Assembly: GCF_000018105.1 (NCBI RefSeq)
Contig: NC_009925.1
Span: 6,471,725-6,503,724 of the forward strand
Source of the DNA: Acaryochloris marina MBIC11017
GTDB lineage: Bacteria; Cyanobacteriota; Cyanobacteriia; Thermosynechococcales; Thermosynechococcaceae
Length of the DNA stretch: 32,000 bases
Reading direction: 5' to 3'
Part shown: positions 1-32,000 of the stretch, piece after piece
How the letters are laid out: every line of letters starts with the position of its first letter
Numbering within the stretch: the first letter of the stretch is position 1
The notes under the pieces: model-generated
Told to the model about the DNA's origin: nothing
The model's input: the letters and a program-made list of their open reading frames with translations, nothing else
Databases searched by the model: none
Translations under genes and position numbers: made by a program

Positions 1-744
1 AAATAGCAGGGTTAATGGGGTACTGAGTTTCAAAGATTGGCAGGCATCCAGCAAGTATTCCAAACCTTTCTTGTCCCGGAAACTACCAACAGAGCCAATG
101 ACGGTTCCCTGGAGTTTGTGGGCTAGTGCTGGCTGAGGTAAATTGCTGAAATCCAGGGGTGCGATCGCATTCCAAAATGCCGATGATTTAGCCCGAATAC
201 TAGGAACTAAAGCACGAGCCCGCTGCATTAAATCTCTGCTCACAAAGGTGGTCCAAGCAGAATTTTCTAGAGTCCAAGTTATTTGACCAAACTGCTGGGG
301 ACTAAAGGCATGCTTGTGCAGATCCGCGCCTCGCACGCTGTTAATAACAGGAATTCCGCCCTCTTGTCCTAATAACGTCGTTAGGAACCCCATTTCGTTA
401 ATAAAAAAGGCATGGAGGGCATCAAACTGATATTGCCGCTGCAACAGCTGAAGCAGTCCGTATAGATCGCAGAAATAGTCTTGTTCCTTCGCCTGGGTTG
501 ACCGGACAGCAGGCTGCAAGCGGTGAACAGTCACCCCATCTTGCTGAGTGGTTTGACAGCTAGGGCGTTGGAATTCTCCCGCTGCAGCCTGGGCACGCTG
601 TTCGCGGAATACAGCCCGAAAAACTGCAACATGGACATCAAAACCTAGATCGATCAGCATATGGGCAATGCGTTGAACCGACTCGCCCACACCGCCAATA
701 TCAGGTGGGAATTCCAGAGCAGTGATACAAATCTTGCGTTTCAT
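1..744 (-). CDS. Glycosyltransferase, GT4-like (partial; C-terminal part lies beyond the left edge)
   Basis: A minus-strand ORF runs off position 1. Its ATG is at 742-744, preceded by AGGAGA. My translation begins MKRKICITALEFPPDIGGVGESVQRIAHMLIDLGFDVHV and continues to ...GSVGSFRDKKGLEYLL, which is the typical GT4 N-terminal Rossmann domain and the start of the Glycos_transf_1 domain. It lies 25 bp downstream of the preceding GT gene on the same strand. Confidence 0.8.
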   Translation of the reverse strand, partial: MKRKICITALEFPPDIGGVGESVQRIAHMLIDLGFDVHVAVFRAVFREQRAQAAAGEFQRPSCQTTQQDGVTVHRLQPAVRSTQAKEQDYFCDLYGLLQLLQRQYQFDALHAFFINEMGFLTTLLGQEGGIPVINSVRGADLHKHAFSPQQFGQITWTLENSAWTTFVSRDLMQRARALVPSIRAKSSAFWNAIAPLDFSNLPQPALAHKLQGTVIGSVGSFRDKKGLEYLLDACQSLKLSTPLTLLF

Positions 745-769
745 AATCATGTTCTCCTAACAGGTCTAC

Positions 770-1939
770 TTATCGAGCCAGGGCAACCGTCTGATCACAA
801 AGCTGGCGCAAGCGCTTGGCCGTGTTTTCAGAGCCCTTGAGATTAATGGCATGGGAGGGTTTAGCTGTATGTAAGTGTTGGAGGATGGCATGGGCCAAAG
901 CTGAGGGGGAAAGCTGGTCAGGGGACAACACCTCAACGGCCCCCAGTTGGGCCAGTCGAGAGGCCCGGAGCCATTGCTCATCTGCTTGGTTTGGGGAAGG
1001 GGAAGGCAGGATCAGAGACCGAACCTGAGAACTCAACACATTCATGGTGGTGTTGTATCCTCCCAGGCTGATGGATAAATCGGCCCCATAGAGGTAATCC
1101 ATTAAATTCGGGGTAAATCGTTGTAGGGTGATGTTGGACTGAGAAGAAGTTAAAGTCTTAAGGGAATGGAACTCCGACTCCGACATAAATGGTCCAGCAA
1201 AGGCATAGATCTGGTGAGGAATAGCATGGTGCAGAAGGGGACCCACCTCACCAATAGCCTTTAGCAAAGAATAACCGTATCGCCCGCCCCCCACGCTGGC
1301 CACAATCCGAGGGGACTTTAGAGCCTGTTGCTGTACGAACGAAGTGGCTAGAGATTGAGCCACATACCCGGTGTAAAAGACTTCGCAAGTTAGGGCATGG
1401 GCGGAGGGGAAGCAAGCATCTAGGGATTGGAGATTGCGATCGCAATGGCAAAGCACTAAATCATAGAACTGCTGAATTTGATCTAGAATCCGAGCCTGCT
1501 TTCGAGCCAGTCCCTTTTCACTCATGGATTGGGTCATGATCAGATCTCTGAGACTGCAGACCACTTTGACTTGTGCTGCTTTAGCCCGCTCCAACAAGGG
1601 CAGCAATTCGAACGCCATCTTGTACTTACTAAAGGGGAAGCACTCAGTAATCACACAGTCTGGCTGGAATTGTTCGAATAGGCCAAGAAGTCTTTGTCGA
1701 CGAGCGATCTTTACTGATTCAACTGATTGATTCAGGGCAATCAATTCACCTGCTTCTTCCCTAAGAGCGGGGAGATAGACCACCTCCACACCATCAGGAA
1801 CTTCAAACTGATCAATGGGCTCTCCACCAATCACCAGACAAACCTGAAAGCTTGGAACTAAACTACGAATAATTTCAGTACTGCGGACCAGGTGGCCCAT
1901 TCCCGCTAAATACTGGCAGTAAAATAAGATCTTCTTCAT
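770..1939 (-). CDS. GT-B fold glycosyltransferase, MurG/UDP-glycosyltransferase-like (COG4671-type), paralogue 3 of 3
   Basis: 389-aa ORF. The N-terminus MKKILFYCQYLAGMGHLVRS and the C-terminal GGYNTTMN motif are typical of this predicted glycosyltransferase group. It is collinear with the two upstream paralogues. Confidence 0.75.
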   Translation of the reverse strand: MKKILFYCQYLAGMGHLVRSTEIIRSLVPSFQVCLVIGGEPIDQFEVPDGVEVVYLPALREEAGELIALNQSVESVKIARRQRLLGLFEQFQPDCVITECFPFSKYKMAFELLPLLERAKAAQVKVVCSLRDLIMTQSMSEKGLARKQARILDQIQQFYDLVLCHCDRNLQSLDACFPSAHALTCEVFYTGYVAQSLATSFVQQQALKSPRIVASVGGGRYGYSLLKAIGEVGPLLHHAIPHQIYAFAGPFMSESEFHSLKTLTSSQSNITLQRFTPNLMDYLYGADLSISLGGYNTTMNVLSSQVRSLILPSPSPNQADEQWLRASRLAQLGAVEVLSPDQLSPSALAHAILQHLHTAKPSHAINLKGSENTAKRLRQLCDQTVALAR

Positions 1940-1956
1940 CTGACTTCCTCAGGCGG

Positions 1957-3141
1957 TTAAGCCGCGACAGCGGGATGGTTGTCATAAGCGAGGGAGCGCA
2001 CTCGCTGAGCCGTTTTCTGTACCCCATCCAGATCAAATCGAGTGGATTGAGGTTTGGAATTTAGAACTATTTCTACCCGTTGAGCTAGACGTTCAGGGGC
2101 TACATCAACTTTTTGCAGCATCTGAGCCACCCCAAGCTCGTCTAATCGGCGGACTCGCATCGTTTGTTCTTGGTCGTCGTTGCCTGTAAAGGGCAACATC
2201 AGGGCATTGACCCCTGTGGTCAAAATATTCATCGTGGTGTTGTACCCCGACATGCTGACGGAGAGATCCGCCTGCTCCATATAGGCGAGTAGGTTGGGAG
2301 TATAGCGATGAATATGTAGGTTATGACAGTCTCGGCCTGCCTGTTTTAATTGCCAAAACACTGACTCAGGAATAAAAGGTCCAGCAAACATCTGAATATG
2401 GTGGGGAATGCGCGTTGACAAGTATTCCGCTGCACCAACCATGCCCCTCAGCAACTCATGTCCAAATCGACCACCTCCCACACTGACGAGTATCATGGGA
2501 GCCTGTCGGCTCAAGGCCCATCGATCCACCAATGTCAGTCGATTATTTTCGGGTTGTTGGGCCACATAACCCGTATAGTGAACCTCACAATTGAGATCCT
2601 TAACCCGAGAGAAGCTATCTTCCAGGGGATGTAAGTTGGGGTCTCCATGAATCAGTAATTGATCAAAATATTGATTCATCAATCGACAGATTTTAGCCTC
2701 ATGGCGGGCCTGGTCTTGCTTGGTCACCACAATATCGCGCAGGCTACAGACCACTTTGGTACCACTGGCCTTAGCGGCTTCCATTAAGGGAATAAGTTCA
2801 AAGGAAAACCGCCGTCGACCAAAGGGGAAGAGTTCCATCATCAATACATCGGGCTGAAAAGTTTCTATTTGGTTAAGGAGCAAGTGTTTACGGGTCTCCT
2901 GCACAACCTCCAAACTCAGGGACTGATCTACTGGACGCAGTTCACGGAACTCCGTGTCCGTTTTGATCGCTGGTAAATTGACAACAGTGACGCCATTGGG
3001 GACTTGAAAATTTTGAATCACTTCCCCCCCATTGATAAAGCAAATCTCAAAGTCTTCCACTAGGCCCCGCACAATTTCCATACTGCGGATCAGGTGCCCC
3101 ATACCCAGAATGTGTTGGCAATAAAACATCAATTTTTTCAT
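1957..3141 (-). CDS. GT-B fold glycosyltransferase, MurG/UDP-glycosyltransferase-like (COG4671-type), paralogue 2 of 3
   Basis: 394-aa ORF with MKKLMFYCQHILGMGHLIRS, VVCSLRDI and SGYNTTMN. It is visibly similar along its whole length to 770..1939. The gap to the next gene is 17 bp. Confidence 0.75.
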   Translation of the reverse strand: MKKLMFYCQHILGMGHLIRSMEIVRGLVEDFEICFINGGEVIQNFQVPNGVTVVNLPAIKTDTEFRELRPVDQSLSLEVVQETRKHLLLNQIETFQPDVLMMELFPFGRRRFSFELIPLMEAAKASGTKVVCSLRDIVVTKQDQARHEAKICRLMNQYFDQLLIHGDPNLHPLEDSFSRVKDLNCEVHYTGYVAQQPENNRLTLVDRWALSRQAPMILVSVGGGRFGHELLRGMVGAAEYLSTRIPHHIQMFAGPFIPESVFWQLKQAGRDCHNLHIHRYTPNLLAYMEQADLSVSMSGYNTTMNILTTGVNALMLPFTGNDDQEQTMRVRRLDELGVAQMLQKVDVAPERLAQRVEIVLNSKPQSTRFDLDGVQKTAQRVRSLAYDNHPAVAA

Positions 3142-3183
3142 GACAAATATCCAGAAATTTGAATTACAGAAATGTAGCTGCCC

Positions 3184-4383
3184 TTACGCCAAAGCCGGTT
3201 CTCGATCAGGGGGGCGAAGGAATAGGTTGGATAACTGATTCGCAATATTAGGTAAACCATTGAAATCGAGTTCTAAAGATGGGGCAGCTCGATCCTCTAG
3301 TTGGGCGATGACCGCTTGCATTAAGGATTTCGGCTGTAGATGATTGGGATGAATCGCCCGAATCAATCCGTTGTGCATAAACCGTTCTGCCCGAATCAGC
3401 TGTTCCTGGGAAGGGGTAATTCGAGGAACCACAACTGTACGTTTGTCCAGAGCTAAGATTTCAGTCAAGGTGTTGTATCCTCCCATGGAGACAACAGCAT
3501 CCGCAGCATCTAAATAACCAATTAGATTGTCCGTAAATGCTTGAACTTCGACACCAGAGTATTGCAAGGCTTGTGTTTGGATATCCTGCTGCTGAGATAA
3601 GGGCATCTCTGGACCGCAGAGAATAACACTTCGGACCTTCACCTGATTTGGCAGGTATTTCAATCCTGCGAGGTAAGCTTTCACCAGAGGATAACCATCT
3701 TCTCCTCCACCTGGAGTCACTACCACCAACTTCTCTGAAGGCTTTATCCGCAGGAACCAGCGCAGTTCCATTCGATTAAGCCCCTGAGAAGATTTACGTA
3801 TATAGCCGCAATAATGGACCTTTTTCGCAATCGGTAATGGGAATTGGTACTCTTGAGCAACATCAAATAGCTCAGCCATACCTACCACTAGGACTTGGTC
3901 ATACCAAGATTGGATCGCCTGGTAATATCCCTGTCGTTTCCATTCGCCAATCGTTTTAACAGGACTATCCAGAATATCCCTAAGGAGAAGTACTTTTTGG
4001 GTCTTTGGTTGGTGAGTTTCAAGATGTTCTAGGGTGCTCAGTAATTCTTTCTGAATCCCATAGGGCTTTTTGTCAACAAGCAACACATCTGGTTTAAAGT
4101 GCAGCGCGGCTGAATGAATTAAGTGGGAGCGCCACTTTAGAGTTTCTTCTAACTCTGTTCCCAAGTATTTTGCGAATAAAGTTCCTGACTGTCCTCGATT
4201 AAGGCAAGGAAGTTTGATGTAATCCAAGCCTTTAGGTAGCCGAAAGGCCTGCAGCATCGGTGAACCAGATACCAGTAAAATAGATAGGTCTGTTTGGTCC
4301 TTCAGCAGGTATTCACAGATAGAAAGCATTCTGCGGAGATTGCCAAGACCGAATGCGTCATGAGAGTAAACCATCAGTCTCAT
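3184..4383 (-). CDS. GT-B fold glycosyltransferase, MurG/UDP-glycosyltransferase-like (COG4671-type), paralogue 1 of 3
   Basis: 399-aa ORF with MRLMVYSHDAFGLGNLRRM, LLLRDILD and MGGYNTLTE. It is the most divergent member of the trio and the first gene of the four-gene minus-strand GT operon. Confidence 0.75.
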   Translation of the reverse strand: MRLMVYSHDAFGLGNLRRMLSICEYLLKDQTDLSILLVSGSPMLQAFRLPKGLDYIKLPCLNRGQSGTLFAKYLGTELEETLKWRSHLIHSAALHFKPDVLLVDKKPYGIQKELLSTLEHLETHQPKTQKVLLLRDILDSPVKTIGEWKRQGYYQAIQSWYDQVLVVGMAELFDVAQEYQFPLPIAKKVHYCGYIRKSSQGLNRMELRWFLRIKPSEKLVVVTPGGGEDGYPLVKAYLAGLKYLPNQVKVRSVILCGPEMPLSQQQDIQTQALQYSGVEVQAFTDNLIGYLDAADAVVSMGGYNTLTEILALDKRTVVVPRITPSQEQLIRAERFMHNGLIRAIHPNHLQPKSLMQAVIAQLEDRAAPSLELDFNGLPNIANQLSNLFLRPPDREPALA

Positions 4384-4429
4384 TGAACGGTCCTCAAAGA
4401 ATTAGGTCAGTCGATAAAAGGGAATATAG

Positions 4430-4528
4430 TTAAACTGTTTGAAGCTGACGGTCTGATTTAATCTTTGGCAGGACTGGAGTTAGACGCCCTATTCCTACAT
4501 ATCCAGTACCAATTACACAAACTTTCAT
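4430..4528 (-). pseudogene. Possible 5' remnant of a UDP-glucose/nucleotide-sugar dehydrogenase gene
   Basis: The ATG at 4526-4528 is preceded by AGGAGAGG. It translates to MKVCVIGTGYVG, the classic Rossmann N-terminus of Ugd-type dehydrogenases. The reading then turns into unrelated sequence (IGRLTPVLPKIKSDRQLQTV) and stops after 32 codons. Confidence 0.3.
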
Positions 4529-4590
4529 AAATAATGAACCTCTCCTAACTGCGTTGTTCAGTTATCTACACCCTGACAAGGCGGAGTTAA

Positions 4591-4660
4591 GGTTCAATGA
4601 AACTAATGTGAGAAAGGGTTCATGAGAACAGTTTCATGAGAAAGCTTTCATAGAAAGCGT
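4591..4660. repeat. 14-bp-period tandem repeat carrying TTCATGAGAA (TTCTCATGAA on the minus strand)
   Basis: Clear copies start at 4619 (TTCATGAGAA), 4633 (TTCATGAGAA) and 4647 (TTCATAGAAA). Two degenerate copies lie upstream, near 4593 and 4605. The repeat sits in the promoter region of the minus-strand GT operon, 60-100 bp upstream of the ugd-like remnant ATG. Confidence 0.6.
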
Positions 4661-4731
4661 TTTAAGGGCTGGTTAATATAACAACACCTCAACGTCTCAC
4701 TGTTTTGAAGAACAAGAATAGATTGACAGAT

Positions 4732-5088
4732 TTATGAATCGGCGAGATGTCGCTGAATCGTTTCTATTAATTCAGAGAATTGAAATGGCTTACTGATAAA
4801 ATCTGTAGCTCCAGAAGCCAAAGCCAACTCGTCTTGATCCACAAAAGCAGTAATTACAATAATCGGAACCGTAAATCCCCGTTGACGTAAGGTTTGGAGT
4901 ACGGTCCAACCACTGATAATAGGTAGCCCCAAATCCAACAACACAACATCAAACGCTTCCAGATTGGCTTGGTCCAATGCCTGCTGACCATCAGTCACCA
5001 GTGTCGATTGATAGCCATGCTTGAGTAGTCCCTTTTCTACAAAACGGGCTATGCGCTCTTCATCTTCAACTAGGAGAACCCGCTTCAT
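4732..5088 (-). CDS. Single-domain response regulator (CheY-like receiver)
   Basis: The track ORF 4732..5139 starts on GTG. The ATG at 5086-5088 gives MKRVLLVEDEE, then DVVLLDLGLP (phospho-acceptor Asp context), then KPF. This is a receiver domain only, with no output domain. Confidence 0.85.
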   Translation of the reverse strand: MKRVLLVEDEERIARFVEKGLLKHGYQSTLVTDGQQALDQANLEAFDVVLLDLGLPIISGWTVLQTLRQRGFTVPIIVITAFVDQDELALASGATDFISKPFQFSELIETIQRHLADS

Positions 5089-5185
5089 ATGGAATAGAAG
5101 TGATGCGTCAGTACCAATACTCCCTTTAGGCCGAAGCACTACAAAGTGTATTTATATGAAGCTAGCTCAAACAGCCCTTAAAGAA

Positions 5186-5203
5186 CATGAGAATCTTCTC
5201 ATG
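5186..5203. promoter_or_regulatory. Perfect palindrome CATGAGAA-TC-TTCTCATG between the two response-regulator genes
   Basis: The arms are 8 bp each with a 2-bp spacer, 14 nt downstream of the OmpR-type gene stop. Both arms carry the same octamer found in the 4619-4656 tandem repeats. On the minus strand it is followed by UUCUUUA, so it could instead be a weak terminator or attenuator hairpin. Confidence 0.4.
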
Positions 5204-5216
5204 CAGTAAATTGGAC

Positions 5217-5885
5217 CTAAGTCTTTAACCGATACCCAACCCCACGAACGGTTTCAATAAGTGAGTTGCCGAGCTTCTTGCGCAAATAGCCAACGTAAAC
5301 ATCAACGATATTGGAACCAGGATCATAGTCATATCCCCAGACCCGATCCAAGAGTTGCTGCCGACTGAGGACCTGCCCAGGGTGACGGAAAAATGTTTCT
5401 GCCAGAATAAACTCTCTGGCTGGCAGTTCGATCCATTGATCATCCACTTTGGCCTTACGAGTACGCAGATCTAGCACCACATTATGGGCCGTCATTGTCA
5501 TCGTCTCAGGAGGAGTGCCAATAGACACTGTTCTCAGTCGAACTCTAACCCTTGCCAATAACTCTTCAAACCGGAACGGCTTTGTCATATAGTCGTCCGC
5601 TCCTCCTTCAAGTCCAGAGATTTTATCTTGAATATCATCTCTGGCGGTCAAAATGATGACAGGGAGTACAGAACCTTGACCTCTCAAATCAGCTAAAACT
5701 TCTAGCCCATCTCTTCCGGGTAATCCCAAATCTAGTATCAGTAGCTCAAACCCATCACTTAAAGCGAAGGATAAGGCTTCATGGGCATTTTCTACCGTAG
5801 TCGTAGCGTATCCGTGGCTCTTTAAACCTTTCTCTATAAAGGATGCAATTCTAGGTTCATCCTCTGCGATCAGAATATGTGCCAT
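5217..5885 (-). CDS. OmpR-family response regulator (receiver plus winged-helix DNA-binding domain)
   Basis: The ATG at 5883-5885 gives MAHILIAEDEPRI. Further motifs are LLILDLGLPGRDG and KPF, followed by the C-terminal Trans_reg_C pattern LPAREFILAETFFRHPGQVLSRQQLLDRVWGYDYDPGSNIVDVYVGYLRKKL...TVRGVGYRL. The track ORF extends 8 codons further upstream. Confidence 0.9.
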   Translation of the reverse strand: MAHILIAEDEPRIASFIEKGLKSHGYATTTVENAHEALSFALSDGFELLILDLGLPGRDGLEVLADLRGQGSVLPVIILTARDDIQDKISGLEGGADDYMTKPFRFEELLARVRVRLRTVSIGTPPETMTMTAHNVVLDLRTRKAKVDDQWIELPAREFILAETFFRHPGQVLSRQQLLDRVWGYDYDPGSNIVDVYVGYLRKKLGNSLIETVRGVGYRLKT

Positions 5886-6044
5886 CGATAGTGGGCAGTT
5901 GTTTAACAATGACTACTTCTTAGACGATCATAATCACTGATACAGTTCCTCGACCATAAAGCCTGCTAATTTCTTTTTTCCAATACCTGACAGTTACAAT
6001 TATGAATATCAATAAAGTCTTGAGAAACGATGAGCCAATTGCCA

Positions 6045-6326
6045 TCATCTAAGAATTTCAAATGCTCGAAATTCCCCTAAGGATTCTTCATCAACATCAA
6101 CCTTACTGACCTCTGCCGCAGGAGGTCCTTGTTTAAACCACTCAATTAGTTTATCCACTTGGGTGCGCTCTCCTTCCGCCATAGCTTCAACGCGGCCATC
6201 TGGCAAATTTCGGACCCATCCCACTAGTCCAAGGGACTGAGCTTTAGCTCTTGTACTGTAACGATAACCCACCCCTTGGACCTTTCCTGAAATCACTGCT
6301 TTAAGGCAAATTATATTTGGCATCAT
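6045..6326 (-). CDS. acyP: Acylphosphatase
   Basis: 93-aa ORF with VISGKVQGVGYRYSTRAKAQSLGLVGWVRNLPDGRVEAMAEG, the acylphosphatase signature. Confidence 0.85.
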   Translation of the reverse strand: MMPNIICLKAVISGKVQGVGYRYSTRAKAQSLGLVGWVRNLPDGRVEAMAEGERTQVDKLIEWFKQGPPAAEVSKVDVDEESLGEFRAFEILR

Positions 6327-6961
6327 CGATTAGCAAATCCTTTAGATCACCACCAAAATAAATAATAGAAAAGAGTGGTACCCCATACTCAAAATATTGG
6401 CATCTAGCGATGAATACAGAAAAATAAAAAATAGTTCCAGTAGGAAAATAGTTAATTGATAATTAATATTAATTGTTTAAGGTGATGTAGTCATGGCTCA
6501 GTATTGCTGTAGCCCGTATAATACAATCTAAATCTGCTGAAAACGTCATAATTCGGTGCTTTAACGGCTTAAGTGCTAAAAAAACAATATTTATAGCTTT
6601 TTGGTTCATTTACGCATTGAAATCGGTTGTGAAACAGCTGTCTTTCCCAGATTCTCAAATACTTAATTCCTAGGCAAGGAGCTAACTATCACTATTCCGA
6701 TTATAGGTAGTTGTTGTTTCAGCCGTGTAGCAGAGTTATCTATCTTTCGTTAAGAGATTTTTAATTGAGAATATTTCTAACTAATGAAAGTTGATTAGGG
6801 CTAATAATAAAGTTAATCGCAAAAAAAATGTCTTAACAGCGTAATATCTTTACCAAACACTGACATCTATATAGAAATGTTTACGGGGTTATATTTTTCT
6901 CTAAGAGAAAAAAAGTCAGCGCGGTTTATATAATATTACTCATTGTTGGAATCTACTCTAA

Positions 6962-7771
6962 ATGCAATCTAAAGCATCCGTTCTAGAACAAAATACTCTT
7001 GTGAAAGAACTCCCTCGCATTGATATCATTGGCTCCCGAGTAACGGCAGCTTCTTTTGATGTCCTAAATGAGGTGATTTTAGATTGGGCCAAACAAAGAC
7101 TCAGCAAATGTATTTGTGTTGCCAACACGCATATGTTGGTAGAAGCGCACCGAAGACCCAGTTTTGGCGAAATAGTTCAACAAGCTGATGTCGTGACCCC
7201 CGATGGCATGCCCTTGGTTTGGATGCTGAGAATATTGGGAGCTAAAAACCAAGATAGAGTTGCTGGACTCGATCTTCTACAAGCCCTTTGCCGCAAAGCA
7301 GAGAAGGAAAAAGTTAGCGTCTATTTTTTGGGATCAATGGATCTCATTCTCCAAAAAATGAGAACCCGTTTACTGGTGGAGTATCCTGATTTAGTAATCG
7401 CAGATATGGAGCCTTTACCGTTTAGGCCGCTCACCGTAGAAGAGGATGAAGCTTTAATTCAACGGGTCAATGCTAGTGGGGCTGGCCTTGTAATGATTGC
7501 CCTTGGATGCCCCAAGCAGGAATGTTGGATGGCAGCCCATAAAGACCAAATTAATGCAGTTATGATTGGTTTGGGAGGCGCGTTTCCAGTCTATGCAGGT
7601 ATACATCGCCGAGCAAGCGGCTGGGTCAGGCACATGGGAATGGAGTGGTTCTACCGACTTATCCAAGAACCTAAAAGATTATGGAAACGTTATGCTTCAT
7701 CCATACCTCTATTCATATACCTAGCTATCAAGCAACTATGTTATCGGTTTGCCAGTTTAGCTTTTAAGTAA
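6962..7771 (+). CDS. WecB/TagA/CpsF-family glycosyltransferase (GT26)
   Basis: 269-aa ORF with VVTPDGMPLVWMLRILG, VYFLGS and ALGCPKQECWM, all typical of the WecG/TagA N-acetylmannosaminyl-type transferase family. Confidence 0.85.
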   Translation: MQSKASVLEQNTLVKELPRIDIIGSRVTAASFDVLNEVILDWAKQRLSKCICVANTHMLVEAHRRPSFGEIVQQADVVTPDGMPLVWMLRILGAKNQDRVAGLDLLQALCRKAEKEKVSVYFLGSMDLILQKMRTRLLVEYPDLVIADMEPLPFRPLTVEEDEALIQRVNASGAGLVMIALGCPKQECWMAAHKDQINAVMIGLGGAFPVYAGIHRRASGWVRHMGMEWFYRLIQEPKRLWKRYASSIPLFIYLAIKQLCYRFASLAFK

Positions 7772-7957
7772 TTTGGTGATACCAATTCGTTTTCCCCAAT
7801 CAAAATAATGCTTGATTAGAATGCTATTCAAGTTTGCTTGTCTCTCTTGGCATTGGATAACAGTTTTACTGGCCCTTACCATTGCCTATCACTGAATGCA
7901 GCGCTTCAGTCTCTTAAAACCGGTCTAAGTGAGGTCTTTCTCTTGATCGTCGACCCA

Positions 7958-10900
7958 TTATTGACTTGTAAACATCAGAGTTCTGATTTTCCACGGGGCT
8001 ACGACATTCGGACGATCCATCTCATAATTCGTTTCTAATAAATCAATAGTTTGTTTGAAATGGAGGTTCAAATCGTTCGTGACAGCCAATGGTGCTTCCT
8101 CTCCATGGCATTCATAACAACGCATCACCCAGGCTTTAGGCTGATCCTCAGATCTCTTTAAGGCCATCAGCACTAAATTATCTGTCCCTAGCGATAGGAA
8201 CTGATTTTGCAGTAGTCGTCCCTGCTTTTGTTGATCTAATGAAATCAACGTCCGGAGAGGGCGATTGATTTCGTATCCCTTGTGGGTGGTTCGGGCTGTT
8301 TGCCAGGAACCTGCATGGGGGTAAATGGCATAGGTAAATTGATGATGACCGCGATCGCATCCTGGATCCGGCCAATTCGGACTACGTAATAACGTCAAAC
8401 GCAGTTGGTCAGGCTTAGCATCGTAACCATACTTACAGTCATTCAAGATGCTTACCCCAGCCATTCCATTTGCATCTGTTAAATCAGCCCATTGCAAGGC
8501 TGGCACTTCCCATTTCGCCTGTTCTCTATCGTCTAGCTGAGGATTCGGCAAAGTAGGTCGCTGAATCGCACCACAGGGAATTTCGTAGGTGGCAGAGTCA
8601 GACGATATTGTGAGAGGGAACACCGTTTTGACCAGTACTTGACTTTCTTGCCAATCTACCGTGGTTTCAATTTTGAGTAATGGTGCATCCGTATCGAGCA
8701 CATAGTCCTGGCAAAATTGGGATTGACCAAACTGGAGTTTAACCCGCAATCGTTGTTGTAGTGGACCTTGACTCAACCATTCAATGGATTGCAAGGTTGC
8801 TCCCGGTAGTCGCTTGTGTTCGTAATTAGGGTCTATGTTCCAAGCATCCCAATATTGGCCTTTGTCGGTGAAGAACTGGAGTTGATTCCCTGGGCCAGAC
8901 AACATTTGGCGTTGGGTTGCTTTGTCATAAATTTGAGCTAGCTCTCCAGTTGATTCATTAACTTGCACCTGTAAATAGTCATTTTCCAAGATCCAATTTT
9001 TAGGTGCAATGTCGGGTTGATCAGGTTTAGCGCTTACTAACGGGGATAACCAATAGAGCTGATACCCCACTGAAGGCACTGCAGCTATAAACCCTAAGGA
9101 GTTAGGTTGATTGGGGTGGCGCTGAACGGGCTGCGTTTCTCCCTCAATGGTGGAAATTTGCCATCGTTTCTGAGTGTCAGGCAGTTCTACCCACACTAAT
9201 TCAGACCGTGGCCAGTTCAGAGAATTAAACACAATAACGGGAAGGCTATCTGAGGTGGGAGCTTGAGGAATGTCAATCGCGCTTGCGATCGCATCCAACG
9301 CAATATGCAAATGTTCGGTTGCAGTCTGTTTGGCTGATTCCCAATCGCAATTGGCATCCACAAAAACTTGAGGGATTGAAGACCCTGGCAAGATATCGTG
9401 GAACTGGTTGAACAGGACCTTCTTCCAAGCTTGTTCTAGGTCATCTTTGGGATAGGAATGATCGAGGGTGAGGGTTGCGATCGCATTCCACAATTCAGCC
9501 TCGTACAGCAGCTTTTCGCAATCACGGTTGTAATGTTTTTGATCTGCATGGCTGGTGTAACACCCCCGATGCAATTCTAGGTAGAGTTCATCATCCCAAA
9601 CGGGTACCTGTTGAATCTGAGTTTCCACCTGTTGGCAGAAACGTTCAGCTGTGGTTGGTTGGAGCTTTGGAAACAGGGAAGATTGCTGCCACTGACGAGC
9701 CACTTCCAGCATGTCACGGGTTGGACCCCCACCATGATCACCAACCCCCGGCAACCATAGACAGTCTTTCACTCCCGTTGCCGATTCCCATCCCTGGGCA
9801 TAGGTTCCCATTTTGACGGGGTAAATCTGCTCTCCAATGGGAGGCAACATAATGCTGAAAATTTCAGTACCATCTGGCGATCGCCACTGAAATACTTCAT
9901 AGGGAAACTCCGTGGTATCGTTCCACCGCAGTTTCTGGGTTAAAAAATAGTCAATCCCACCCTGCTTTAGAATTTGGGGGAGCTGCCAGCAGAATCCAAA
10001 ACTATCGGGAAGCCAAGCTGTCTTGCTGATGCAGCCGAATTTTTCTTGGGTATACTTTTGCCCATATAGAACTTGACGAACTAATGATTCGCCACTGATC
10101 AAGTTTAATTCTGATTCTACCCAAAGCCCGGCAGCTATCTCCCATGTCCCTTTATCGACTTGTGCTTGAATTTGAGCAAACAGATCTGGACGGTTCTGCT
10201 CGAACCAAGCATAAAGAGCTGGGGAGGAATGGCAGAAAATAAGTTCAGGGAAATCCGCTTGTAAATTAAGGACCGATTTAAATGTTCGTTCTGCGGCTTC
10301 CCAGGTTTCTGCTACGGGCCAGAGCCACGCTAAATCCAAATGGGCATGACCAATCCAGTTGATTTGGCGCTGCTGTAACCAGGTTTTCCAAGGAGCAAGA
10401 TGTTGATGAAGTTGGTTCAAACTAAGGCTAAATGCTTCAGGATCATTGACATGGGACCAGTTGATGGCGTTAATGGCTTTATTTAGAGAGGCTAATTCTT
10501 CTGGCGCAAATTTTGTGAGATAACCTTGTAATACAGCCAATTCATCGGCGACTTTACCTGGATCAAGAAGAGGAGGTGGGGGTTCGTATATCAGTTGAGA
10601 GCCCACTAATGCCCCTGGATCATGACCAGGGCTAACCAGTCGCAGGGCAACCGTAATTTCCTCCCCAGGTTGAGCCGCAGAACTCAAAACAATCCGAGCC
10701 GTACAGTCGTATAAATCTCCTGCTTGGACCAACGCTCCGTTGACAAAAATTTCGGCTTGTTCTGCCCACCAAGTCAGAGCCAGCCTCAGCTTGCAGTCTG
10801 CTAGAGGGTAACGAAATTGATCATTGGGGATGGAGATAACCTGTCCCAGCCACAGCACTAAATGACCTTGGGGCCAGTCAATATGCTCCCTAGCATTTAA

Positions 10901-11083
10901 TTGTCTCGGCGACCATGTTTGCCAAGTCTGTGGATTAAGACCTTTTTCGACAGGCAGATCATCTAAACAAGCTTGCCAATTGCCTTGAATATTCAACTGA
11001 GTCAGCTGATACAGTTTCAACATCGCGGAATCAACAAGGTTCTCCTGCTCAAGGGGGTGTTCTGGAGTGGACTTTGACTGCAT
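7958..11083 (-). CDS. GH38 alpha-mannosidase
   Basis: 1041-aa ORF. It carries GHAHLDLAWLWP (the GH38 N-terminal metal-site motif) and AWLPDSFGF (catalytic nucleophile context). Size and domain order fit bacterial cytosolic GH38 enzymes. Confidence 0.9.
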   Translation of the reverse strand: MQSKSTPEHPLEQENLVDSAMLKLYQLTQLNIQGNWQACLDDLPVEKGLNPQTWQTWSPRQLNAREHIDWPQGHLVLWLGQVISIPNDQFRYPLADCKLRLALTWWAEQAEIFVNGALVQAGDLYDCTARIVLSSAAQPGEEITVALRLVSPGHDPGALVGSQLIYEPPPPLLDPGKVADELAVLQGYLTKFAPEELASLNKAINAINWSHVNDPEAFSLSLNQLHQHLAPWKTWLQQRQINWIGHAHLDLAWLWPVAETWEAAERTFKSVLNLQADFPELIFCHSSPALYAWFEQNRPDLFAQIQAQVDKGTWEIAAGLWVESELNLISGESLVRQVLYGQKYTQEKFGCISKTAWLPDSFGFCWQLPQILKQGGIDYFLTQKLRWNDTTEFPYEVFQWRSPDGTEIFSIMLPPIGEQIYPVKMGTYAQGWESATGVKDCLWLPGVGDHGGGPTRDMLEVARQWQQSSLFPKLQPTTAERFCQQVETQIQQVPVWDDELYLELHRGCYTSHADQKHYNRDCEKLLYEAELWNAIATLTLDHSYPKDDLEQAWKKVLFNQFHDILPGSSIPQVFVDANCDWESAKQTATEHLHIALDAIASAIDIPQAPTSDSLPVIVFNSLNWPRSELVWVELPDTQKRWQISTIEGETQPVQRHPNQPNSLGFIAAVPSVGYQLYWLSPLVSAKPDQPDIAPKNWILENDYLQVQVNESTGELAQIYDKATQRQMLSGPGNQLQFFTDKGQYWDAWNIDPNYEHKRLPGATLQSIEWLSQGPLQQRLRVKLQFGQSQFCQDYVLDTDAPLLKIETTVDWQESQVLVKTVFPLTISSDSATYEIPCGAIQRPTLPNPQLDDREQAKWEVPALQWADLTDANGMAGVSILNDCKYGYDAKPDQLRLTLLRSPNWPDPGCDRGHHQFTYAIYPHAGSWQTARTTHKGYEINRPLRTLISLDQQKQGRLLQNQFLSLGTDNLVLMALKRSEDQPKAWVMRCYECHGEEAPLAVTNDLNLHFKQTIDLLETNYEMDRPNVVAPWKIRTLMFTSQ

Positions 11084-11357
11084 ATGCTATGCCATTGGGA
11101 CAGTGCGTAACCCGGAGAATACCAAAGATCTCTCTTTAGTCATTCAGCAGTATAGAACCCATTTATGATCTTGCATGAGTTATAAAGATTCGAAAATGCT
11201 GGACATTAACAGGTTGACTGATTGAGATGGCCCCCATTTTTTCTCAAAAATCAGATTATTCAGGCAGTTTACCCTAGCGCCAGGTAAGTAGCCCAGCCTT
11301 GAAAAGCTCAATTAGATGAAGTTGAATGAATCTACCCACACTATCGTTTAGGAGATT

Positions 11358-11774
11358 GTGAGGATGGGTGCCCGATTACGTACTTTATTGAATAGCTCAG
11401 AAGAACAGACCTTATTTGAACTGAGGACAGCAACAACAGTCCCCCAACGGGTCAAAGATCGAGCCGCAATGATTCGATTGAGTCATCAGGGGATGTATGT
11501 AGAGAAAATTGCAGCCCTATTCCAGTGTAATGTTCGGACCGCTCGCCAAACCTTTCATCGCTGGCAACAGAAAGGATTAGGAGGGCTATGGGATGCACCA
11601 CATCCGGGTGCTCAGCGACGGTGGCACCCTGAAGATATTGAGTATCTCGAAACCTGTTTGCGTCAGGAAGAACGCACCTACAATAGCCAACAACTGTCTC
11701 GGAAACTGGCGAAGGAGCGTAACGTTCACTTAAGTGCAGACCGCATCCGGCAGATTCTCAAAAAAAGGGGGTGA
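11358..11774 (+). CDS. IS630-family transposase, N-terminal HTH part (orfA)
   Basis: 138-aa ORF (GTG at 11358, ATG at 11364) with helix-turn-helix-like segments. It ends in ...QILKKRG* directly on the slippery run A7G5 (11760-11771). Confidence 0.8.
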
Positions 11775-11851
11775 TCTGGAAACGAACTCGCCATAGTCAC
11801 TGACATAAGCAAGACCCTGTTAAGAAAGCTATCAAACTCGCTGATTTAGAG

Positions 11852-12379
11852 ATGTTGCAGTGGGCAGCAGCGAGTAGAGGGATTGAGTTGTATTATCGGG
11901 ATGAGTCTGGTTTTTGCCTATGGATGCCCGTGGAATATAGCTATTTCTTCAAGGGAGAGCAAAAGCGGATGGAACAGACTAAACGTAAGGGAAGACGTAT
12001 CAGTATTTTGGGGCTTCTCCAACCGTTGACGACCTTTGTTTATGGGCTAGTTGTCGGCAGTTTTAATGCCGACCGTTACATCAAAATGATGGATGAGCAA
12101 GCACGCCAGGCCCAACAACAACTGGATAAAACTGGACGGATTCGGGTCATCGTTCAAGACAATGGTTCTAGTCATACTTACAAGAAAGCGAAGCAAAAAT
12201 GGGCACAGTGGCAAACCCAAGGGCTCTATTTATTCTTTCTGCCCAAATACTGTTCACAGATGAATCCGATTGAAACAGAGTGGCACCAGCTCAAAGCGCA
12301 CCAATTGAGGGGGCAAATGTTTGAGCATGAGCTGGATTTAGCCTATGCGGTGATGGATGGCGTGAAGGCTAGAGCGTAA
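11852..12379 (+). CDS. IS630-family transposase, DDE catalytic part (orfB frame; probably defective)
   Basis: It carries YYRDESGF, VVQDNGSSH and NPIETEWHQLK, the DDE triad context. The same frame read from 11765 gives [33 protein letters not shown] -1 shift on A7G5 would therefore fuse orfA and orfB, but an in-frame TGA at 11801-11803 interrupts the fusion. Confidence 0.8.
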   Translation: MLQWAAASRGIELYYRDESGFCLWMPVEYSYFFKGEQKRMEQTKRKGRRISILGLLQPLTTFVYGLVVGSFNADRYIKMMDEQARQAQQQLDKTGRIRVIVQDNGSSHTYKKAKQKWAQWQTQGLYLFFLPKYCSQMNPIETEWHQLKAHQLRGQMFEHELDLAYAVMDGVKARA

Positions 12380-12510
12380 GCGGGAAACTATGAAGCAAAA
12401 CGGTTGAGATTCCCATCACGGCTCGCTGCTTCATGAGCCTTTACGTACAGACAATTTTTAAGGCTTGGCTACTTAGAACTCTGATTCTCCTGGATGAAGC
12501 TTTAAGTTTA

Positions 12511-12543
12511 TTGTTACCTTAAAATAATATTTTGAGGTAACAA
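12511..12543. other. Long AT-rich hairpin or palindrome
   Basis: TTGTTACCTTAAAATA-A-TATTTTGAGGTAACAA has 16-bp arms with one G-U position. It lies between the IS630 right end and the 3' end of the 239-aa gene. It may be a bidirectional terminator, but the U-tracts are weak. Confidence 0.3.
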
Positions 12544-12722
12544 TATATTAATTTAAATTGGCAAGTAGTTGTAGATTGATTTCTTCTCAGAACTGCTCCA
12601 AACTTGTATCAAAGAGCTACAGTTTGTAATAACTATCTAGGGTTGTTTGCCAAAGCGGTATGAACATGTTTCCCCATTGCTAGAGGAGAAAATTTTGATA
12701 ATGGGAAAGCTATAAAGATTTC

Positions 12723-13442
12723 TTAATTCTGAACGAGAATAATACCGTTCATCTGCTCTTTAATTACGCCTATGAACTGCTTCTGGTACTCTTCTTCATC
12801 AATCTCATTGATTAAGATTTCAATGAAGATGGCTAAATCTCTCCGATCTTTCAATAAGCTGATTTCAGCATAAGCATCATCATATATAAGCCCAGAAATA
12901 GGCCCTACTGCTTGCTGTAAGGCAGACTTTATTGTAGGTATCGTAGAACGTGGGATTTCAGTATATTTTGGCTCAACTGGAGTTACTAAGCCAGACTGTG
13001 CAACGGTTACAGGAGATGCATTCGATTCTGGATTCGATTCTTTATGGCCGTTAACTTCAGGGACCGTATTCTCTAGACTTGGAGCTAATGAGGCTGTTCC
13101 ATTAAGTTCACGGGGTTTGAGTGAATCCTGATGTTCCTCTAGTGACTTTGGCAGTTTGATACATAACTTTTGTAAGATTTCATTTGTTCCTGGTAGCACT
13201 CGATGAGTTTTGGAATGTTCTAGAGAATGCTTGCGCACAACAAAACTCTCAACTTCCATGCCAAGAACAGCGTTCAATGCGTTTGTACCAGACAGTGAGC
13301 CATAGCGAATATACGAGATTTCACCTTCTTTCACAGAAACCATCGCAGTATGCTTATCTTTGGTCGAGATAAGATATGTTATGTCTGTTTTCTCTTTAAT
13401 GTTCTGTAATAGTTGAAAAACTAGTTTTAGATATTCATCCAT
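12723..13442 (-). CDS. Hypothetical protein, possible DUF4388-like N-terminal domain
   Basis: 239-aa ORF in an AT-rich stretch. The N-terminal segment TAMVSVKEGEISYIRYGSLSGTNALNAVLGMEVESFVV resembles the DUF4388 pattern (G.I.......L.G..AL..VL....G.F). The middle is low-complexity Ser/Pro/Glu. The rest has no homology I recognise. Confidence 0.55.
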   Translation of the reverse strand: MDEYLKLVFQLLQNIKEKTDITYLISTKDKHTAMVSVKEGEISYIRYGSLSGTNALNAVLGMEVESFVVRKHSLEHSKTHRVLPGTNEILQKLCIKLPKSLEEHQDSLKPRELNGTASLAPSLENTVPEVNGHKESNPESNASPVTVAQSGLVTPVEPKYTEIPRSTIPTIKSALQQAVGPISGLIYDDAYAEISLLKDRRDLAIFIEILINEIDEEEYQKQFIGVIKEQMNGIILVQN

Positions 13443-14108
13443 GCTAGATATGAATGTCGATTAAGCCATTAACAAATTGTGTTCACACTCAGTTGATGCA
13501 ATGCAAGATATTTGTAGTAATTTTTCAAATATTTACTTTAAGAAAAATTCGTAACACCTTCAAAGGCAGTAGTGCAACATTGCTATTTCGATAGTCTCCG
13601 AGCAAAGGGTAATAAATCTCAGCCAGGTCAATCGATATTATCAGGGGTAGTGGATACCTCTAATATGCCCATTTTTTTTGCTATCTACAATATAATCAAG
13701 GATCAAATCAACGCTTAGCATTGCTATTTATTTAAAGATTTGAACGAATAGCAATATTGAATCTAAAGATAATTACCTCGTTTGGTAGGGTTCTGTGAAT
13801 AGGCTGTCAGTCAACAACCAGTCGCTTGTAGAAGGTGATTGTAGGCTTTTATCAGGGGTTAGTACTCTTTTTAGCTAGTTTTTTTATCAAGATGATAAAA
13901 ATCTAATGAACATCGGCTTTAGTTCAAATTTATATATTTAAACTCAACTTCACTAATGCTAAATAAATGAGGCCAAAATGACTATTTCTGTGGATCCCAA
14001 ATATACTCGAACAGCCAGACTTCCAACTGCCGAGATTGCAAGTATTGTCTCTCACTTCATGTTGGTTGACTAAACAGGCTGAGTAATATTGAAGTTGGGC
14101 TGTTTGCA

Positions 14109-15059
14109 TTATCCCTCTGGGGAAGACTCAATTAACGCCTCAATTTTCTCAATACTTTTCTCAGACATTTTGGCTTTCTTTAAGGCTAGTTGTAATGTCT
14201 GCCAATTTTGCCGTGTTGGATTTGAGATCGCAGTTTCTAACTGCCCCAACCAAACCGGTGCATTGGGTGCAACCGGCCAATCTTTTTGGCCTAGAGCAAA
14301 CCCTAGATCTCCATGCTGATGACCATTGGGTAGGGTTAACATGACATACATATACTGTTGCTCGCCATTCCATTGAAACCACCACTTATCCTGGGACTCA
14401 CTTTTACTGCCAAGTAAAACACCTTGATTGAGGTCATAAGCTGATGTATTGGGACCGATTGAGGTCGCGATTCCTTTGAAAATTAATGCAAGTGCAATTG
14501 GAACTTCCTTTTGCCAATTCGCCTGGTTGCAGGTTAAGTCTGCCAAAGTGTGGCGATACCCTAAGTCCGTTAGCTTTTCCATACTAACGGGGCCACCAAA
14601 TAGTTTTTGGGTCAGAGCAGTTCCTTCCGGAGAGTTTTCTGTTTTATCAGCGTCTGCAATGTCAGCGAAAATATCTACTAATGGTTCAATCTTAGGTGAT
14701 TTTCCTAGCATAACTTGAGCATTCTCCCCTTCTATTTGACCTATAAAGAGGATCGTATGGTGGTCTTGATCTTGAAGGACAAACACATCCGTGTACTGCA
14801 TTGCAGGGACGGGAATCTGTCGTTCAAGCCAGTTCAGCTTCCAACTTGATTGGATTGCTATATCTTTCGGCAGCGGAGCATAGGTAATTTTTGCTGCTGG
14901 TTGTTGGGATAATTCTTTTTTGACTTGCTGACACCGTTGAGGCCAATTCTCTTGACTGAAGGCAAACTCAGACCCTTGACTAGAAGCACTGGCGCAACTA
15001 GTTAGAGATAATAAGCCCAAGCCAATCCATAATTTCAAAATAGCTTTTTGGTTGTTCAT
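14109..15059 (-). CDS. Putative lipoprotein, function unknown
   Basis: The ATG at 15057-15059 gives MNNQKAILKLWIGLGLLSLTSCASAS, a signal peptide with an L-T-S-C lipobox. The track ORF extends 13 codons upstream to 15098. No family was recognised. Confidence 0.65.
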   Translation of the reverse strand: MNNQKAILKLWIGLGLLSLTSCASASSQGSEFAFSQENWPQRCQQVKKELSQQPAAKITYAPLPKDIAIQSSWKLNWLERQIPVPAMQYTDVFVLQDQDHHTILFIGQIEGENAQVMLGKSPKIEPLVDIFADIADADKTENSPEGTALTQKLFGGPVSMEKLTDLGYRHTLADLTCNQANWQKEVPIALALIFKGIATSIGPNTSAYDLNQGVLLGSKSESQDKWWFQWNGEQQYMYVMLTLPNGHQHGDLGFALGQKDWPVAPNAPVWLGQLETAISNPTRQNWQTLQLALKKAKMSEKSIEKIEALIESSPEG

Positions 15060-15193
15060 CTCTAATCCCAGATTGTTGTCTGGAACTAGGGTGCCCATCA
15101 GGAAGGACTGTTCTGTAGATTATCCTTTGGCAACCACTGCACAATTAGAGGATGCTGTTAGCGATGACAGAGAGTATTAGTTTCCAGAAAGAA

Positions 15194-15214
15194 CCCCGGC
15201 AGGAGAGGCCGGGG
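15194..15214 (-). terminator. GC-rich hairpin with a U-rich tail on the minus strand
   Basis: CCCCGGC-AGGAGAG-GCCGGGG. Read on the minus strand, the 7-bp GC stem is followed by UUCUUUCU. It sits about 135 nt upstream of the lipoprotein start, and no minus-strand gene ends nearby. Confidence 0.3.
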
Positions 15215-15397
15215 GTGGGATGAGTGACGGTTCTCTGTCGAAACAGATGTAAGGTCTAGGAAGGGTGATTTGAAAATTGGAACCACGGGTTTCAGTTGGC
15301 GCTATCATAGCCCCCTCATTTATTGAAATCTGTAAAATTGAGTACTTGGCCAATTTCCATTAGGAAGTTTTCAGGAAACACAGTCTTCCTCCGTCCT

Positions 15398-16321
15398 ATG
15401 CCCCGATTTGATACCTACCGATTGTGCATGACAGCTGAGGAAAATCAAGGTTGGAGACGGCTTATCCGTTGTCTTTTTCCGCTGACTGAACGAGTCGAAT
15501 TTCAACCTCGTACTGCCTATTACGACACTGGAGAGCAACTGCAATGGACGCCGACACAAGAATTGCAGGAGGATTTATTGGAGCAAGTGATTGTGCCTAA
15601 TCTTTCGAGCAAAATGCGCTGGTTTTTCATGACCTTCCAGCCTACATCGCAGGTATTGGACCTTCTAGTCCATCAAGTCTCCCCCCATACGAGTGATCAA
15701 TGGGGATGTCCACTGATTCCGAAGCTGTATCGGCAGGGAGAAGTATTGATGGAATGGGATCACAACTGTTTTTGGCTGAAGTTGACAGAACAGGAAGCCC
15801 AAATGCTCTATGCTACAGGGATACCTGTAAGCGGTCCCTACACCCAGCGTCGTCAATATCATCTTGAGTTACAGGATCTGGAAGCAGATTGGTTGAAGTT
15901 ACTAGATTTTTGTATCCCTAAAGCTGATCATGTTACGTTTCAGGCGGACCCAGTTACGATCTCTGCCCAGGATCAAACAGGAACTTGGCAGGAAAAGATT
16001 TGGCAATGGTCTCCATCTGCTGAATTACAGGTTGAAGGGAGCTGTTCTAAAGATGGAAAGACCTGGACCTTCCCTCTTACCTCAACGATAGAAGCATTTT
16101 TACGATCAAACGATTGTCTAGGGGAATGGCATTTGGGAAATAAACTGCCAGAAGATCCTTGCTTGTTGGCTGGGAATGAACAGATATTAATCACCGTTAG
16201 TCATGAGGAGCTGATATGGGTAAGGTTGCTGGAGTCAGAGTTTCAAGCGCTACAAGCATCAGAACTGGGAATGCTATTCCCTTATCCAGACTGTGAGACT
16301 TCGACTGGAATGAACTGTTGA
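15398..16321 (+). CDS. Hypothetical protein with an internal two-fold duplication
   Basis: The track ORF starts on TTG at 15323, and the first ATG is at 15398 (MPRFDTYRL...). The two halves align as follows:
- WRRLIRCLFPLTERVEFQ with WLKLLDFCIPKADHVTFQ
- QWTPTQELQ with QWSPSAELQ
- CFWLKLTEQEAQML with LIWVRLLESEFQAL
No family was recognised. Confidence 0.55.
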   Translation: MPRFDTYRLCMTAEENQGWRRLIRCLFPLTERVEFQPRTAYYDTGEQLQWTPTQELQEDLLEQVIVPNLSSKMRWFFMTFQPTSQVLDLLVHQVSPHTSDQWGCPLIPKLYRQGEVLMEWDHNCFWLKLTEQEAQMLYATGIPVSGPYTQRRQYHLELQDLEADWLKLLDFCIPKADHVTFQADPVTISAQDQTGTWQEKIWQWSPSAELQVEGSCSKDGKTWTFPLTSTIEAFLRSNDCLGEWHLGNKLPEDPCLLAGNEQILITVSHEELIWVRLLESEFQALQASELGMLFPYPDCETSTGMNC

Positions 16322-16500
16322 TAGGTCGTTAAACTCTGAAACTCCTGATTATCCCTCAATGTCACTGCAGTAAACGGAACCTGTGGTTGATGTTAATGTA
16401 CCGCTAATAAAGTCGAGCAATTCTTTTACCCTTAGCATTTATGAACTCTGGCCAATATTTTTTAGACGTTTGACTGAGGGTAGAAATGCAAAGCACAGTA

Positions 16501-17067
16501 TTATGATTCTTCTGGCAAAATTGCTTCTAGGTAGGGTGCAATATAGTTGCGACCCTGTTCAAGATAGTAGGGAGTAAAAAGGGACTCAAACTCTTGAGCT
16601 ACGACCTGTGTGGCGGATTCTAGCCGCTGGCGGCCATAGACCAAGAATTGTGCTGCGGATGAAGCATAGTATTCTCGCTCTGCACCCTCAATATGCTTTT
16701 TAAAGGCAGCATGATAGAGCTCGCGGACCTCATTCATCAGCTGTTCAATCGGGGGTGAGAAGTGAATAGAGTCTCCACTGGGGAGATCGATTTGCTTGGC
16801 CAGAATAAATCCAATCACGGTTCTCATACATTCACGGGTTTGGTCTACTGAAAGGCACTGTGGGTCTTGTCGGCGAAATCCCCATTGAGTGCAACCATTG
16901 GTTACTTCCAGTACTCGCAATAGGGCCAGTTTATCTAGCTCTTTGGAATCGAACTGTTCTAAGGCCAAAATATGATGCTCAACCCGGTGCTGAAAACTGG
17001 CAAAATCAGCCTCAAAATATTGTCTGAGCTCCTTGATTTGGGACAGTTTCTGCCAGTTGGGCAACAT
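16501..17067 (-). CDS. Hypothetical protein, last gene of the CIS-associated operon
   Basis: 188-aa ORF with an ATG start, 75 bp downstream of the 820-aa gene on the same strand. It looks predicted-helical and soluble, with no recognisable motif. Confidence 0.6.
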   Translation of the reverse strand: MLPNWQKLSQIKELRQYFEADFASFQHRVEHHILALEQFDSKELDKLALLRVLEVTNGCTQWGFRRQDPQCLSVDQTRECMRTVIGFILAKQIDLPSGDSIHFSPPIEQLMNEVRELYHAAFKKHIEGAEREYYASSAAQFLVYGRQRLESATQVVAQEFESLFTPYYLEQGRNYIAPYLEAILPEES

Positions 17068-17142
17068 GATGGTATTACCTCTATTGCTGCTAACAGTTTA
17101 GAGGAGCCCCCCATAAAAGACTGGGTTGTAATTATTCGTGAA

Positions 17143-19605
17143 CTAAAACTGAGGTGGCAATTCTGCTGGTGGTGGCGAATTACGATCGCGGGGTACGGGC
17201 TGAATACCGCCGGGTGGATCGGGTAAAGGCGGAGCAGGTGCTGCCGCTGCGTTGGGATCTACCCCAGGAGCTGCCGCTGGAGGAGTTGAATTATTCGCCT
17301 CAGCACTTACGGGGGCATCGGACGCTTGAGCCACTGGAGCAGGAGGTGCCACAGTTTCAATCACCACGGATCGATTTTGTTGTTCACCTTTGGCATTCGT
17401 GACTTGCAGGGTTAGGGTTTGGGTGGCAGAGGTGGGGCCAAACGATAAATTTGCCTTGCCCTGGAGGGGAACAGTCCCTGGCGCAGGCAGTAAATTGACC
17501 TTAGTATTTTTACTCCCTTTAACCTTCCAGGATACCTTCACGATCAACGGCGTTTGATCTTTAAGGGCAAACACATATTTGGGTTTCGCAATCTGGCCAT
17601 TAATTTTGAATTCCTGGATTTGTACTGGCCCAGGCTGAATCTGGATCGGCTCGGTTTTTTGAATAATCGGAGATGGCTCTGCAGGCGGATTAGCCTGGGT
17701 GGGTTTCGGGGCGACTTTGAGCTCAAAGGTATAGGTCCCGGCGTCTTGAACCCCAGTTGGTACATTCAGACAAACTAGGGTTTGGACGTCCAAACGACAA
17801 TTTTTTTGTAGGGACTGGGGAATACCTTGAGTGAAGTCAAATATTTTGGGAGCTGTGACTGGTGCATTATCTGCTCCCCGACCAATTAGTGTCACTTTGG
17901 TTCCTTTGGCCTGGGTGATTTTCCAGTTCAGAAAAATCCCTGATGGTCCCCTTGGGGGAACCTGACCAATGGGTTCTGTATAGGTGGTCTTTGTGGATTC
18001 AAATTGTTGAATTTGAGGGGGAGGGAAGGGTTGAACCACAATTGCCTCTGTTTTGGCCGCAATGGGTTGAGGGACGCCCTCGGGTTGAGGGGAGAGAGAC
18101 AGCTCAAACCGATAGGTGCCAGGTTTGCGTGCATCCGTGGGCACCTGCTGACACCGCAGGACCTCAGTTAGGGTACAAAAATGGCTAAGGTCTGAGGGTA
18201 TTCCCTTTTGGAAATCGTAGATAAAGGGACCACTCATCACGACCCCGTCAGGAGAAACTCCTTTCAGTTGAAGCTGCTTGAATTTCTGAGGATTTTTTAT
18301 GGTCCAGTTCAGTTCAATGGGACGACCATCGGCCTCTTTGAGGGTATAGGTTGCTGGGGCAAAGCTGATAATCTCGGCTCGGGCTGGGGGACGGGTCAGT
18401 AACCACCATACGAGTAAGGCAATCCCAACTAAGGTGCCAAACAGGGTCAAAATAACCAGCAATAATTGCCACCAAGGTCGAGGTTCCCAAATCAATGCTC
18501 CTTGAAAGCGATTATTGGCAAGGGGGAGTTGCTGGGCATCTTCCAACTCCAGGGCAAAGTTGAGGGGGCGACCATAAAAGGGGCGCTTCCACCATTTGGT
18601 GGGCTGAACTTCTAAGCTGACCTTGGTCGAGGCATGGGGTAATAAATGGACTTGGGTGGGGTTAAGAGTATAGTCGCAGAGTTCTTCCGCATCTAGATTT
18701 TGGACCTGTAAATTGAGAGTTCGTGGGGTATTTCCAGCATTGTGAAGCCGTAGTTCAAACCATCCGGACTGGTTCTTGACTTGGCTGACCAGGGAAATAA
18801 GCTCGATATCAACCTGGTAAATCGGTAAAACTTGTAAATAAACCGCTTCCAACAACACCAGTTCCGGGTTGTTCATGGAAAACAGGCGGATGGTGGGGGT
18901 ATAAATGCCTGCATCCGTACCTAGGGGCGGCTGAATCAAGACCTGAATTTGGCCCGTATCCCCTGGGTTGAGTTCCAGGGCTTCACTGGCAATCACAACG
19001 CCGGTTTGCGGTCCTTCTGGATAAATAATCTTGACCCATTCGGTAGGCAGGTCTGGACAGATTAAGCGGAATCGATCGACGCGATCGCATCGGTTATCCA
19101 CCAGCACCGTTAAGGCCAACGCATCTCCAGTTTGTAAAGGCAGGGGAGACTCGGCCGTGGTGGTTGGGGTGATGCCTAAAACCGGATTGCTGACTTCTGC
19201 CGTTTCCCGGATGTAGGACAGCACCTGTAGCCGAGCCGGATAGCGGATCGGCGTCTCTTCTGGGTAATGTTTGGGGGCATCAATCACTAAGGTATAGGGA
19301 TAAAAGCCCGGTAGGGTTTCCGTTGGCACCTGAATACGGAAGAACACCTCGCTACTTTCTCCAGGGTTTAGGGCCAGACTTTCCCGGGAGGAGGTACACC
19401 ATTGGCTGACGATATCCGTGGGGTCTGTGATATCGATGTGGATAATGGCACTGTGGATTCCATCATTGGTGACGGTCACACTCAGTTCGAAAATTTCCCC
19501 CGCCTGAATCGCCACATCGCCGGATGGGTTGCGGATAATGCCCAAGGGATTGCCCACTTTCTGGGCTTGCAGGCCAATTTGATCAATTTGGGTGAGGTCT
19601 GTCAT
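17143..19605 (-). CDS. Single-pass membrane protein: three N-terminal beta-sandwich-like modules, a TM helix, three Ig-like repeats and a Pro/Ala-rich tail
   Basis: 820 aa.
- The TM helix PWWQLLLVILTLFGTLVGIALLVWWLL spans about aa 378-403 (nt 18397-18474).
- The N-terminal part has repeated ...NPGES.EVFFRIQVP-type strands, resembling CARDB/NEW3-like modules.
- After the TM there are three roughly 110-aa repeats. Two of them carry a conserved Cys pair (HFCTLTEVLRCQQVP and KNCRLDVQTLVCLNVP).
- The tail is APPAPVAQ...PPLPDPPGG...PPPAELPPQF. Confidence 0.8.
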   Translation of the reverse strand: MTDLTQIDQIGLQAQKVGNPLGIIRNPSGDVAIQAGEIFELSVTVTNDGIHSAIIHIDITDPTDIVSQWCTSSRESLALNPGESSEVFFRIQVPTETLPGFYPYTLVIDAPKHYPEETPIRYPARLQVLSYIRETAEVSNPVLGITPTTTAESPLPLQTGDALALTVLVDNRCDRVDRFRLICPDLPTEWVKIIYPEGPQTGVVIASEALELNPGDTGQIQVLIQPPLGTDAGIYTPTIRLFSMNNPELVLLEAVYLQVLPIYQVDIELISLVSQVKNQSGWFELRLHNAGNTPRTLNLQVQNLDAEELCDYTLNPTQVHLLPHASTKVSLEVQPTKWWKRPFYGRPLNFALELEDAQQLPLANNRFQGALIWEPRPWWQLLLVILTLFGTLVGIALLVWWLLTRPPARAEIISFAPATYTLKEADGRPIELNWTIKNPQKFKQLQLKGVSPDGVVMSGPFIYDFQKGIPSDLSHFCTLTEVLRCQQVPTDARKPGTYRFELSLSPQPEGVPQPIAAKTEAIVVQPFPPPQIQQFESTKTTYTEPIGQVPPRGPSGIFLNWKITQAKGTKVTLIGRGADNAPVTAPKIFDFTQGIPQSLQKNCRLDVQTLVCLNVPTGVQDAGTYTFELKVAPKPTQANPPAEPSPIIQKTEPIQIQPGPVQIQEFKINGQIAKPKYVFALKDQTPLIVKVSWKVKGSKNTKVNLLPAPGTVPLQGKANLSFGPTSATQTLTLQVTNAKGEQQNRSVVIETVAPPAPVAQASDAPVSAEANNSTPPAAAPGVDPNAAAAPAPPLPDPPGGIQPVPRDRNSPPPAELPPQF

Positions 19606-19621
19606 GAGCTTTAATCATCCA

Positions 19622-21865
19622 TTAGGGTTTGCCACAGGGGAGAGTTTGTCGCTGTATTCGGGACTGAACGTCTTTGACCGTGGTGGAAAATAAGCGAACT
19701 TGTGTATCATCGCTGCCGCTCAGCACGAGGATCTTGCCACCAATCACCTTCAGGTCCACACTGTTGATGCGATCGGAGGAACGGGGATGCAGAATATTTT
19801 GAAAGAAGTTTGCCATGCTAACGGTAGAGGGTTCATACAGTTCAATCCCCTCTCGGAATTCAGGATCTCGTTGACCATTGGGCAACAAGGGCCACAGCAT
19901 GACCCGACCATCATCACCCCCGCTGGCTAGGTAACAGCCATCGTCACTCATAGACACGGATCGCACGGGCTGTGTAGCCTCACTATGGGACCAGATTTCA
20001 GGCTTTAGGGTTTTGCAGGTGGTCGAATCCTGAAGGCAGGGGGCTAAATTCCACAGGGTAATATTGCCTTGGGTATCTGCGGTAGTCAGGAGCGTTGGCG
20101 TATCACGAGCTGTATCAATGCTTTGAATATAGTCGCGGTTGGTGCCTGATTCGGGATAGATAAGGGGCTCTAGGGCTTGTTTGGACTGCCAATTCCATAA
20201 GACCAACTGATTTTGTTGACCTGCGATCGCAAGCCACTGATCTGGATTTCCTAACAGCACTGAATCGTAGATGGCGAAAGGCATTTTTTGCTCTTTGAAG
20301 ATTTTGCGCTGTTGAGCTGTCCTCTGGGTTGCCCAGACAACAATCGTGCCACTGCCATGACTACTGAACAAATAGCGAGAGTCTTGACTAAACTCCACAT
20401 CCAAAACGCGATCAGCTTTTTCGTAGCTAAAGGTTTGCAGCGGATCTGTATGATCCGTATTTAAATCCCATAACTGAATTTGGCCATTTTCCAGACCCAC
20501 CGCCACCAAATCGTTATTGACAGGGCGATAGGTAATCCCACGAATGGCTTTTTGTTGCTGAGCCAACTGTTTGCCCCGCTGAATAATATTTTCCAAATAG
20601 GGGAAAGCCCACCAAGCGCTGAGTCCTTGCACACTCCAACGAATCGCCGTCGTATCGTTAGAACTGGACACAGCCTGATCCGCAATACCGTTAAAGGCGA
20701 CGGAGGTCACGGCCCCCCGATGACCATAATTGCGGTTGTATTGATTAAAGGGAGAAATCCACCATAGCCATACCCCGCCTACCAAAGCCATTAAGATCAC
20801 CAGCCACAACGGGATCCGAGGTTTAACTTTTAGTTGGAGAACATGGGTTTCATCGCGACTATCAATGCGTTCGACATTTGACCAAACGGCCTCCACTTGT
20901 ATGGTATGTCGCTTGGAAAAGCCCAACCAGTGGCGATCAGCTTCAGCAATCAACGAAAGTTTGCCAGAATCACCCAATCCCAACTTGATATTGTCTGGCA
21001 TTACCTCAAAGGTGCAGTGAGGGGGGGGATCGACGATCTCTGCTTGGGCATGTTGATATAGGTTACTGTTATTTTCAAATTGCAACTCATAGATAACCGG
21101 AGGAGATTGCCAAAACTTCAATTGAAACTGCTCTGGAATGCAATGTTCCTCTGGCTGGGCCTGAAAGGCCACAAAACCTAAGGGATCAATTTTCAAGTGT
21201 CCTTCAATTTGAGTGGGTGGCCCATAGGCATGACTCGCCTCAACCTGGAACCGATAGCCATGACTAGGAGCCTGCACCGGATCAGCAGGTACTTTACAGT
21301 TAAAGGTGGTTTGCACCCGTCCTCCAGGAGCCAGTTTTACTGTTTGCTCGTTGCCTTCCGGGAACCAACTGGCATCAATGCCTTGGAGACTGACGGTTGC
21401 AGTCGTTTTTAACTGACTGGGGTTACTGACCCATACCGGAATTTGAATTTCCTCTCCTGGATCAGCATCAAAATCTTCAACGGGTAAATTGAGCCCCAAG
21501 GGCACTGCCCCTGTTCCCTGCGCCAGAGTGAGCTTTAGAGATTCCCGTTCTTCTTCCTGCAGTTCAATGGAAAACACCCTTACAGCTAAGCTCATTAAGC
21601 CCACAAACCCTGGCACGGGACTATCGGTGATCTCAATTTGGAATTGGGTCGTATCTCCAGGAGGATTTTTACTACTAATGTCTGGTGAAACGTGATACCA
21701 TTTGCGCCCAGCTAGATGATTGGTCCCTGCAGCTGAGACCTCAAGCTGGAAACTGGCATATCGATCGCTGTGATTGACCACCTCCACGGCAAAGGCAGAG
21801 GGAGGACCTCCAGGGGTAAAGGCCAACTGCTTGGGTAATACTTGGGTGGCAAGCTGCTTTTCCAT
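19622..21865 (-). CDS. Single-pass membrane protein: N-terminal beta-sandwich-like modules, a TM helix and a seven-bladed WD40 propeller
   Basis: 747 aa.
- The TM helix IPLWLVILMALVGGVWLWWI spans about aa 351-370 (nt 20756-20815), with K/K/R on its N-terminal side.
- The C-terminal half has about seven WD40-like blades: GHRGAVTSVAF...IRWSV, ...GQIQLWDL, ...GTIVVWA, ...NQLVLWNW, ...GNITLWNL, PVRSVSMSDDGCYLASGGDDGRVMLWPL and ...GSDDTQVRLFS. Confidence 0.85.
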   Translation of the reverse strand: MEKQLATQVLPKQLAFTPGGPPSAFAVEVVNHSDRYASFQLEVSAAGTNHLAGRKWYHVSPDISSKNPPGDTTQFQIEITDSPVPGFVGLMSLAVRVFSIELQEEERESLKLTLAQGTGAVPLGLNLPVEDFDADPGEEIQIPVWVSNPSQLKTTATVSLQGIDASWFPEGNEQTVKLAPGGRVQTTFNCKVPADPVQAPSHGYRFQVEASHAYGPPTQIEGHLKIDPLGFVAFQAQPEEHCIPEQFQLKFWQSPPVIYELQFENNSNLYQHAQAEIVDPPPHCTFEVMPDNIKLGLGDSGKLSLIAEADRHWLGFSKRHTIQVEAVWSNVERIDSRDETHVLQLKVKPRIPLWLVILMALVGGVWLWWISPFNQYNRNYGHRGAVTSVAFNGIADQAVSSSNDTTAIRWSVQGLSAWWAFPYLENIIQRGKQLAQQQKAIRGITYRPVNNDLVAVGLENGQIQLWDLNTDHTDPLQTFSYEKADRVLDVEFSQDSRYLFSSHGSGTIVVWATQRTAQQRKIFKEQKMPFAIYDSVLLGNPDQWLAIAGQQNQLVLWNWQSKQALEPLIYPESGTNRDYIQSIDTARDTPTLLTTADTQGNITLWNLAPCLQDSTTCKTLKPEIWSHSEATQPVRSVSMSDDGCYLASGGDDGRVMLWPLLPNGQRDPEFREGIELYEPSTVSMANFFQNILHPRSSDRINSVDLKVIGGKILVLSGSDDTQVRLFSTTVKDVQSRIQRQTLPCGKP

Positions 21866-21868
21866 AGT

Positions 21869-23602
21869 CTAGATAGGGGGTAACTGAGATTGCAGTCGGT
21901 CTCGAATCCAGTTCAGACTTGAGATTTGATGTCCCTGCCATTCAGGTTTTCGTTGCCATAAAACATTGGCCGTTATATTCACTAAATGGGGATAGCGTTT
22001 GAGCAGCTTCAGCAGATCTGACGTTTCGACAATAAATAAACTGGTTTGGTAAAACGTTTGCCCTTTAATAGGGGGAAGATTGTCGAATAGCAAGCTGAGA
22101 TCTCCCCAACAATTACCCGCCGTCAAGGTGATGCTCTGATCAGTGAATTGAAGACCGCCGAAGATCACGAAATAGACTTTGCCGGATTCGGGTATCAAGG
22201 ATTCTTCCGCAGCCAGGTTTTGGCGATAGCCTCGATCTAAAAGCTGCTGGAACTGGATTTCAGGCCAATTTTGAAAATAATCTACCTGTCTAAGAACGTC
22301 GGCGAGTTGCGTTTGGCGATGCAGGAGGCGATTACCCAATTGAGGAAATTGGCGCAGCAGCCGCTGAAAAGCCTGATCCTCAATGACAAAAAGCGTGGTT
22401 TGTTCAACCGCCAGGATGGTATTTTGGCGGGCAACCCCAGAAAGTAAAGCCGTTTCACCAAATGCATCCCCGGAAACCCATTTATTTCCTTGTCGTTCAG
22501 GATGATCCATCTGGGACTGAATCACCCCGTTGAGAATGATATAAAATACTTGACCCAGCTCTCCTGCTCGAAAGATCACTTCTCCCGGCTCGTACTGGCG
22601 CTGATAGCCACAAGCGATTAAATCTTGAAGTTGATTTTCCGAAAAGTCCTGGAGAAAATCTACACTTTGCAAACACCGGAGTAAATCTAAATCCTGAGAT
22701 TGTCCCAGTTGTTGCCGGACTTGGCGCGATTTTGCTAAAAGCTCGTGGGTATAGGGGATCTGAATTTGGCTTAATAACGCCTGGACAGAGTTAGGGACGG
22801 TATTGGGGGTGGCGACTGAAGTTTGTTGAGAGCTAGAAGGGCGATGGTAAACGTTGGTGAATAAGTGGTGTAAAGCTCCTGCCAATTGACCAATTTCATC
22901 CTTATGTCGGGCATGGTGGTGCAAATGTTGAATTTCAGTGCTGGATTCATCCAGAGGTCGAATCGGAGCTTGCCGAAGCTGATGAGCTAATTGAGTGATG
23001 GGTTGGATCGGTTTTAAGACGGTTCGTCGAACTAAGTCATTCACTAACAACAGAATTAGGCCCAATAAGACGACCAACGTCCCCATCTCCATCCAAAAGT
23101 TGGCGTTCGCTAACTCTTTTACAGGCGCGGAAGGAATAAAAACGGCTTGAATTTGCAGGGTGCCATCCTGATCTAGACGTTGGGCAAAATAATAGTTTTC
23201 CTGGTCAGCATGGGTGATATAGCCGGATATAGTTTCTTGGTCGATCTGTTTCTGGAATTGGGTTTTGAGGGCTTCGGCTAGCTCATCTATATCCGGGAGC
23301 ATCGTGTCAGAGTTTGGCACCAAGACTTTGTAACACAAGGAGGGTTGAGTCTCGCACAAGGTGGAAACGACTGGGTAAGCCTCAGAAGCAGAATCATCCT
23401 GTTTGAGCTGATCCACCAACGCCATCAAGAGTTGCCCCCGAGACTCCAGCTCGTGATCAGCCTGTCTATGAACAGATTGATGAACGATCACCCCTGCAAT
23501 TCCGGTCGTGGCCATAAAAACCATTGACAGAATAAGGCTGAATTTGGTGGTTAGGTTTAACCGTCGCCACTGACGTTGTAAGGCGCTGGCAATATAAGGC
23601 AT
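21869..23602 (-). CDS. Two-TM membrane protein with a HAMP domain and two cyclic-nucleotide-binding domains, no output domain
   Basis: 577 aa.
- TM1 is FSLILSMVFMATTGIAGVIV.
- A loop of about 130 aa follows, then TM2 MEMGTLVVLLGLILLLV.
- The HAMP-like segment is LKPIQPITQLAHQL...DEIGQLAGALHHLF.
- cNMP domain 1 has GEVIFRAGELGQVFYIILNG and the phosphate-binding cassette FGETALLSGVARQNTILA.
- cNMP domain 2 has a degenerate cassette (WGDLSLLFDNLPPIKGQ). Confidence 0.85.
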   Translation of the reverse strand: MPYIASALQRQWRRLNLTTKFSLILSMVFMATTGIAGVIVHQSVHRQADHELESRGQLLMALVDQLKQDDSASEAYPVVSTLCETQPSLCYKVLVPNSDTMLPDIDELAEALKTQFQKQIDQETISGYITHADQENYYFAQRLDQDGTLQIQAVFIPSAPVKELANANFWMEMGTLVVLLGLILLLVNDLVRRTVLKPIQPITQLAHQLRQAPIRPLDESSTEIQHLHHHARHKDEIGQLAGALHHLFTNVYHRPSSSQQTSVATPNTVPNSVQALLSQIQIPYTHELLAKSRQVRQQLGQSQDLDLLRCLQSVDFLQDFSENQLQDLIACGYQRQYEPGEVIFRAGELGQVFYIILNGVIQSQMDHPERQGNKWVSGDAFGETALLSGVARQNTILAVEQTTLFVIEDQAFQRLLRQFPQLGNRLLHRQTQLADVLRQVDYFQNWPEIQFQQLLDRGYRQNLAAEESLIPESGKVYFVIFGGLQFTDQSITLTAGNCWGDLSLLFDNLPPIKGQTFYQTSLFIVETSDLLKLLKRYPHLVNITANVLWQRKPEWQGHQISSLNWIRDRLQSQLPPI

Positions 23603-23606
23603 AGCA

Positions 23607-24989
23607 CTAGGAGGTAGATGCTGCAGGTGTAGCTAGAAGTTGACGATAATGCTGGCGTTGCCAAGCATAGTGAAGGATATTGGTGCCAAACTCCTGGGCC
23701 GTGCGAATCTGGTCTCGGGCAAACCCTTCTTTGCTGCCGCCGCCCCAAACCACTGATAAATCGCCCACCAACATCAGCAGATGGTCACTGAAAAACAGTT
23801 CGACCGGCTGTTGGTTGACGATGGGTAACGCACCAAATTGAAAGGGTTGGCATCGAATGGGATGGTCTGCTGGCATGGTTTGCAGAGACTGTAGAGGCTG
23901 CCCCAATTGCTCAGCTAAGGTTCGAAAAGGGAGTCCTGTTTCATTCAGCTTGGCACTGAGAGCAGTTTGAGTAGCAGATAATTCGCGGGTAATATCTTGG
24001 CGCAACGGTTGGAGAGTCTGATGATCGGCAGATGCCCCCAACGCCTGTGAACGATCGATTTGAGACAGAGCTGTTTGTAGTTGGGCTTTAACGGTAAATA
24101 GTTCTGCTAACTGAGTGCCCCGAACTGAGACTTCAACCCACAAAAATCCCCCTTGCATGAGGAAATATCGGAGCGATCGCACTTGCACATCCGTTAAAGA
24201 TTGAGCCGATTGTGTCTGCAGGTACAGCACATCGTAATCCCTGAGATCAACCGCTTGGTTGCGATCCACCAGCTCAATGGGATGAGGCGCATCCACGGCC
24301 AGCAGATTGGGATACAGCACCTCAATAGATCTAAGAAAGGCTTGGAAATTAGTGATTGACTGCTGATTCTGAGGGGAGGGCGCAATGGGACTGACTTGAG
24401 CGATCTGGAGCACGGCTTGAGGACGAGATCGCGGCTGTCGTCGATACCGCAAATCCACCTGGTTAATTTGGGGAAAGAAGGGATCCGTCGGAAGCTCTAG
24501 CTGAGCTTGGGTATCAATGACGATCCGACAAATCTCAACTTCTCCGGGGCCGGGGGGATGGGTCTTTTCATCAATTCGAAACACCTCTGTCAGCACAGGG
24601 TTTTCCTCAGATTGCTGAAGTTGTTCTGGATCGACGTATTGGAGAACTAAATAGATGGTGGTCGGTTGCTCCACCCGAGAAGCAATCCTAAAGTCGATGG
24701 GCTCAGGGACTACGATGCAATTGCCTTGGTCATCAATGGCCATTCCCGGTTGAACCTGCAGCCATCGTTGGTCTTGAAACGGCTGGGAGATTTTGTCCGG
24801 TGGGGAAATGGGATGGATGCCTAACCCACAGACAATCCCCGGCTGATGGAGGGATTGGTAATACAAACTCTGGCGTTGGCGATGGTAATCATAGGCCAAC
24901 CGCCAACGCTCAGCATTAATCAACAGCCCATCCGTTACCCGCAGACGTTGCAGGGGTTGAACCGGGGGAGTGGGTGGTGAGTAGGTCAT
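23607..24989 (-). CDS. CIS-associated protein of unknown function with a possible DUF4159-like C-terminal half
   Basis: 460 aa, and its stop is 4 nt from the next start. The N-terminus is LRVTDGLLINAERWRLAYDYHRQRQSLYYQSLHQPGIVCGLGI. The central segment YDVLYLQTQSAQSLTDVQVRSLRYFLMQGGFLWVE resembles the DUF4159 signature (...LY..G...F.L.....LR.YL..GGFL..D). It occupies the slot directly after the gpI-like gene. Confidence 0.65.
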   Translation of the reverse strand: MTYSPPTPPVQPLQRLRVTDGLLINAERWRLAYDYHRQRQSLYYQSLHQPGIVCGLGIHPISPPDKISQPFQDQRWLQVQPGMAIDDQGNCIVVPEPIDFRIASRVEQPTTIYLVLQYVDPEQLQQSEENPVLTEVFRIDEKTHPPGPGEVEICRIVIDTQAQLELPTDPFFPQINQVDLRYRRQPRSRPQAVLQIAQVSPIAPSPQNQQSITNFQAFLRSIEVLYPNLLAVDAPHPIELVDRNQAVDLRDYDVLYLQTQSAQSLTDVQVRSLRYFLMQGGFLWVEVSVRGTQLAELFTVKAQLQTALSQIDRSQALGASADHQTLQPLRQDITRELSATQTALSAKLNETGLPFRTLAEQLGQPLQSLQTMPADHPIRCQPFQFGALPIVNQQPVELFFSDHLLMLVGDLSVVWGGGSKEGFARDQIRTAQEFGTNILHYAWQRQHYRQLLATPAASTS

Positions 24990-25010
24990 GGAGGAACTAG
25001 GGTGAGATTA

Positions 25011-25083
25011 GAATTGATAGGTGTAAATAGACAGGAATTAATAGGTGCAAATTTAAGGAGCAAGAATTAATAGGTGTGAAATA
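25011..25083. repeat. Three direct repeats with core GAATTRATAGGTG in an operon-internal spacer
   Basis: The copies are:
- GAATTGATAGGTGTAAATA (25011)
- GAATTAATAGGTGCAAATT (25035)
- GAATTAATAGGTGTGAAATA (25064)
They fill most of the 97-bp AT-rich gap between the gpI-like gene and the 460-aa gene. Confidence 0.6.
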
Positions 25084-25086
25084 AAA

Positions 25087-26142
25087 TCAGGACGATTCAA
25101 TGGATAAGTCGTAGGTGCAAAACGCGGGCTTCTCCTGCTGGATGATCTTGTGGATAAGGGGTTCAGAGAGAGGCTGTTGGGAACGCAAGCAAACGGAGAA
25201 ATGGAAGGGCTTGCCCCCACCGACGGTGGATTCTTGACCCAGGTGAGTTTCCCCCAGCACTAACCCACGATTAAAGGAATCTTGAATGGAGATCTGCTTT
25301 TGGTCTTCTGGGACAAACTCTTCCAAGGGGAGCCCCGTATATAAATGCAGATAGAGCCGCAGCCCTTTGCGCGTGCCTCGCCATTGATAGAGCTGAATCG
25401 CCTGACGAATCAGGGACCGTTGCCGAGATAGCGGCAATTCGGAGGCCAGCTGCCAGCCCACCCAATGGGACAGAAAGGGAAGTAAGGTTTCAGGGGCTGT
25501 CAGGGGATCGAGATAAGCCCAAAGGGTATCCAGGGTTTGAACGGCTGGTTCAAAGGCCTGCTCAAAAATATGGAGAAAGCGGCCAATAAAATCTACCTCT
25601 TTATAGATGTCGGGTAGGAAGGTGGGATAGAGACTGCGGGGGCGAACAAACAGTAAAAACTCTGCTGTCTCTAAGGTTAAGCCACTGGTCGCTTCGTTCG
25701 TCTCAGCATCAACAGTGCCGAAATACACACAGAGCCGCCCCCGAAAATCTAACCCCTGGGTTTGAATAAAGGCTGGACTAGACTCGGCCTCAAAAAAATC
25801 TTCCGGCAGCTGGAAGTATAAGACCGCTTCCATTTTGCTGCCAGGAGGCAAGGTTTGGCCTTCTTGCCCAATCCGACACCAGTCTAAAGGAAAGGTTCCT
25901 TCTGTCTCTAAGCTGATGCGAAGGGTGCGATCGCAGGTATTCTCCAGCTGCACCACAATTTCGCTAGGTTCCCCCGGATATAGCACCTGTTGACAGAGAT
26001 GGCTCTGTTGCCAAGCAAAAGGAGCTATCTCAGGTGTCACAGACTGTGATGCCGTCCTCACAATGGGTTGGGGCATCGTCGCCGCCACTGACATAGAGGC
26101 CAGTTGCAGTCTTAAGGGCAGTAGATCAGGGGAGGTGGTCAT
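25087..26142 (-). CDS. Baseplate wedge protein, P2 gpI / T4 gp7-like (Afp12/Pvc12 equivalent) with an N-terminal extension
   Basis: 351 aa. The C-terminal part is LPDIYKEVDFIGRFLHIFEQAFEP...LLPFLSHWVGWQL...SLIRQAIQLYQWRGTRKGLRLYLHLYTG. This is the conserved phage tail protein I-type domain seen next to baseplate J in eCIS and P2-like loci. The first 170 aa or so form an extra beta-rich module. Confidence 0.85.
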   Translation of the reverse strand: MTTSPDLLPLRLQLASMSVAATMPQPIVRTASQSVTPEIAPFAWQQSHLCQQVLYPGEPSEIVVQLENTCDRTLRISLETEGTFPLDWCRIGQEGQTLPPGSKMEAVLYFQLPEDFFEAESSPAFIQTQGLDFRGRLCVYFGTVDAETNEATSGLTLETAEFLLFVRPRSLYPTFLPDIYKEVDFIGRFLHIFEQAFEPAVQTLDTLWAYLDPLTAPETLLPFLSHWVGWQLASELPLSRQRSLIRQAIQLYQWRGTRKGLRLYLHLYTGLPLEEFVPEDQKQISIQDSFNRGLVLGETHLGQESTVGGGKPFHFSVCLRSQQPLSEPLIHKIIQQEKPAFCTYDLSIESS

Positions 26143-26172
26143 AGCAGTTACCGGGAAATAAGTTATCTCCTG

Positions 26173-28350
26173 TTACAGCAGACTGATAGCGTGACTAGAG
26201 CGAAGTGGGGCATTCTGCCAGGAGCAGAGCACCCCTAAAGGTCCTGGATCGATCACGGGTTCCTTGGGCAAAATCCGCTGCCAACGAGATTCCTGGCGAC
26301 GGAGTTCAAACAGCTGTACGGTTCCCAAATGACGCACCCCCGGCATGGGCTGAAACAGCGTCACAATATCCGAGGGATACACGGGACGGCCAAAGGGCCA
26401 ACCTCGGCCATCGGGACCGCCGGTAATTGGATTTAGAAACCGATAGAGGGCGACCTGAAGCTGATGTCGCATCTGTGTTTGGGCTTCTGGATTGTTATAG
26501 TTCGGCTCTAGGGCGACCTCTGCCTGAACGGTTACCCCGACATAGTGAGGTTGGTCATAGCGAATGGCCATGCCCAGGAGACGACGGTCATCTAAGTAGT
26601 CACTAATCTGGGTTTCCAGTTGGGGCGTCAAACTCAGAACATCTGGATGAAGCCCTTCGCCCCGCTCAATGGCGTCGGTACTCACCTGGGGAACGATTAG
26701 AAGTCGGACCTGCCCTGGGGTACCCGTTTGATCCGCAGGCAAACAGAGGACACGTGCAACTGCCCCTTGACCTGCCGTTAAGGCTAACGTCTCAAAATCT
26801 TCTTTGGTGACTGCGCGATCGCGAGTCCGCAACATTTGCGGTACGCGAATGACTGCAGCATCCAGGGATTCGGCATCAGTACCGTTCTGGGCAGGCTGAT
26901 GATTGATTACATTAGCGACATAGGGAACCGCCGTTTTCAAAATCCGAATCATCCCGCGTTGCACATTGCCTTTCAGCCCTCCGCCTGTACGATAGGTCGC
27001 CATCCGCAGTTCAGCTCCCTTCGGCGGGACCTTGCCATATTGGCGTTTCAGAGCTTGCTGCTCAGGGGCTAGGGCCACAAGATTGGCATTGGATTGGGCC
27101 ATTCGCTGTTGCGTTTGCACCTTGATTTGAGCGGGTTCTCGAATCAATGGTCCAAACTGTAGCGCCCCCGTCAGGGCATCAATAGTGTAGTGCAGGTCTT
27201 CTGGCCCAGAGTCCGCAAAGTCCGAGACCTCCGTCCAACGCTGGGGAATGCCACCGATAGGGGTCACCAACAGGTATTCCTGGGCTCGGCGAGGCAGAAT
27301 CGGTGCGGATTGGAGTTGAAAGGCTTGTCCAGGCGTGCCATCACTGGTTCCTAAAATTTCATTGTGAATTTGCAAAGATTGCGTCGTATCGACCGTCGCG
27401 CCAATGGCTTGCACCGACACCCCAACAATTTCTGGCGAACAACGATACCCCCATTGGGTGGTTTGTTCCGTTTCATAAATACACCGAATCCAGCGACCTT
27501 GGTAGCTGGCAAAATTTGTCACAGGCCAGTGTTGCGGCAGGTGTAAGATCACATCTGCTCCCTGGAGGGGATTACCATTTTGACGAGTTAACCGGGCAAA
27601 GCTAAAGCCATCCGTATGGTCATCGGCTTCATTTAATAAAATGGGTTGCCAGTAGACACCATTCCAAGCTTGCCACTGGCGGGGTGGACATTCAGGGTTA
27701 ATCCCTGTGGGAGTTGCCGCTTCCCCCTTAAACGTCACGGAGATCACATTTCCTGCCGGTTGCTCTGGCTCAAAGACGAGATAAAAACAATTGCCAGTTT
27801 GAGGTTGAGGATTGAAGCAGCTTAAGGCAGACCCTTGCCATTCTCCATCAGGATTTAGATTCCAGGATTCGGCAAAGCGATCTCGCACGAGCTGCGGTTC
27901 CATTTCAGCCCTATCAGCTGTCAGAAAGTGCCGCAGTTGGGGTTGCCCAATTGTGACAGGGCGATCGGTGCTAAAGACAATCGCTTCTTCCGTTTCCGTC
28001 CGTAGGGTTGCTACTTCCGTATCCATCGGAATCGTGTAGTTTTCCGACAAACCTGCACTGAGGTAGAAGGTCACTGGCGTCTTTGCTGGGGAGGGGGGCT
28101 GCAACCTGACCCCCATTAACTCTAAGAAGGTGACATAGTTGCGACGGGGCACCTGATTAAATCGCAGCAACATTTGGTCCGTTAGCCAGCTAAATAGCTC
28201 GACCAATGTAATTCCTGGGTCGCTGGGGTTATGGTGGGTCCATTCAGGGCAATAGCGAGGGATGCGGAGTAGACATTCTTGCACGAGATCATCGAAACTG
28301 CGGTCATCGAGATCTGACTTGGGTAGCTTGGGTAAGAAATCAAACTCCAT
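26173..28350 (-). CDS. Baseplate J / T4 gp6-like baseplate assembly protein (Afp11/Pvc11 equivalent)
   Basis: 725 aa. The N-terminus LDDRSFDDLVQECLLRIPRYCPEWTHHNPSDPGITLVELFSWLTDQMLLRFNQVP is the characteristic opening of eCIS-type putative baseplate assembly proteins. It lies 7 bp after the gp25-like gene. Confidence 0.9.
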   Translation of the reverse strand: MEFDFLPKLPKSDLDDRSFDDLVQECLLRIPRYCPEWTHHNPSDPGITLVELFSWLTDQMLLRFNQVPRRNYVTFLELMGVRLQPPSPAKTPVTFYLSAGLSENYTIPMDTEVATLRTETEEAIVFSTDRPVTIGQPQLRHFLTADRAEMEPQLVRDRFAESWNLNPDGEWQGSALSCFNPQPQTGNCFYLVFEPEQPAGNVISVTFKGEAATPTGINPECPPRQWQAWNGVYWQPILLNEADDHTDGFSFARLTRQNGNPLQGADVILHLPQHWPVTNFASYQGRWIRCIYETEQTTQWGYRCSPEIVGVSVQAIGATVDTTQSLQIHNEILGTSDGTPGQAFQLQSAPILPRRAQEYLLVTPIGGIPQRWTEVSDFADSGPEDLHYTIDALTGALQFGPLIREPAQIKVQTQQRMAQSNANLVALAPEQQALKRQYGKVPPKGAELRMATYRTGGGLKGNVQRGMIRILKTAVPYVANVINHQPAQNGTDAESLDAAVIRVPQMLRTRDRAVTKEDFETLALTAGQGAVARVLCLPADQTGTPGQVRLLIVPQVSTDAIERGEGLHPDVLSLTPQLETQISDYLDDRRLLGMAIRYDQPHYVGVTVQAEVALEPNYNNPEAQTQMRHQLQVALYRFLNPITGGPDGRGWPFGRPVYPSDIVTLFQPMPGVRHLGTVQLFELRRQESRWQRILPKEPVIDPGPLGVLCSWQNAPLRSSHAISLL

Positions 28351-28357
28351 GTCTTGC

Positions 28358-28762
28358 CTAGGTAATGGGGGTCAGATAAAAGGGATAAACTAAACTCCGG
28401 TAATCGTGGGTCTGTTTAGGATGGTATTCGAGGGTGATATCAACCCGCCCCTCAATGGGGTCTGGTTCTGTATAAACACCATCTAGAACAATGCGGGGTT
28501 CCCACCGTTGCAAGGCTTCTGTGACGTACAATCGAATCAACAAAAGGGTTTGAGTATTCATCGGGGCAAAGGTCAACTCGGAGAGACGGGAACCAAACTC
28601 AGGCCGATAGACCCGCTCCCCCAGTTTGGTCCCCAGAACGATTGCGATAGATTCTTCTATGTTGCGAATGGCGTGGGCACTAAATCGTAAATTCCCCTGG
28701 GTATTCACCCCAATGGGAAACGTCCAACCCGTCCCCAAATGAGCAGCTTGACCGTCCACCAT
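28358..28762 (-). CDS. GPW/gp25-family baseplate wedge protein (Afp9/Pvc9 equivalent)
   Basis: The ATG at 28762 gives MVDGQAAHLGTGWTFPIGV...IEESIAIVLGTKLGERVYRPEFGSRLSELTFAPMN...ALQRWEPRI, the gene-25-like lysozyme-fold signature. The track ORF starts 9 codons earlier on GTG at 28789. Confidence 0.9.
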   Translation of the reverse strand: MVDGQAAHLGTGWTFPIGVNTQGNLRFSAHAIRNIEESIAIVLGTKLGERVYRPEFGSRLSELTFAPMNTQTLLLIRLYVTEALQRWEPRIVLDGVYTEPDPIEGRVDITLEYHPKQTHDYRSLVYPFYLTPIT

Positions 28763-28890
28763 ACCCCTGTCCCATCTAGTAGAGCTCACTATAAGGGCTA
28801 GGTAAAAGAGGGACTATTGGCCAAAAGTCGTACCTATTGGGATGAAGATCACTAAACCTTTGTCATTAGACCTGACCCTAAGCGACTGGC

Positions 28891-28929
28891 AAAGCGATCA
28901 ACCATGTTGGTCTGTGGTTTGATCGCTTT
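28891..28929. promoter_or_regulatory. Inverted repeat AAAGCGATCAA ... TTGATCGCTTT upstream of the baseplate operon
   Basis: The arms are perfect 11-bp sequences (28891-28901 and 28919-28929) separated by 17 nt. The repeat lies about 130-170 bp upstream of the gp25-like start, in the 448-bp divergent spacer shared with ndhM. Confidence 0.4.
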
Positions 28930-29237
28930 ACTTTATCACCAAGAAGGTCTGATGCACCTATTAGCGAGAACTTCGGTATTTTCAACAACAAGACTTTTAA
29001 CGAATGGGTAAAAGTCTAAGCTTAGATCCGTTTAGTCATCTGGCCCCTAAATTATGTTCCAAAGGAACTAATGCTCGATCTTGGTCTACAGCGTGTTCAG
29101 TCTTTCACATCAACAATTAGTATTGGGAACCAACCATCTGGGATGGAAAGGTCAGATATTCCTTAATTCATTGCCCTGAAGTTCCTACCCATGTTTACAA
29201 TAGGTGCATAGAAGATCTAGCGCTGAGACATTAACCC

Positions 29238-29582
29238 ATGCTACTGAAGTCCACGACTCGTCACATCCACATTTACACTGCCGAAGTGGAAAATAACGAG
29301 TTGATTCCTAGCGAAAGTGTCTTAACCCTAGATGTTGACCCCGATAATGAGCTGGTTTGGAGTGAAGATGCCCTCCAGCGAGTATATGCCAAGTTTGATG
29401 AACTAGTTGAAACCTATTCAGGCGAAGATCTAACCGACTATAACCTGCGTCGCATTGGGTCAGATTTAGAACATTATGTGCGATCTCTGTTGCAAAAAGG
29501 TATTGTGGGCTACAATCTCAGCAGCCGCGTGCGCAACTTTAGCATGGGCTTACCCCAAGTAATTGCATCAGAATCTAAATAG
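29238..29582 (+). CDS. ndhM: NAD(P)H-quinone oxidoreductase (NDH-1) subunit M
   Basis: 114 aa with MLLKSTTRHIHIYTAEV...LTLDVDPDNE...DYNLRRIGSDLE...NFSMGLPQ. From memory this matches the conserved cyanobacterial/plastid NdhM sequence pattern. Confidence 0.85.
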   Translation: MLLKSTTRHIHIYTAEVENNELIPSESVLTLDVDPDNELVWSEDALQRVYAKFDELVETYSGEDLTDYNLRRIGSDLEHYVRSLLQKGIVGYNLSSRVRNFSMGLPQVIASESK

Positions 29583-29727
29583 CGAATGGCGGCTTACCAA
29601 GACCACATCCAATTCACCCCCCAAAGGCATGTCGACATGCAGAATCTGAGAGGTTGTTTGAGAAGTTAGGGAAGCTCTCAAGAGAGTAATCTGTCAATGT
29701 AGAAATTTCGACAAGGCCTTGAGAGCA

Positions 29728-29961
29728 ATGCCTACAGCTTACGCTAGCGACCTAACAGCAGAGCAATGGGAATTACTCGAGCCCCTGATTCCCGCTGCTA
29801 AACCTGGAGGTAGACCTCGCACCACTGATATGCTCAGTGTTCTCAATGCCATTTTGTATCTCGTGGTTACGGGTTGTCAGTGGAGACAGCTACCTCATGA
29901 CTTTCCCTGTTGGTCAACGGTCTATAGCTATTTTCGAAGGTGGCGTGATGATGGGACTTGG
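29728..29961 (+). pseudogene. IS5-family (DUF4096-type) transposase, N-terminal fragment only
   Basis: [78 protein letters not shown] is the typical first 80 aa or so of IS5/IS4-type transposases. The DDE part is missing, and the frame runs into the aroH sequence and stops at 30006. Confidence 0.75.
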
Positions 29962-30364
29962 GTCATGGAAAGTGAGGGCAATCCGCGGGGCAACGACAGC
30001 AACTGAGAATTCCGTAGCCGCAATACGGGAAGCCGTGAATGAGCTCATGTTGGCCATTGAGTCAGAGAATTCTCTGGATGTGAATGAAATTATTAGCGTA
30101 ACGTTTTCCGTGACTCGGGATTTAGATGCCATTTTTCCTGCAGCAATCGCTCGCCAGCGTCCCAACTGGGATACAGTCCCTCTCCTAGATGTGCAGCAGA
30201 TGCATGTATCAAGTGATCTGGAATATTGTATCCGCTGTTTGATCCATTTTAATACTGCAGATCCGAACCAGGCGATCCATCATATATATCAAAGAGGGGC
30301 CAGGCATTTACGCCCAGATTGGGGCTTTATCAAAGCAAGAGTTTCCACTTCCTCATCGTTGTAA
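29948..30364 (+). CDS. aroH: Chorismate mutase, AroH (type I) class
   Basis: [28 protein letters not shown]...[19 protein letters not shown]...LRPD matches the AroH pattern (compare B. subtilis MMIRGIRGATTV...). The track ORF from 29837 carries an implausible N-terminal extension over the IS remnant. Candidate starts are ATG 29948 or 29951 (AGGTGG upstream) and GTG 29972. Confidence 0.8.
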
Positions 30365-30410
30365 TCCTAGCGCGTCCATTTGGACAATTCACATATAAAT
30401 AGGTGGGCTA

Positions 30411-30902
30411 ATGGCAGAATCTCATCCCGTAGTCAAAGACTTTATGACCCCTGATCCTATTACTATCTCTCCCACGGACTCAATAGAGAGAGTGATCAAG
30501 CTCATAGAGGATCATCGAATCAGTGGAATGCCGGTGGTGGATGCCTCGAATCATGTTGTTGGCATTATCTCAGAAGGCGATTTGCTCGTTAGAGAATCCC
30601 CCATGCAACCTCCTTTGTATATGACATTGCTAGGGAGCGTCATATACTTTGAGTCTCCGAAGCAATTCCATCAGCATATGCAAAAGGCGTTGGGTATGTT
30701 GGTTCAGGACGTTATGACGAGCCAACCGATTACCACTAAGCCAGATATCCCCTTAACGTCTGCAGCCAACTTGATGTTGTCTAAAAAGATCAACCGTTTA
30801 CCAGTGGTTGATAACGACCAATATTTGATAGGCATCATTACACGGCATGATTTAGTGCGCGCATTAAAGCCTGCCGTAACCTATGAATCACTTCCTGATT
30901 GA
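30411..30902 (+). CDS. CBS-pair domain protein
   Basis: 163 aa with two CBS motifs: ISGMPVVDASNHVVGIISEGDLL and INRLPVVDNDQYLIGIITRHDLV. Confidence 0.85.
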   Translation: MAESHPVVKDFMTPDPITISPTDSIERVIKLIEDHRISGMPVVDASNHVVGIISEGDLLVRESPMQPPLYMTLLGSVIYFESPKQFHQHMQKALGMLVQDVMTSQPITTKPDIPLTSAANLMLSKKINRLPVVDNDQYLIGIITRHDLVRALKPAVTYESLPD

Positions 30903-30976
30903 TATGGGCCTTTGATCAACCACCGCAGCCTTCAATAGTGATTTCAATCATAGTGCCTGTCTAGGGGACGCGCCTG

Positions 30977-31756
30977 TTAAGGTCCAAAACCGCCCCAGGA
31001 ATTAAAGTTGTGCGCCGACTGACTGGCCCTCAATACCGACTGAGAGAACAGTTGAAACGCCTTACGAATCTCATTTTGAGAATTGCCGGGCGTCAAGATC
31101 CATTGATCACGCACCCCCATCTCTCGAAACACTCGTTTAAAGTCCGTCTGTCCATCATTGATGCCCATCGCCGCAATAATATGGTCTTCCGTTCTTAGCA
31201 TATCCTCGACCACCCCCTTGACTTCGCGTACCGAGCGCCGAGAATGGGCATCCGCCCCATCCGTAATAATCAGCGACACCGTCCGTGCCGGCACTCCATT
31301 ATCGATAAAAGCTTGGGCCTTCGCCAGCACCGTAGCGAGTAACACCAGGGTTTGGTCATAGAGCGGCGTACCTAGATTCGGATCATAATTGTGTTGATCC
31401 ATCCGAAGCGCTTGGTCAACAGGACAGTAGGGATAAAGCACTGCCCCATTGAGATAGCGGTTGTGAACCAGAATCTGATCTTGTTGCGGGGACATAGCCA
31501 AGGTATCCAGCACCATATTATGCCCCGCTCGGACCACCGCCCCATTGCCCGCAAACCGAATCGACCCCGAATCATCCGGCATAATCGTCACCAGCACCAC
31601 CTCACTGGCCATCACATCATCCACCGGTGTTCCCAGTCCCGCCTGGATTTGCGCCCCAATATCGACAACATTGAGAGCCTGCATCGATGCATTAGAGAGT
31701 ACCCCATCCGCTTGGGCAGATTGGAATAACGTATTTAAATTGGGAACTTGAGACAT
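30977..31756 (-). CDS. von Willebrand factor A-like (MIDAS) domain protein
   Basis: The internal ATG gives MSQVPNLNTLF... and is preceded by AAGGAGGA. The track ORF starts further up on TTG at 31840. DDSGS (a DxSxS MIDAS motif) and LIITDGADA fit a vWA fold. My manual count puts this ATG within 1 nt of the coordinate derived from the track. Confidence 0.65.
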   Translation of the reverse strand: MSQVPNLNTLFQSAQADGVLSNASMQALNVVDIGAQIQAGLGTPVDDVMASEVVLVTIMPDDSGSIRFAGNGAVVRAGHNMVLDTLAMSPQQDQILVHNRYLNGAVLYPYCPVDQALRMDQHNYDPNLGTPLYDQTLVLLATVLAKAQAFIDNGVPARTVSLIITDGADAHSRRSVREVKGVVEDMLRTEDHIIAAMGINDGQTDFKRVFREMGVRDQWILTPGNSQNEIRKAFQLFSQSVLRASQSAHNFNSWGGFGP

Positions 31757-32000
31757 CCCATCCTCCTTGAATAAACCAAAACATTGAAAAAAAAGACAAA
31801 CGTATCCTGTGAAGCGATCACAATCGCTCCCAAACCTCAAAAGAGGCCAAGTGGATTAAAAAAAGATTATTTACGCATTATTGAGAAATGCTAGCAGCCC
31901 ATCCTTACACCTTATGCACACAGTTGATCCTGACCCTTCTGCCTAAAGATGGATTCCAGGCCAAGTTGAGATCGCCTCCGTAGACTGCAGAATCCACCAC

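Follow-up and report, generated by a model that had tools for sequence, protein, structure and literature searches.

The closest described systems

The closest relative with a solved structure for the locus described here is the cytoplasmic contractile injection system (CIS) of Streptomyces coelicolor (CIS-Sc; PDB 9GTP, subtype IId). Firing of CIS-Sc requires a membrane partner, CisA (SCO4242), a bitopic protein whose gene lies shortly after those of the wedge, with a cytoplasmic N-terminus for which binding to Cis11 is predicted (PMC12237407). Streptomyces also encodes Sco4256-4258, named CIS-associated effectors (Casu 2023; Vladimirov 2023), which have a common N-terminus, a transmembrane (TM) segment and a variable C-terminus, and which are required for CIS-mediated death (PMC10066040). 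Weak cyanobacterial homologues, one of them in Cylindrospermum, were already noted by Vladimirov et al.

The thylakoid-anchored CIS (tCIS) of Anabaena sp. PCC 7120 is an intracellular cyanobacterial CIS held at the membrane by baseplate-associated proteins, as may also be the case in Acaryochloris marina. The tCIS paper groups that system with AFP, PVC and MAC, and it therefore differs from the IId-like lineage of A. marina. Closer in gene order are the dbeCIS subtype IId loci (e.g., Calothrix sp. NIES-4101) and operon 939 of Cylindrospermum stagnale PCC 7417 (Geller 2021), which run gp25-Cis11-Cis12-DUF4159-WD40-Ig with a Cis11 identity of 62%. Acaryochloris and Gloeobacter are eCIS-negative in the Geller 2021 table.

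A wedge operon in Acaryochloris marina

The locus comprises AM1_6399-6406 of A. marina MBIC11017, on the minus strand of the 32-kb stretch of DNA that was analysed (the window). Its features, in window positions and in order of transcription, are:

28763..28950, minus strand: conserved 5' leader/promoter region of the operon, from the alignment of A. marina with strain L012
28358..28762, minus strand: AM1_6406, gp25/Cis9 baseplate wedge protein, PF04965 (GPW_gp25) 1.8e-19
26173..28350, minus strand: AM1_6405, Cis11/Afp11-type Baseplate_J wedge protein, 725 aa, TIGR02243
25087..26142, minus strand: AM1_6404, Cis12, Tail_P2_I type with an extra N-terminal Ig-like domain, 351 aa, TIGR02242 and PF09684
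23607..24989, minus strand: AM1_6403, fibre-position protein, 460 aa, Cis13-like, with a phage-RBP-like N-terminal attachment domain and DUF4159
21869..23602, minus strand: AM1_6402, 2-TM receptor, 577 aa, with a short extracytoplasmic domain, HAMP, cNMP-binding domain and degenerate C-terminal region
19622..21865, minus strand: AM1_6401, single-pass WD40 protein, 747 aa, with an N-terminal Ig-like module of ~340 aa, a TM segment near 347-371 and a C-terminal WD40 propeller
17143..19605, minus strand: AM1_6400, single-pass Ig paralogue, 820 aa, with an N-terminal Ig-like module as in AM1_6401, a TM segment at 381-399, C-terminal Ig-like repeats and a Pro-rich tail
16501..17067, minus strand: AM1_6399, 188-aa ORF, a neighbour and probably a separate unit

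All eight ORFs listed in an earlier note on this DNA are present, and the gaps of 3-97 bp that it gave are 7, 30, 97, 4, 3, 16 and 75 bp from the first gene to the eighth. AM1_6406 to AM1_6400 (28762 to 17143, minus strand) probably form a single transcription unit, which would encode the baseplate-periphery module of a subtype-IId-type CIS; the moderate confidence we place in both statements belongs to the explanation as a whole. As described before, ndhM lies divergently upstream of gp25. About 190 bp 5' of the gp25 ATG can be aligned between A. marina and strain L012, while the upstream neighbours are unlike, with ndhM in A. marina and an acetyltransferase and kai genes in L012. The start of gp25 had been placed at GTG 28789, the limit of the ORF. 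ATG 28762 (134 aa) is the most likely start, because a 1-nt indel lies between the GTG and the ATG in the related Acaryochloris strain L012 and gene calls give 134 aa.

AM1_6399 had been counted as an eighth member of the gene set, a place it does not keep. It has no family match in Pfam, NCBIfam or PADLOC, and a counterpart is absent from the 93%-identical strain L012 and from every other related locus annotated. There is a promoter-like site ahead of it (17160-17131), and its log2FC was -0.57 compared to -1.2 to -2.3 for the operon (PMC11633204). AM1_6399 is thus probably a separate unit and no component of the system.

The wedge proteins resemble those of Streptomyces

Profile searches recovered all three wedge assignments proposed earlier (gp25, Baseplate_J and P2-gpI type). 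Cis11 matches TIGR02243 along its full length (3e-197) and Baseplate_J (2.7e-14), its best PDB match is Streptomyces Cis11 (9GTP chain K, 4.4e-113), and its homologues across cyanobacteria share 58-67% identity. Cis12 matches TIGR02242 (9e-38) and Tail_P2_I (PF09684, 1.2e-8), the same type as in CIS-Sc, and aligns with 9GTP chain E over residues 174-271 (1.7e-6). However, cyanobacterial Cis12 carries an extra N-terminal Ig domain of ~170 aa which CIS-Sc does not have. Two further likenesses come from related cyanobacterial loci: one sheath among them is ~41% identical to Streptomyces sheaths, and a response regulator adjoins the cap gene in both groups.

The Afp/PVC systems and the Anabaena tCIS, both named in the earlier note, are thus more distant than the Streptomyces CIS. 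Cis11, Cis12 and the 460-aa protein gave no PDB sequence match to tCIS chains at the thresholds used. Unlike in the tCIS, A. marina Cis12, at 351 aa, has no membrane extension (it scores 69.6 bits with CIS12_fam, whose cutoff is 860), the Cis13-like protein is without a TM helix, and searches not dedicated to Cis19 recognised no such crown gene in the window.

The fibre-position protein and an extracellular alternative

AM1_6403 had been listed without a recognised phage counterpart, but it does have one among CIS and phage proteins, its N-terminus being of the Cis13 family. All 34 family members match the N-terminus of NCBIfam CIS13_fam (best 1.7e-13), which is a likeness to the Anabaena tCIS, and 30 of the 34 match DUF4159, a domain that in AM1_6403 is split by a helical hairpin. 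The AF2 model (pLDDT 83.7) finds phage RBP, tail-fibre and minor-tail proteins in BFVD; Foldseek against PDB gave no significant match, and a profile search did not reach the Anabaena Cis13 chain; both results count against our preferred explanation. The protein is soluble, with no TM segment. Its gene fills the place after the wedge genes that belongs to CisA in Streptomyces, and profiles of the A. marina families did not match the S. clavuligerus gene at the position corresponding to CisA.

The resemblance of this N-terminus to phage receptor-binding proteins could point to an extracellular CIS, i.e., particles released by lysis, with the DUF4159 protein as tail fibre or RBP and the membrane proteins serving assembly or release. 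The Cylindrospermum cluster is indeed catalogued as eCIS (Geller et al.). We nevertheless find this improbable: the closest characterised systems (Streptomyces) are cytoplasmic, and in Roseiflexus, also of subtype IId according to PMC12998442, the CIS was seen inside cells. Furthermore, DUF4159 is not known as a receptor-binding fold, AM1_6403 is without a fibre-like shaft in the AF2 model, the operon is without a lysis cassette, and three membrane proteins are conserved within the baseplate operon.

Paired single-pass proteins as possible anchors or cargo

AM1_6401 has a WD40 propeller (1.9e-21) and a TM segment that is kept across 37 homologues, with 70 K/R before it and 36 after. In AM1_6400, an NPCBM_assoc Ig-like domain (1.9e-9) is found and 26% of the last 81 residues are Pro, while the K/R bias around the TM segment is ambiguous (48 before, 66 after). 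Their N-modules, each made of three Ig-like domains, align with each other (hhalign 98.2%, E 3.7e-14; controls <5%) and with the N-terminal domain of Cis12 (hhalign probability 90-93% for both). They also align with an S. clavuligerus protein (94.3% for AM1_6401, 97.1% for AM1_6400; HMM 2e-8), which is classed as Sco4256-like by position and architecture and is set beside Sco4256-4258 via published descriptions. In the reciprocal phmmer search, the AM1_6401 and AM1_6400 families were the sole matches of the S. clavuligerus protein. By these profile comparisons, AM1_6401 and AM1_6400 are paralogous, and their shared N-module has relatives in the N-terminus of Cis12 and in the Sco4256-like protein. 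The view that the single-pass proteins lack a counterpart therefore falls away, as the matched protein resembles the Sco4256-4258 class (PMC10066040, PMC10020575).

Both groups of organisms have paralogous single-pass proteins of IId clusters with a common Ig-like N-module, one TM segment and variable C-termini. They differ in that the A. marina N-module has three Ig-like domains compared to about two in the S. clavuligerus protein, and the C-termini are WD40 and Ig/Pro-rich in A. marina but ricin-type lectin or peptidoglycan-binding in Streptomyces. The A. marina genes also lie in the wedge operon, whereas those of Streptomyces are near the sheath and ATPase genes.

The same dispersed IId-type CIS could be present with the single-pass proteins as cargo or effectors in or on the particle instead of anchors, and with the receptor as a separate regulator. 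When sco4256-4258 are deleted, the tube lumen is empty and CIS-mediated death no longer occurs; in E. coli, the proteins proved toxic (PMC10066040). Because of the empty lumen, Sco4256-type proteins were interpreted as cargo or effectors and not as anchors, which counts against our preferred explanation. Sco4256 is also present in purified particles (PMC10020575), and the N-modules of AM1_6401 and AM1_6400 match a protein of this class. However, their C-termini are binding folds (WD40, Ig repeats, Pro-rich tail) in which no toxin or enzyme domain was found, and proteins of 750-820 aa with a TM segment would be awkward inside a tube lumen. In addition, the N-module has a structural relative in the wedge, the N-terminal domain of Cis12, and the genes directly follow the wedge and fibre genes, away from tube and spike genes. 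A cargo role is therefore possible but in our view rather unlikely. CisA offers a functional precedent for membrane coupling; it has a disordered N-terminus and a substrate-binding-like C-terminal domain, and the likeness is one of role and position.

A receptor with HAMP and cNMP-binding domains

AM1_6402 was described as a HAMP protein with tandem cNMP-binding domains. HAMP and cNMP binding (PF00027, 6e-17) were recovered, but Pfam finds one cNMP-binding domain (residues 335-418), and any second copy in the last 140 aa would be a degenerate one. TM segments lie near residues 22-40 and 173-191. The phosphate-binding cassette keeps Gly-Glu and Arg; it is less canonical than those of relatives, which counts against our preferred explanation. 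In 19 of 62 loci the same slot holds homologues with dCache_1 or Tll0287-like sensor domains followed by TM-HAMP-cNMP. Judged by domain content, this receptor thus occupies the slot in other lineage members in a Cache- or Tll0287-type form. CIS-Sc differs in this respect from the cyanobacterial set, which includes the HAMP/cNMP receptor. As a conserved component, this cNMP receptor is the new lead that the locus offers.

A probably dispersed system and its lineage

In a six-frame phmmer scan of the 32-kb window with lineage-matched queries, sheath, tubes, CIS_tube, VgrG, PAAR, tape measure, DUF4255 cap and AAA ATPase gave no match at E<=1e-3. The rest of the machine is thus missing from the window, as had been noted, and so are capsid, terminase and integrase from its other ORFs (Pfam), in agreement with the view that this is not a prophage. 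The locus is, however, not stand-alone. RNA-seq tables of A. marina contain a sheath cluster (AM1_0268-0278, including AM1_0271) and a VgrG locus (AM1_5907-5911, including AM1_5911) elsewhere on the chromosome (PMC11633204). These two loci and AM1_6400-6406 are all expressed higher in low far-red than in high white light, with log2FC of -1.2 to -2.3 for AM1_6400-6406, -1.1 to -2.6 for AM1_0270-0278 and -0.9 for AM1_5911 (PMC11633204). Therefore, the wedge operon appears to be one module of a dispersed system. Annotation and the shared direction of expression change would place AM1_0268-0278 and AM1_5907-5911 in the lineage of the wedge. No cap or ATPase was identified for A. marina, which counts against this explanation.

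The Cis11 profile has at least 593 matching stretches in GTDB species genomes, of which the best 80 were annotated. Of 62 related loci among these best 80, 60 have gp25-Cis11-Cis12-DUF4159, 36 have the WD40 protein and 33 the Ig protein (each time with its WD40 paralogue); the receptor is present in 19 (never without the WD40 protein). VgrG is missing upstream of gp25 in 23 of 56. From the accessory-protein side, 44 of 48 metagenomic proteins homologous to the N-module of AM1_6401 adjoin CIS-linked genes. Co-occurrence from both sides bears out the proposal that the downstream genes belong with the wedge. For the five accessory genes this means that four are conserved parts of the cyanobacterial lineage and the 188-aa gene is not.

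The CIS genes of the lineage make up three or four modules, frequently at unlinked positions: cap and ATPase; sheath and tubes; tube initiator, tape measure, VgrG and PAAR; and the wedge module. Catalogued IId loci have the wedge module contiguous with spike genes, whereas the A. marina genes are spread over at least three loci, unlike in CIS-Sc. The accessory set had been presented as unrecognised. The same gene order already lies inside the catalogued Cylindrospermum operon (Geller 2021), whose end coincides with the end of the Ig-protein gene, though that locus is without a receptor gene. We regard the A. marina system as a dispersed member, so far uncatalogued, of a CIS lineage that is known but has not been characterised. 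Members of this lineage are widespread among cyanobacteria, with the cytoplasmic CIS of S. coelicolor as nearest characterised relative.

A decayed remnant, or a wedge-only device working without sheath and tube, might be suspected since the 32 kb hold no further CIS gene and Acaryochloris was scored eCIS-negative (Geller et al.). This is already largely refuted and very improbable: AM1_6400-6406 are seven intact ORFs, each with a dN/dS between strains in the range 0.03-0.09 (dS 0.85-1.33), the operon is expressed under regulation, genes for a sheath and VgrG elsewhere in the genome shift expression in the same direction, and a split of this kind recurs often across the lineage.

Possible membrane coupling and signalling

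Overall, we lean towards a dispersed IId-type CIS whose wedge operon includes membrane and receptor partners as anchor and licensing parts. By analogy with Streptomyces, the particle would assemble in the cytoplasm. The Ig modules of AM1_6401 and AM1_6400 may dock at the wedge periphery (Cis12, Cis11 or the Cis13-like protein) while their WD40 and Ig/Pro-rich domains would lie on the far side of the cytoplasmic or thylakoid membrane, so that the baseplate would be tied to the membrane. The AM1_6402 receptor could combine an extracytoplasmic cue with cAMP/cGMP and thereby license docking or firing. Under stress, the outcome might be damage to the cell's own envelope or cell death, and not attack on other cells. 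Such little-studied membrane and cyclic-nucleotide-sensing partners may show how CIS couple to membranes and signals.

The HIP1 octamers reported within the genes were recovered at exactly 19081, 20223, 24173, 25927 and 26815, i.e., five in the 12.3 kb of the gene block compared to 11 in the entire window. The long residence in the genome that had been proposed is consistent with this density and with strong purifying selection.

The wedge operon and its surroundings

Our results show that the operon AM1_6406 to AM1_6400 of Acaryochloris marina MBIC11017 is the wedge module of a contractile injection system (CIS), probably a dispersed one of the IId type. The predicted fibre-position protein and the receptor slot of this module are conserved, and two of its products are paralogues with a Sco4256-like architecture. 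With AM1_6399, the block comprises eight minus-strand ORFs separated, in this order, by gaps of 7, 30, 97, 4, 3, 16 and 75 bp:

AM1_6406, minus strand, gp25-like protein (PF04965, 1.8e-19), most likely starting at ATG 28762
AM1_6405, minus strand, Baseplate_J protein of the Cis11/Afp11 type, 725 aa (TIGR02243, 3e-197, full length, the 659-position model being covered end to end)
AM1_6404, minus strand, Cis12 of the Tail_P2_I type (TIGR02242, 9e-38)
AM1_6403, minus strand, 460-aa Cis13-like/DUF4159 protein
AM1_6402, minus strand, HAMP/cNMP receptor
AM1_6401, minus strand, single-pass WD40 protein
AM1_6400, minus strand, single-pass Ig/Pro-rich protein
AM1_6399, minus strand, 188-aa ORF

The coordinates, gaps and five HIP1 sites all agree with the earlier note, and profile searches reproduced its domain calls for gp25, Cis11, Cis12, HAMP, the WD40 repeats and the NPCBM_assoc Ig-like domain. 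The tandem cNMP-binding domains it had assigned to AM1_6402 held in part, as one domain was detectable by these searches and the second was not. The order gp25-like, Baseplate_J and Tail_P2_I-type found by the profile searches is a feature of CIS membership. In relatives' loci, conservation of AM1_6399 is not in step with the other seven genes. A stretch identical to the window is also present in AP026075.1.

A six-frame scan of the window with lineage-matched proteins returned no sheath, tube, tube-initiator, VgrG, PAAR, tape-measure, cap or ATPase gene, so the rest of the contractile machine is indeed absent from the window, as had been noted earlier. Pfam searches of 18 of the 27 flanking ORFs of at least 80 aa (the others being mostly short and overlapping longer ones) found no capsid, terminase, integrase or lysis cassette beside the tail genes, on which grounds we reject a prophage or tailocin. 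The ORFs scanned encode only glycosyltransferases, response regulators, GH38, IS fragments, ndhM, chorismate mutase and CBS proteins. A promoter and terminator scan was uninformative, promoter-like sites being rarer than in shuffled sequences.

The flanks also hold a split IS630-type transposase at 11358-12379 (plus strand; HTH ORF 11358-11774, DDE_3 ORF 11852-12379) and a DUF4096 IS4/5 fragment at 29719-30006 (plus strand) between ndhM and the chorismate mutase gene, whose long GTG-started ORF it overlaps. Several short-read assemblies end near the IS fragment adjoining ndhM. At 770-4383 (minus strand) there is a tandem trio of paralogous genes for GT28-like glycosyltransferases (389, 394 and 399 aa), after which come two response-regulator genes, and near this trio lie a WecG/TagA-family glycosyltransferase gene and a gene for a 1041-aa GH38 alpha-mannosidase.

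Probable affiliation with subtype IId

Among solved structures, Cis11 and Cis12 have significant matches only to chains of 9GTP (4.4e-113 and 1.7e-6, respectively), which is the Streptomyces coelicolor cytoplasmic CIS baseplate. The PDB sequence search gave no match of either protein to chains of the thylakoid-anchored CIS (tCIS) of Anabaena, and for Cis11 phmmer found none at E<=1e-3. Related cyanobacterial clusters have sheaths with about 41% identity to those of Streptomyces, and subtype IId is reported to take in Streptomyces, Roseiflexus and some cyanobacterial loci (PMC12998442 for Roseiflexus). From these best matches, rather than from a tree, we infer that the operon belongs to a cyanobacterial branch of subtype IId.

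The operon differs from tCIS in two proteins. While tCIS Cis12 carries a C-terminal membrane-contacting extension of about 500 aa, the A. marina Cis12 has only 351 aa, and its match to the CIS12_fam model (69.6 bits, cutoff 860) is confined to the core region. In tCIS Cis13, the baseplate-binding N-domain is followed by a transmembrane helix, whereas AM1_6403 has no such helix and its remainder is DUF4159. With the Cis12 extension and the Cis13 helix both missing, membership of the Anabaena-type tCIS was rejected, and Afp/PVC-type eCIS membership was rejected as well. Two other marks of tCIS are a cage domain in Cis11 and a Cis19 crown; general scans with Pfam and NCBIfam detected nothing Cis19-like among the window's genes.

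Conservation of gene order and accessory genes

Homologues of Cis11 with 58-67% identity occur throughout cyanobacteria, including Gloeobacter. Both Cylindrospermum stagnale PCC 7417 and Desertifilum show the order tube, tape measure, tube initiator, VgrG, PAAR and gp25, continuing with Cis11, Cis12, the DUF4159 protein, a TM-WD40 protein and a large Ig/TM protein. The Cylindrospermum cluster is a listed eCIS operon (Geller et al., 2021), and its listed end is exactly the end of the large Ig/TM protein gene. Genes for the cap (DUF4255/Pvc16) and the AAA+ ATPase are present in related loci.

We annotated 87 loci by phmmer, namely the best 80 of at least 593 genome matches and seven others, and counted the downstream genes in the 62 loci with at least 9 kb beyond Cis11.

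Genes found beyond Cis11 in the 62 loci
Cis12: 60/62 loci
DUF4159 protein: 60/62 loci
WD40 protein: 36/62 loci
Ig protein: 33/62 loci, never apart from the WD40 protein
Receptor: 19/62 loci, only where the WD40 protein is present

The reverse test took the N-terminal module of the WD40 protein alone as query. Among the 48 metagenomic matches with enough upstream sequence to be counted, 40 had a core CIS gene and 4 more had the DUF4159 gene. Because co-occurrence with CIS genes is seen in both search directions, the accessory genes are bona fide components of the lineage. The tie between wedge and downstream genes that the earlier note had drawn, which a lack of co-occurrence would have refuted, is thereby upheld for all but AM1_6399.

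In "short-type" loci of Nostoc and Calothrix (stretches L075-L095 of our set of relatives, e.g., L088 13376-14593), the operon closes with a DUF4159 protein of 399-405 aa without the helical hairpin; the genes beyond it lie on the opposite strand and include no WD40, Ig or receptor gene. The membrane gene set is therefore a sub-lineage trait. Of the 30 VgrG-contiguous loci that have sufficient flanking sequence at either end, 19 close in this way, most of them from Nostocales. A typical Nostoc-type gp25-Cis11-Cis12-DUF4159 block also lies on a contig labelled "uncultured Acetobacteraceae bacterium" (L064, a MAG from a lichen-like sample), a label that is probably a binning error.

A probably dispersed system under purifying selection

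The earlier note had called the operon stand-alone. In the 56 loci with at least 6 kb before gp25, VgrG lies upstream in 33 and is absent in 23, so that separation from VgrG is a normal modular layout of these relatives. Fifteen of the 23 are free of CIS genes on that side (Gloeobacter, Spirulina, Aphanocapsa, Aliinostoc and others), seven have cap and ATPase or sheath/tube-module genes immediately upstream, and one has only a small spike-module ORF. On a plasmid of Pseudanabaena ABRG5-3, some 45 kb separate the spike/wedge operon from the cap gene and the sheath/tube operon, and in Brasilonema the sheath belongs to a divergent operon of its own. The same seven genes stand among different neighbours in a second Acaryochloris strain, and a 5' leader of about 190 bp is conserved between both strains. 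All seven genes have dN/dS values of 0.03-0.09, and for this reason we reject a decayed remnant.

Candidates for the other modules can be found in published annotation. AM1_0271 is annotated as a phage tail sheath protein (K06907), with neighbours AM1_0268 and AM1_0270-0278 listed for MBIC11017 and AM1_0269 appearing only as an ortholog name in the table of strain MU13, and AM1_5911 is annotated as "Rhs element Vgr protein", with neighbours AM1_5907 and AM1_5908 (PMC11633204). The sheath cluster, AM1_5911/5907/5908 and AM1_6400-6406 were all expressed higher in low far-red than in high white light, with log2FC of -1.2 to -2.3 for AM1_6400-6406 and only -0.57 for AM1_6399 in MBIC11017 (PMC11633204). 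In MU13, orthologues of sheath-cluster genes, AM1_5907, gp25 and the DUF4159 gene ranked in the top 35 for induction by low far-red light (PMC11633204). The sheath and VgrG loci are candidate modules on the basis of annotation and shared direction of expression.

Our searches listed no Acaryochloris sheath among the best 120 of 6537 matches to a Pseudanabaena sheath (at least 72% identity), A. marina was absent among the matches listed in the genome-contig scan, and tblastn against PLSDB found no VgrG or sheath at lineage level (at least 60% identity) on Acaryochloris plasmids. Acaryochloris and Gloeobacter were scored eCIS-negative by Geller et al. (2021), as would be expected of systems with dispersed modules. 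Cluster-based eCIS catalogues overlook systems with scattered modules, as these two genera in one such catalogue illustrate.

A response-regulator gene adjoins the DUF4255/Pvc16 cap gene in Pseudanabaena and on two Streptomyces plasmids (L015 8886-9584; L171 21304-21933; L172 31360-32010), and the sheath cluster of A. marina has AM1_0267, a response regulator of the LuxR type, as a neighbour; such a gene may be a conserved dedicated regulator. Two further clusters, AM1_3683-3690 and AM1_3478-3485, rank with the CIS modules among those whose induction in low far-red light is strongest; they comprise an acetyltransferase together with "phage tail collar" proteins, and a set of consecutive hypothetical proteins (PMC11633204).

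The protein at the fibre position

The N-domain of AM1_6403 matches CIS13_fam at 5.7e-9. Across relatives, the N-terminal ~100 residues match the NCBIfam CIS13 family in 34/34 (best 1.7e-13), and DUF4159 is found in 30/34. The AlphaFold model (pLDDT 83.7) has a beta-rich N-domain and an alpha/beta domain interrupted by a helical hairpin. AM1_6403 has no transmembrane segment, the best 19-residue hydropathy window being 1.45. Neither a single-sequence search nor a 34-sequence profile gave a significant match among PDB sequences. Foldseek against the PDB returned nothing below E 0.1, the best suggestive match being IglD (E 0.3), a TssK-like baseplate protein. Against BFVD, it matched a series of phage proteins of the receptor-binding, tail-fibre and minor-tail kinds, with alignments spanning about 130-180 columns. 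The CIS13-type N-domain, DUF4159, the model, the BFVD matches and the lack of a transmembrane segment together lead us to predict that AM1_6403 is a baseplate-attached protein at the fibre position, distinct from Anabaena Cis13. No DUF4159 or Acaryochloris entries were found in the supplements searched from Weiss 2022, Chen 2019 and the 2026 fibre catalogue.

Paralogous single-pass proteins

The regions before the transmembrane segment are homologous between the AM1_6401 (WD40) and AM1_6400 (Ig) families over about 295 columns (hhalign 98.2%, E 3.7e-14). Each N-module also matches the Ig-like N-terminal domain of Cis12 (hhalign 90-93%, controls <5%). A single transmembrane segment is conserved in position in both families. 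In the WD40 family, the K/R counts on its two sides (70 before, 36 after) point to a cytoplasmic N-terminus; in the Ig family, they are ambiguous.

The N-module HMMs of both proteins match, at 2e-8, a protein of S. clavuligerus pSCL4 whose gene lies between the sheath operon and the ATPase gene, presumably the same position as that of sco4256 in S. coelicolor. It consists of an Ig-like N-terminus, a transmembrane segment (residues 221-241), a Pro-rich linker and a PG_binding_1 domain. Reciprocal phmmer from the pSCL4 protein gave matches confined to the two cyanobacterial families, and hhalign put the homology at 94-97%. The likeness to the Streptomyces single-pass proteins Sco4256-4258 consists of the Ig-like N-terminal domain, one transmembrane segment, a variable C-terminus and paralogues within a IId cluster, and it was measured against this stand-in at the Sco4256 position. 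Weak homologues in cyanobacterial IId loci were reported by Vladimirov et al. (PMC10020575).

These two membrane proteins probably couple the baseplate to a membrane, given the analogy with Streptomyces, where particles are cytoplasmic and the membrane protein CisA is needed for firing (PMC12237407), and given the Ig module related to the wedge. The main competing explanation is that the two proteins are cargo, a role proposed in Streptomyces for Sco4256-type proteins; from Streptomyces only, it is reported that Sco4256-4258 are needed for CIS-mediated death and a filled tube lumen and are toxic on expression (PMC10066040). An extracellular mode of action is less likely.

The receptor and a possible trigger

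Proteins in the same slot of other wedge operons are built as dCache_1-TM-HAMP-cNMP or Tll0287-like-TM-HAMP-cNMP. The sensor domain of the Acaryochloris receptor is shorter and akin to that of the Tll0287-type group. In most members, Gly-Glu and Arg of the phosphate-binding cassette follow the canonical pattern, and Acaryochloris keeps them. There is no enzymatic output domain. PADLOC gave just generic cNMP-domain matches to Pycsar effectors, which rules out a known defence system. Examples of the Tll0287-like sensor domain, whose family takes its name from a haem protein found in association with photosystem II, are L025 9085-10674 (2.4e-40), L071 6411-8000 and L074 5439-7010. The Acaryochloris domain aligns to these and has no CXXCH motif.

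If the two single-pass proteins provide membrane coupling, the receptor would gate it, with a cue from outside the cytoplasm and a cyclic nucleotide as its inputs. A tentative and in our judgement rather doubtful extension is that the receptor and its Cache- and Tll0287-type relatives are a dedicated trigger or licensing switch that relays cue and cyclic nucleotide to the two Ig-module proteins, with docking of the baseplate and contraction as the result. Such a contractile injection system would be the first to be ligand-gated and under second-messenger control, and here it would be coupled to light-regulated expression in a photosynthetic cell.

Which signal tells a cytoplasmic CIS to attach to the membrane and fire is an open question in the field; in the Streptomyces work, CisA and an "unknown cellular signal" are invoked. 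The cyanobacterial sister lineage puts candidate parts together in one operon under strong purifying selection, namely two membrane proteins sharing a wedge-related module and, in an appreciable share of the genomes, a receptor whose output domain is recognisably ligand-binding. A. marina can be cultured in the laboratory, and RNA-seq gives a condition, low far-red light, that raises expression of the dispersed modules (PMC11633204). The kind of system and its gene order are already catalogued, and the link between Sco4256 and cyanobacteria is in print. In the literature searched, we found no description of the Cis13-like/DUF4159 protein, of a Cache/Tll0287-HAMP-cNMP receptor family within the wedge operon, of the WD40/Ig protein paralogy and its relation to Cis12, of the frequency of the dispersed layout, or of the change in expression that the A. 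marina modules show in parallel.

Other variable genes of the lineage

Another subset of loci has a CHASE2-domain membrane protein of about 600 aa directly upstream of gp25 (L011 7275-9092; L020, L021, L035, L038), i.e., another kind of sensor at another position in this operon. In the spike module, an ~800-aa PBP_like_2 "substrate-binding" protein and a 52-80-aa ORF recur upstream of the tube gene (L007 1-2931; L013 3070-6458; L023, L026, L036, L037). For CisA of Streptomyces, the C-terminal domain is reported to be substrate-binding-like (PMC12237407). The presumed tape-measure gene, between the tube and tube-initiator genes, encodes 1136-2531 aa across genomes (e.g., L013 6462-14057; L007 2947-6357; L011 90-4106), and very different particle lengths are therefore predicted.

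What the first reader, a model, noticed from the sequence alone, without database searches (positions are those of the whole stretch)
17143..21865. Paralogous pair of single-pass membrane proteins with a shared cytoplasmic scaffold and different extracytoplasmic heads, a candidate CIS membrane anchor
The 747-aa and 820-aa proteins share one plan. Each has no signal peptide and roughly 350-380 aa built from three beta-sandwich-like modules. Recurring strand motifs include PPGDTTQFQIEIT, DPGEEIQIPVWV, NPGESSEVFFRIQVP and NPGDTGQIQVLIQP. Each then has one Trp-flanked TM helix.

Beyond the helix they differ. One carries a seven-bladed WD40 propeller. The other carries three Ig-like repeats and a 70-aa Pro/Ala-rich tail.

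Conserved Cys pairs in two of the Ig-like repeats suggest disulfides, which would place that part in the periplasm or thylakoid lumen. K/K/R just before the TM of the WD40 protein fits an N-in orientation.

An N-in topology would put the beta-sandwich modules next to the baseplate. The WD40 and Pro-rich parts would cross the membrane, functionally analogous to a T6SS membrane complex but built from unrelated parts. This topology and role are inference.
Basis: partly seen in the sequence, partly recalled or inferred. Interest (0 to 1): 0.75.

Follow-up and report, generated by a model that had tools for sequence, protein, structure and literature searches.

The report
Paired membrane proteins beside injection-system baseplate
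Two related single-pass membrane proteins sit at the end of a phage-tail-like injection-system baseplate operon across cyanobacteria, and are probably an undescribed device that ties the machine to a membrane or tells it when to fire.

Summary
The window is from Acaryochloris marina. ORFs 19622-21865 (747 aa) and 17143-19605 (820 aa) each encode three N-terminal beta-sandwich modules and one Trp-flanked TM helix. After the helix comes a seven-bladed WD40 propeller in one, and three Ig-like domains plus a Pro/Ala-rich tail in the other.

The two N-terminal scaffolds are homologous, but only at profile level (hhalign 98% probability, E 1e-13, 290 collinear columns). Pairwise BLAST is not significant.

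Both genes close a tight operon: gp25, Cis11/J, Cis12/I, a Cis13N-DUF4159 protein, a HAMP/cNMP membrane sensor, then the 747 and 820 genes. In 48 of 52 cyanobacterial loci with enough flank, the 747 homologue lies next to the 820 homologue and baseplate genes lie upstream. In some genomes tube, VgrG and PAAR genes are contiguous with the module.

The baseplate is closest to the cytoplasmic Streptomyces CIS (PDB 9GTP), not the Anabaena thylakoid-anchored CIS. The nearest functional precedent is CisA, a bitopic protein encoded at the same position.

N-in/C-out topology is supported by several indirect lines. The flank charges of the 820 family contradict it. Contact with the baseplate, and an anchor versus trigger role, remain inference. 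I found no publication on this module. Verdict: new variant of a known kind, of moderate to high interest.

The parts
19622..21865 (-). Gene for the 747-aa bitopic protein: three beta-sandwich modules, one TM helix, then a WD40 propeller.
   Evidence: ORF and translation. AlphaFold2 model with pLDDT 86. About 120 orthologue clusters of 700-820 aa, all cyanobacterial where a source is named. A whole-library HMMER search finds 241 representative clusters, nearly all 700-850 aa.
20825..21865 (-). 747-aa protein, residues 1-347: N-terminal scaffold of three beta-sandwich modules, predicted to be cytoplasmic.
   Evidence: AlphaFold2 strand pattern. hhalign against the 820 scaffold gives E 1.1e-13. 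No signal peptide. Homologue P0283 carries HisKA and receiver domains directly N-terminal to this scaffold.
20753..20815 (-). 747-aa protein, residues 351-371: Trp-flanked TM helix (IPLWLVILMALVGGVWLWWIS), preceded by K-V-K-P-R.
   Evidence: Hydropathy scan. AlphaFold2 helix at 353-370. In the family, K/R residues are more frequent on the N-terminal flank (33 sequences against 6).
19661..20722 (-). 747-aa protein, residues 382-735: seven-bladed WD40 propeller, predicted to be extracytoplasmic. C610/C617 are invariant and C644/C744 nearly so.
   Evidence: Pfam WD40 at E 1.9e-21. Foldseek matches to seven-bladed propellers. Cys conservation: C610 and C617 in 60 of 60 sequences, C644 in 58, C744 in 59.
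17143..19605 (-). Gene for the 820-aa bitopic protein (NCBI name 'COG1470 family protein', Acaryochloris marina).
   Evidence: ORF and translation. A 100% identical NCBI protein exists, and more than 368 cyanobacterial homologues of 820-1220 aa were found. AlphaFold2 model with pLDDT 81.5.
18487..19545 (-). 820-aa protein, residues 21-373: N-terminal scaffold of three beta-sandwich modules. Module 1 matches the NPCBM_assoc/NEW3 family.
   Evidence: Pfam PF10633 scores 38 bits against a cutoff of 24.4. AlphaFold2 model. hhalign against the 747 scaffold. Many orthologues carry an extra N-terminal winged-helix-like domain of about 90 aa.
18400..18474 (-). 820-aa protein, residues 378-402: Trp-flanked TM helix (WWQLLLVILTLFGTLVGIALLVWWL).
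   Evidence: Hydropathy score 2.86. AlphaFold2 helix at 378-401. The flank charges favour the C-terminal side, which argues against N-in.
17350..18375 (-). 820-aa protein, residues 411-752: three Ig-like domains. The first two are sequence repeats, each with an invariant Cys pair. Orthologues have 2-4 copies of this repeat.
   Evidence: AlphaFold2 model. C477, C485, C603 and C612 are present in 70 of 70 sequences. Repeat-number variation is visible in alignment A1.
17146..17349 (-). 820-aa protein, residues 753-820: disordered Pro/Ala-rich tail. It ends in the conserved C-terminal motif SPxELPPxF (PPPAELPPQF in this protein).
   Evidence: pLDDT below 50. The motif lies at or within 3 residues of the C-terminus in about 66 of 70 orthologues.
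21869..23602 (-). 577-aa membrane sensor: TM1 (22-40), an extracytoplasmic loop of about 130 aa, TM2 (173-191), a HAMP domain, then a cyclic-nucleotide-binding region. Other genomes have a dCache-HAMP sensor here, or no sensor (Nostocales).
   Evidence: Pfam cNMP_binding at E 6e-17, with a weak HAMP match. TM scan. Synteny.
23607..24989 (-). 460-aa soluble protein. Its N-terminal region resembles the baseplate-binding part of Cis13. Its C-terminal part is a DUF4159 domain.
   Evidence: NCBIfam CIS13_fam matches residues 14-119 at E 5.7e-9. Pfam DUF4159 at E 3.7e-10. No TM segment. Present upstream in 48 of 52 loci.
25087..26142 (-). Cis12/gpI-like baseplate wedge protein (351 aa). It has an extra N-terminal beta-sandwich region.
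   Evidence: TIGR02242 at E 9e-38 and the CIS12_fam core. PDB 9gtp_E at E 1.7e-6. The N-terminal region is weakly similar to the modules of the two scaffolds (hhalign E 1.8e-6, probability 90%).
26173..28350 (-). Cis11/gpJ-like baseplate protein (725 aa).
   Evidence: TIGR02243 scores 657 bits. The best solved relative is Cis11 of the S. coelicolor CIS, PDB 9GTP, at E 4.4e-113.
28358..28789 (-). gp25/Cis9-like baseplate protein, the first gene of the operon.
   Evidence: Pfam GPW_gp25 at E 1.8e-19. The genes upstream are unrelated (chorismate mutase, a CBS-domain protein).

Best explanation
The 747-aa and 820-aa proteins are ancient paralogues and are bitopic, with the N-terminus in the cytoplasm and the C-terminus outside. 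With the Cis13N-DUF4159 protein, and in many genomes a HAMP-type membrane sensor, they form a conserved accessory module of one cyanobacterial CIS lineage. The baseplate of that lineage resembles the cytoplasmic CIS of Streptomyces.

Proposed mechanism. The three-module beta-sandwich scaffolds lie in the cytoplasm. They dock to the periphery of the baseplate wedge, most likely the extra N-terminal sandwich of Cis12 or the Cis13N-DUF4159 protein. The TM helices fix this contact to a membrane. The WD40 propeller and the Ig-like stalk with its Pro-rich tail lie in the periplasm or thylakoid lumen. There they hold the complex in place, report an envelope signal that licenses firing, or both.

Shown here: the domain architecture, the profile-level homology of the two scaffolds, the operon structure, the conserved synteny with baseplate genes, and the kinship of the baseplate to the S. 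coelicolor CIS.

Inferred: the topology, the physical contact with the baseplate, the choice between anchor and trigger, and which membrane is involved.
For: Architecture.

Paralogy: hhalign E 1.1e-13 over 290 collinear columns and E 4.4e-13. Controls are negative. Both families also share a membrane-entry motif of the form P-x-(I)P-(L/W)W-(L/W)Q (consensus lines).

Operon: intergenic gaps of 3-97 nt from gp25 to the 820 gene.

Synteny:
- 48 of 52 loci with at least 9 kb of upstream sequence have the 747 and DUF4159 genes; 47 have I and J; 44 have gp25.
- A Pseudanabaena plasmid has tube, VgrG, PAAR, gp25, J, I, DUF4159, a sensor and the 747 homologue in one run.
- Crocosphaera has a Pvc16-like cap gene nearby on the opposite strand, then a PAAR-like gene, two tube genes, I, DUF4159, a dCache-HAMP sensor, the 747 homologue and the 820 homologue in one run.

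Baseplate lineage: J against PDB 9GTP at E 4.4e-113.

Precedent: CisA is bitopic (N-in/C-out), is encoded directly after the baseplate genes, is needed for firing and is predicted to contact Cis11. In the Anabaena thylakoid-anchored CIS, Cis13 and Cis12 make the membrane connection.

Topology: no signal peptide; a winged-helix-like N-terminal extension in 820-family orthologues; a receiver-domain fusion in P0283; invariant Cys pairs only after the TM helix; K/R bias in the 747 family.

Possible docking site: the N-terminal sandwich of Cis12 is weakly similar to the scaffold modules.
Against: - No interaction with any baseplate protein was tested or predicted here.
- In the 820 family the C-terminal flank of the TM helix is more positive in 60 of 70 sequences. 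The positive-inside rule would place the C-terminus in the cytoplasm.
- WD40 (G-beta type) propellers are usually cytoplasmic in bacteria.
- The 820 homologue is unlinked from the operon in some genomes (Coleofasciculus loci L002, L003 and L007; L026; the Kovacikia plasmid).
- Related J-I clusters on the Brasilonema and Oscillatoria nigro-viridis plasmids have neither protein nearby, so the module is not obligatory for this CIS type.
- No sheath or tube gene lies in the window, so it is not shown that A. marina has a complete CIS.
- The winged-helix and CIS13 matches are all below curated cutoffs.
Confidence: 0.55

Rival explanations
1. The pair, with the HAMP sensor, is mainly a signal-sensing trigger or checkpoint and not a structural anchor. 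The extracytoplasmic WD40 and Ig domains detect envelope stress or an outside cue. They pass it through the TM helices to a CIS that otherwise floats free in the cytoplasm, as proposed for CisA in Streptomyces.
For: - A variable sensor gene (HAMP-cNMP, dCache-HAMP, or none) sits immediately upstream of the pair.
- The baseplate is closest to the cytoplasmic, cell-death-inducing Streptomyces CIS.
- CisA has been proposed to act as a sensor and checkpoint.
- One 747-type homologue is fused to HisKA and receiver domains.
Against: - Neither protein has a recognisable output or enzymatic domain.
- Large, rigid, three-module scaffolds and a variable-length Ig stalk look more like structural spacers.
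- This reading overlaps with the best explanation rather than excluding it.
Confidence: 0.25
2. The two proteins belong to a separate envelope-spanning complex, for example one concerned with cell-surface or envelope organisation, or with self-protection. It is merely co-transcribed with baseplate genes and has no physical tie to the CIS.
For: - The 820 homologue stands alone in several genomes.
- NEW3, CARDB and COG1470-type sandwiches are common in surface proteins.
- Foldseek finds only generic Ig-domain arrays.
- Some J-I clusters lack the pair.
Against: - Gene order I, DUF4159, (sensor), 747, 820 survives rearrangements that separate it from J and gp25, as in Crocosphaera.
- That order holds across Nostocales, Oscillatoriales, Leptolyngbyales, Pseudanabaenales, Chroococcales and Acaryochloris.
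- The intergenic gaps are 3-16 nt.
- The Cis13-like baseplate-binding domain is part of the same block.
Confidence: 0.1
3. The topology is the reverse, or differs between the two proteins. The WD40 propeller, or the Ig repeats and tail of the 820-aa protein, would face the cytoplasm and bind the baseplate. The beta-sandwich arrays would be outside.
For: - The flank charges of the 820 family favour C-in (60 of 70 sequences).
- WD40 domains are typically cytoplasmic.
- NEW3 and CARDB-like domains are typically extracytoplasmic.
Against: - There is no signal peptide, and 350-470 folded residues precede the only TM helix.
- Orthologues carry winged-helix-like or receiver-domain N-terminal fusions.
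- Fully invariant Cys pairs lie only in the C-terminal parts.
Confidence: 0.07
4. The 820 family is a membrane-tethered transcription regulator that controls CIS expression. It would work through an N-terminal winged helix, a TM helix and an outside sensor, in the manner of ToxR or CadC.
For: - NCBI names several orthologues 'transcriptional regulator'.
- The N-terminal extension of about 90 aa gives weak MarR, IclR and DeoR-type HTH matches.
Against: - The protein in this window and many orthologues lack the extension altogether.
- The 747 stop codon lies 16 nt before the 820 start codon, so no room is left for the extension.
- All HTH matches are below curated cutoffs.
- The conserved core is the scaffold, the TM helix and the Ig stalk.
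Confidence: 0.03

Closest known systems
CisA (SCO4242) of the Streptomyces coelicolor cytoplasmic CIS (eLife 2025, PMC12237407)
   Same: - It is encoded directly downstream of the baseplate genes, in the slot where tail-fibre genes usually lie.
- It is single-pass, with N-in/C-out topology shown by PhoA/LacZ fusions.
- Its cytoplasmic part is predicted to contact Cis11, and it is needed for firing.
- The Cis11 protein of this window is most similar to Cis11 of that system (PDB 9GTP, E 4.4e-113).
   Different: - No sequence relationship could be tested, because no CisA sequence or structure was available here.
- The cytoplasmic part of CisA is largely disordered and its outer domain resembles a solute-binding protein.
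- Here there are two paralogous proteins with folded three-sandwich scaffolds. The outer parts are a WD40 propeller or an Ig stalk with a Pro-rich tail.
- Here the block also includes a Cis13N-DUF4159 protein and often a HAMP sensor.
Thylakoid anchors of the Anabaena tCIS: the Cis13 TM helix, the Cis12 extension and the Cis19 crown (Nat Microbiol 2022, PMC8894136)
   Same: - It is a cyanobacterial CIS attached to a membrane from the cytoplasmic side through proteins encoded next to the baseplate genes.
- A Cis13-like N-terminal domain is present in this operon.
- Cis12 carries an extra domain in both systems.
   Different: - In Anabaena the anchor is a TM helix on Cis13 itself, plus a membrane-contacting extension of Cis12 (more than 1100 aa).
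- Here the Cis13-like protein has no TM helix and carries DUF4159, and Cis12 is only 351 aa.
- Here the TM helices are on two separate large proteins.
- Neither the two proteins nor the J protein matches any Anabaena tCIS chain in the PDB by sequence.
T6SS membrane complex TssJ-TssL-TssM
   Same: By hypothesis only: an envelope-embedded complex that holds a contractile-tail baseplate at a membrane.
   Different: - No TssJ, TssL or TssM domain is detected.
- The domain composition is entirely different.
- No evidence exists for a channel or for firing outwards.
- The CIS here belongs to the eCIS/cytoplasmic-CIS lineage, not the T6SS lineage.
COG1470 / NPCBM_assoc (NEW3) / CARDB-type beta-sandwich proteins
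   Same: Module 1 of the 820-aa protein passes the Pfam NPCBM_assoc threshold. Orthologues hit CARDB, FixG_C and Ig_VWA7. NCBI names the protein 'COG1470 family protein'.
   Different: Those names describe a fold and not a function. The arrangement found here has not been described: three such modules, predicted cytoplasmic, ahead of a single TM helix, in a CIS operon and as a paralogous pair.

Membership tests
CisA-type CIS membrane adaptor (Streptomyces) | The gene lies directly downstream of the baseplate genes (Cis11/Cis12) of a CIS cluster. | tested here: met
   The gene order is gp25, J, I, DUF4159, sensor, 747, 820, with gaps of 3-97 nt. The order is conserved in 48 of 52 loci.
CisA-type CIS membrane adaptor (Streptomyces) | A bitopic protein with a cytoplasmic N-terminus and an extracytoplasmic C-terminus. 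| tested here: inconclusive
   A single TM helix is confirmed. N-in is supported by the lack of a signal peptide, by winged-helix-like and receiver-domain fusions, and by the Cys pairs. The flank charges of the 820 family point the other way.
CisA-type CIS membrane adaptor (Streptomyces) | Sequence or structural homology to CisA. | not tested
The domain descriptions in PMC12237407 (disordered N-terminus, solute-binding-like C-terminal domain) differ from those found here.
CisA-type CIS membrane adaptor (Streptomyces) | Required for CIS contraction or firing, and contacts Cis11. | not testable with these tools
   This needs genetics, cryo-ET or multimer modelling.
Anabaena tCIS anchor proteins (Cis13, Cis12 extension, Cis19) | Homology to Cis13, to the Cis12 extension or to Cis19. 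| tested here: not met
   Neither the 747-aa nor the 820-aa protein matches any PDB chain by phmmer or by profile, or any NCBIfam CIS family. Only the neighbouring 460-aa protein matches CIS13_fam, and only over its N-terminal 100 residues.
T6SS membrane complex (TssJ/TssL/TssM) | Presence of TssL (DotU), TssM (IcmF) or TssJ domains. | tested here: not met
   Pfam and NCBIfam scans of all operon proteins show none of these domains.
WD40 repeat beta-propeller (PF00400) | WD40 repeats that fold into a closed propeller. | tested here: met
   PF00400 scores 76 bits against a cutoff of 27. AlphaFold2 gives seven four-stranded blades. Foldseek target TM-scores are 0.72-0.86 to seven-bladed WD40 structures.
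NPCBM_assoc / NEW3 (PF10633), named COG1470 by NCBI | A domain match above the Pfam gathering score. | tested here: met
   Residues 34-108 of the 820-aa protein score 38 bits against a cutoff of 24.4. The 747-aa protein has no such match above cutoff. It is linked only by profile-profile homology.
eCIS / cytoplasmic CIS baseplate (Afp9, Afp11, Afp12 homologues) as the genomic context | gp25-like, TIGR02243 (Cis11) and TIGR02242 (Cis12) genes are adjacent. Sheath, tube and spike genes are present in the genome. | tested here: inconclusive
   The three baseplate genes are present and score strongly. Sheath, tube and spike genes are not in the window. They are linked to the same module in the Pseudanabaena, Brasilonema and Crocosphaera records. 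The rest of the A. marina genome could not be searched.

The most novel reading that the evidence does not exclude
The sensor, the WD40 protein and the Ig-stalk protein together form an envelope-spanning complex. It would hold an eCIS-lineage baseplate at the cytoplasmic membrane. This would be a T6SS-like, cell-anchored mode of action that evolved independently from unrelated parts.

In this reading the conserved C-terminal peptide of the 820-aa protein (SPxELPPxF), at the end of its flexible Pro-rich tail, docks into the WD40 propeller of its paralogue on the outer side of the membrane. The variable number of Ig repeats (2-4) sets the reach across the periplasm.
Probability: 0.15. Interest if true: 0.85.

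Novelty: new variant of a known kind. Interest (0 to 1): 0.62.

Why it matters
How contractile injection systems that are neither T6SS nor released eCIS meet a membrane and decide to fire is an open question. Only two answers are known: the Cis13 and Cis12 anchors in Anabaena, and CisA in Streptomyces.

This module would be a third solution and an unrelated one. It is found in many cyanobacterial orders, including bloom-forming, mat-forming and unicellular marine genera. It has a folded cytoplasmic scaffold, outer domains and an adjacent sensor, all of which can be tested directly.

It gives concrete targets for deletion and tagging. It also offers a route to the function of the CIS carried by many cyanobacteria, where programmed cell death and ghost-cell formation have been proposed for the Anabaena system.

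Tried and rejected
- Pairwise BLAST of the two proteins was not significant (E 0.13). Paralogy needed profile-level comparison.
- Sequence searches of the PDB found nothing useful. This covers both proteins, both family profiles and the DUF4159 protein.
- Foldseek against the PDB returned only generic WD40 propellers and generic Ig-domain arrays: HYDIN/ASH-type arrays, alpha-2-macroglobulin MG domains and protocadherins. No CIS, T6SS or phage part appeared.
- PHROGs had no match for the 747-aa, 820-aa or DUF4159 proteins.
- The word-indexed search with the 747 N-terminus alone found only 2 hits. One of them, P0002, belongs to a gene that is split in that assembly. The full-length search and the whole-library search were needed.
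- Five literature searches on DUF4159, WD40 or Acaryochloris combined with CIS or baseplate terms found no paper on this module. The hot-spring CIS paper is not relevant.
- Promoter and terminator scans at the operon ends were uninformative.
- A second TM helix in the 820 family was considered and rejected. The extra hydrophobic stretch (LVLLDVVYLQVLP...) lies in confidently modelled beta-strands.
- Membership of the Anabaena-type thylakoid-anchored CIS was considered and rejected. The baseplate is closest to the S. coelicolor CIS.
- The downstream 188-aa ORF was considered as part of the module and rejected. It has no homologue in any related locus.

Full report
**1. What is in the window.**

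The 820-aa product of 17143-19605 (minus strand) is 100% identical to an NCBI protein named 'COG1470 family protein [Acaryochloris marina]'. The window is therefore A. marina DNA. On the minus strand there is a tight run of ORFs:
- gp25-like, 28358-28789
- Baseplate_J / TIGR02243, 725 aa, 26173-28350
- Tail_P2_I / TIGR02242, 351 aa, 25087-26142
- a 460-aa protein, 23607-24989
- a 577-aa protein, 21869-23602
- the 747-aa protein, 19622-21865
- the 820-aa protein, 17143-19605

The gaps between these genes are 7, 30, 97, 4, 3 and 16 nt. Genes upstream of gp25 are unrelated (chorismate mutase, a CBS-domain protein). No sheath, tube or spike gene lies in the window.

**2.

All quoted motifs, the K-V-K-P-R stretch before the TM helix, and the Trp-flanked helices are in the translations. 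A hydropathy scan gives one TM segment per protein and no N-terminal signal-like segment.

The AlphaFold2 model of the 747-aa protein was built from 43 aligned orthologues and has mean pLDDT 86. It shows three beta-sandwiches (1-347), a helix (353-370) and seven four-stranded blades (386-729). Foldseek matches the propeller to Tup1, RACK1, G-beta and a designed seven-bladed propeller, with target TM-scores of 0.72-0.86.

The model of the 820-aa protein has mean pLDDT 81.5. It shows three sandwiches (21-373), a helix (378-401), three Ig-like domains (411-752) and a disordered tail (758-820).

**3. Paralogy.**

BLASTP between the two proteins is not significant (best E 0.13). A whole-library phmmer search with the 747 N-terminus lists almost only proteins of 700-850 aa among its best 150 hits, which is the 747 architecture, and none identifiable as an 820-family member.

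Profile against profile, the relationship is clear. hhalign of an 11-sequence alignment of the 747 scaffold against the 26-sequence alignment of the 820 family gives probability 98.1% and E 1.1e-13. It covers 290 columns and is collinear over all three modules, with 747 residues 23-331 against 820 residues 39-356. An independent run with alignments built from genome loci gives E 4.4e-13.

Controls argue against a generic Ig-fold signal:
- The 747 scaffold against the C-terminal Ig repeats of the 820-aa protein gives E 0.034 and probability 1.5%.
- The 820 scaffold against its own C-terminal Ig repeats gives E 0.34.
- The scaffolds against the J-like and DUF4159 families give nothing (E 0.04-0.35), and the 747 scaffold against its own WD40 part gives E 0.074.

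The cross-family score also exceeds the similarity between modules within either protein (1e-4 to 5e-6). The consensus lines show a similar membrane-entry motif: P-x-I-P-L-W-L-Q in the 747 family and E-P-R-P-W-W-Q in the 820 family. I conclude that the scaffold and TM helix were duplicated as a unit and then acquired different C-terminal parts.

**4. Genomic context elsewhere.**

A scan of one genome per species found 206 stretches that encode relatives of the 820-aa protein. The best 79 loci were fetched and nearly all are labelled cyanobacterial.
- Of 52 loci with at least 9 kb of upstream sequence, 48 have a 747 homologue immediately upstream and a DUF4159 gene before it. 47 have the I and J genes, 44 have gp25, and 20 have a detectable homologue of the 577-aa sensor.
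- Of 68 loci with at least 2.6 kb of upstream sequence, 59 have the 747 homologue upstream.
- The flanks outside this block differ between genomes.
- The 188-aa ORF downstream of the 820 gene has no counterpart in any locus.

Three records tie the block to a complete CIS:
- A Pseudanabaena plasmid has a tube-like gene, a 2531-aa protein, VgrG, PAAR, gp25, J, I, DUF4159, a cache-domain sensor and a 747 homologue in one run.
- A Crocosphaera contig has a Pvc16-like cap gene nearby on the opposite strand. It then has a PAAR-like gene, two tube genes, I, DUF4159, a dCache-HAMP sensor, a 747 homologue and an 820-like protein in one run. J and gp25 are elsewhere in that genome.
- A Brasilonema plasmid has sheath, tube, VgrG-like, gp25, J, I, DUF4159, DUF4255 and AAA+ genes within 40 kb, but neither membrane protein nearby.

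There are exceptions. The 820 homologue is alone in some Coleofasciculus loci and a few others, and lies elsewhere on the Kovacikia plasmid. An Oscillatoria nigro-viridis plasmid has gp25, J and I with DUF4157 effector genes and none of the module.

The persistent core is I, DUF4159, an optional sensor, the 747 gene and the 820 gene. It is an accessory block, not an obligatory one.

**5. Which CIS this is.**

The J-like protein's best solved relative is chain 1K of PDB 9GTP (E 4.4e-113). That entry is the baseplate of the cytoplasmic S. coelicolor CIS. The I-like protein's core matches chain E of the same entry. No chain from the Anabaena thylakoid-anchored CIS reaches E 0.001. In the plasmid collection the next relatives of J after cyanobacteria are from Deinococcus and Streptomyces, at 36-38% identity.

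The 460-aa protein is a fusion. Residues 14-119 match the N-terminal part of NCBIfam CIS13_fam (E 5.7e-9, below the family cutoff), and the C-terminal part is DUF4159. It has no TM segment. In Anabaena, the N-terminus of Cis13 binds the baseplate and its C-terminal TM helix enters the thylakoid membrane. Here the Cis13-like protein has lost or never had that helix. The TM helices are instead supplied by neighbouring genes.

The 577-aa protein has two TM segments around a loop of about 130 aa, then a weak HAMP match and a cyclic-nucleotide-binding region. It has no recognisable output domain.

**6. Topology.**

For N-in/C-out:
- (a) There is no signal peptide, and 350-470 folded residues precede the only TM helix. 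From general knowledge of Sec-dependent insertion, long folded N-terminal domains are not translocated without a signal sequence.
- (b) About half of the aligned 820-family orthologues have an extra N-terminal domain of about 90 aa. It gives consistent but sub-threshold winged-helix matches: MarR_2 in 7 of 10 members, HTH_DeoR at 1.8e-6, HTH_IclR at 1.5e-5, and archaeal winged-helix structures as the top PDB hits.
- (c) One 747-type representative, P0283, has HisKA and receiver domains joined to the scaffold by a charged, probably helical linker with no hydrophobic segment.
- (d) Fully invariant Cys residues are found only after the TM helix. In the 747 family these are C610/C617 (60 of 60), C644 (58 of 60) and C744 (59 of 60). 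In the 820 family they are the four Ig-domain Cys (70 of 70). The N-terminal Cys are less conserved and occur singly in each module. In the model, C603 and C612 lie in register on adjacent hairpin strands.
- (e) In the 747 family, K/R residues are enriched on the N-terminal flank (33 sequences against 6).

Against: in the 820 family the C-terminal flank has more K/R in 60 of 70 sequences, with net charge about +1.8 against 0. Also, WD40 propellers are usually cytoplasmic and NEW3 or CARDB-type sandwiches are usually extracytoplasmic.

I judge N-in/C-out the more likely topology, at about 0.7. It is not demonstrated.

**7. Mechanism.**

The most economical reading is a membrane adaptor for the baseplate. 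Cytoplasmic scaffolds would bind the wedge periphery, TM helices would fix it to a membrane, and the outer domains would hold position or sense a signal.

Two details fit this reading but prove nothing. First, the cyanobacterial Cis12 has about 170 extra N-terminal residues compared with the 190-aa S. coelicolor Cis12. That region is weakly similar to the scaffold modules (hhalign E 1.8e-6, probability 90%; Pfam TRAPPC13_C at 0.0015). Second, in Anabaena an extra domain of Cis12 forms the wide connector to the membrane.

The closest functional precedent is CisA. It is bitopic with N-in/C-out topology, is encoded just after the baseplate genes where tail fibres usually lie, is required for firing, and is predicted to contact Cis11.

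A sensor or trigger role is a close rival. It is favoured by the adjacent, variable sensor gene and by the receiver-domain fusion.

The outer part of the 820-aa protein has 2-4 Ig repeats depending on species. It has a Pro-rich spacer of variable length and a nearly invariant C-terminal peptide, SPxELPPxF. Fully extended, this would be longer than a thylakoid lumen is wide. From general knowledge, that points to the periplasm and the plasma membrane. This step is inference.

Because WD40 propellers commonly bind short peptides, the C-terminal peptide might dock into the propeller of the paralogue on the same side of the membrane. This is an untested idea.

**8. Novelty.**

Full-text searches found no paper on this module. 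The searches combined DUF4159 with baseplate, contractile injection with cyanobacteria and WD40, and Acaryochloris with contractile injection. Neither protein has a relative of known structure by sequence or any phage relative in PHROGs.

Membrane adaptors of CIS are a known kind: the Cis13 and Cis12 anchors, CisA, and TssJLM. This would be a new variant built from unrelated parts and spread across much of the cyanobacterial phylum. Its role rests on synteny and architecture, and no interaction or phenotype is known. I therefore score interest at 0.62.

**9. Limits.**

- For the same reason I could not check whether the pair occurs in genomes without a CIS.

Noticed in passing
window 23607-24989 (-): The 460-aa protein looks like a fusion. 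Its N-terminal 100 residues resemble the baseplate-binding part of Anabaena Cis13 (NCBIfam CIS13_fam, E 5.7e-9). Its C-terminal part is a DUF4159 domain, and it has no TM helix. It is as conserved in the block as the two membrane proteins (48 of 52 loci).
   Followed up: partly
window 25087-26142 (-), residues 1-170: The Cis12/gpI-like protein has an extra N-terminal region that the 190-aa S. coelicolor Cis12 lacks. The region is weakly similar to the beta-sandwich modules of the 747-aa and 820-aa scaffolds (hhalign E 1.8e-6 and 5e-5; Pfam TRAPPC13_C at 0.0015). It may be the docking site.
   Followed up: partly
window 21869-23602 (-): This is a membrane sensor with two TM helices, a loop of about 130 aa, a HAMP domain and a cyclic-nucleotide-binding region, but no output domain. 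In the Crocosphaera and Pseudanabaena records a dCache- or cache-domain sensor takes its place. In Nostocales loci there is no room for a sensor gene between the DUF4159 gene and the 747 homologue.
   Followed up: partly
window 17146-17175 (-); alignment A1 C-terminus: A nearly invariant peptide, SPxELPPxF(D/N), lies at the extreme C-terminus of the 820 family, after a low-complexity Pro/Ala tail of variable length. It does not resemble a PEP-CTERM or other sorting signal known to me. It may be a ligand for the WD40 propeller of the paralogue.
   Followed up: no
alignment A1, columns about 700-1000: The Cys-pair Ig repeat varies from 2 copies (this window, Nostoc) to 3 (P0008, P0024, P0030) and 4 (Roseofilum P0045 and P0057, Limnospira P0119). 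The outer stalk therefore differs in length between genera.
   Followed up: no
P0283: This 1043-aa representative has a partial HisKA domain and a receiver domain fused in frame to a 747-type scaffold, TM helix and WD40 propeller. It could be a natural fusion to two-component signalling or an assembly artefact. Its genomic origin was not examined.
   Followed up: partly
L021 (6.2-kb contig of a MAG labelled Candidatus Sericytochromatia): The sensor, 747 and 820 genes occur on a contig assigned to a non-photosynthetic relative of cyanobacteria, which has no thylakoids. If the binning is right, the module works at a plasma membrane. At 44-53% identity to Acaryochloris, and given a near-identical gene layout in a Stenomitos MAG with a similar isolate label (SMAG_U16506, locus L014), misbinning is possible.
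   Followed up: no
L002, L003, L007, L026 and other loci without a 747 gene upstream: In several Coleofasciculus genomes and a few others the 820 homologue stands alone, with no baseplate or 747 gene within 10 kb upstream. Coleofasciculus does have a 747 homologue elsewhere (P0132). The Coleofasciculus orthologue in alignment A1 (P0016) carries the winged-helix-like extension.
   Followed up: partly
window 16501-17067 (-): The 188-aa ORF lies 75 nt downstream of the 820 gene. It matches phage family phrog_3318, of unknown function (E 3e-35). It has no homologue in any of the related loci, so it is probably not part of the module.
   Followed up: partly
window 770-4383 (-): Three tandem paralogous glycosyltransferase genes (389, 394 and 399 aa; GT28 C-terminal domain) lie here. 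Nearby are a WecG/TagA-type transferase (6962-7771), a GH38 alpha-mannosidase (7958-11083) and an OmpR-type response regulator (5217-5909). Together they look like a separate glycan-related region.
   Followed up: no
window 12723-16321: Three ORFs (239 aa on the minus strand, 329 aa on the minus strand, 332 aa on the plus strand) have no match in Pfam or PHROGs; the 329- and 332-aa ORFs also have none in NCBIfam. None has a counterpart in the related loci.
   Followed up: no
top hit P0123: The best database match to the 747-aa protein is 99% identical and comes only from assemblies of raw sequencing runs. The neighbouring 820-aa protein has a 100% NCBI entry. The 747 gene may be missing or called differently in the deposited A. 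marina annotation.
   Followed up: no

What the first reader, a model, noticed from the sequence alone, without database searches (positions are those of the whole stretch)
21869..23602. Output-less cyclic-nucleotide receptor embedded in the baseplate operon, suggesting possible second-messenger gating of a CIS
The 577-aa protein has two TM helices bracketing a loop of about 130 aa. It then has a HAMP-like linker (DEIGQLAGALHHLF) and two cNMP-binding domains, and nothing else. There is no kinase, cyclase, channel or HTH domain.

The first cNMP domain keeps the phosphate-binding cassette with its Arg (FGETALLSGVARQNT). The second is degenerate (WGDLSLLFDNLPPIKGQ).

Its start lies 4 nt after the stop of the 460-aa gene, and its stop lies 3 nt before the WD40 gene. 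That spacing suggests translational coupling and stoichiometric assembly.

A protein whose only readable output is conformational, sitting between baseplate and membrane-anchor genes, is a plausible ligand-controlled switch for assembly or firing. I know of no CIS described as cNMP-regulated, but that is recollection only.
Basis: partly seen in the sequence, partly recalled or inferred. Interest (0 to 1): 0.7.

Follow-up and report, generated by a model that had tools for sequence, protein, structure and literature searches.

The report
Membrane cNMP receptor in injection-system operon
A cyanobacterial (Acaryochloris-type) operon for the baseplate of a phage-tail-like injection machine carries a dedicated membrane receptor with cyclic-nucleotide-binding domains and no enzymatic output, belonging to a previously undescribed receptor family that sits at the same operon position in many cyanobacteria, which makes signal control of such a machine directly testable.

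Summary
ORF 21869-23602 (minus strand, 577 aa) has two TM helices around a 126-aa loop, then a HAMP, a cNMP-binding domain that keeps the cassette Glu and Arg, a degenerate second CNB domain, and no enzymatic or DNA-binding output. It lies 4 nt after the Cis13-like/DUF4159 gene and 3 nt before a TM-WD40 gene.

New findings:
- It belongs to a receptor family that fills this slot in cyanobacterial CIS baseplate operons. Of 40 related loci with the WD40 gene, 31 carry it.
- The shared core is TM, Cache-type sensor, TM, HAMP and a coiled-coil stalk. A CNB domain plus a conserved C-terminal "WIRxR" tail is an optional addition, found in 11 of 80 loci and in Acaryochloris.
- Five of five informative relatives found by sequence alone lie in the same slot.
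- The window's loop derives from a heme-binding sCache domain whose CXXCH segment has been deleted. The second CNB domain is Acaryochloris-specific.
- All domains are under purifying selection (dN/dS about 0.1).
- In relatives the same operon continues upstream into tube, VgrG and PAAR genes. One plasmid also carries sheath genes.

Nucleotide binding, the protein partners and any effect on the machine are inferred. No paper in the searched library links a CIS to cNMP or HAMP receptors. I rate it a new variant of a known kind, of moderately high interest.

The parts
21869..23602 (-). Whole gene, 577 aa: a CIS-operon receptor with TM, a heme-less sCache remnant, TM, HAMP, stalk, CNB-A, CNB-B and a C-terminal tail.
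23477..23542 (-). TM1 (aa about 21-42), preceded by a K/R-rich cytoplasmic N-tail.
   Evidence: AF2 helix with pLDDT about 80
23099..23476 (-). Extracytoplasmic loop (aa 43-168). It derives from an sCache_heme (Tll0287-like) sensor. The roughly 33-aa CXXCH-bearing segment and a further roughly 26 aa are deleted. There is no CXXCH motif.
   Evidence: no Pfam hit for the loop alone
23030..23098 (-). TM2 (aa about 169-191).
22853..23029 (-). HAMP domain (aa about 192-250). AS1 is KPIQPITQLAHQL and AS2 is DEIGQLAGALHHLF.
   Evidence: Pfam 19-21 bits, below the cut-off; colinear with homologues that pass
22688..22852 (-). Linker and stalk (aa 251-305): a Pro/Ser-rich stretch followed by the helix YTHELLAKSRQVRQQL. 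That helix corresponds to the C-terminal end of the CNB-less family members.
22298..22687 (-). CNB-A (aa 306-435), a cyclic-nucleotide-binding domain.
   Evidence: Pfam E 6e-17; PDB hits to PKG and PKA-R; dN/dS 0.066
22418..22462 (-). Phosphate-binding cassette of CNB-A, FGETALLSGVARQNT (aa 381-395). Glu383 and Arg392 are retained. Gln-Asn after the Arg is atypical.
21938..22297 (-). CNB-B (aa 436-555), a degenerate CNB fold present only in the Acaryochloris proteins.
   Evidence: hhalign 99.4%; Foldseek tandem-CNB hits; absent from relatives; dN/dS 0.087
22058..22108 (-). Degenerate cassette of CNB-B, WGDLSLLFDNLPPIKGQ (aa 499-515). It has Asp in place of Glu and no Arg.
21872..21937 (-). C-terminal tail (aa 556-577) with the motif W-I-R-D-R-L. 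The motif is shared with all CNB-bearing slot proteins.
28358..28789 (-). gp25/Cis9-like baseplate wedge gene, the first gene of the operon in this genome.
   Evidence: Pfam GPW_gp25 E 2e-19
26173..28350 (-). Cis11/gpJ-like baseplate gene.
   Evidence: TIGR02243 E 3e-197
25087..26142 (-). Cis12/gpI-like baseplate gene.
   Evidence: TIGR02242 E 9e-38; Tail_P2_I
23607..24989 (-). 460-aa protein with a Cis13-like N-terminus fused to DUF4159 and no TM. It is the upstream neighbour.
19622..21865 (-). 747-aa single-pass membrane protein: an Ig-like N-terminal half, a TM at aa 347-365, and a WD40 propeller. It is the downstream neighbour.
17143..19605 (-). 820-aa single-pass membrane protein: an Ig-like (NPCBM_assoc) N-terminal half, a TM at aa 381-399, and an Ig-like, Pro-rich C-terminal half.
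16501..17067 (-). 188-aa protein with no family match, the last gene of the block. It was found only in Acaryochloris.

Best explanation
The gene encodes the Acaryochloris version of a transmembrane receptor family dedicated to one lineage of cyanobacterial contractile injection systems.

**Anatomy.** The likely topology is N-in/C-in.
- A short basic N-tail and TM1.
- An extracytoplasmic Cache-type domain that has lost its heme-binding segment.
- TM2, then a cytoplasmic HAMP, which implies a dimer.
- A helical stalk.
- CNB-A with an intact Glu/Arg cassette, then a degenerate CNB-B.
- A conserved C-terminal helix (WIRDRL).

**Proposed mechanism.** With no enzymatic or DNA-binding output, it must act through protein contacts. 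I propose a ligand-controlled adaptor. cAMP (or cGMP) bound to CNB-A rearranges the CNB-A/CNB-B/tail module, much as a PKA regulatory subunit does. That changes how the receptor holds or releases a partner from the same operon: the Cis13-like/DUF4159 baseplate-periphery protein and/or the two single-pass membrane proteins (TM-WD40 and the 820-aa Ig-like protein). This would set when the baseplate docks, assembles or fires at a membrane. In relatives the input is an extracytoplasmic sCache_heme or dCache domain, with or without one CNB. In Acaryochloris the outside sensor is vestigial, so the cytoplasmic nucleotide site is the main remaining input.

**Shown:** domain composition, operon position, family-wide synteny, exclusive association with this slot, and purifying selection.

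**Inferred:** topology, dimerisation, nucleotide binding, partner identity and the effect on the machine.
For: - **Domains:**
- **Tight coupling in the operon:**
- **Same eight-gene block in A. marina despite a different upstream flank:**
- **The same operon in relatives is a genuine CIS.** In Laspinema the genes upstream of gp25 are gp19 tube, CIS_tube, VgrG and PAAR. The Pseudanabaena plasmid NZ_AP017564.1 carries sheath, tubes, DUF4255, an AAA ATPase and DUF4157 genes on the same replicon, plus the Cache/HAMP slot gene.
- **Slot conservation.** Of 68 loci with at least 4 kb downstream, 31 of the 40 with the TM-WD40 gene have a sensor-HAMP gene, against 4 of 28 without it (Fisher p = 3e-7, not corrected for phylogeny). 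33 of 35 slot genes start within 250 nt of the DUF4159 stop. CNB domains occur in these loci only inside slot proteins.
- **Unbiased retrieval.** P0141, P0144, P0162, P0190 and P0226 were found by sequence alone. All lie between the DUF4159 gene and the WD40 gene.
- **Relatives have a canonical cassette,** GELSLLLGIPRTAT.
- **Cassette conservation in Acaryochloris.** All 9 Acaryochloris sequences keep Glu383 and Arg392.
- **Purifying selection.** dN/dS is 0.066 for CNB-A, 0.087 for CNB-B and 0.105 overall.
- **Precedent for a membrane protein needed for CIS firing:** CisA (PMC12237407).
- **Precedent for membrane anchoring through Cis13:** the Anabaena tCIS (PMC8894136).
Against: - No binding, interaction or phenotype data exist.
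- The residues after the cassette Arg (Gln-Asn, against the usual Ala/Ser/Thr-Ala) are atypical, so affinity and specificity are uncertain.
- The external sensor has lost its defining heme motif and CNB-B is degenerate. Both fit a drift towards a purely structural role.
- 9 of 40 loci with the WD40 gene have no slot gene, and most slot proteins have no CNB. The machine therefore does not need cNMP input in general.
- The window and the A. marina locus show no sheath, tube or spike gene. A complete CIS in this organism is assumed from relatives.
- The AF2 model has only moderate confidence (mean pLDDT 62, pTM 0.30). No multimer prediction was possible.
- The synteny statistics are not corrected for shared ancestry.
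Confidence: 0.5

Rival explanations
1. It is a pseudo-receptor that works as a structural membrane adaptor. The protein anchors or spaces the baseplate at a membrane together with the WD40 and 820-aa proteins. Its Cache remnant and CNB domains are only scaffolds or interaction surfaces and no longer respond to ligands.
For: - The heme-binding CXXCH segment is cleanly deleted. That motif is 99% conserved in sCache_heme domains (preprint 10.64898/2026.02.01.703092).
- CNB-B lacks the cassette Glu and Arg.
- The CNB-A cassette has an atypical R-Q-N.
- CisA and the Cis13 TM helix are precedents for non-sensing membrane adaptors of CISs (PMC12237407, PMC8894136).
Against: - CNB-A keeps both ligand-contact residues in every Acaryochloris sequence and is the most constrained domain, with dN/dS 0.066.
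- Relatives at the same slot have textbook cassettes and intact dCache or heme-Cache sensors.
- HAMP is a signal-conversion module. It is not needed for a passive anchor.
Confidence: 0.25
2. It is a co-transcribed but physically independent signalling protein. It senses cNMP (and, in relatives, external ligands) and passes the signal to a partner encoded elsewhere, for example to control expression or another cell process. It does not touch the injection machine.
For: - Sensor-TM-HAMP architectures are typical of signalling receptors.
- There is no direct evidence of contact with any CIS protein.
- 9 of 40 loci with the WD40 gene lack the slot gene.
Against: - It has no kinase, MCP, cyclase, GGDEF/EAL or HTH output.
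- The family was found only in this operon slot, in 5 of 5 sequence-retrieved members.
- The slot gene co-occurs with the membrane WD40 gene.
- The 3-4 nt gene junctions suggest co-translation with its neighbours.
Confidence: 0.15
3. It is a chance passenger: an unrelated cNMP-binding gene that happened to insert into a phage-tail-like remnant.
For: - By word-index search, the full-length 577-aa architecture is confined to Acaryochloris.
- An IS element lies nearby in the window, at 11358-12379.
Against: - Homologues lie at the same position in many genera.
- The gene shows purifying selection and the whole operon is intact in A. marina.
- No phage genes are present. Relatives carry VgrG, PAAR, sheath, DUF4255 and DUF4157 genes.
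Confidence: 0.03

Closest known systems
Unnamed sensor-HAMP(-CNB) proteins at the same slot of other cyanobacterial CIS operons. Examples: Laspinema L010 11496-13415 (dCache_1 + HAMP + CNB); P0141 and P0144 (sCache_heme + HAMP + CNB); Pseudanabaena WP_126391275.1, annotated 'cache domain-containing protein'.
   Same: True homologues, at 21-32% identity. They share TM2, HAMP, the stalk, CNB-A and the WIRxR tail. They occupy the same position between the DUF4159 gene and the TM-WD40 gene.
   Different: Relatives have an intact dCache or heme-binding sCache sensor, a single CNB and a canonical RTAT cassette. The window protein has a heme-less, shortened sensor, a duplicated degenerate CNB-B and an RQNT cassette.
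Regulatory subunits of PKA and the regulatory region of PKG (tandem CNB-A/B).
   Same: They give the best structural and sequence matches for aa about 300-560. They are tandem CNB modules whose only output is ligand-dependent binding or release of a protein partner. This is the most useful working analogy.
   Different: The window protein has no inhibitor or pseudosubstrate sequence, no docking/dimerisation domain and no kinase partner. It is membrane-tethered through HAMP, and its CNB-B has no cassette Arg or Glu. It is not a member of that family.
sCache_heme (DUF3365/Tll0287-like, PF11845) sensors, including two-TM sCache_heme + HAMP proteins with no further output (preprint 10.64898/2026.02.01.703092).
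   Same: The N-terminal half is homologous to slot proteins that score strongly for PF11845 and carry CXXCH. The TM-sensor-TM-HAMP plan is the same.
   Different: The defining CXXCH heme motif and its surrounding segment are deleted here, and PF11845 does not match. The loop is therefore a derived remnant, not a member.
CisA of the Streptomyces coelicolor CIS, and the Cis13 transmembrane anchor of the Anabaena thylakoid-anchored CIS.
   Same: They are membrane proteins encoded in CIS clusters that connect a cytoplasmic CIS to a membrane. CisA is required for firing (PMC12237407, PMC8894136).
   Different: No sequence relationship was tested or seen. Neither has sensor, HAMP or CNB domains. The Cis13-like protein of this operon has no TM helix.
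Post-translational control of the Pseudomonas H1-T6SS by TagQRST-PpkA-PppA-Fha1, and HAMP-only receptors such as Af1503. Both are recalled from memory and were not checked here.
   Same: The first is a membrane sensor system that decides when and where a contractile machine assembles. The second is a receptor with a HAMP and no output domain.
   Different: The proteins and chemistry differ: phosphorylation there, direct second-messenger binding here. The machine belongs to a different CIS clade.

Membership tests
Cyclic-nucleotide-binding domain (PF00027), CNB-A | Profile match above the curated cut-off | tested here: met
   61.8 bits against 27.5, E 6e-17, aa 335-418.
Cyclic-nucleotide-binding domain (PF00027), CNB-A | Phosphate-binding cassette with a Gly-Glu pair and the Arg that contacts the phosphate | tested here: met
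   G382-E383 and R392 align with the PKG cassette. They are invariant in 9 Acaryochloris sequences. The residues after the Arg (Q-N) are atypical.
Cyclic-nucleotide-binding domain (PF00027), CNB-A | Actual binding of cAMP or cGMP | not testable with these tools
   Needs ITC or DRaCALA on the purified fragment.
Cyclic-nucleotide-binding domain, CNB-B | CNB fold | tested here: met
   hhalign against the CNB-A profile gives 99.4%, E 2e-21. Foldseek gives tandem-CNB hits over about 260 columns. Pfam alone finds nothing.
Cyclic-nucleotide-binding domain, CNB-B | Cassette Glu and Arg | tested here: not met
   The cassette reads G-D-L-S-L-L-F-D-N-L-P-P-I-K-G-Q, with Asp in place of Glu and no Arg.
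HAMP domain (PF00672) | Profile match above the curated cut-off | tested here: inconclusive
   19.4-21 bits against a 25-bit cut-off. Colinear homologues pass at 28-41.5 bits.
HAMP domain (PF00672) | Position directly after the last TM helix; AS1 with a conserved Pro; AS2 with DE-[IL]-G-x-L | tested here: met
   P198 and D235-E236-x-G238 are invariant across the family alignments.
sCache_heme / Tll0287-like (PF11845) | CXXCH c-type heme motif, 99% conserved according to preprint 10.64898/2026.02.01.703092 | tested here: not met
   The protein has no CXXCH. The segment that carries it in homologues is deleted.
sCache_heme / Tll0287-like (PF11845) | Profile match | tested here: not met
   No PF11845 hit even at E 10. 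Homology is visible only through slot relatives that do match.
Methyl-accepting chemotaxis protein or sensor histidine kinase | MCP signalling domain, or HisKA/HATPase domains, after the HAMP | tested here: not met
   None found by Pfam, NCBIfam or Foldseek.
PKA regulatory subunit | Tandem CNB-A/B | tested here: met
PKA regulatory subunit | N-terminal dimerisation/docking domain and an inhibitor sequence that binds a kinase | tested here: not met
   The N-terminal half is TM-sensor-TM-HAMP. No kinase gene is in the operon.
Component or accessory of a contractile injection system | Encoded within a CIS gene cluster, conserved across genomes | tested here: met
Component or accessory of a contractile injection system | Sheath, tube and spike genes present in the same genome | not testable with these tools
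   The window and L001 start at gp25. These genes are present in relatives. The Acaryochloris chromosome could not be searched.
Component or accessory of a contractile injection system | Physical association with the particle or its membrane anchor | not testable with these tools
   Needs pull-down or cryo-ET. No multimer prediction was available.

The most novel reading that the evidence does not exclude
A contractile injection system whose docking, assembly or firing at a membrane is switched directly by a second messenger. cAMP or cGMP binds a dedicated HAMP-CNB receptor that is part of the baseplate-membrane interface. Sister systems use the same receptor chassis with external heme-Cache (gas or redox) or dCache (small-molecule) sensors. 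This would be a family of signal-gated phage-tail nanomachines with exchangeable input modules.
Probability: 0.25. Interest if true: 0.85.

Novelty: new variant of a known kind. Interest (0 to 1): 0.62.

Why it matters
What triggers cytoplasmic or membrane-anchored CISs of the Afp/tCIS clade is an open question. Known examples (Anabaena tCIS, Streptomyces CIS) respond to "stress" through unknown routes. The only accessory membrane factor characterised, CisA, has no sensor domain.

This finding is a receptor family hard-wired into the baseplate operon, with recognisable and exchangeable input modules: heme-Cache, dCache or CNB. It offers a concrete and experimentally tractable handle on triggering, because the candidate ligands can be named (cAMP/cGMP; NO, redox state or small molecules) and point mutants can be designed (R392A, E383A).

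It also points to a large cyanobacterial CIS lineage of at least 370 loci. This lineage has a Cis13-like/DUF4159 protein and two single-pass membrane proteins, and the searched library does not mention it.

If ligand control is real, it could be used to build switchable injection devices.

Tried and rejected
- **First AF2 run.** With only the 9 Acaryochloris sequences it gave pLDDT 37 and was unusable. A 23-sequence alignment that included relatives raised it to 62.
- **Word-index homology searches.** The single-sequence search found only Acaryochloris full-length homologues. The alignment search added one sCache_heme–HAMP relative (P0285) but none of the CNB-bearing slot proteins. The exhaustive representative search and the neighbour-anchored genome scan were needed to find them.
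- **Pfam and PDB sequence search on CNB-B alone** were negative or marginal. Profile-profile comparison settled the question.
- **"CNBx2" for the roughly 640-aa relatives** is an artefact of split HMM hits. The alignment shows a single CNB.
- **Earlier phmmer hits of those relatives to the window's CNB-B segment** have the same cause: cross-matching of their single CNB and the shared tail.
- **tblastn of a VgrG against the plasmid collection**, to look for the missing Acaryochloris tube and spike module, listed no Acaryochloris record among the 15 best (of 135 matching records), and the chromosome is not in that collection, so it says nothing about this genome. It did lead to the annotated Pseudanabaena plasmid.
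- **Promoter and terminator scans** of the operon showed no enrichment and were not used.
- **Paralogy of the N-terminal halves of the WD40 and 820-aa proteins** is weak (E about 0.02) and is not claimed.
- **A hidden output domain** was considered and rejected, because every residue is assigned.
- **A prophage-tail remnant** was considered and rejected on gene content and conservation.
- **Literature searches** linking CIS with DUF4159, cNMP, HAMP/Cache or WD40 returned nothing relevant.
Full report
**Where the window comes from**

The window is cyanobacterial. It encodes NdhM, and the best match of the target protein is a 96%-identical protein from Acaryochloris sp. CCMEE 5410.

**The operon**

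A close-packed operon runs on the minus strand from 28789 to 16501.

| Coordinates | Product |
|---|---|
| 28358-28789 | gp25-like wedge protein |
| 26173-28350 | Cis11/gpJ-like protein (TIGR02243, E 3e-197) |
| 25087-26142 | Cis12/gpI-like protein |
| 23607-24989 | 460-aa protein: sub-threshold Cis13-like N-terminus plus DUF4159 |
| 21869-23602 | the 577-aa target |
| 19622-21865 | 747-aa protein: one TM helix and a C-terminal WD40 propeller |
| 17143-19605 | 820-aa single-pass protein with Ig-like domains |
| 16501-17067 | 188-aa protein with no family match |

Upstream of gp25 is ndhM on the other strand. The window therefore holds only the wedge and a set of membrane proteins, with no sheath, tube or spike gene.

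**Checking the observation**

- **Gene spacing.** The ORF, its length and the 4-nt and 3-nt spacings are exactly as described.
- **Topology.** Hydrophobic helices at aa 22-40 and 173-191 bracket a loop of about 126 aa. The K/R distribution fits an N-in/C-in topology, which puts everything after TM2 in the cytoplasm.
- **HAMP.** Pfam HAMP is sub-threshold at 19-21 bits against 25. The segment is colinear with homologues whose HAMP passes.
- **CNB-A.** It is unambiguous: Pfam E 6e-17, with PKG and PKA-R as the best PDB sequence hits. Glu383 and Arg392 align with the ligand-contacting cassette residues.
- **CNB-B.** Pfam cannot see it. It matches the CNB-A profile at 99.4% probability, E 2e-21. 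The AF2 model has mean pLDDT 62, with both CNB barrels at 65-80. Its best Foldseek hits are tandem CNB-A/B modules. The CNB-B cassette has lost both Glu and Arg.
- **Nothing else.** No kinase, cyclase, channel, MCP or HTH domain is present, and no sequence is left over in which one could hide.

**Is the neighbourhood a real injection system?**

I used the upstream 460-aa protein as an anchor to scan one genome per species. This found 370 cyanobacterial loci, and 80 were fetched. All share gp25, J, I and the DUF4159 protein.

- In Laspinema the genes just upstream of gp25 are a gp19-type tube, a CIS_tube protein, VgrG and PAAR.
- On the Pseudanabaena sp. ABRG5-3 plasmid NZ_AP017564.1 the system is split into three blocks on one replicon. 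One block has DUF4255, sheath and tube genes. A second has an AAA ATPase, a tail assembly protein and DUF4157 proteins. The third is the baseplate block, ending in a "cache domain-containing protein" and the WD40 protein.
- A. marina CP064923.1 has the same eight-gene block as the window but a different upstream flank.
- Two metagenomic relatives also start at gp25.

The lineage is therefore a genuine, often dispersed, CIS. For the window's own genome the sheath and tube genes are assumed, not seen.

**What the target is**

The position between the DUF4159 gene and the TM-WD40 gene is a conserved slot, filled by one protein family with variable ends.

| Variant | Architecture | Size |
|---|---|---|
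| 1 | TM, sCache_heme (PF11845, with CXXCH), TM, HAMP, coiled-coil stalk | about 355 aa |
| 2 | TM, dCache_1, TM, HAMP, stalk | about 445-505 aa |
| 3 | Variant 2 plus one CNB domain and a C-terminal tail NPLxWIRxRM, cassette GELSLLLGIPRTAT | about 625-650 aa |
| 4 | sCache_heme, HAMP, one CNB, tail (P0141, P0144) | 528-529 aa |

The stalk helix that ends the short variants (…YFKxLQxKAxxIRxR) persists as the linker before the CNB in the long ones. The CNB+tail therefore looks like a C-terminal addition to a sensor-HAMP-stalk core.

The window protein is closest to the fourth variant. An alignment shows that two segments of the heme-Cache domain are cleanly missing, one of them the roughly 33 residues that carry CXXCH. 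A second CNB domain is inserted between CNB-A and the shared tail, and only Acaryochloris has it.

**How tightly the family is tied to the CIS**

- Among 68 loci with at least 4 kb of downstream sequence, 31 of the 40 with the TM-WD40 gene have the slot gene, against 4 of 28 without it. Fisher p is 3e-7, not corrected for phylogeny.
- 33 of 35 slot genes start within 250 nt of the DUF4159 stop.
- 11 loci carry the CNB form: Laspinema, Phormidium, Oscillatoria, Pantanalinema, Roseofilum and marine MAGs.
- CNB domains occur nowhere else in these loci.
- As an independent test, I searched 1.84 billion representative proteins with the 577-aa sequence. I then looked up the genomic context of six hits that align across TM2, HAMP and CNB. 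Five had enough flank, and all five sit in the same slot. The sixth contig was too short.
- Several loci carry tandem duplicates of the slot gene: L004, L012, L028 and L089.

**Selection**

Against the 77%-identical A. marina orthologue, dN/dS is 0.105 overall.

| Region | dN/dS |
|---|---|
| CNB-A | 0.066 |
| TM2 + HAMP | 0.075 |
| CNB-B | 0.087 |
| heme-less loop | 0.119 |

dS is about 1.2, which is near saturation, so these values are rough. Even the "degenerate" parts are being maintained.

**Most likely mechanism**

The protein has no catalytic or DNA-binding output, so it must work through contacts. I rate the following at about 0.5.

1. HAMP implies a dimeric four-helix bundle that converts a signal into a change in the downstream helices.
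2. The tandem CNB module most resembles PKA regulatory subunits, whose sole output is ligand-dependent capture or release of a partner.
3. I therefore read the protein as a ligand-controlled adaptor at the baseplate-membrane interface. Cyclic nucleotide binding to CNB-A repositions CNB-B and the WIRDRL helix.
4. That changes the interaction with operon partners: the Cis13-like/DUF4159 protein and/or the cytoplasmic Ig-like halves of the two single-pass proteins.
5. The result sets when the machine docks, assembles or fires.
6. In sister systems the same chassis takes its input from outside, through heme-Cache or dCache. In Acaryochloris the outside sensor is vestigial and the nucleotide site is the main remaining input.

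Domain content, position, family-wide synteny and constraint are shown. Topology, dimerisation, binding, partners and effect are inferred.

**Rivals**

| Rival | Confidence | Main points |
|---|---|---|
| Structural pseudo-receptor | 0.25 | Favoured by the lost heme motif, the dead CNB-B and the odd R-Q-N. Disfavoured by the conserved Glu/Arg and the strong constraint on CNB-A. |
| Co-transcribed but independent signalling protein | 0.15 | Disfavoured by the lack of any output and by the family's exclusive occurrence in this slot. |
| Chance passenger | 0.03 | Contradicted by synteny. |

**Comparison with what is known**

- The true relatives are unnamed slot proteins, annotated at best as "cache domain-containing" or "cyclic nucleotide-binding domain-containing" protein.
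- PKA-R and PKG are a functional analogy, not a family assignment. There is no docking domain, inhibitor sequence or kinase.
- The loop fails the defining CXXCH test of sCache_heme (preprint 10.64898/2026.02.01.703092).
- CisA (PMC12237407) and the Cis13 TM anchor (PMC8894136) show that CISs of this clade use cluster-encoded membrane proteins for anchoring and firing. Neither has a sensor.
- T6SS control by TagQRST-PpkA-Fha1 and the output-less HAMP receptor Af1503 are recalled parallels. I did not check them here.
- Full-text searches of the held library found no paper connecting a CIS with cNMP-binding, HAMP/Cache, DUF4159 or this WD40 protein. That is absence from one library, not proof of novelty.

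**Verdict**

- The gene is a bona fide, conserved accessory of a cyanobacterial CIS lineage.
- The broader, more general finding is a modular receptor family built into the baseplate operon. The cNMP module is a lineage-specific add-on, not a general feature.
- I rate it a new variant of a known kind, interest about 0.6.
- The strongest reading, second-messenger gating of a contractile nanomachine, is unproven but directly testable.

Noticed in passing
window 11358-12379 (+), compared with L001 20334-21239: A split IS transposase (HTH_23/HTH_32 ORF plus DDE_3 ORF) lies downstream of the operon. At the corresponding place A. marina has a 301-aa sCache_heme (CXXCH) + HAMP paralogue of the slot family. 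tblastn finds no trace of that paralogue in the window.
   Followed up: partly
window 23607-24989 (-): The 460-aa upstream neighbour combines a Cis13-like N-terminus (NCBIfam CIS13_fam, aa 14-119, far below the cut-off) with DUF4159 and has no TM helix. At least 370 cyanobacterial loci encode a relative next to gp25, J and I. The searched literature has no mention of DUF4159 together with contractile systems.
   Followed up: partly
window 19622-21865 and 17143-19605 (-): Two single-pass membrane proteins have no signal peptide. Each has an Ig-like N-terminal half that is probably cytoplasmic. The C-terminal halves, a WD40 propeller and Ig-like/Pro-rich repeats, would then lie outside the cytoplasm. 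They are candidates for a membrane complex for this CIS. Their mutual similarity is weak (E about 0.02).
   Followed up: partly
window 21872-21937 (-); L010 about 13300-13415; P0141, P0162 and others: A short C-terminal motif, W-I-R-x-R-[LM], is shared by all CNB-bearing slot proteins and absent from the CNB-less ones. It may be a docking helix.
   Followed up: partly
L004 1580-3722; L012 11408-15350; L028 11388-15917; L089 6471-9953: The slot gene is tandemly duplicated or triplicated in several genomes. Some combine a CNB-less copy with a CNB-bearing copy.
   Followed up: no
L090-L092 (Pseudanabaena sp. ABRG5-3 plasmid NZ_AP017564.1): The CIS is dispersed in three blocks on one 125-kb plasmid that also carries the nif cluster. 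A response-regulator gene sits between the DUF4255 and sheath genes. A 2531-aa hypothetical protein lies between the tube and CIS_tube genes.
   Followed up: no
L033, L041, L042, L046 and about 20 other Nostoc/Calothrix-type loci: A shorter form of the DUF4159 protein (about 400 aa) follows gp25, J and I. These loci have no WD40, 820-aa or slot genes downstream. This looks like a sub-lineage of the system without the membrane module.
   Followed up: no
window 770-4383 (-), 4732-5909 (-), 7958-11083 (-): Three tandem paralogous GT28-type glycosyltransferases, a CheY-like and an OmpR-type response regulator pair, and a GH38 alpha-mannosidase. These appear unrelated to the finding.
   Followed up: no
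L086 1-2082 (CP166621.1): An eCIS_core (PF13699/DUF4157) protein is encoded divergently, next to a Nif11-type leader peptide gene, just upstream of gp25. The Pseudanabaena plasmid also has a Nif11-like precursor near the baseplate block.
   Followed up: no
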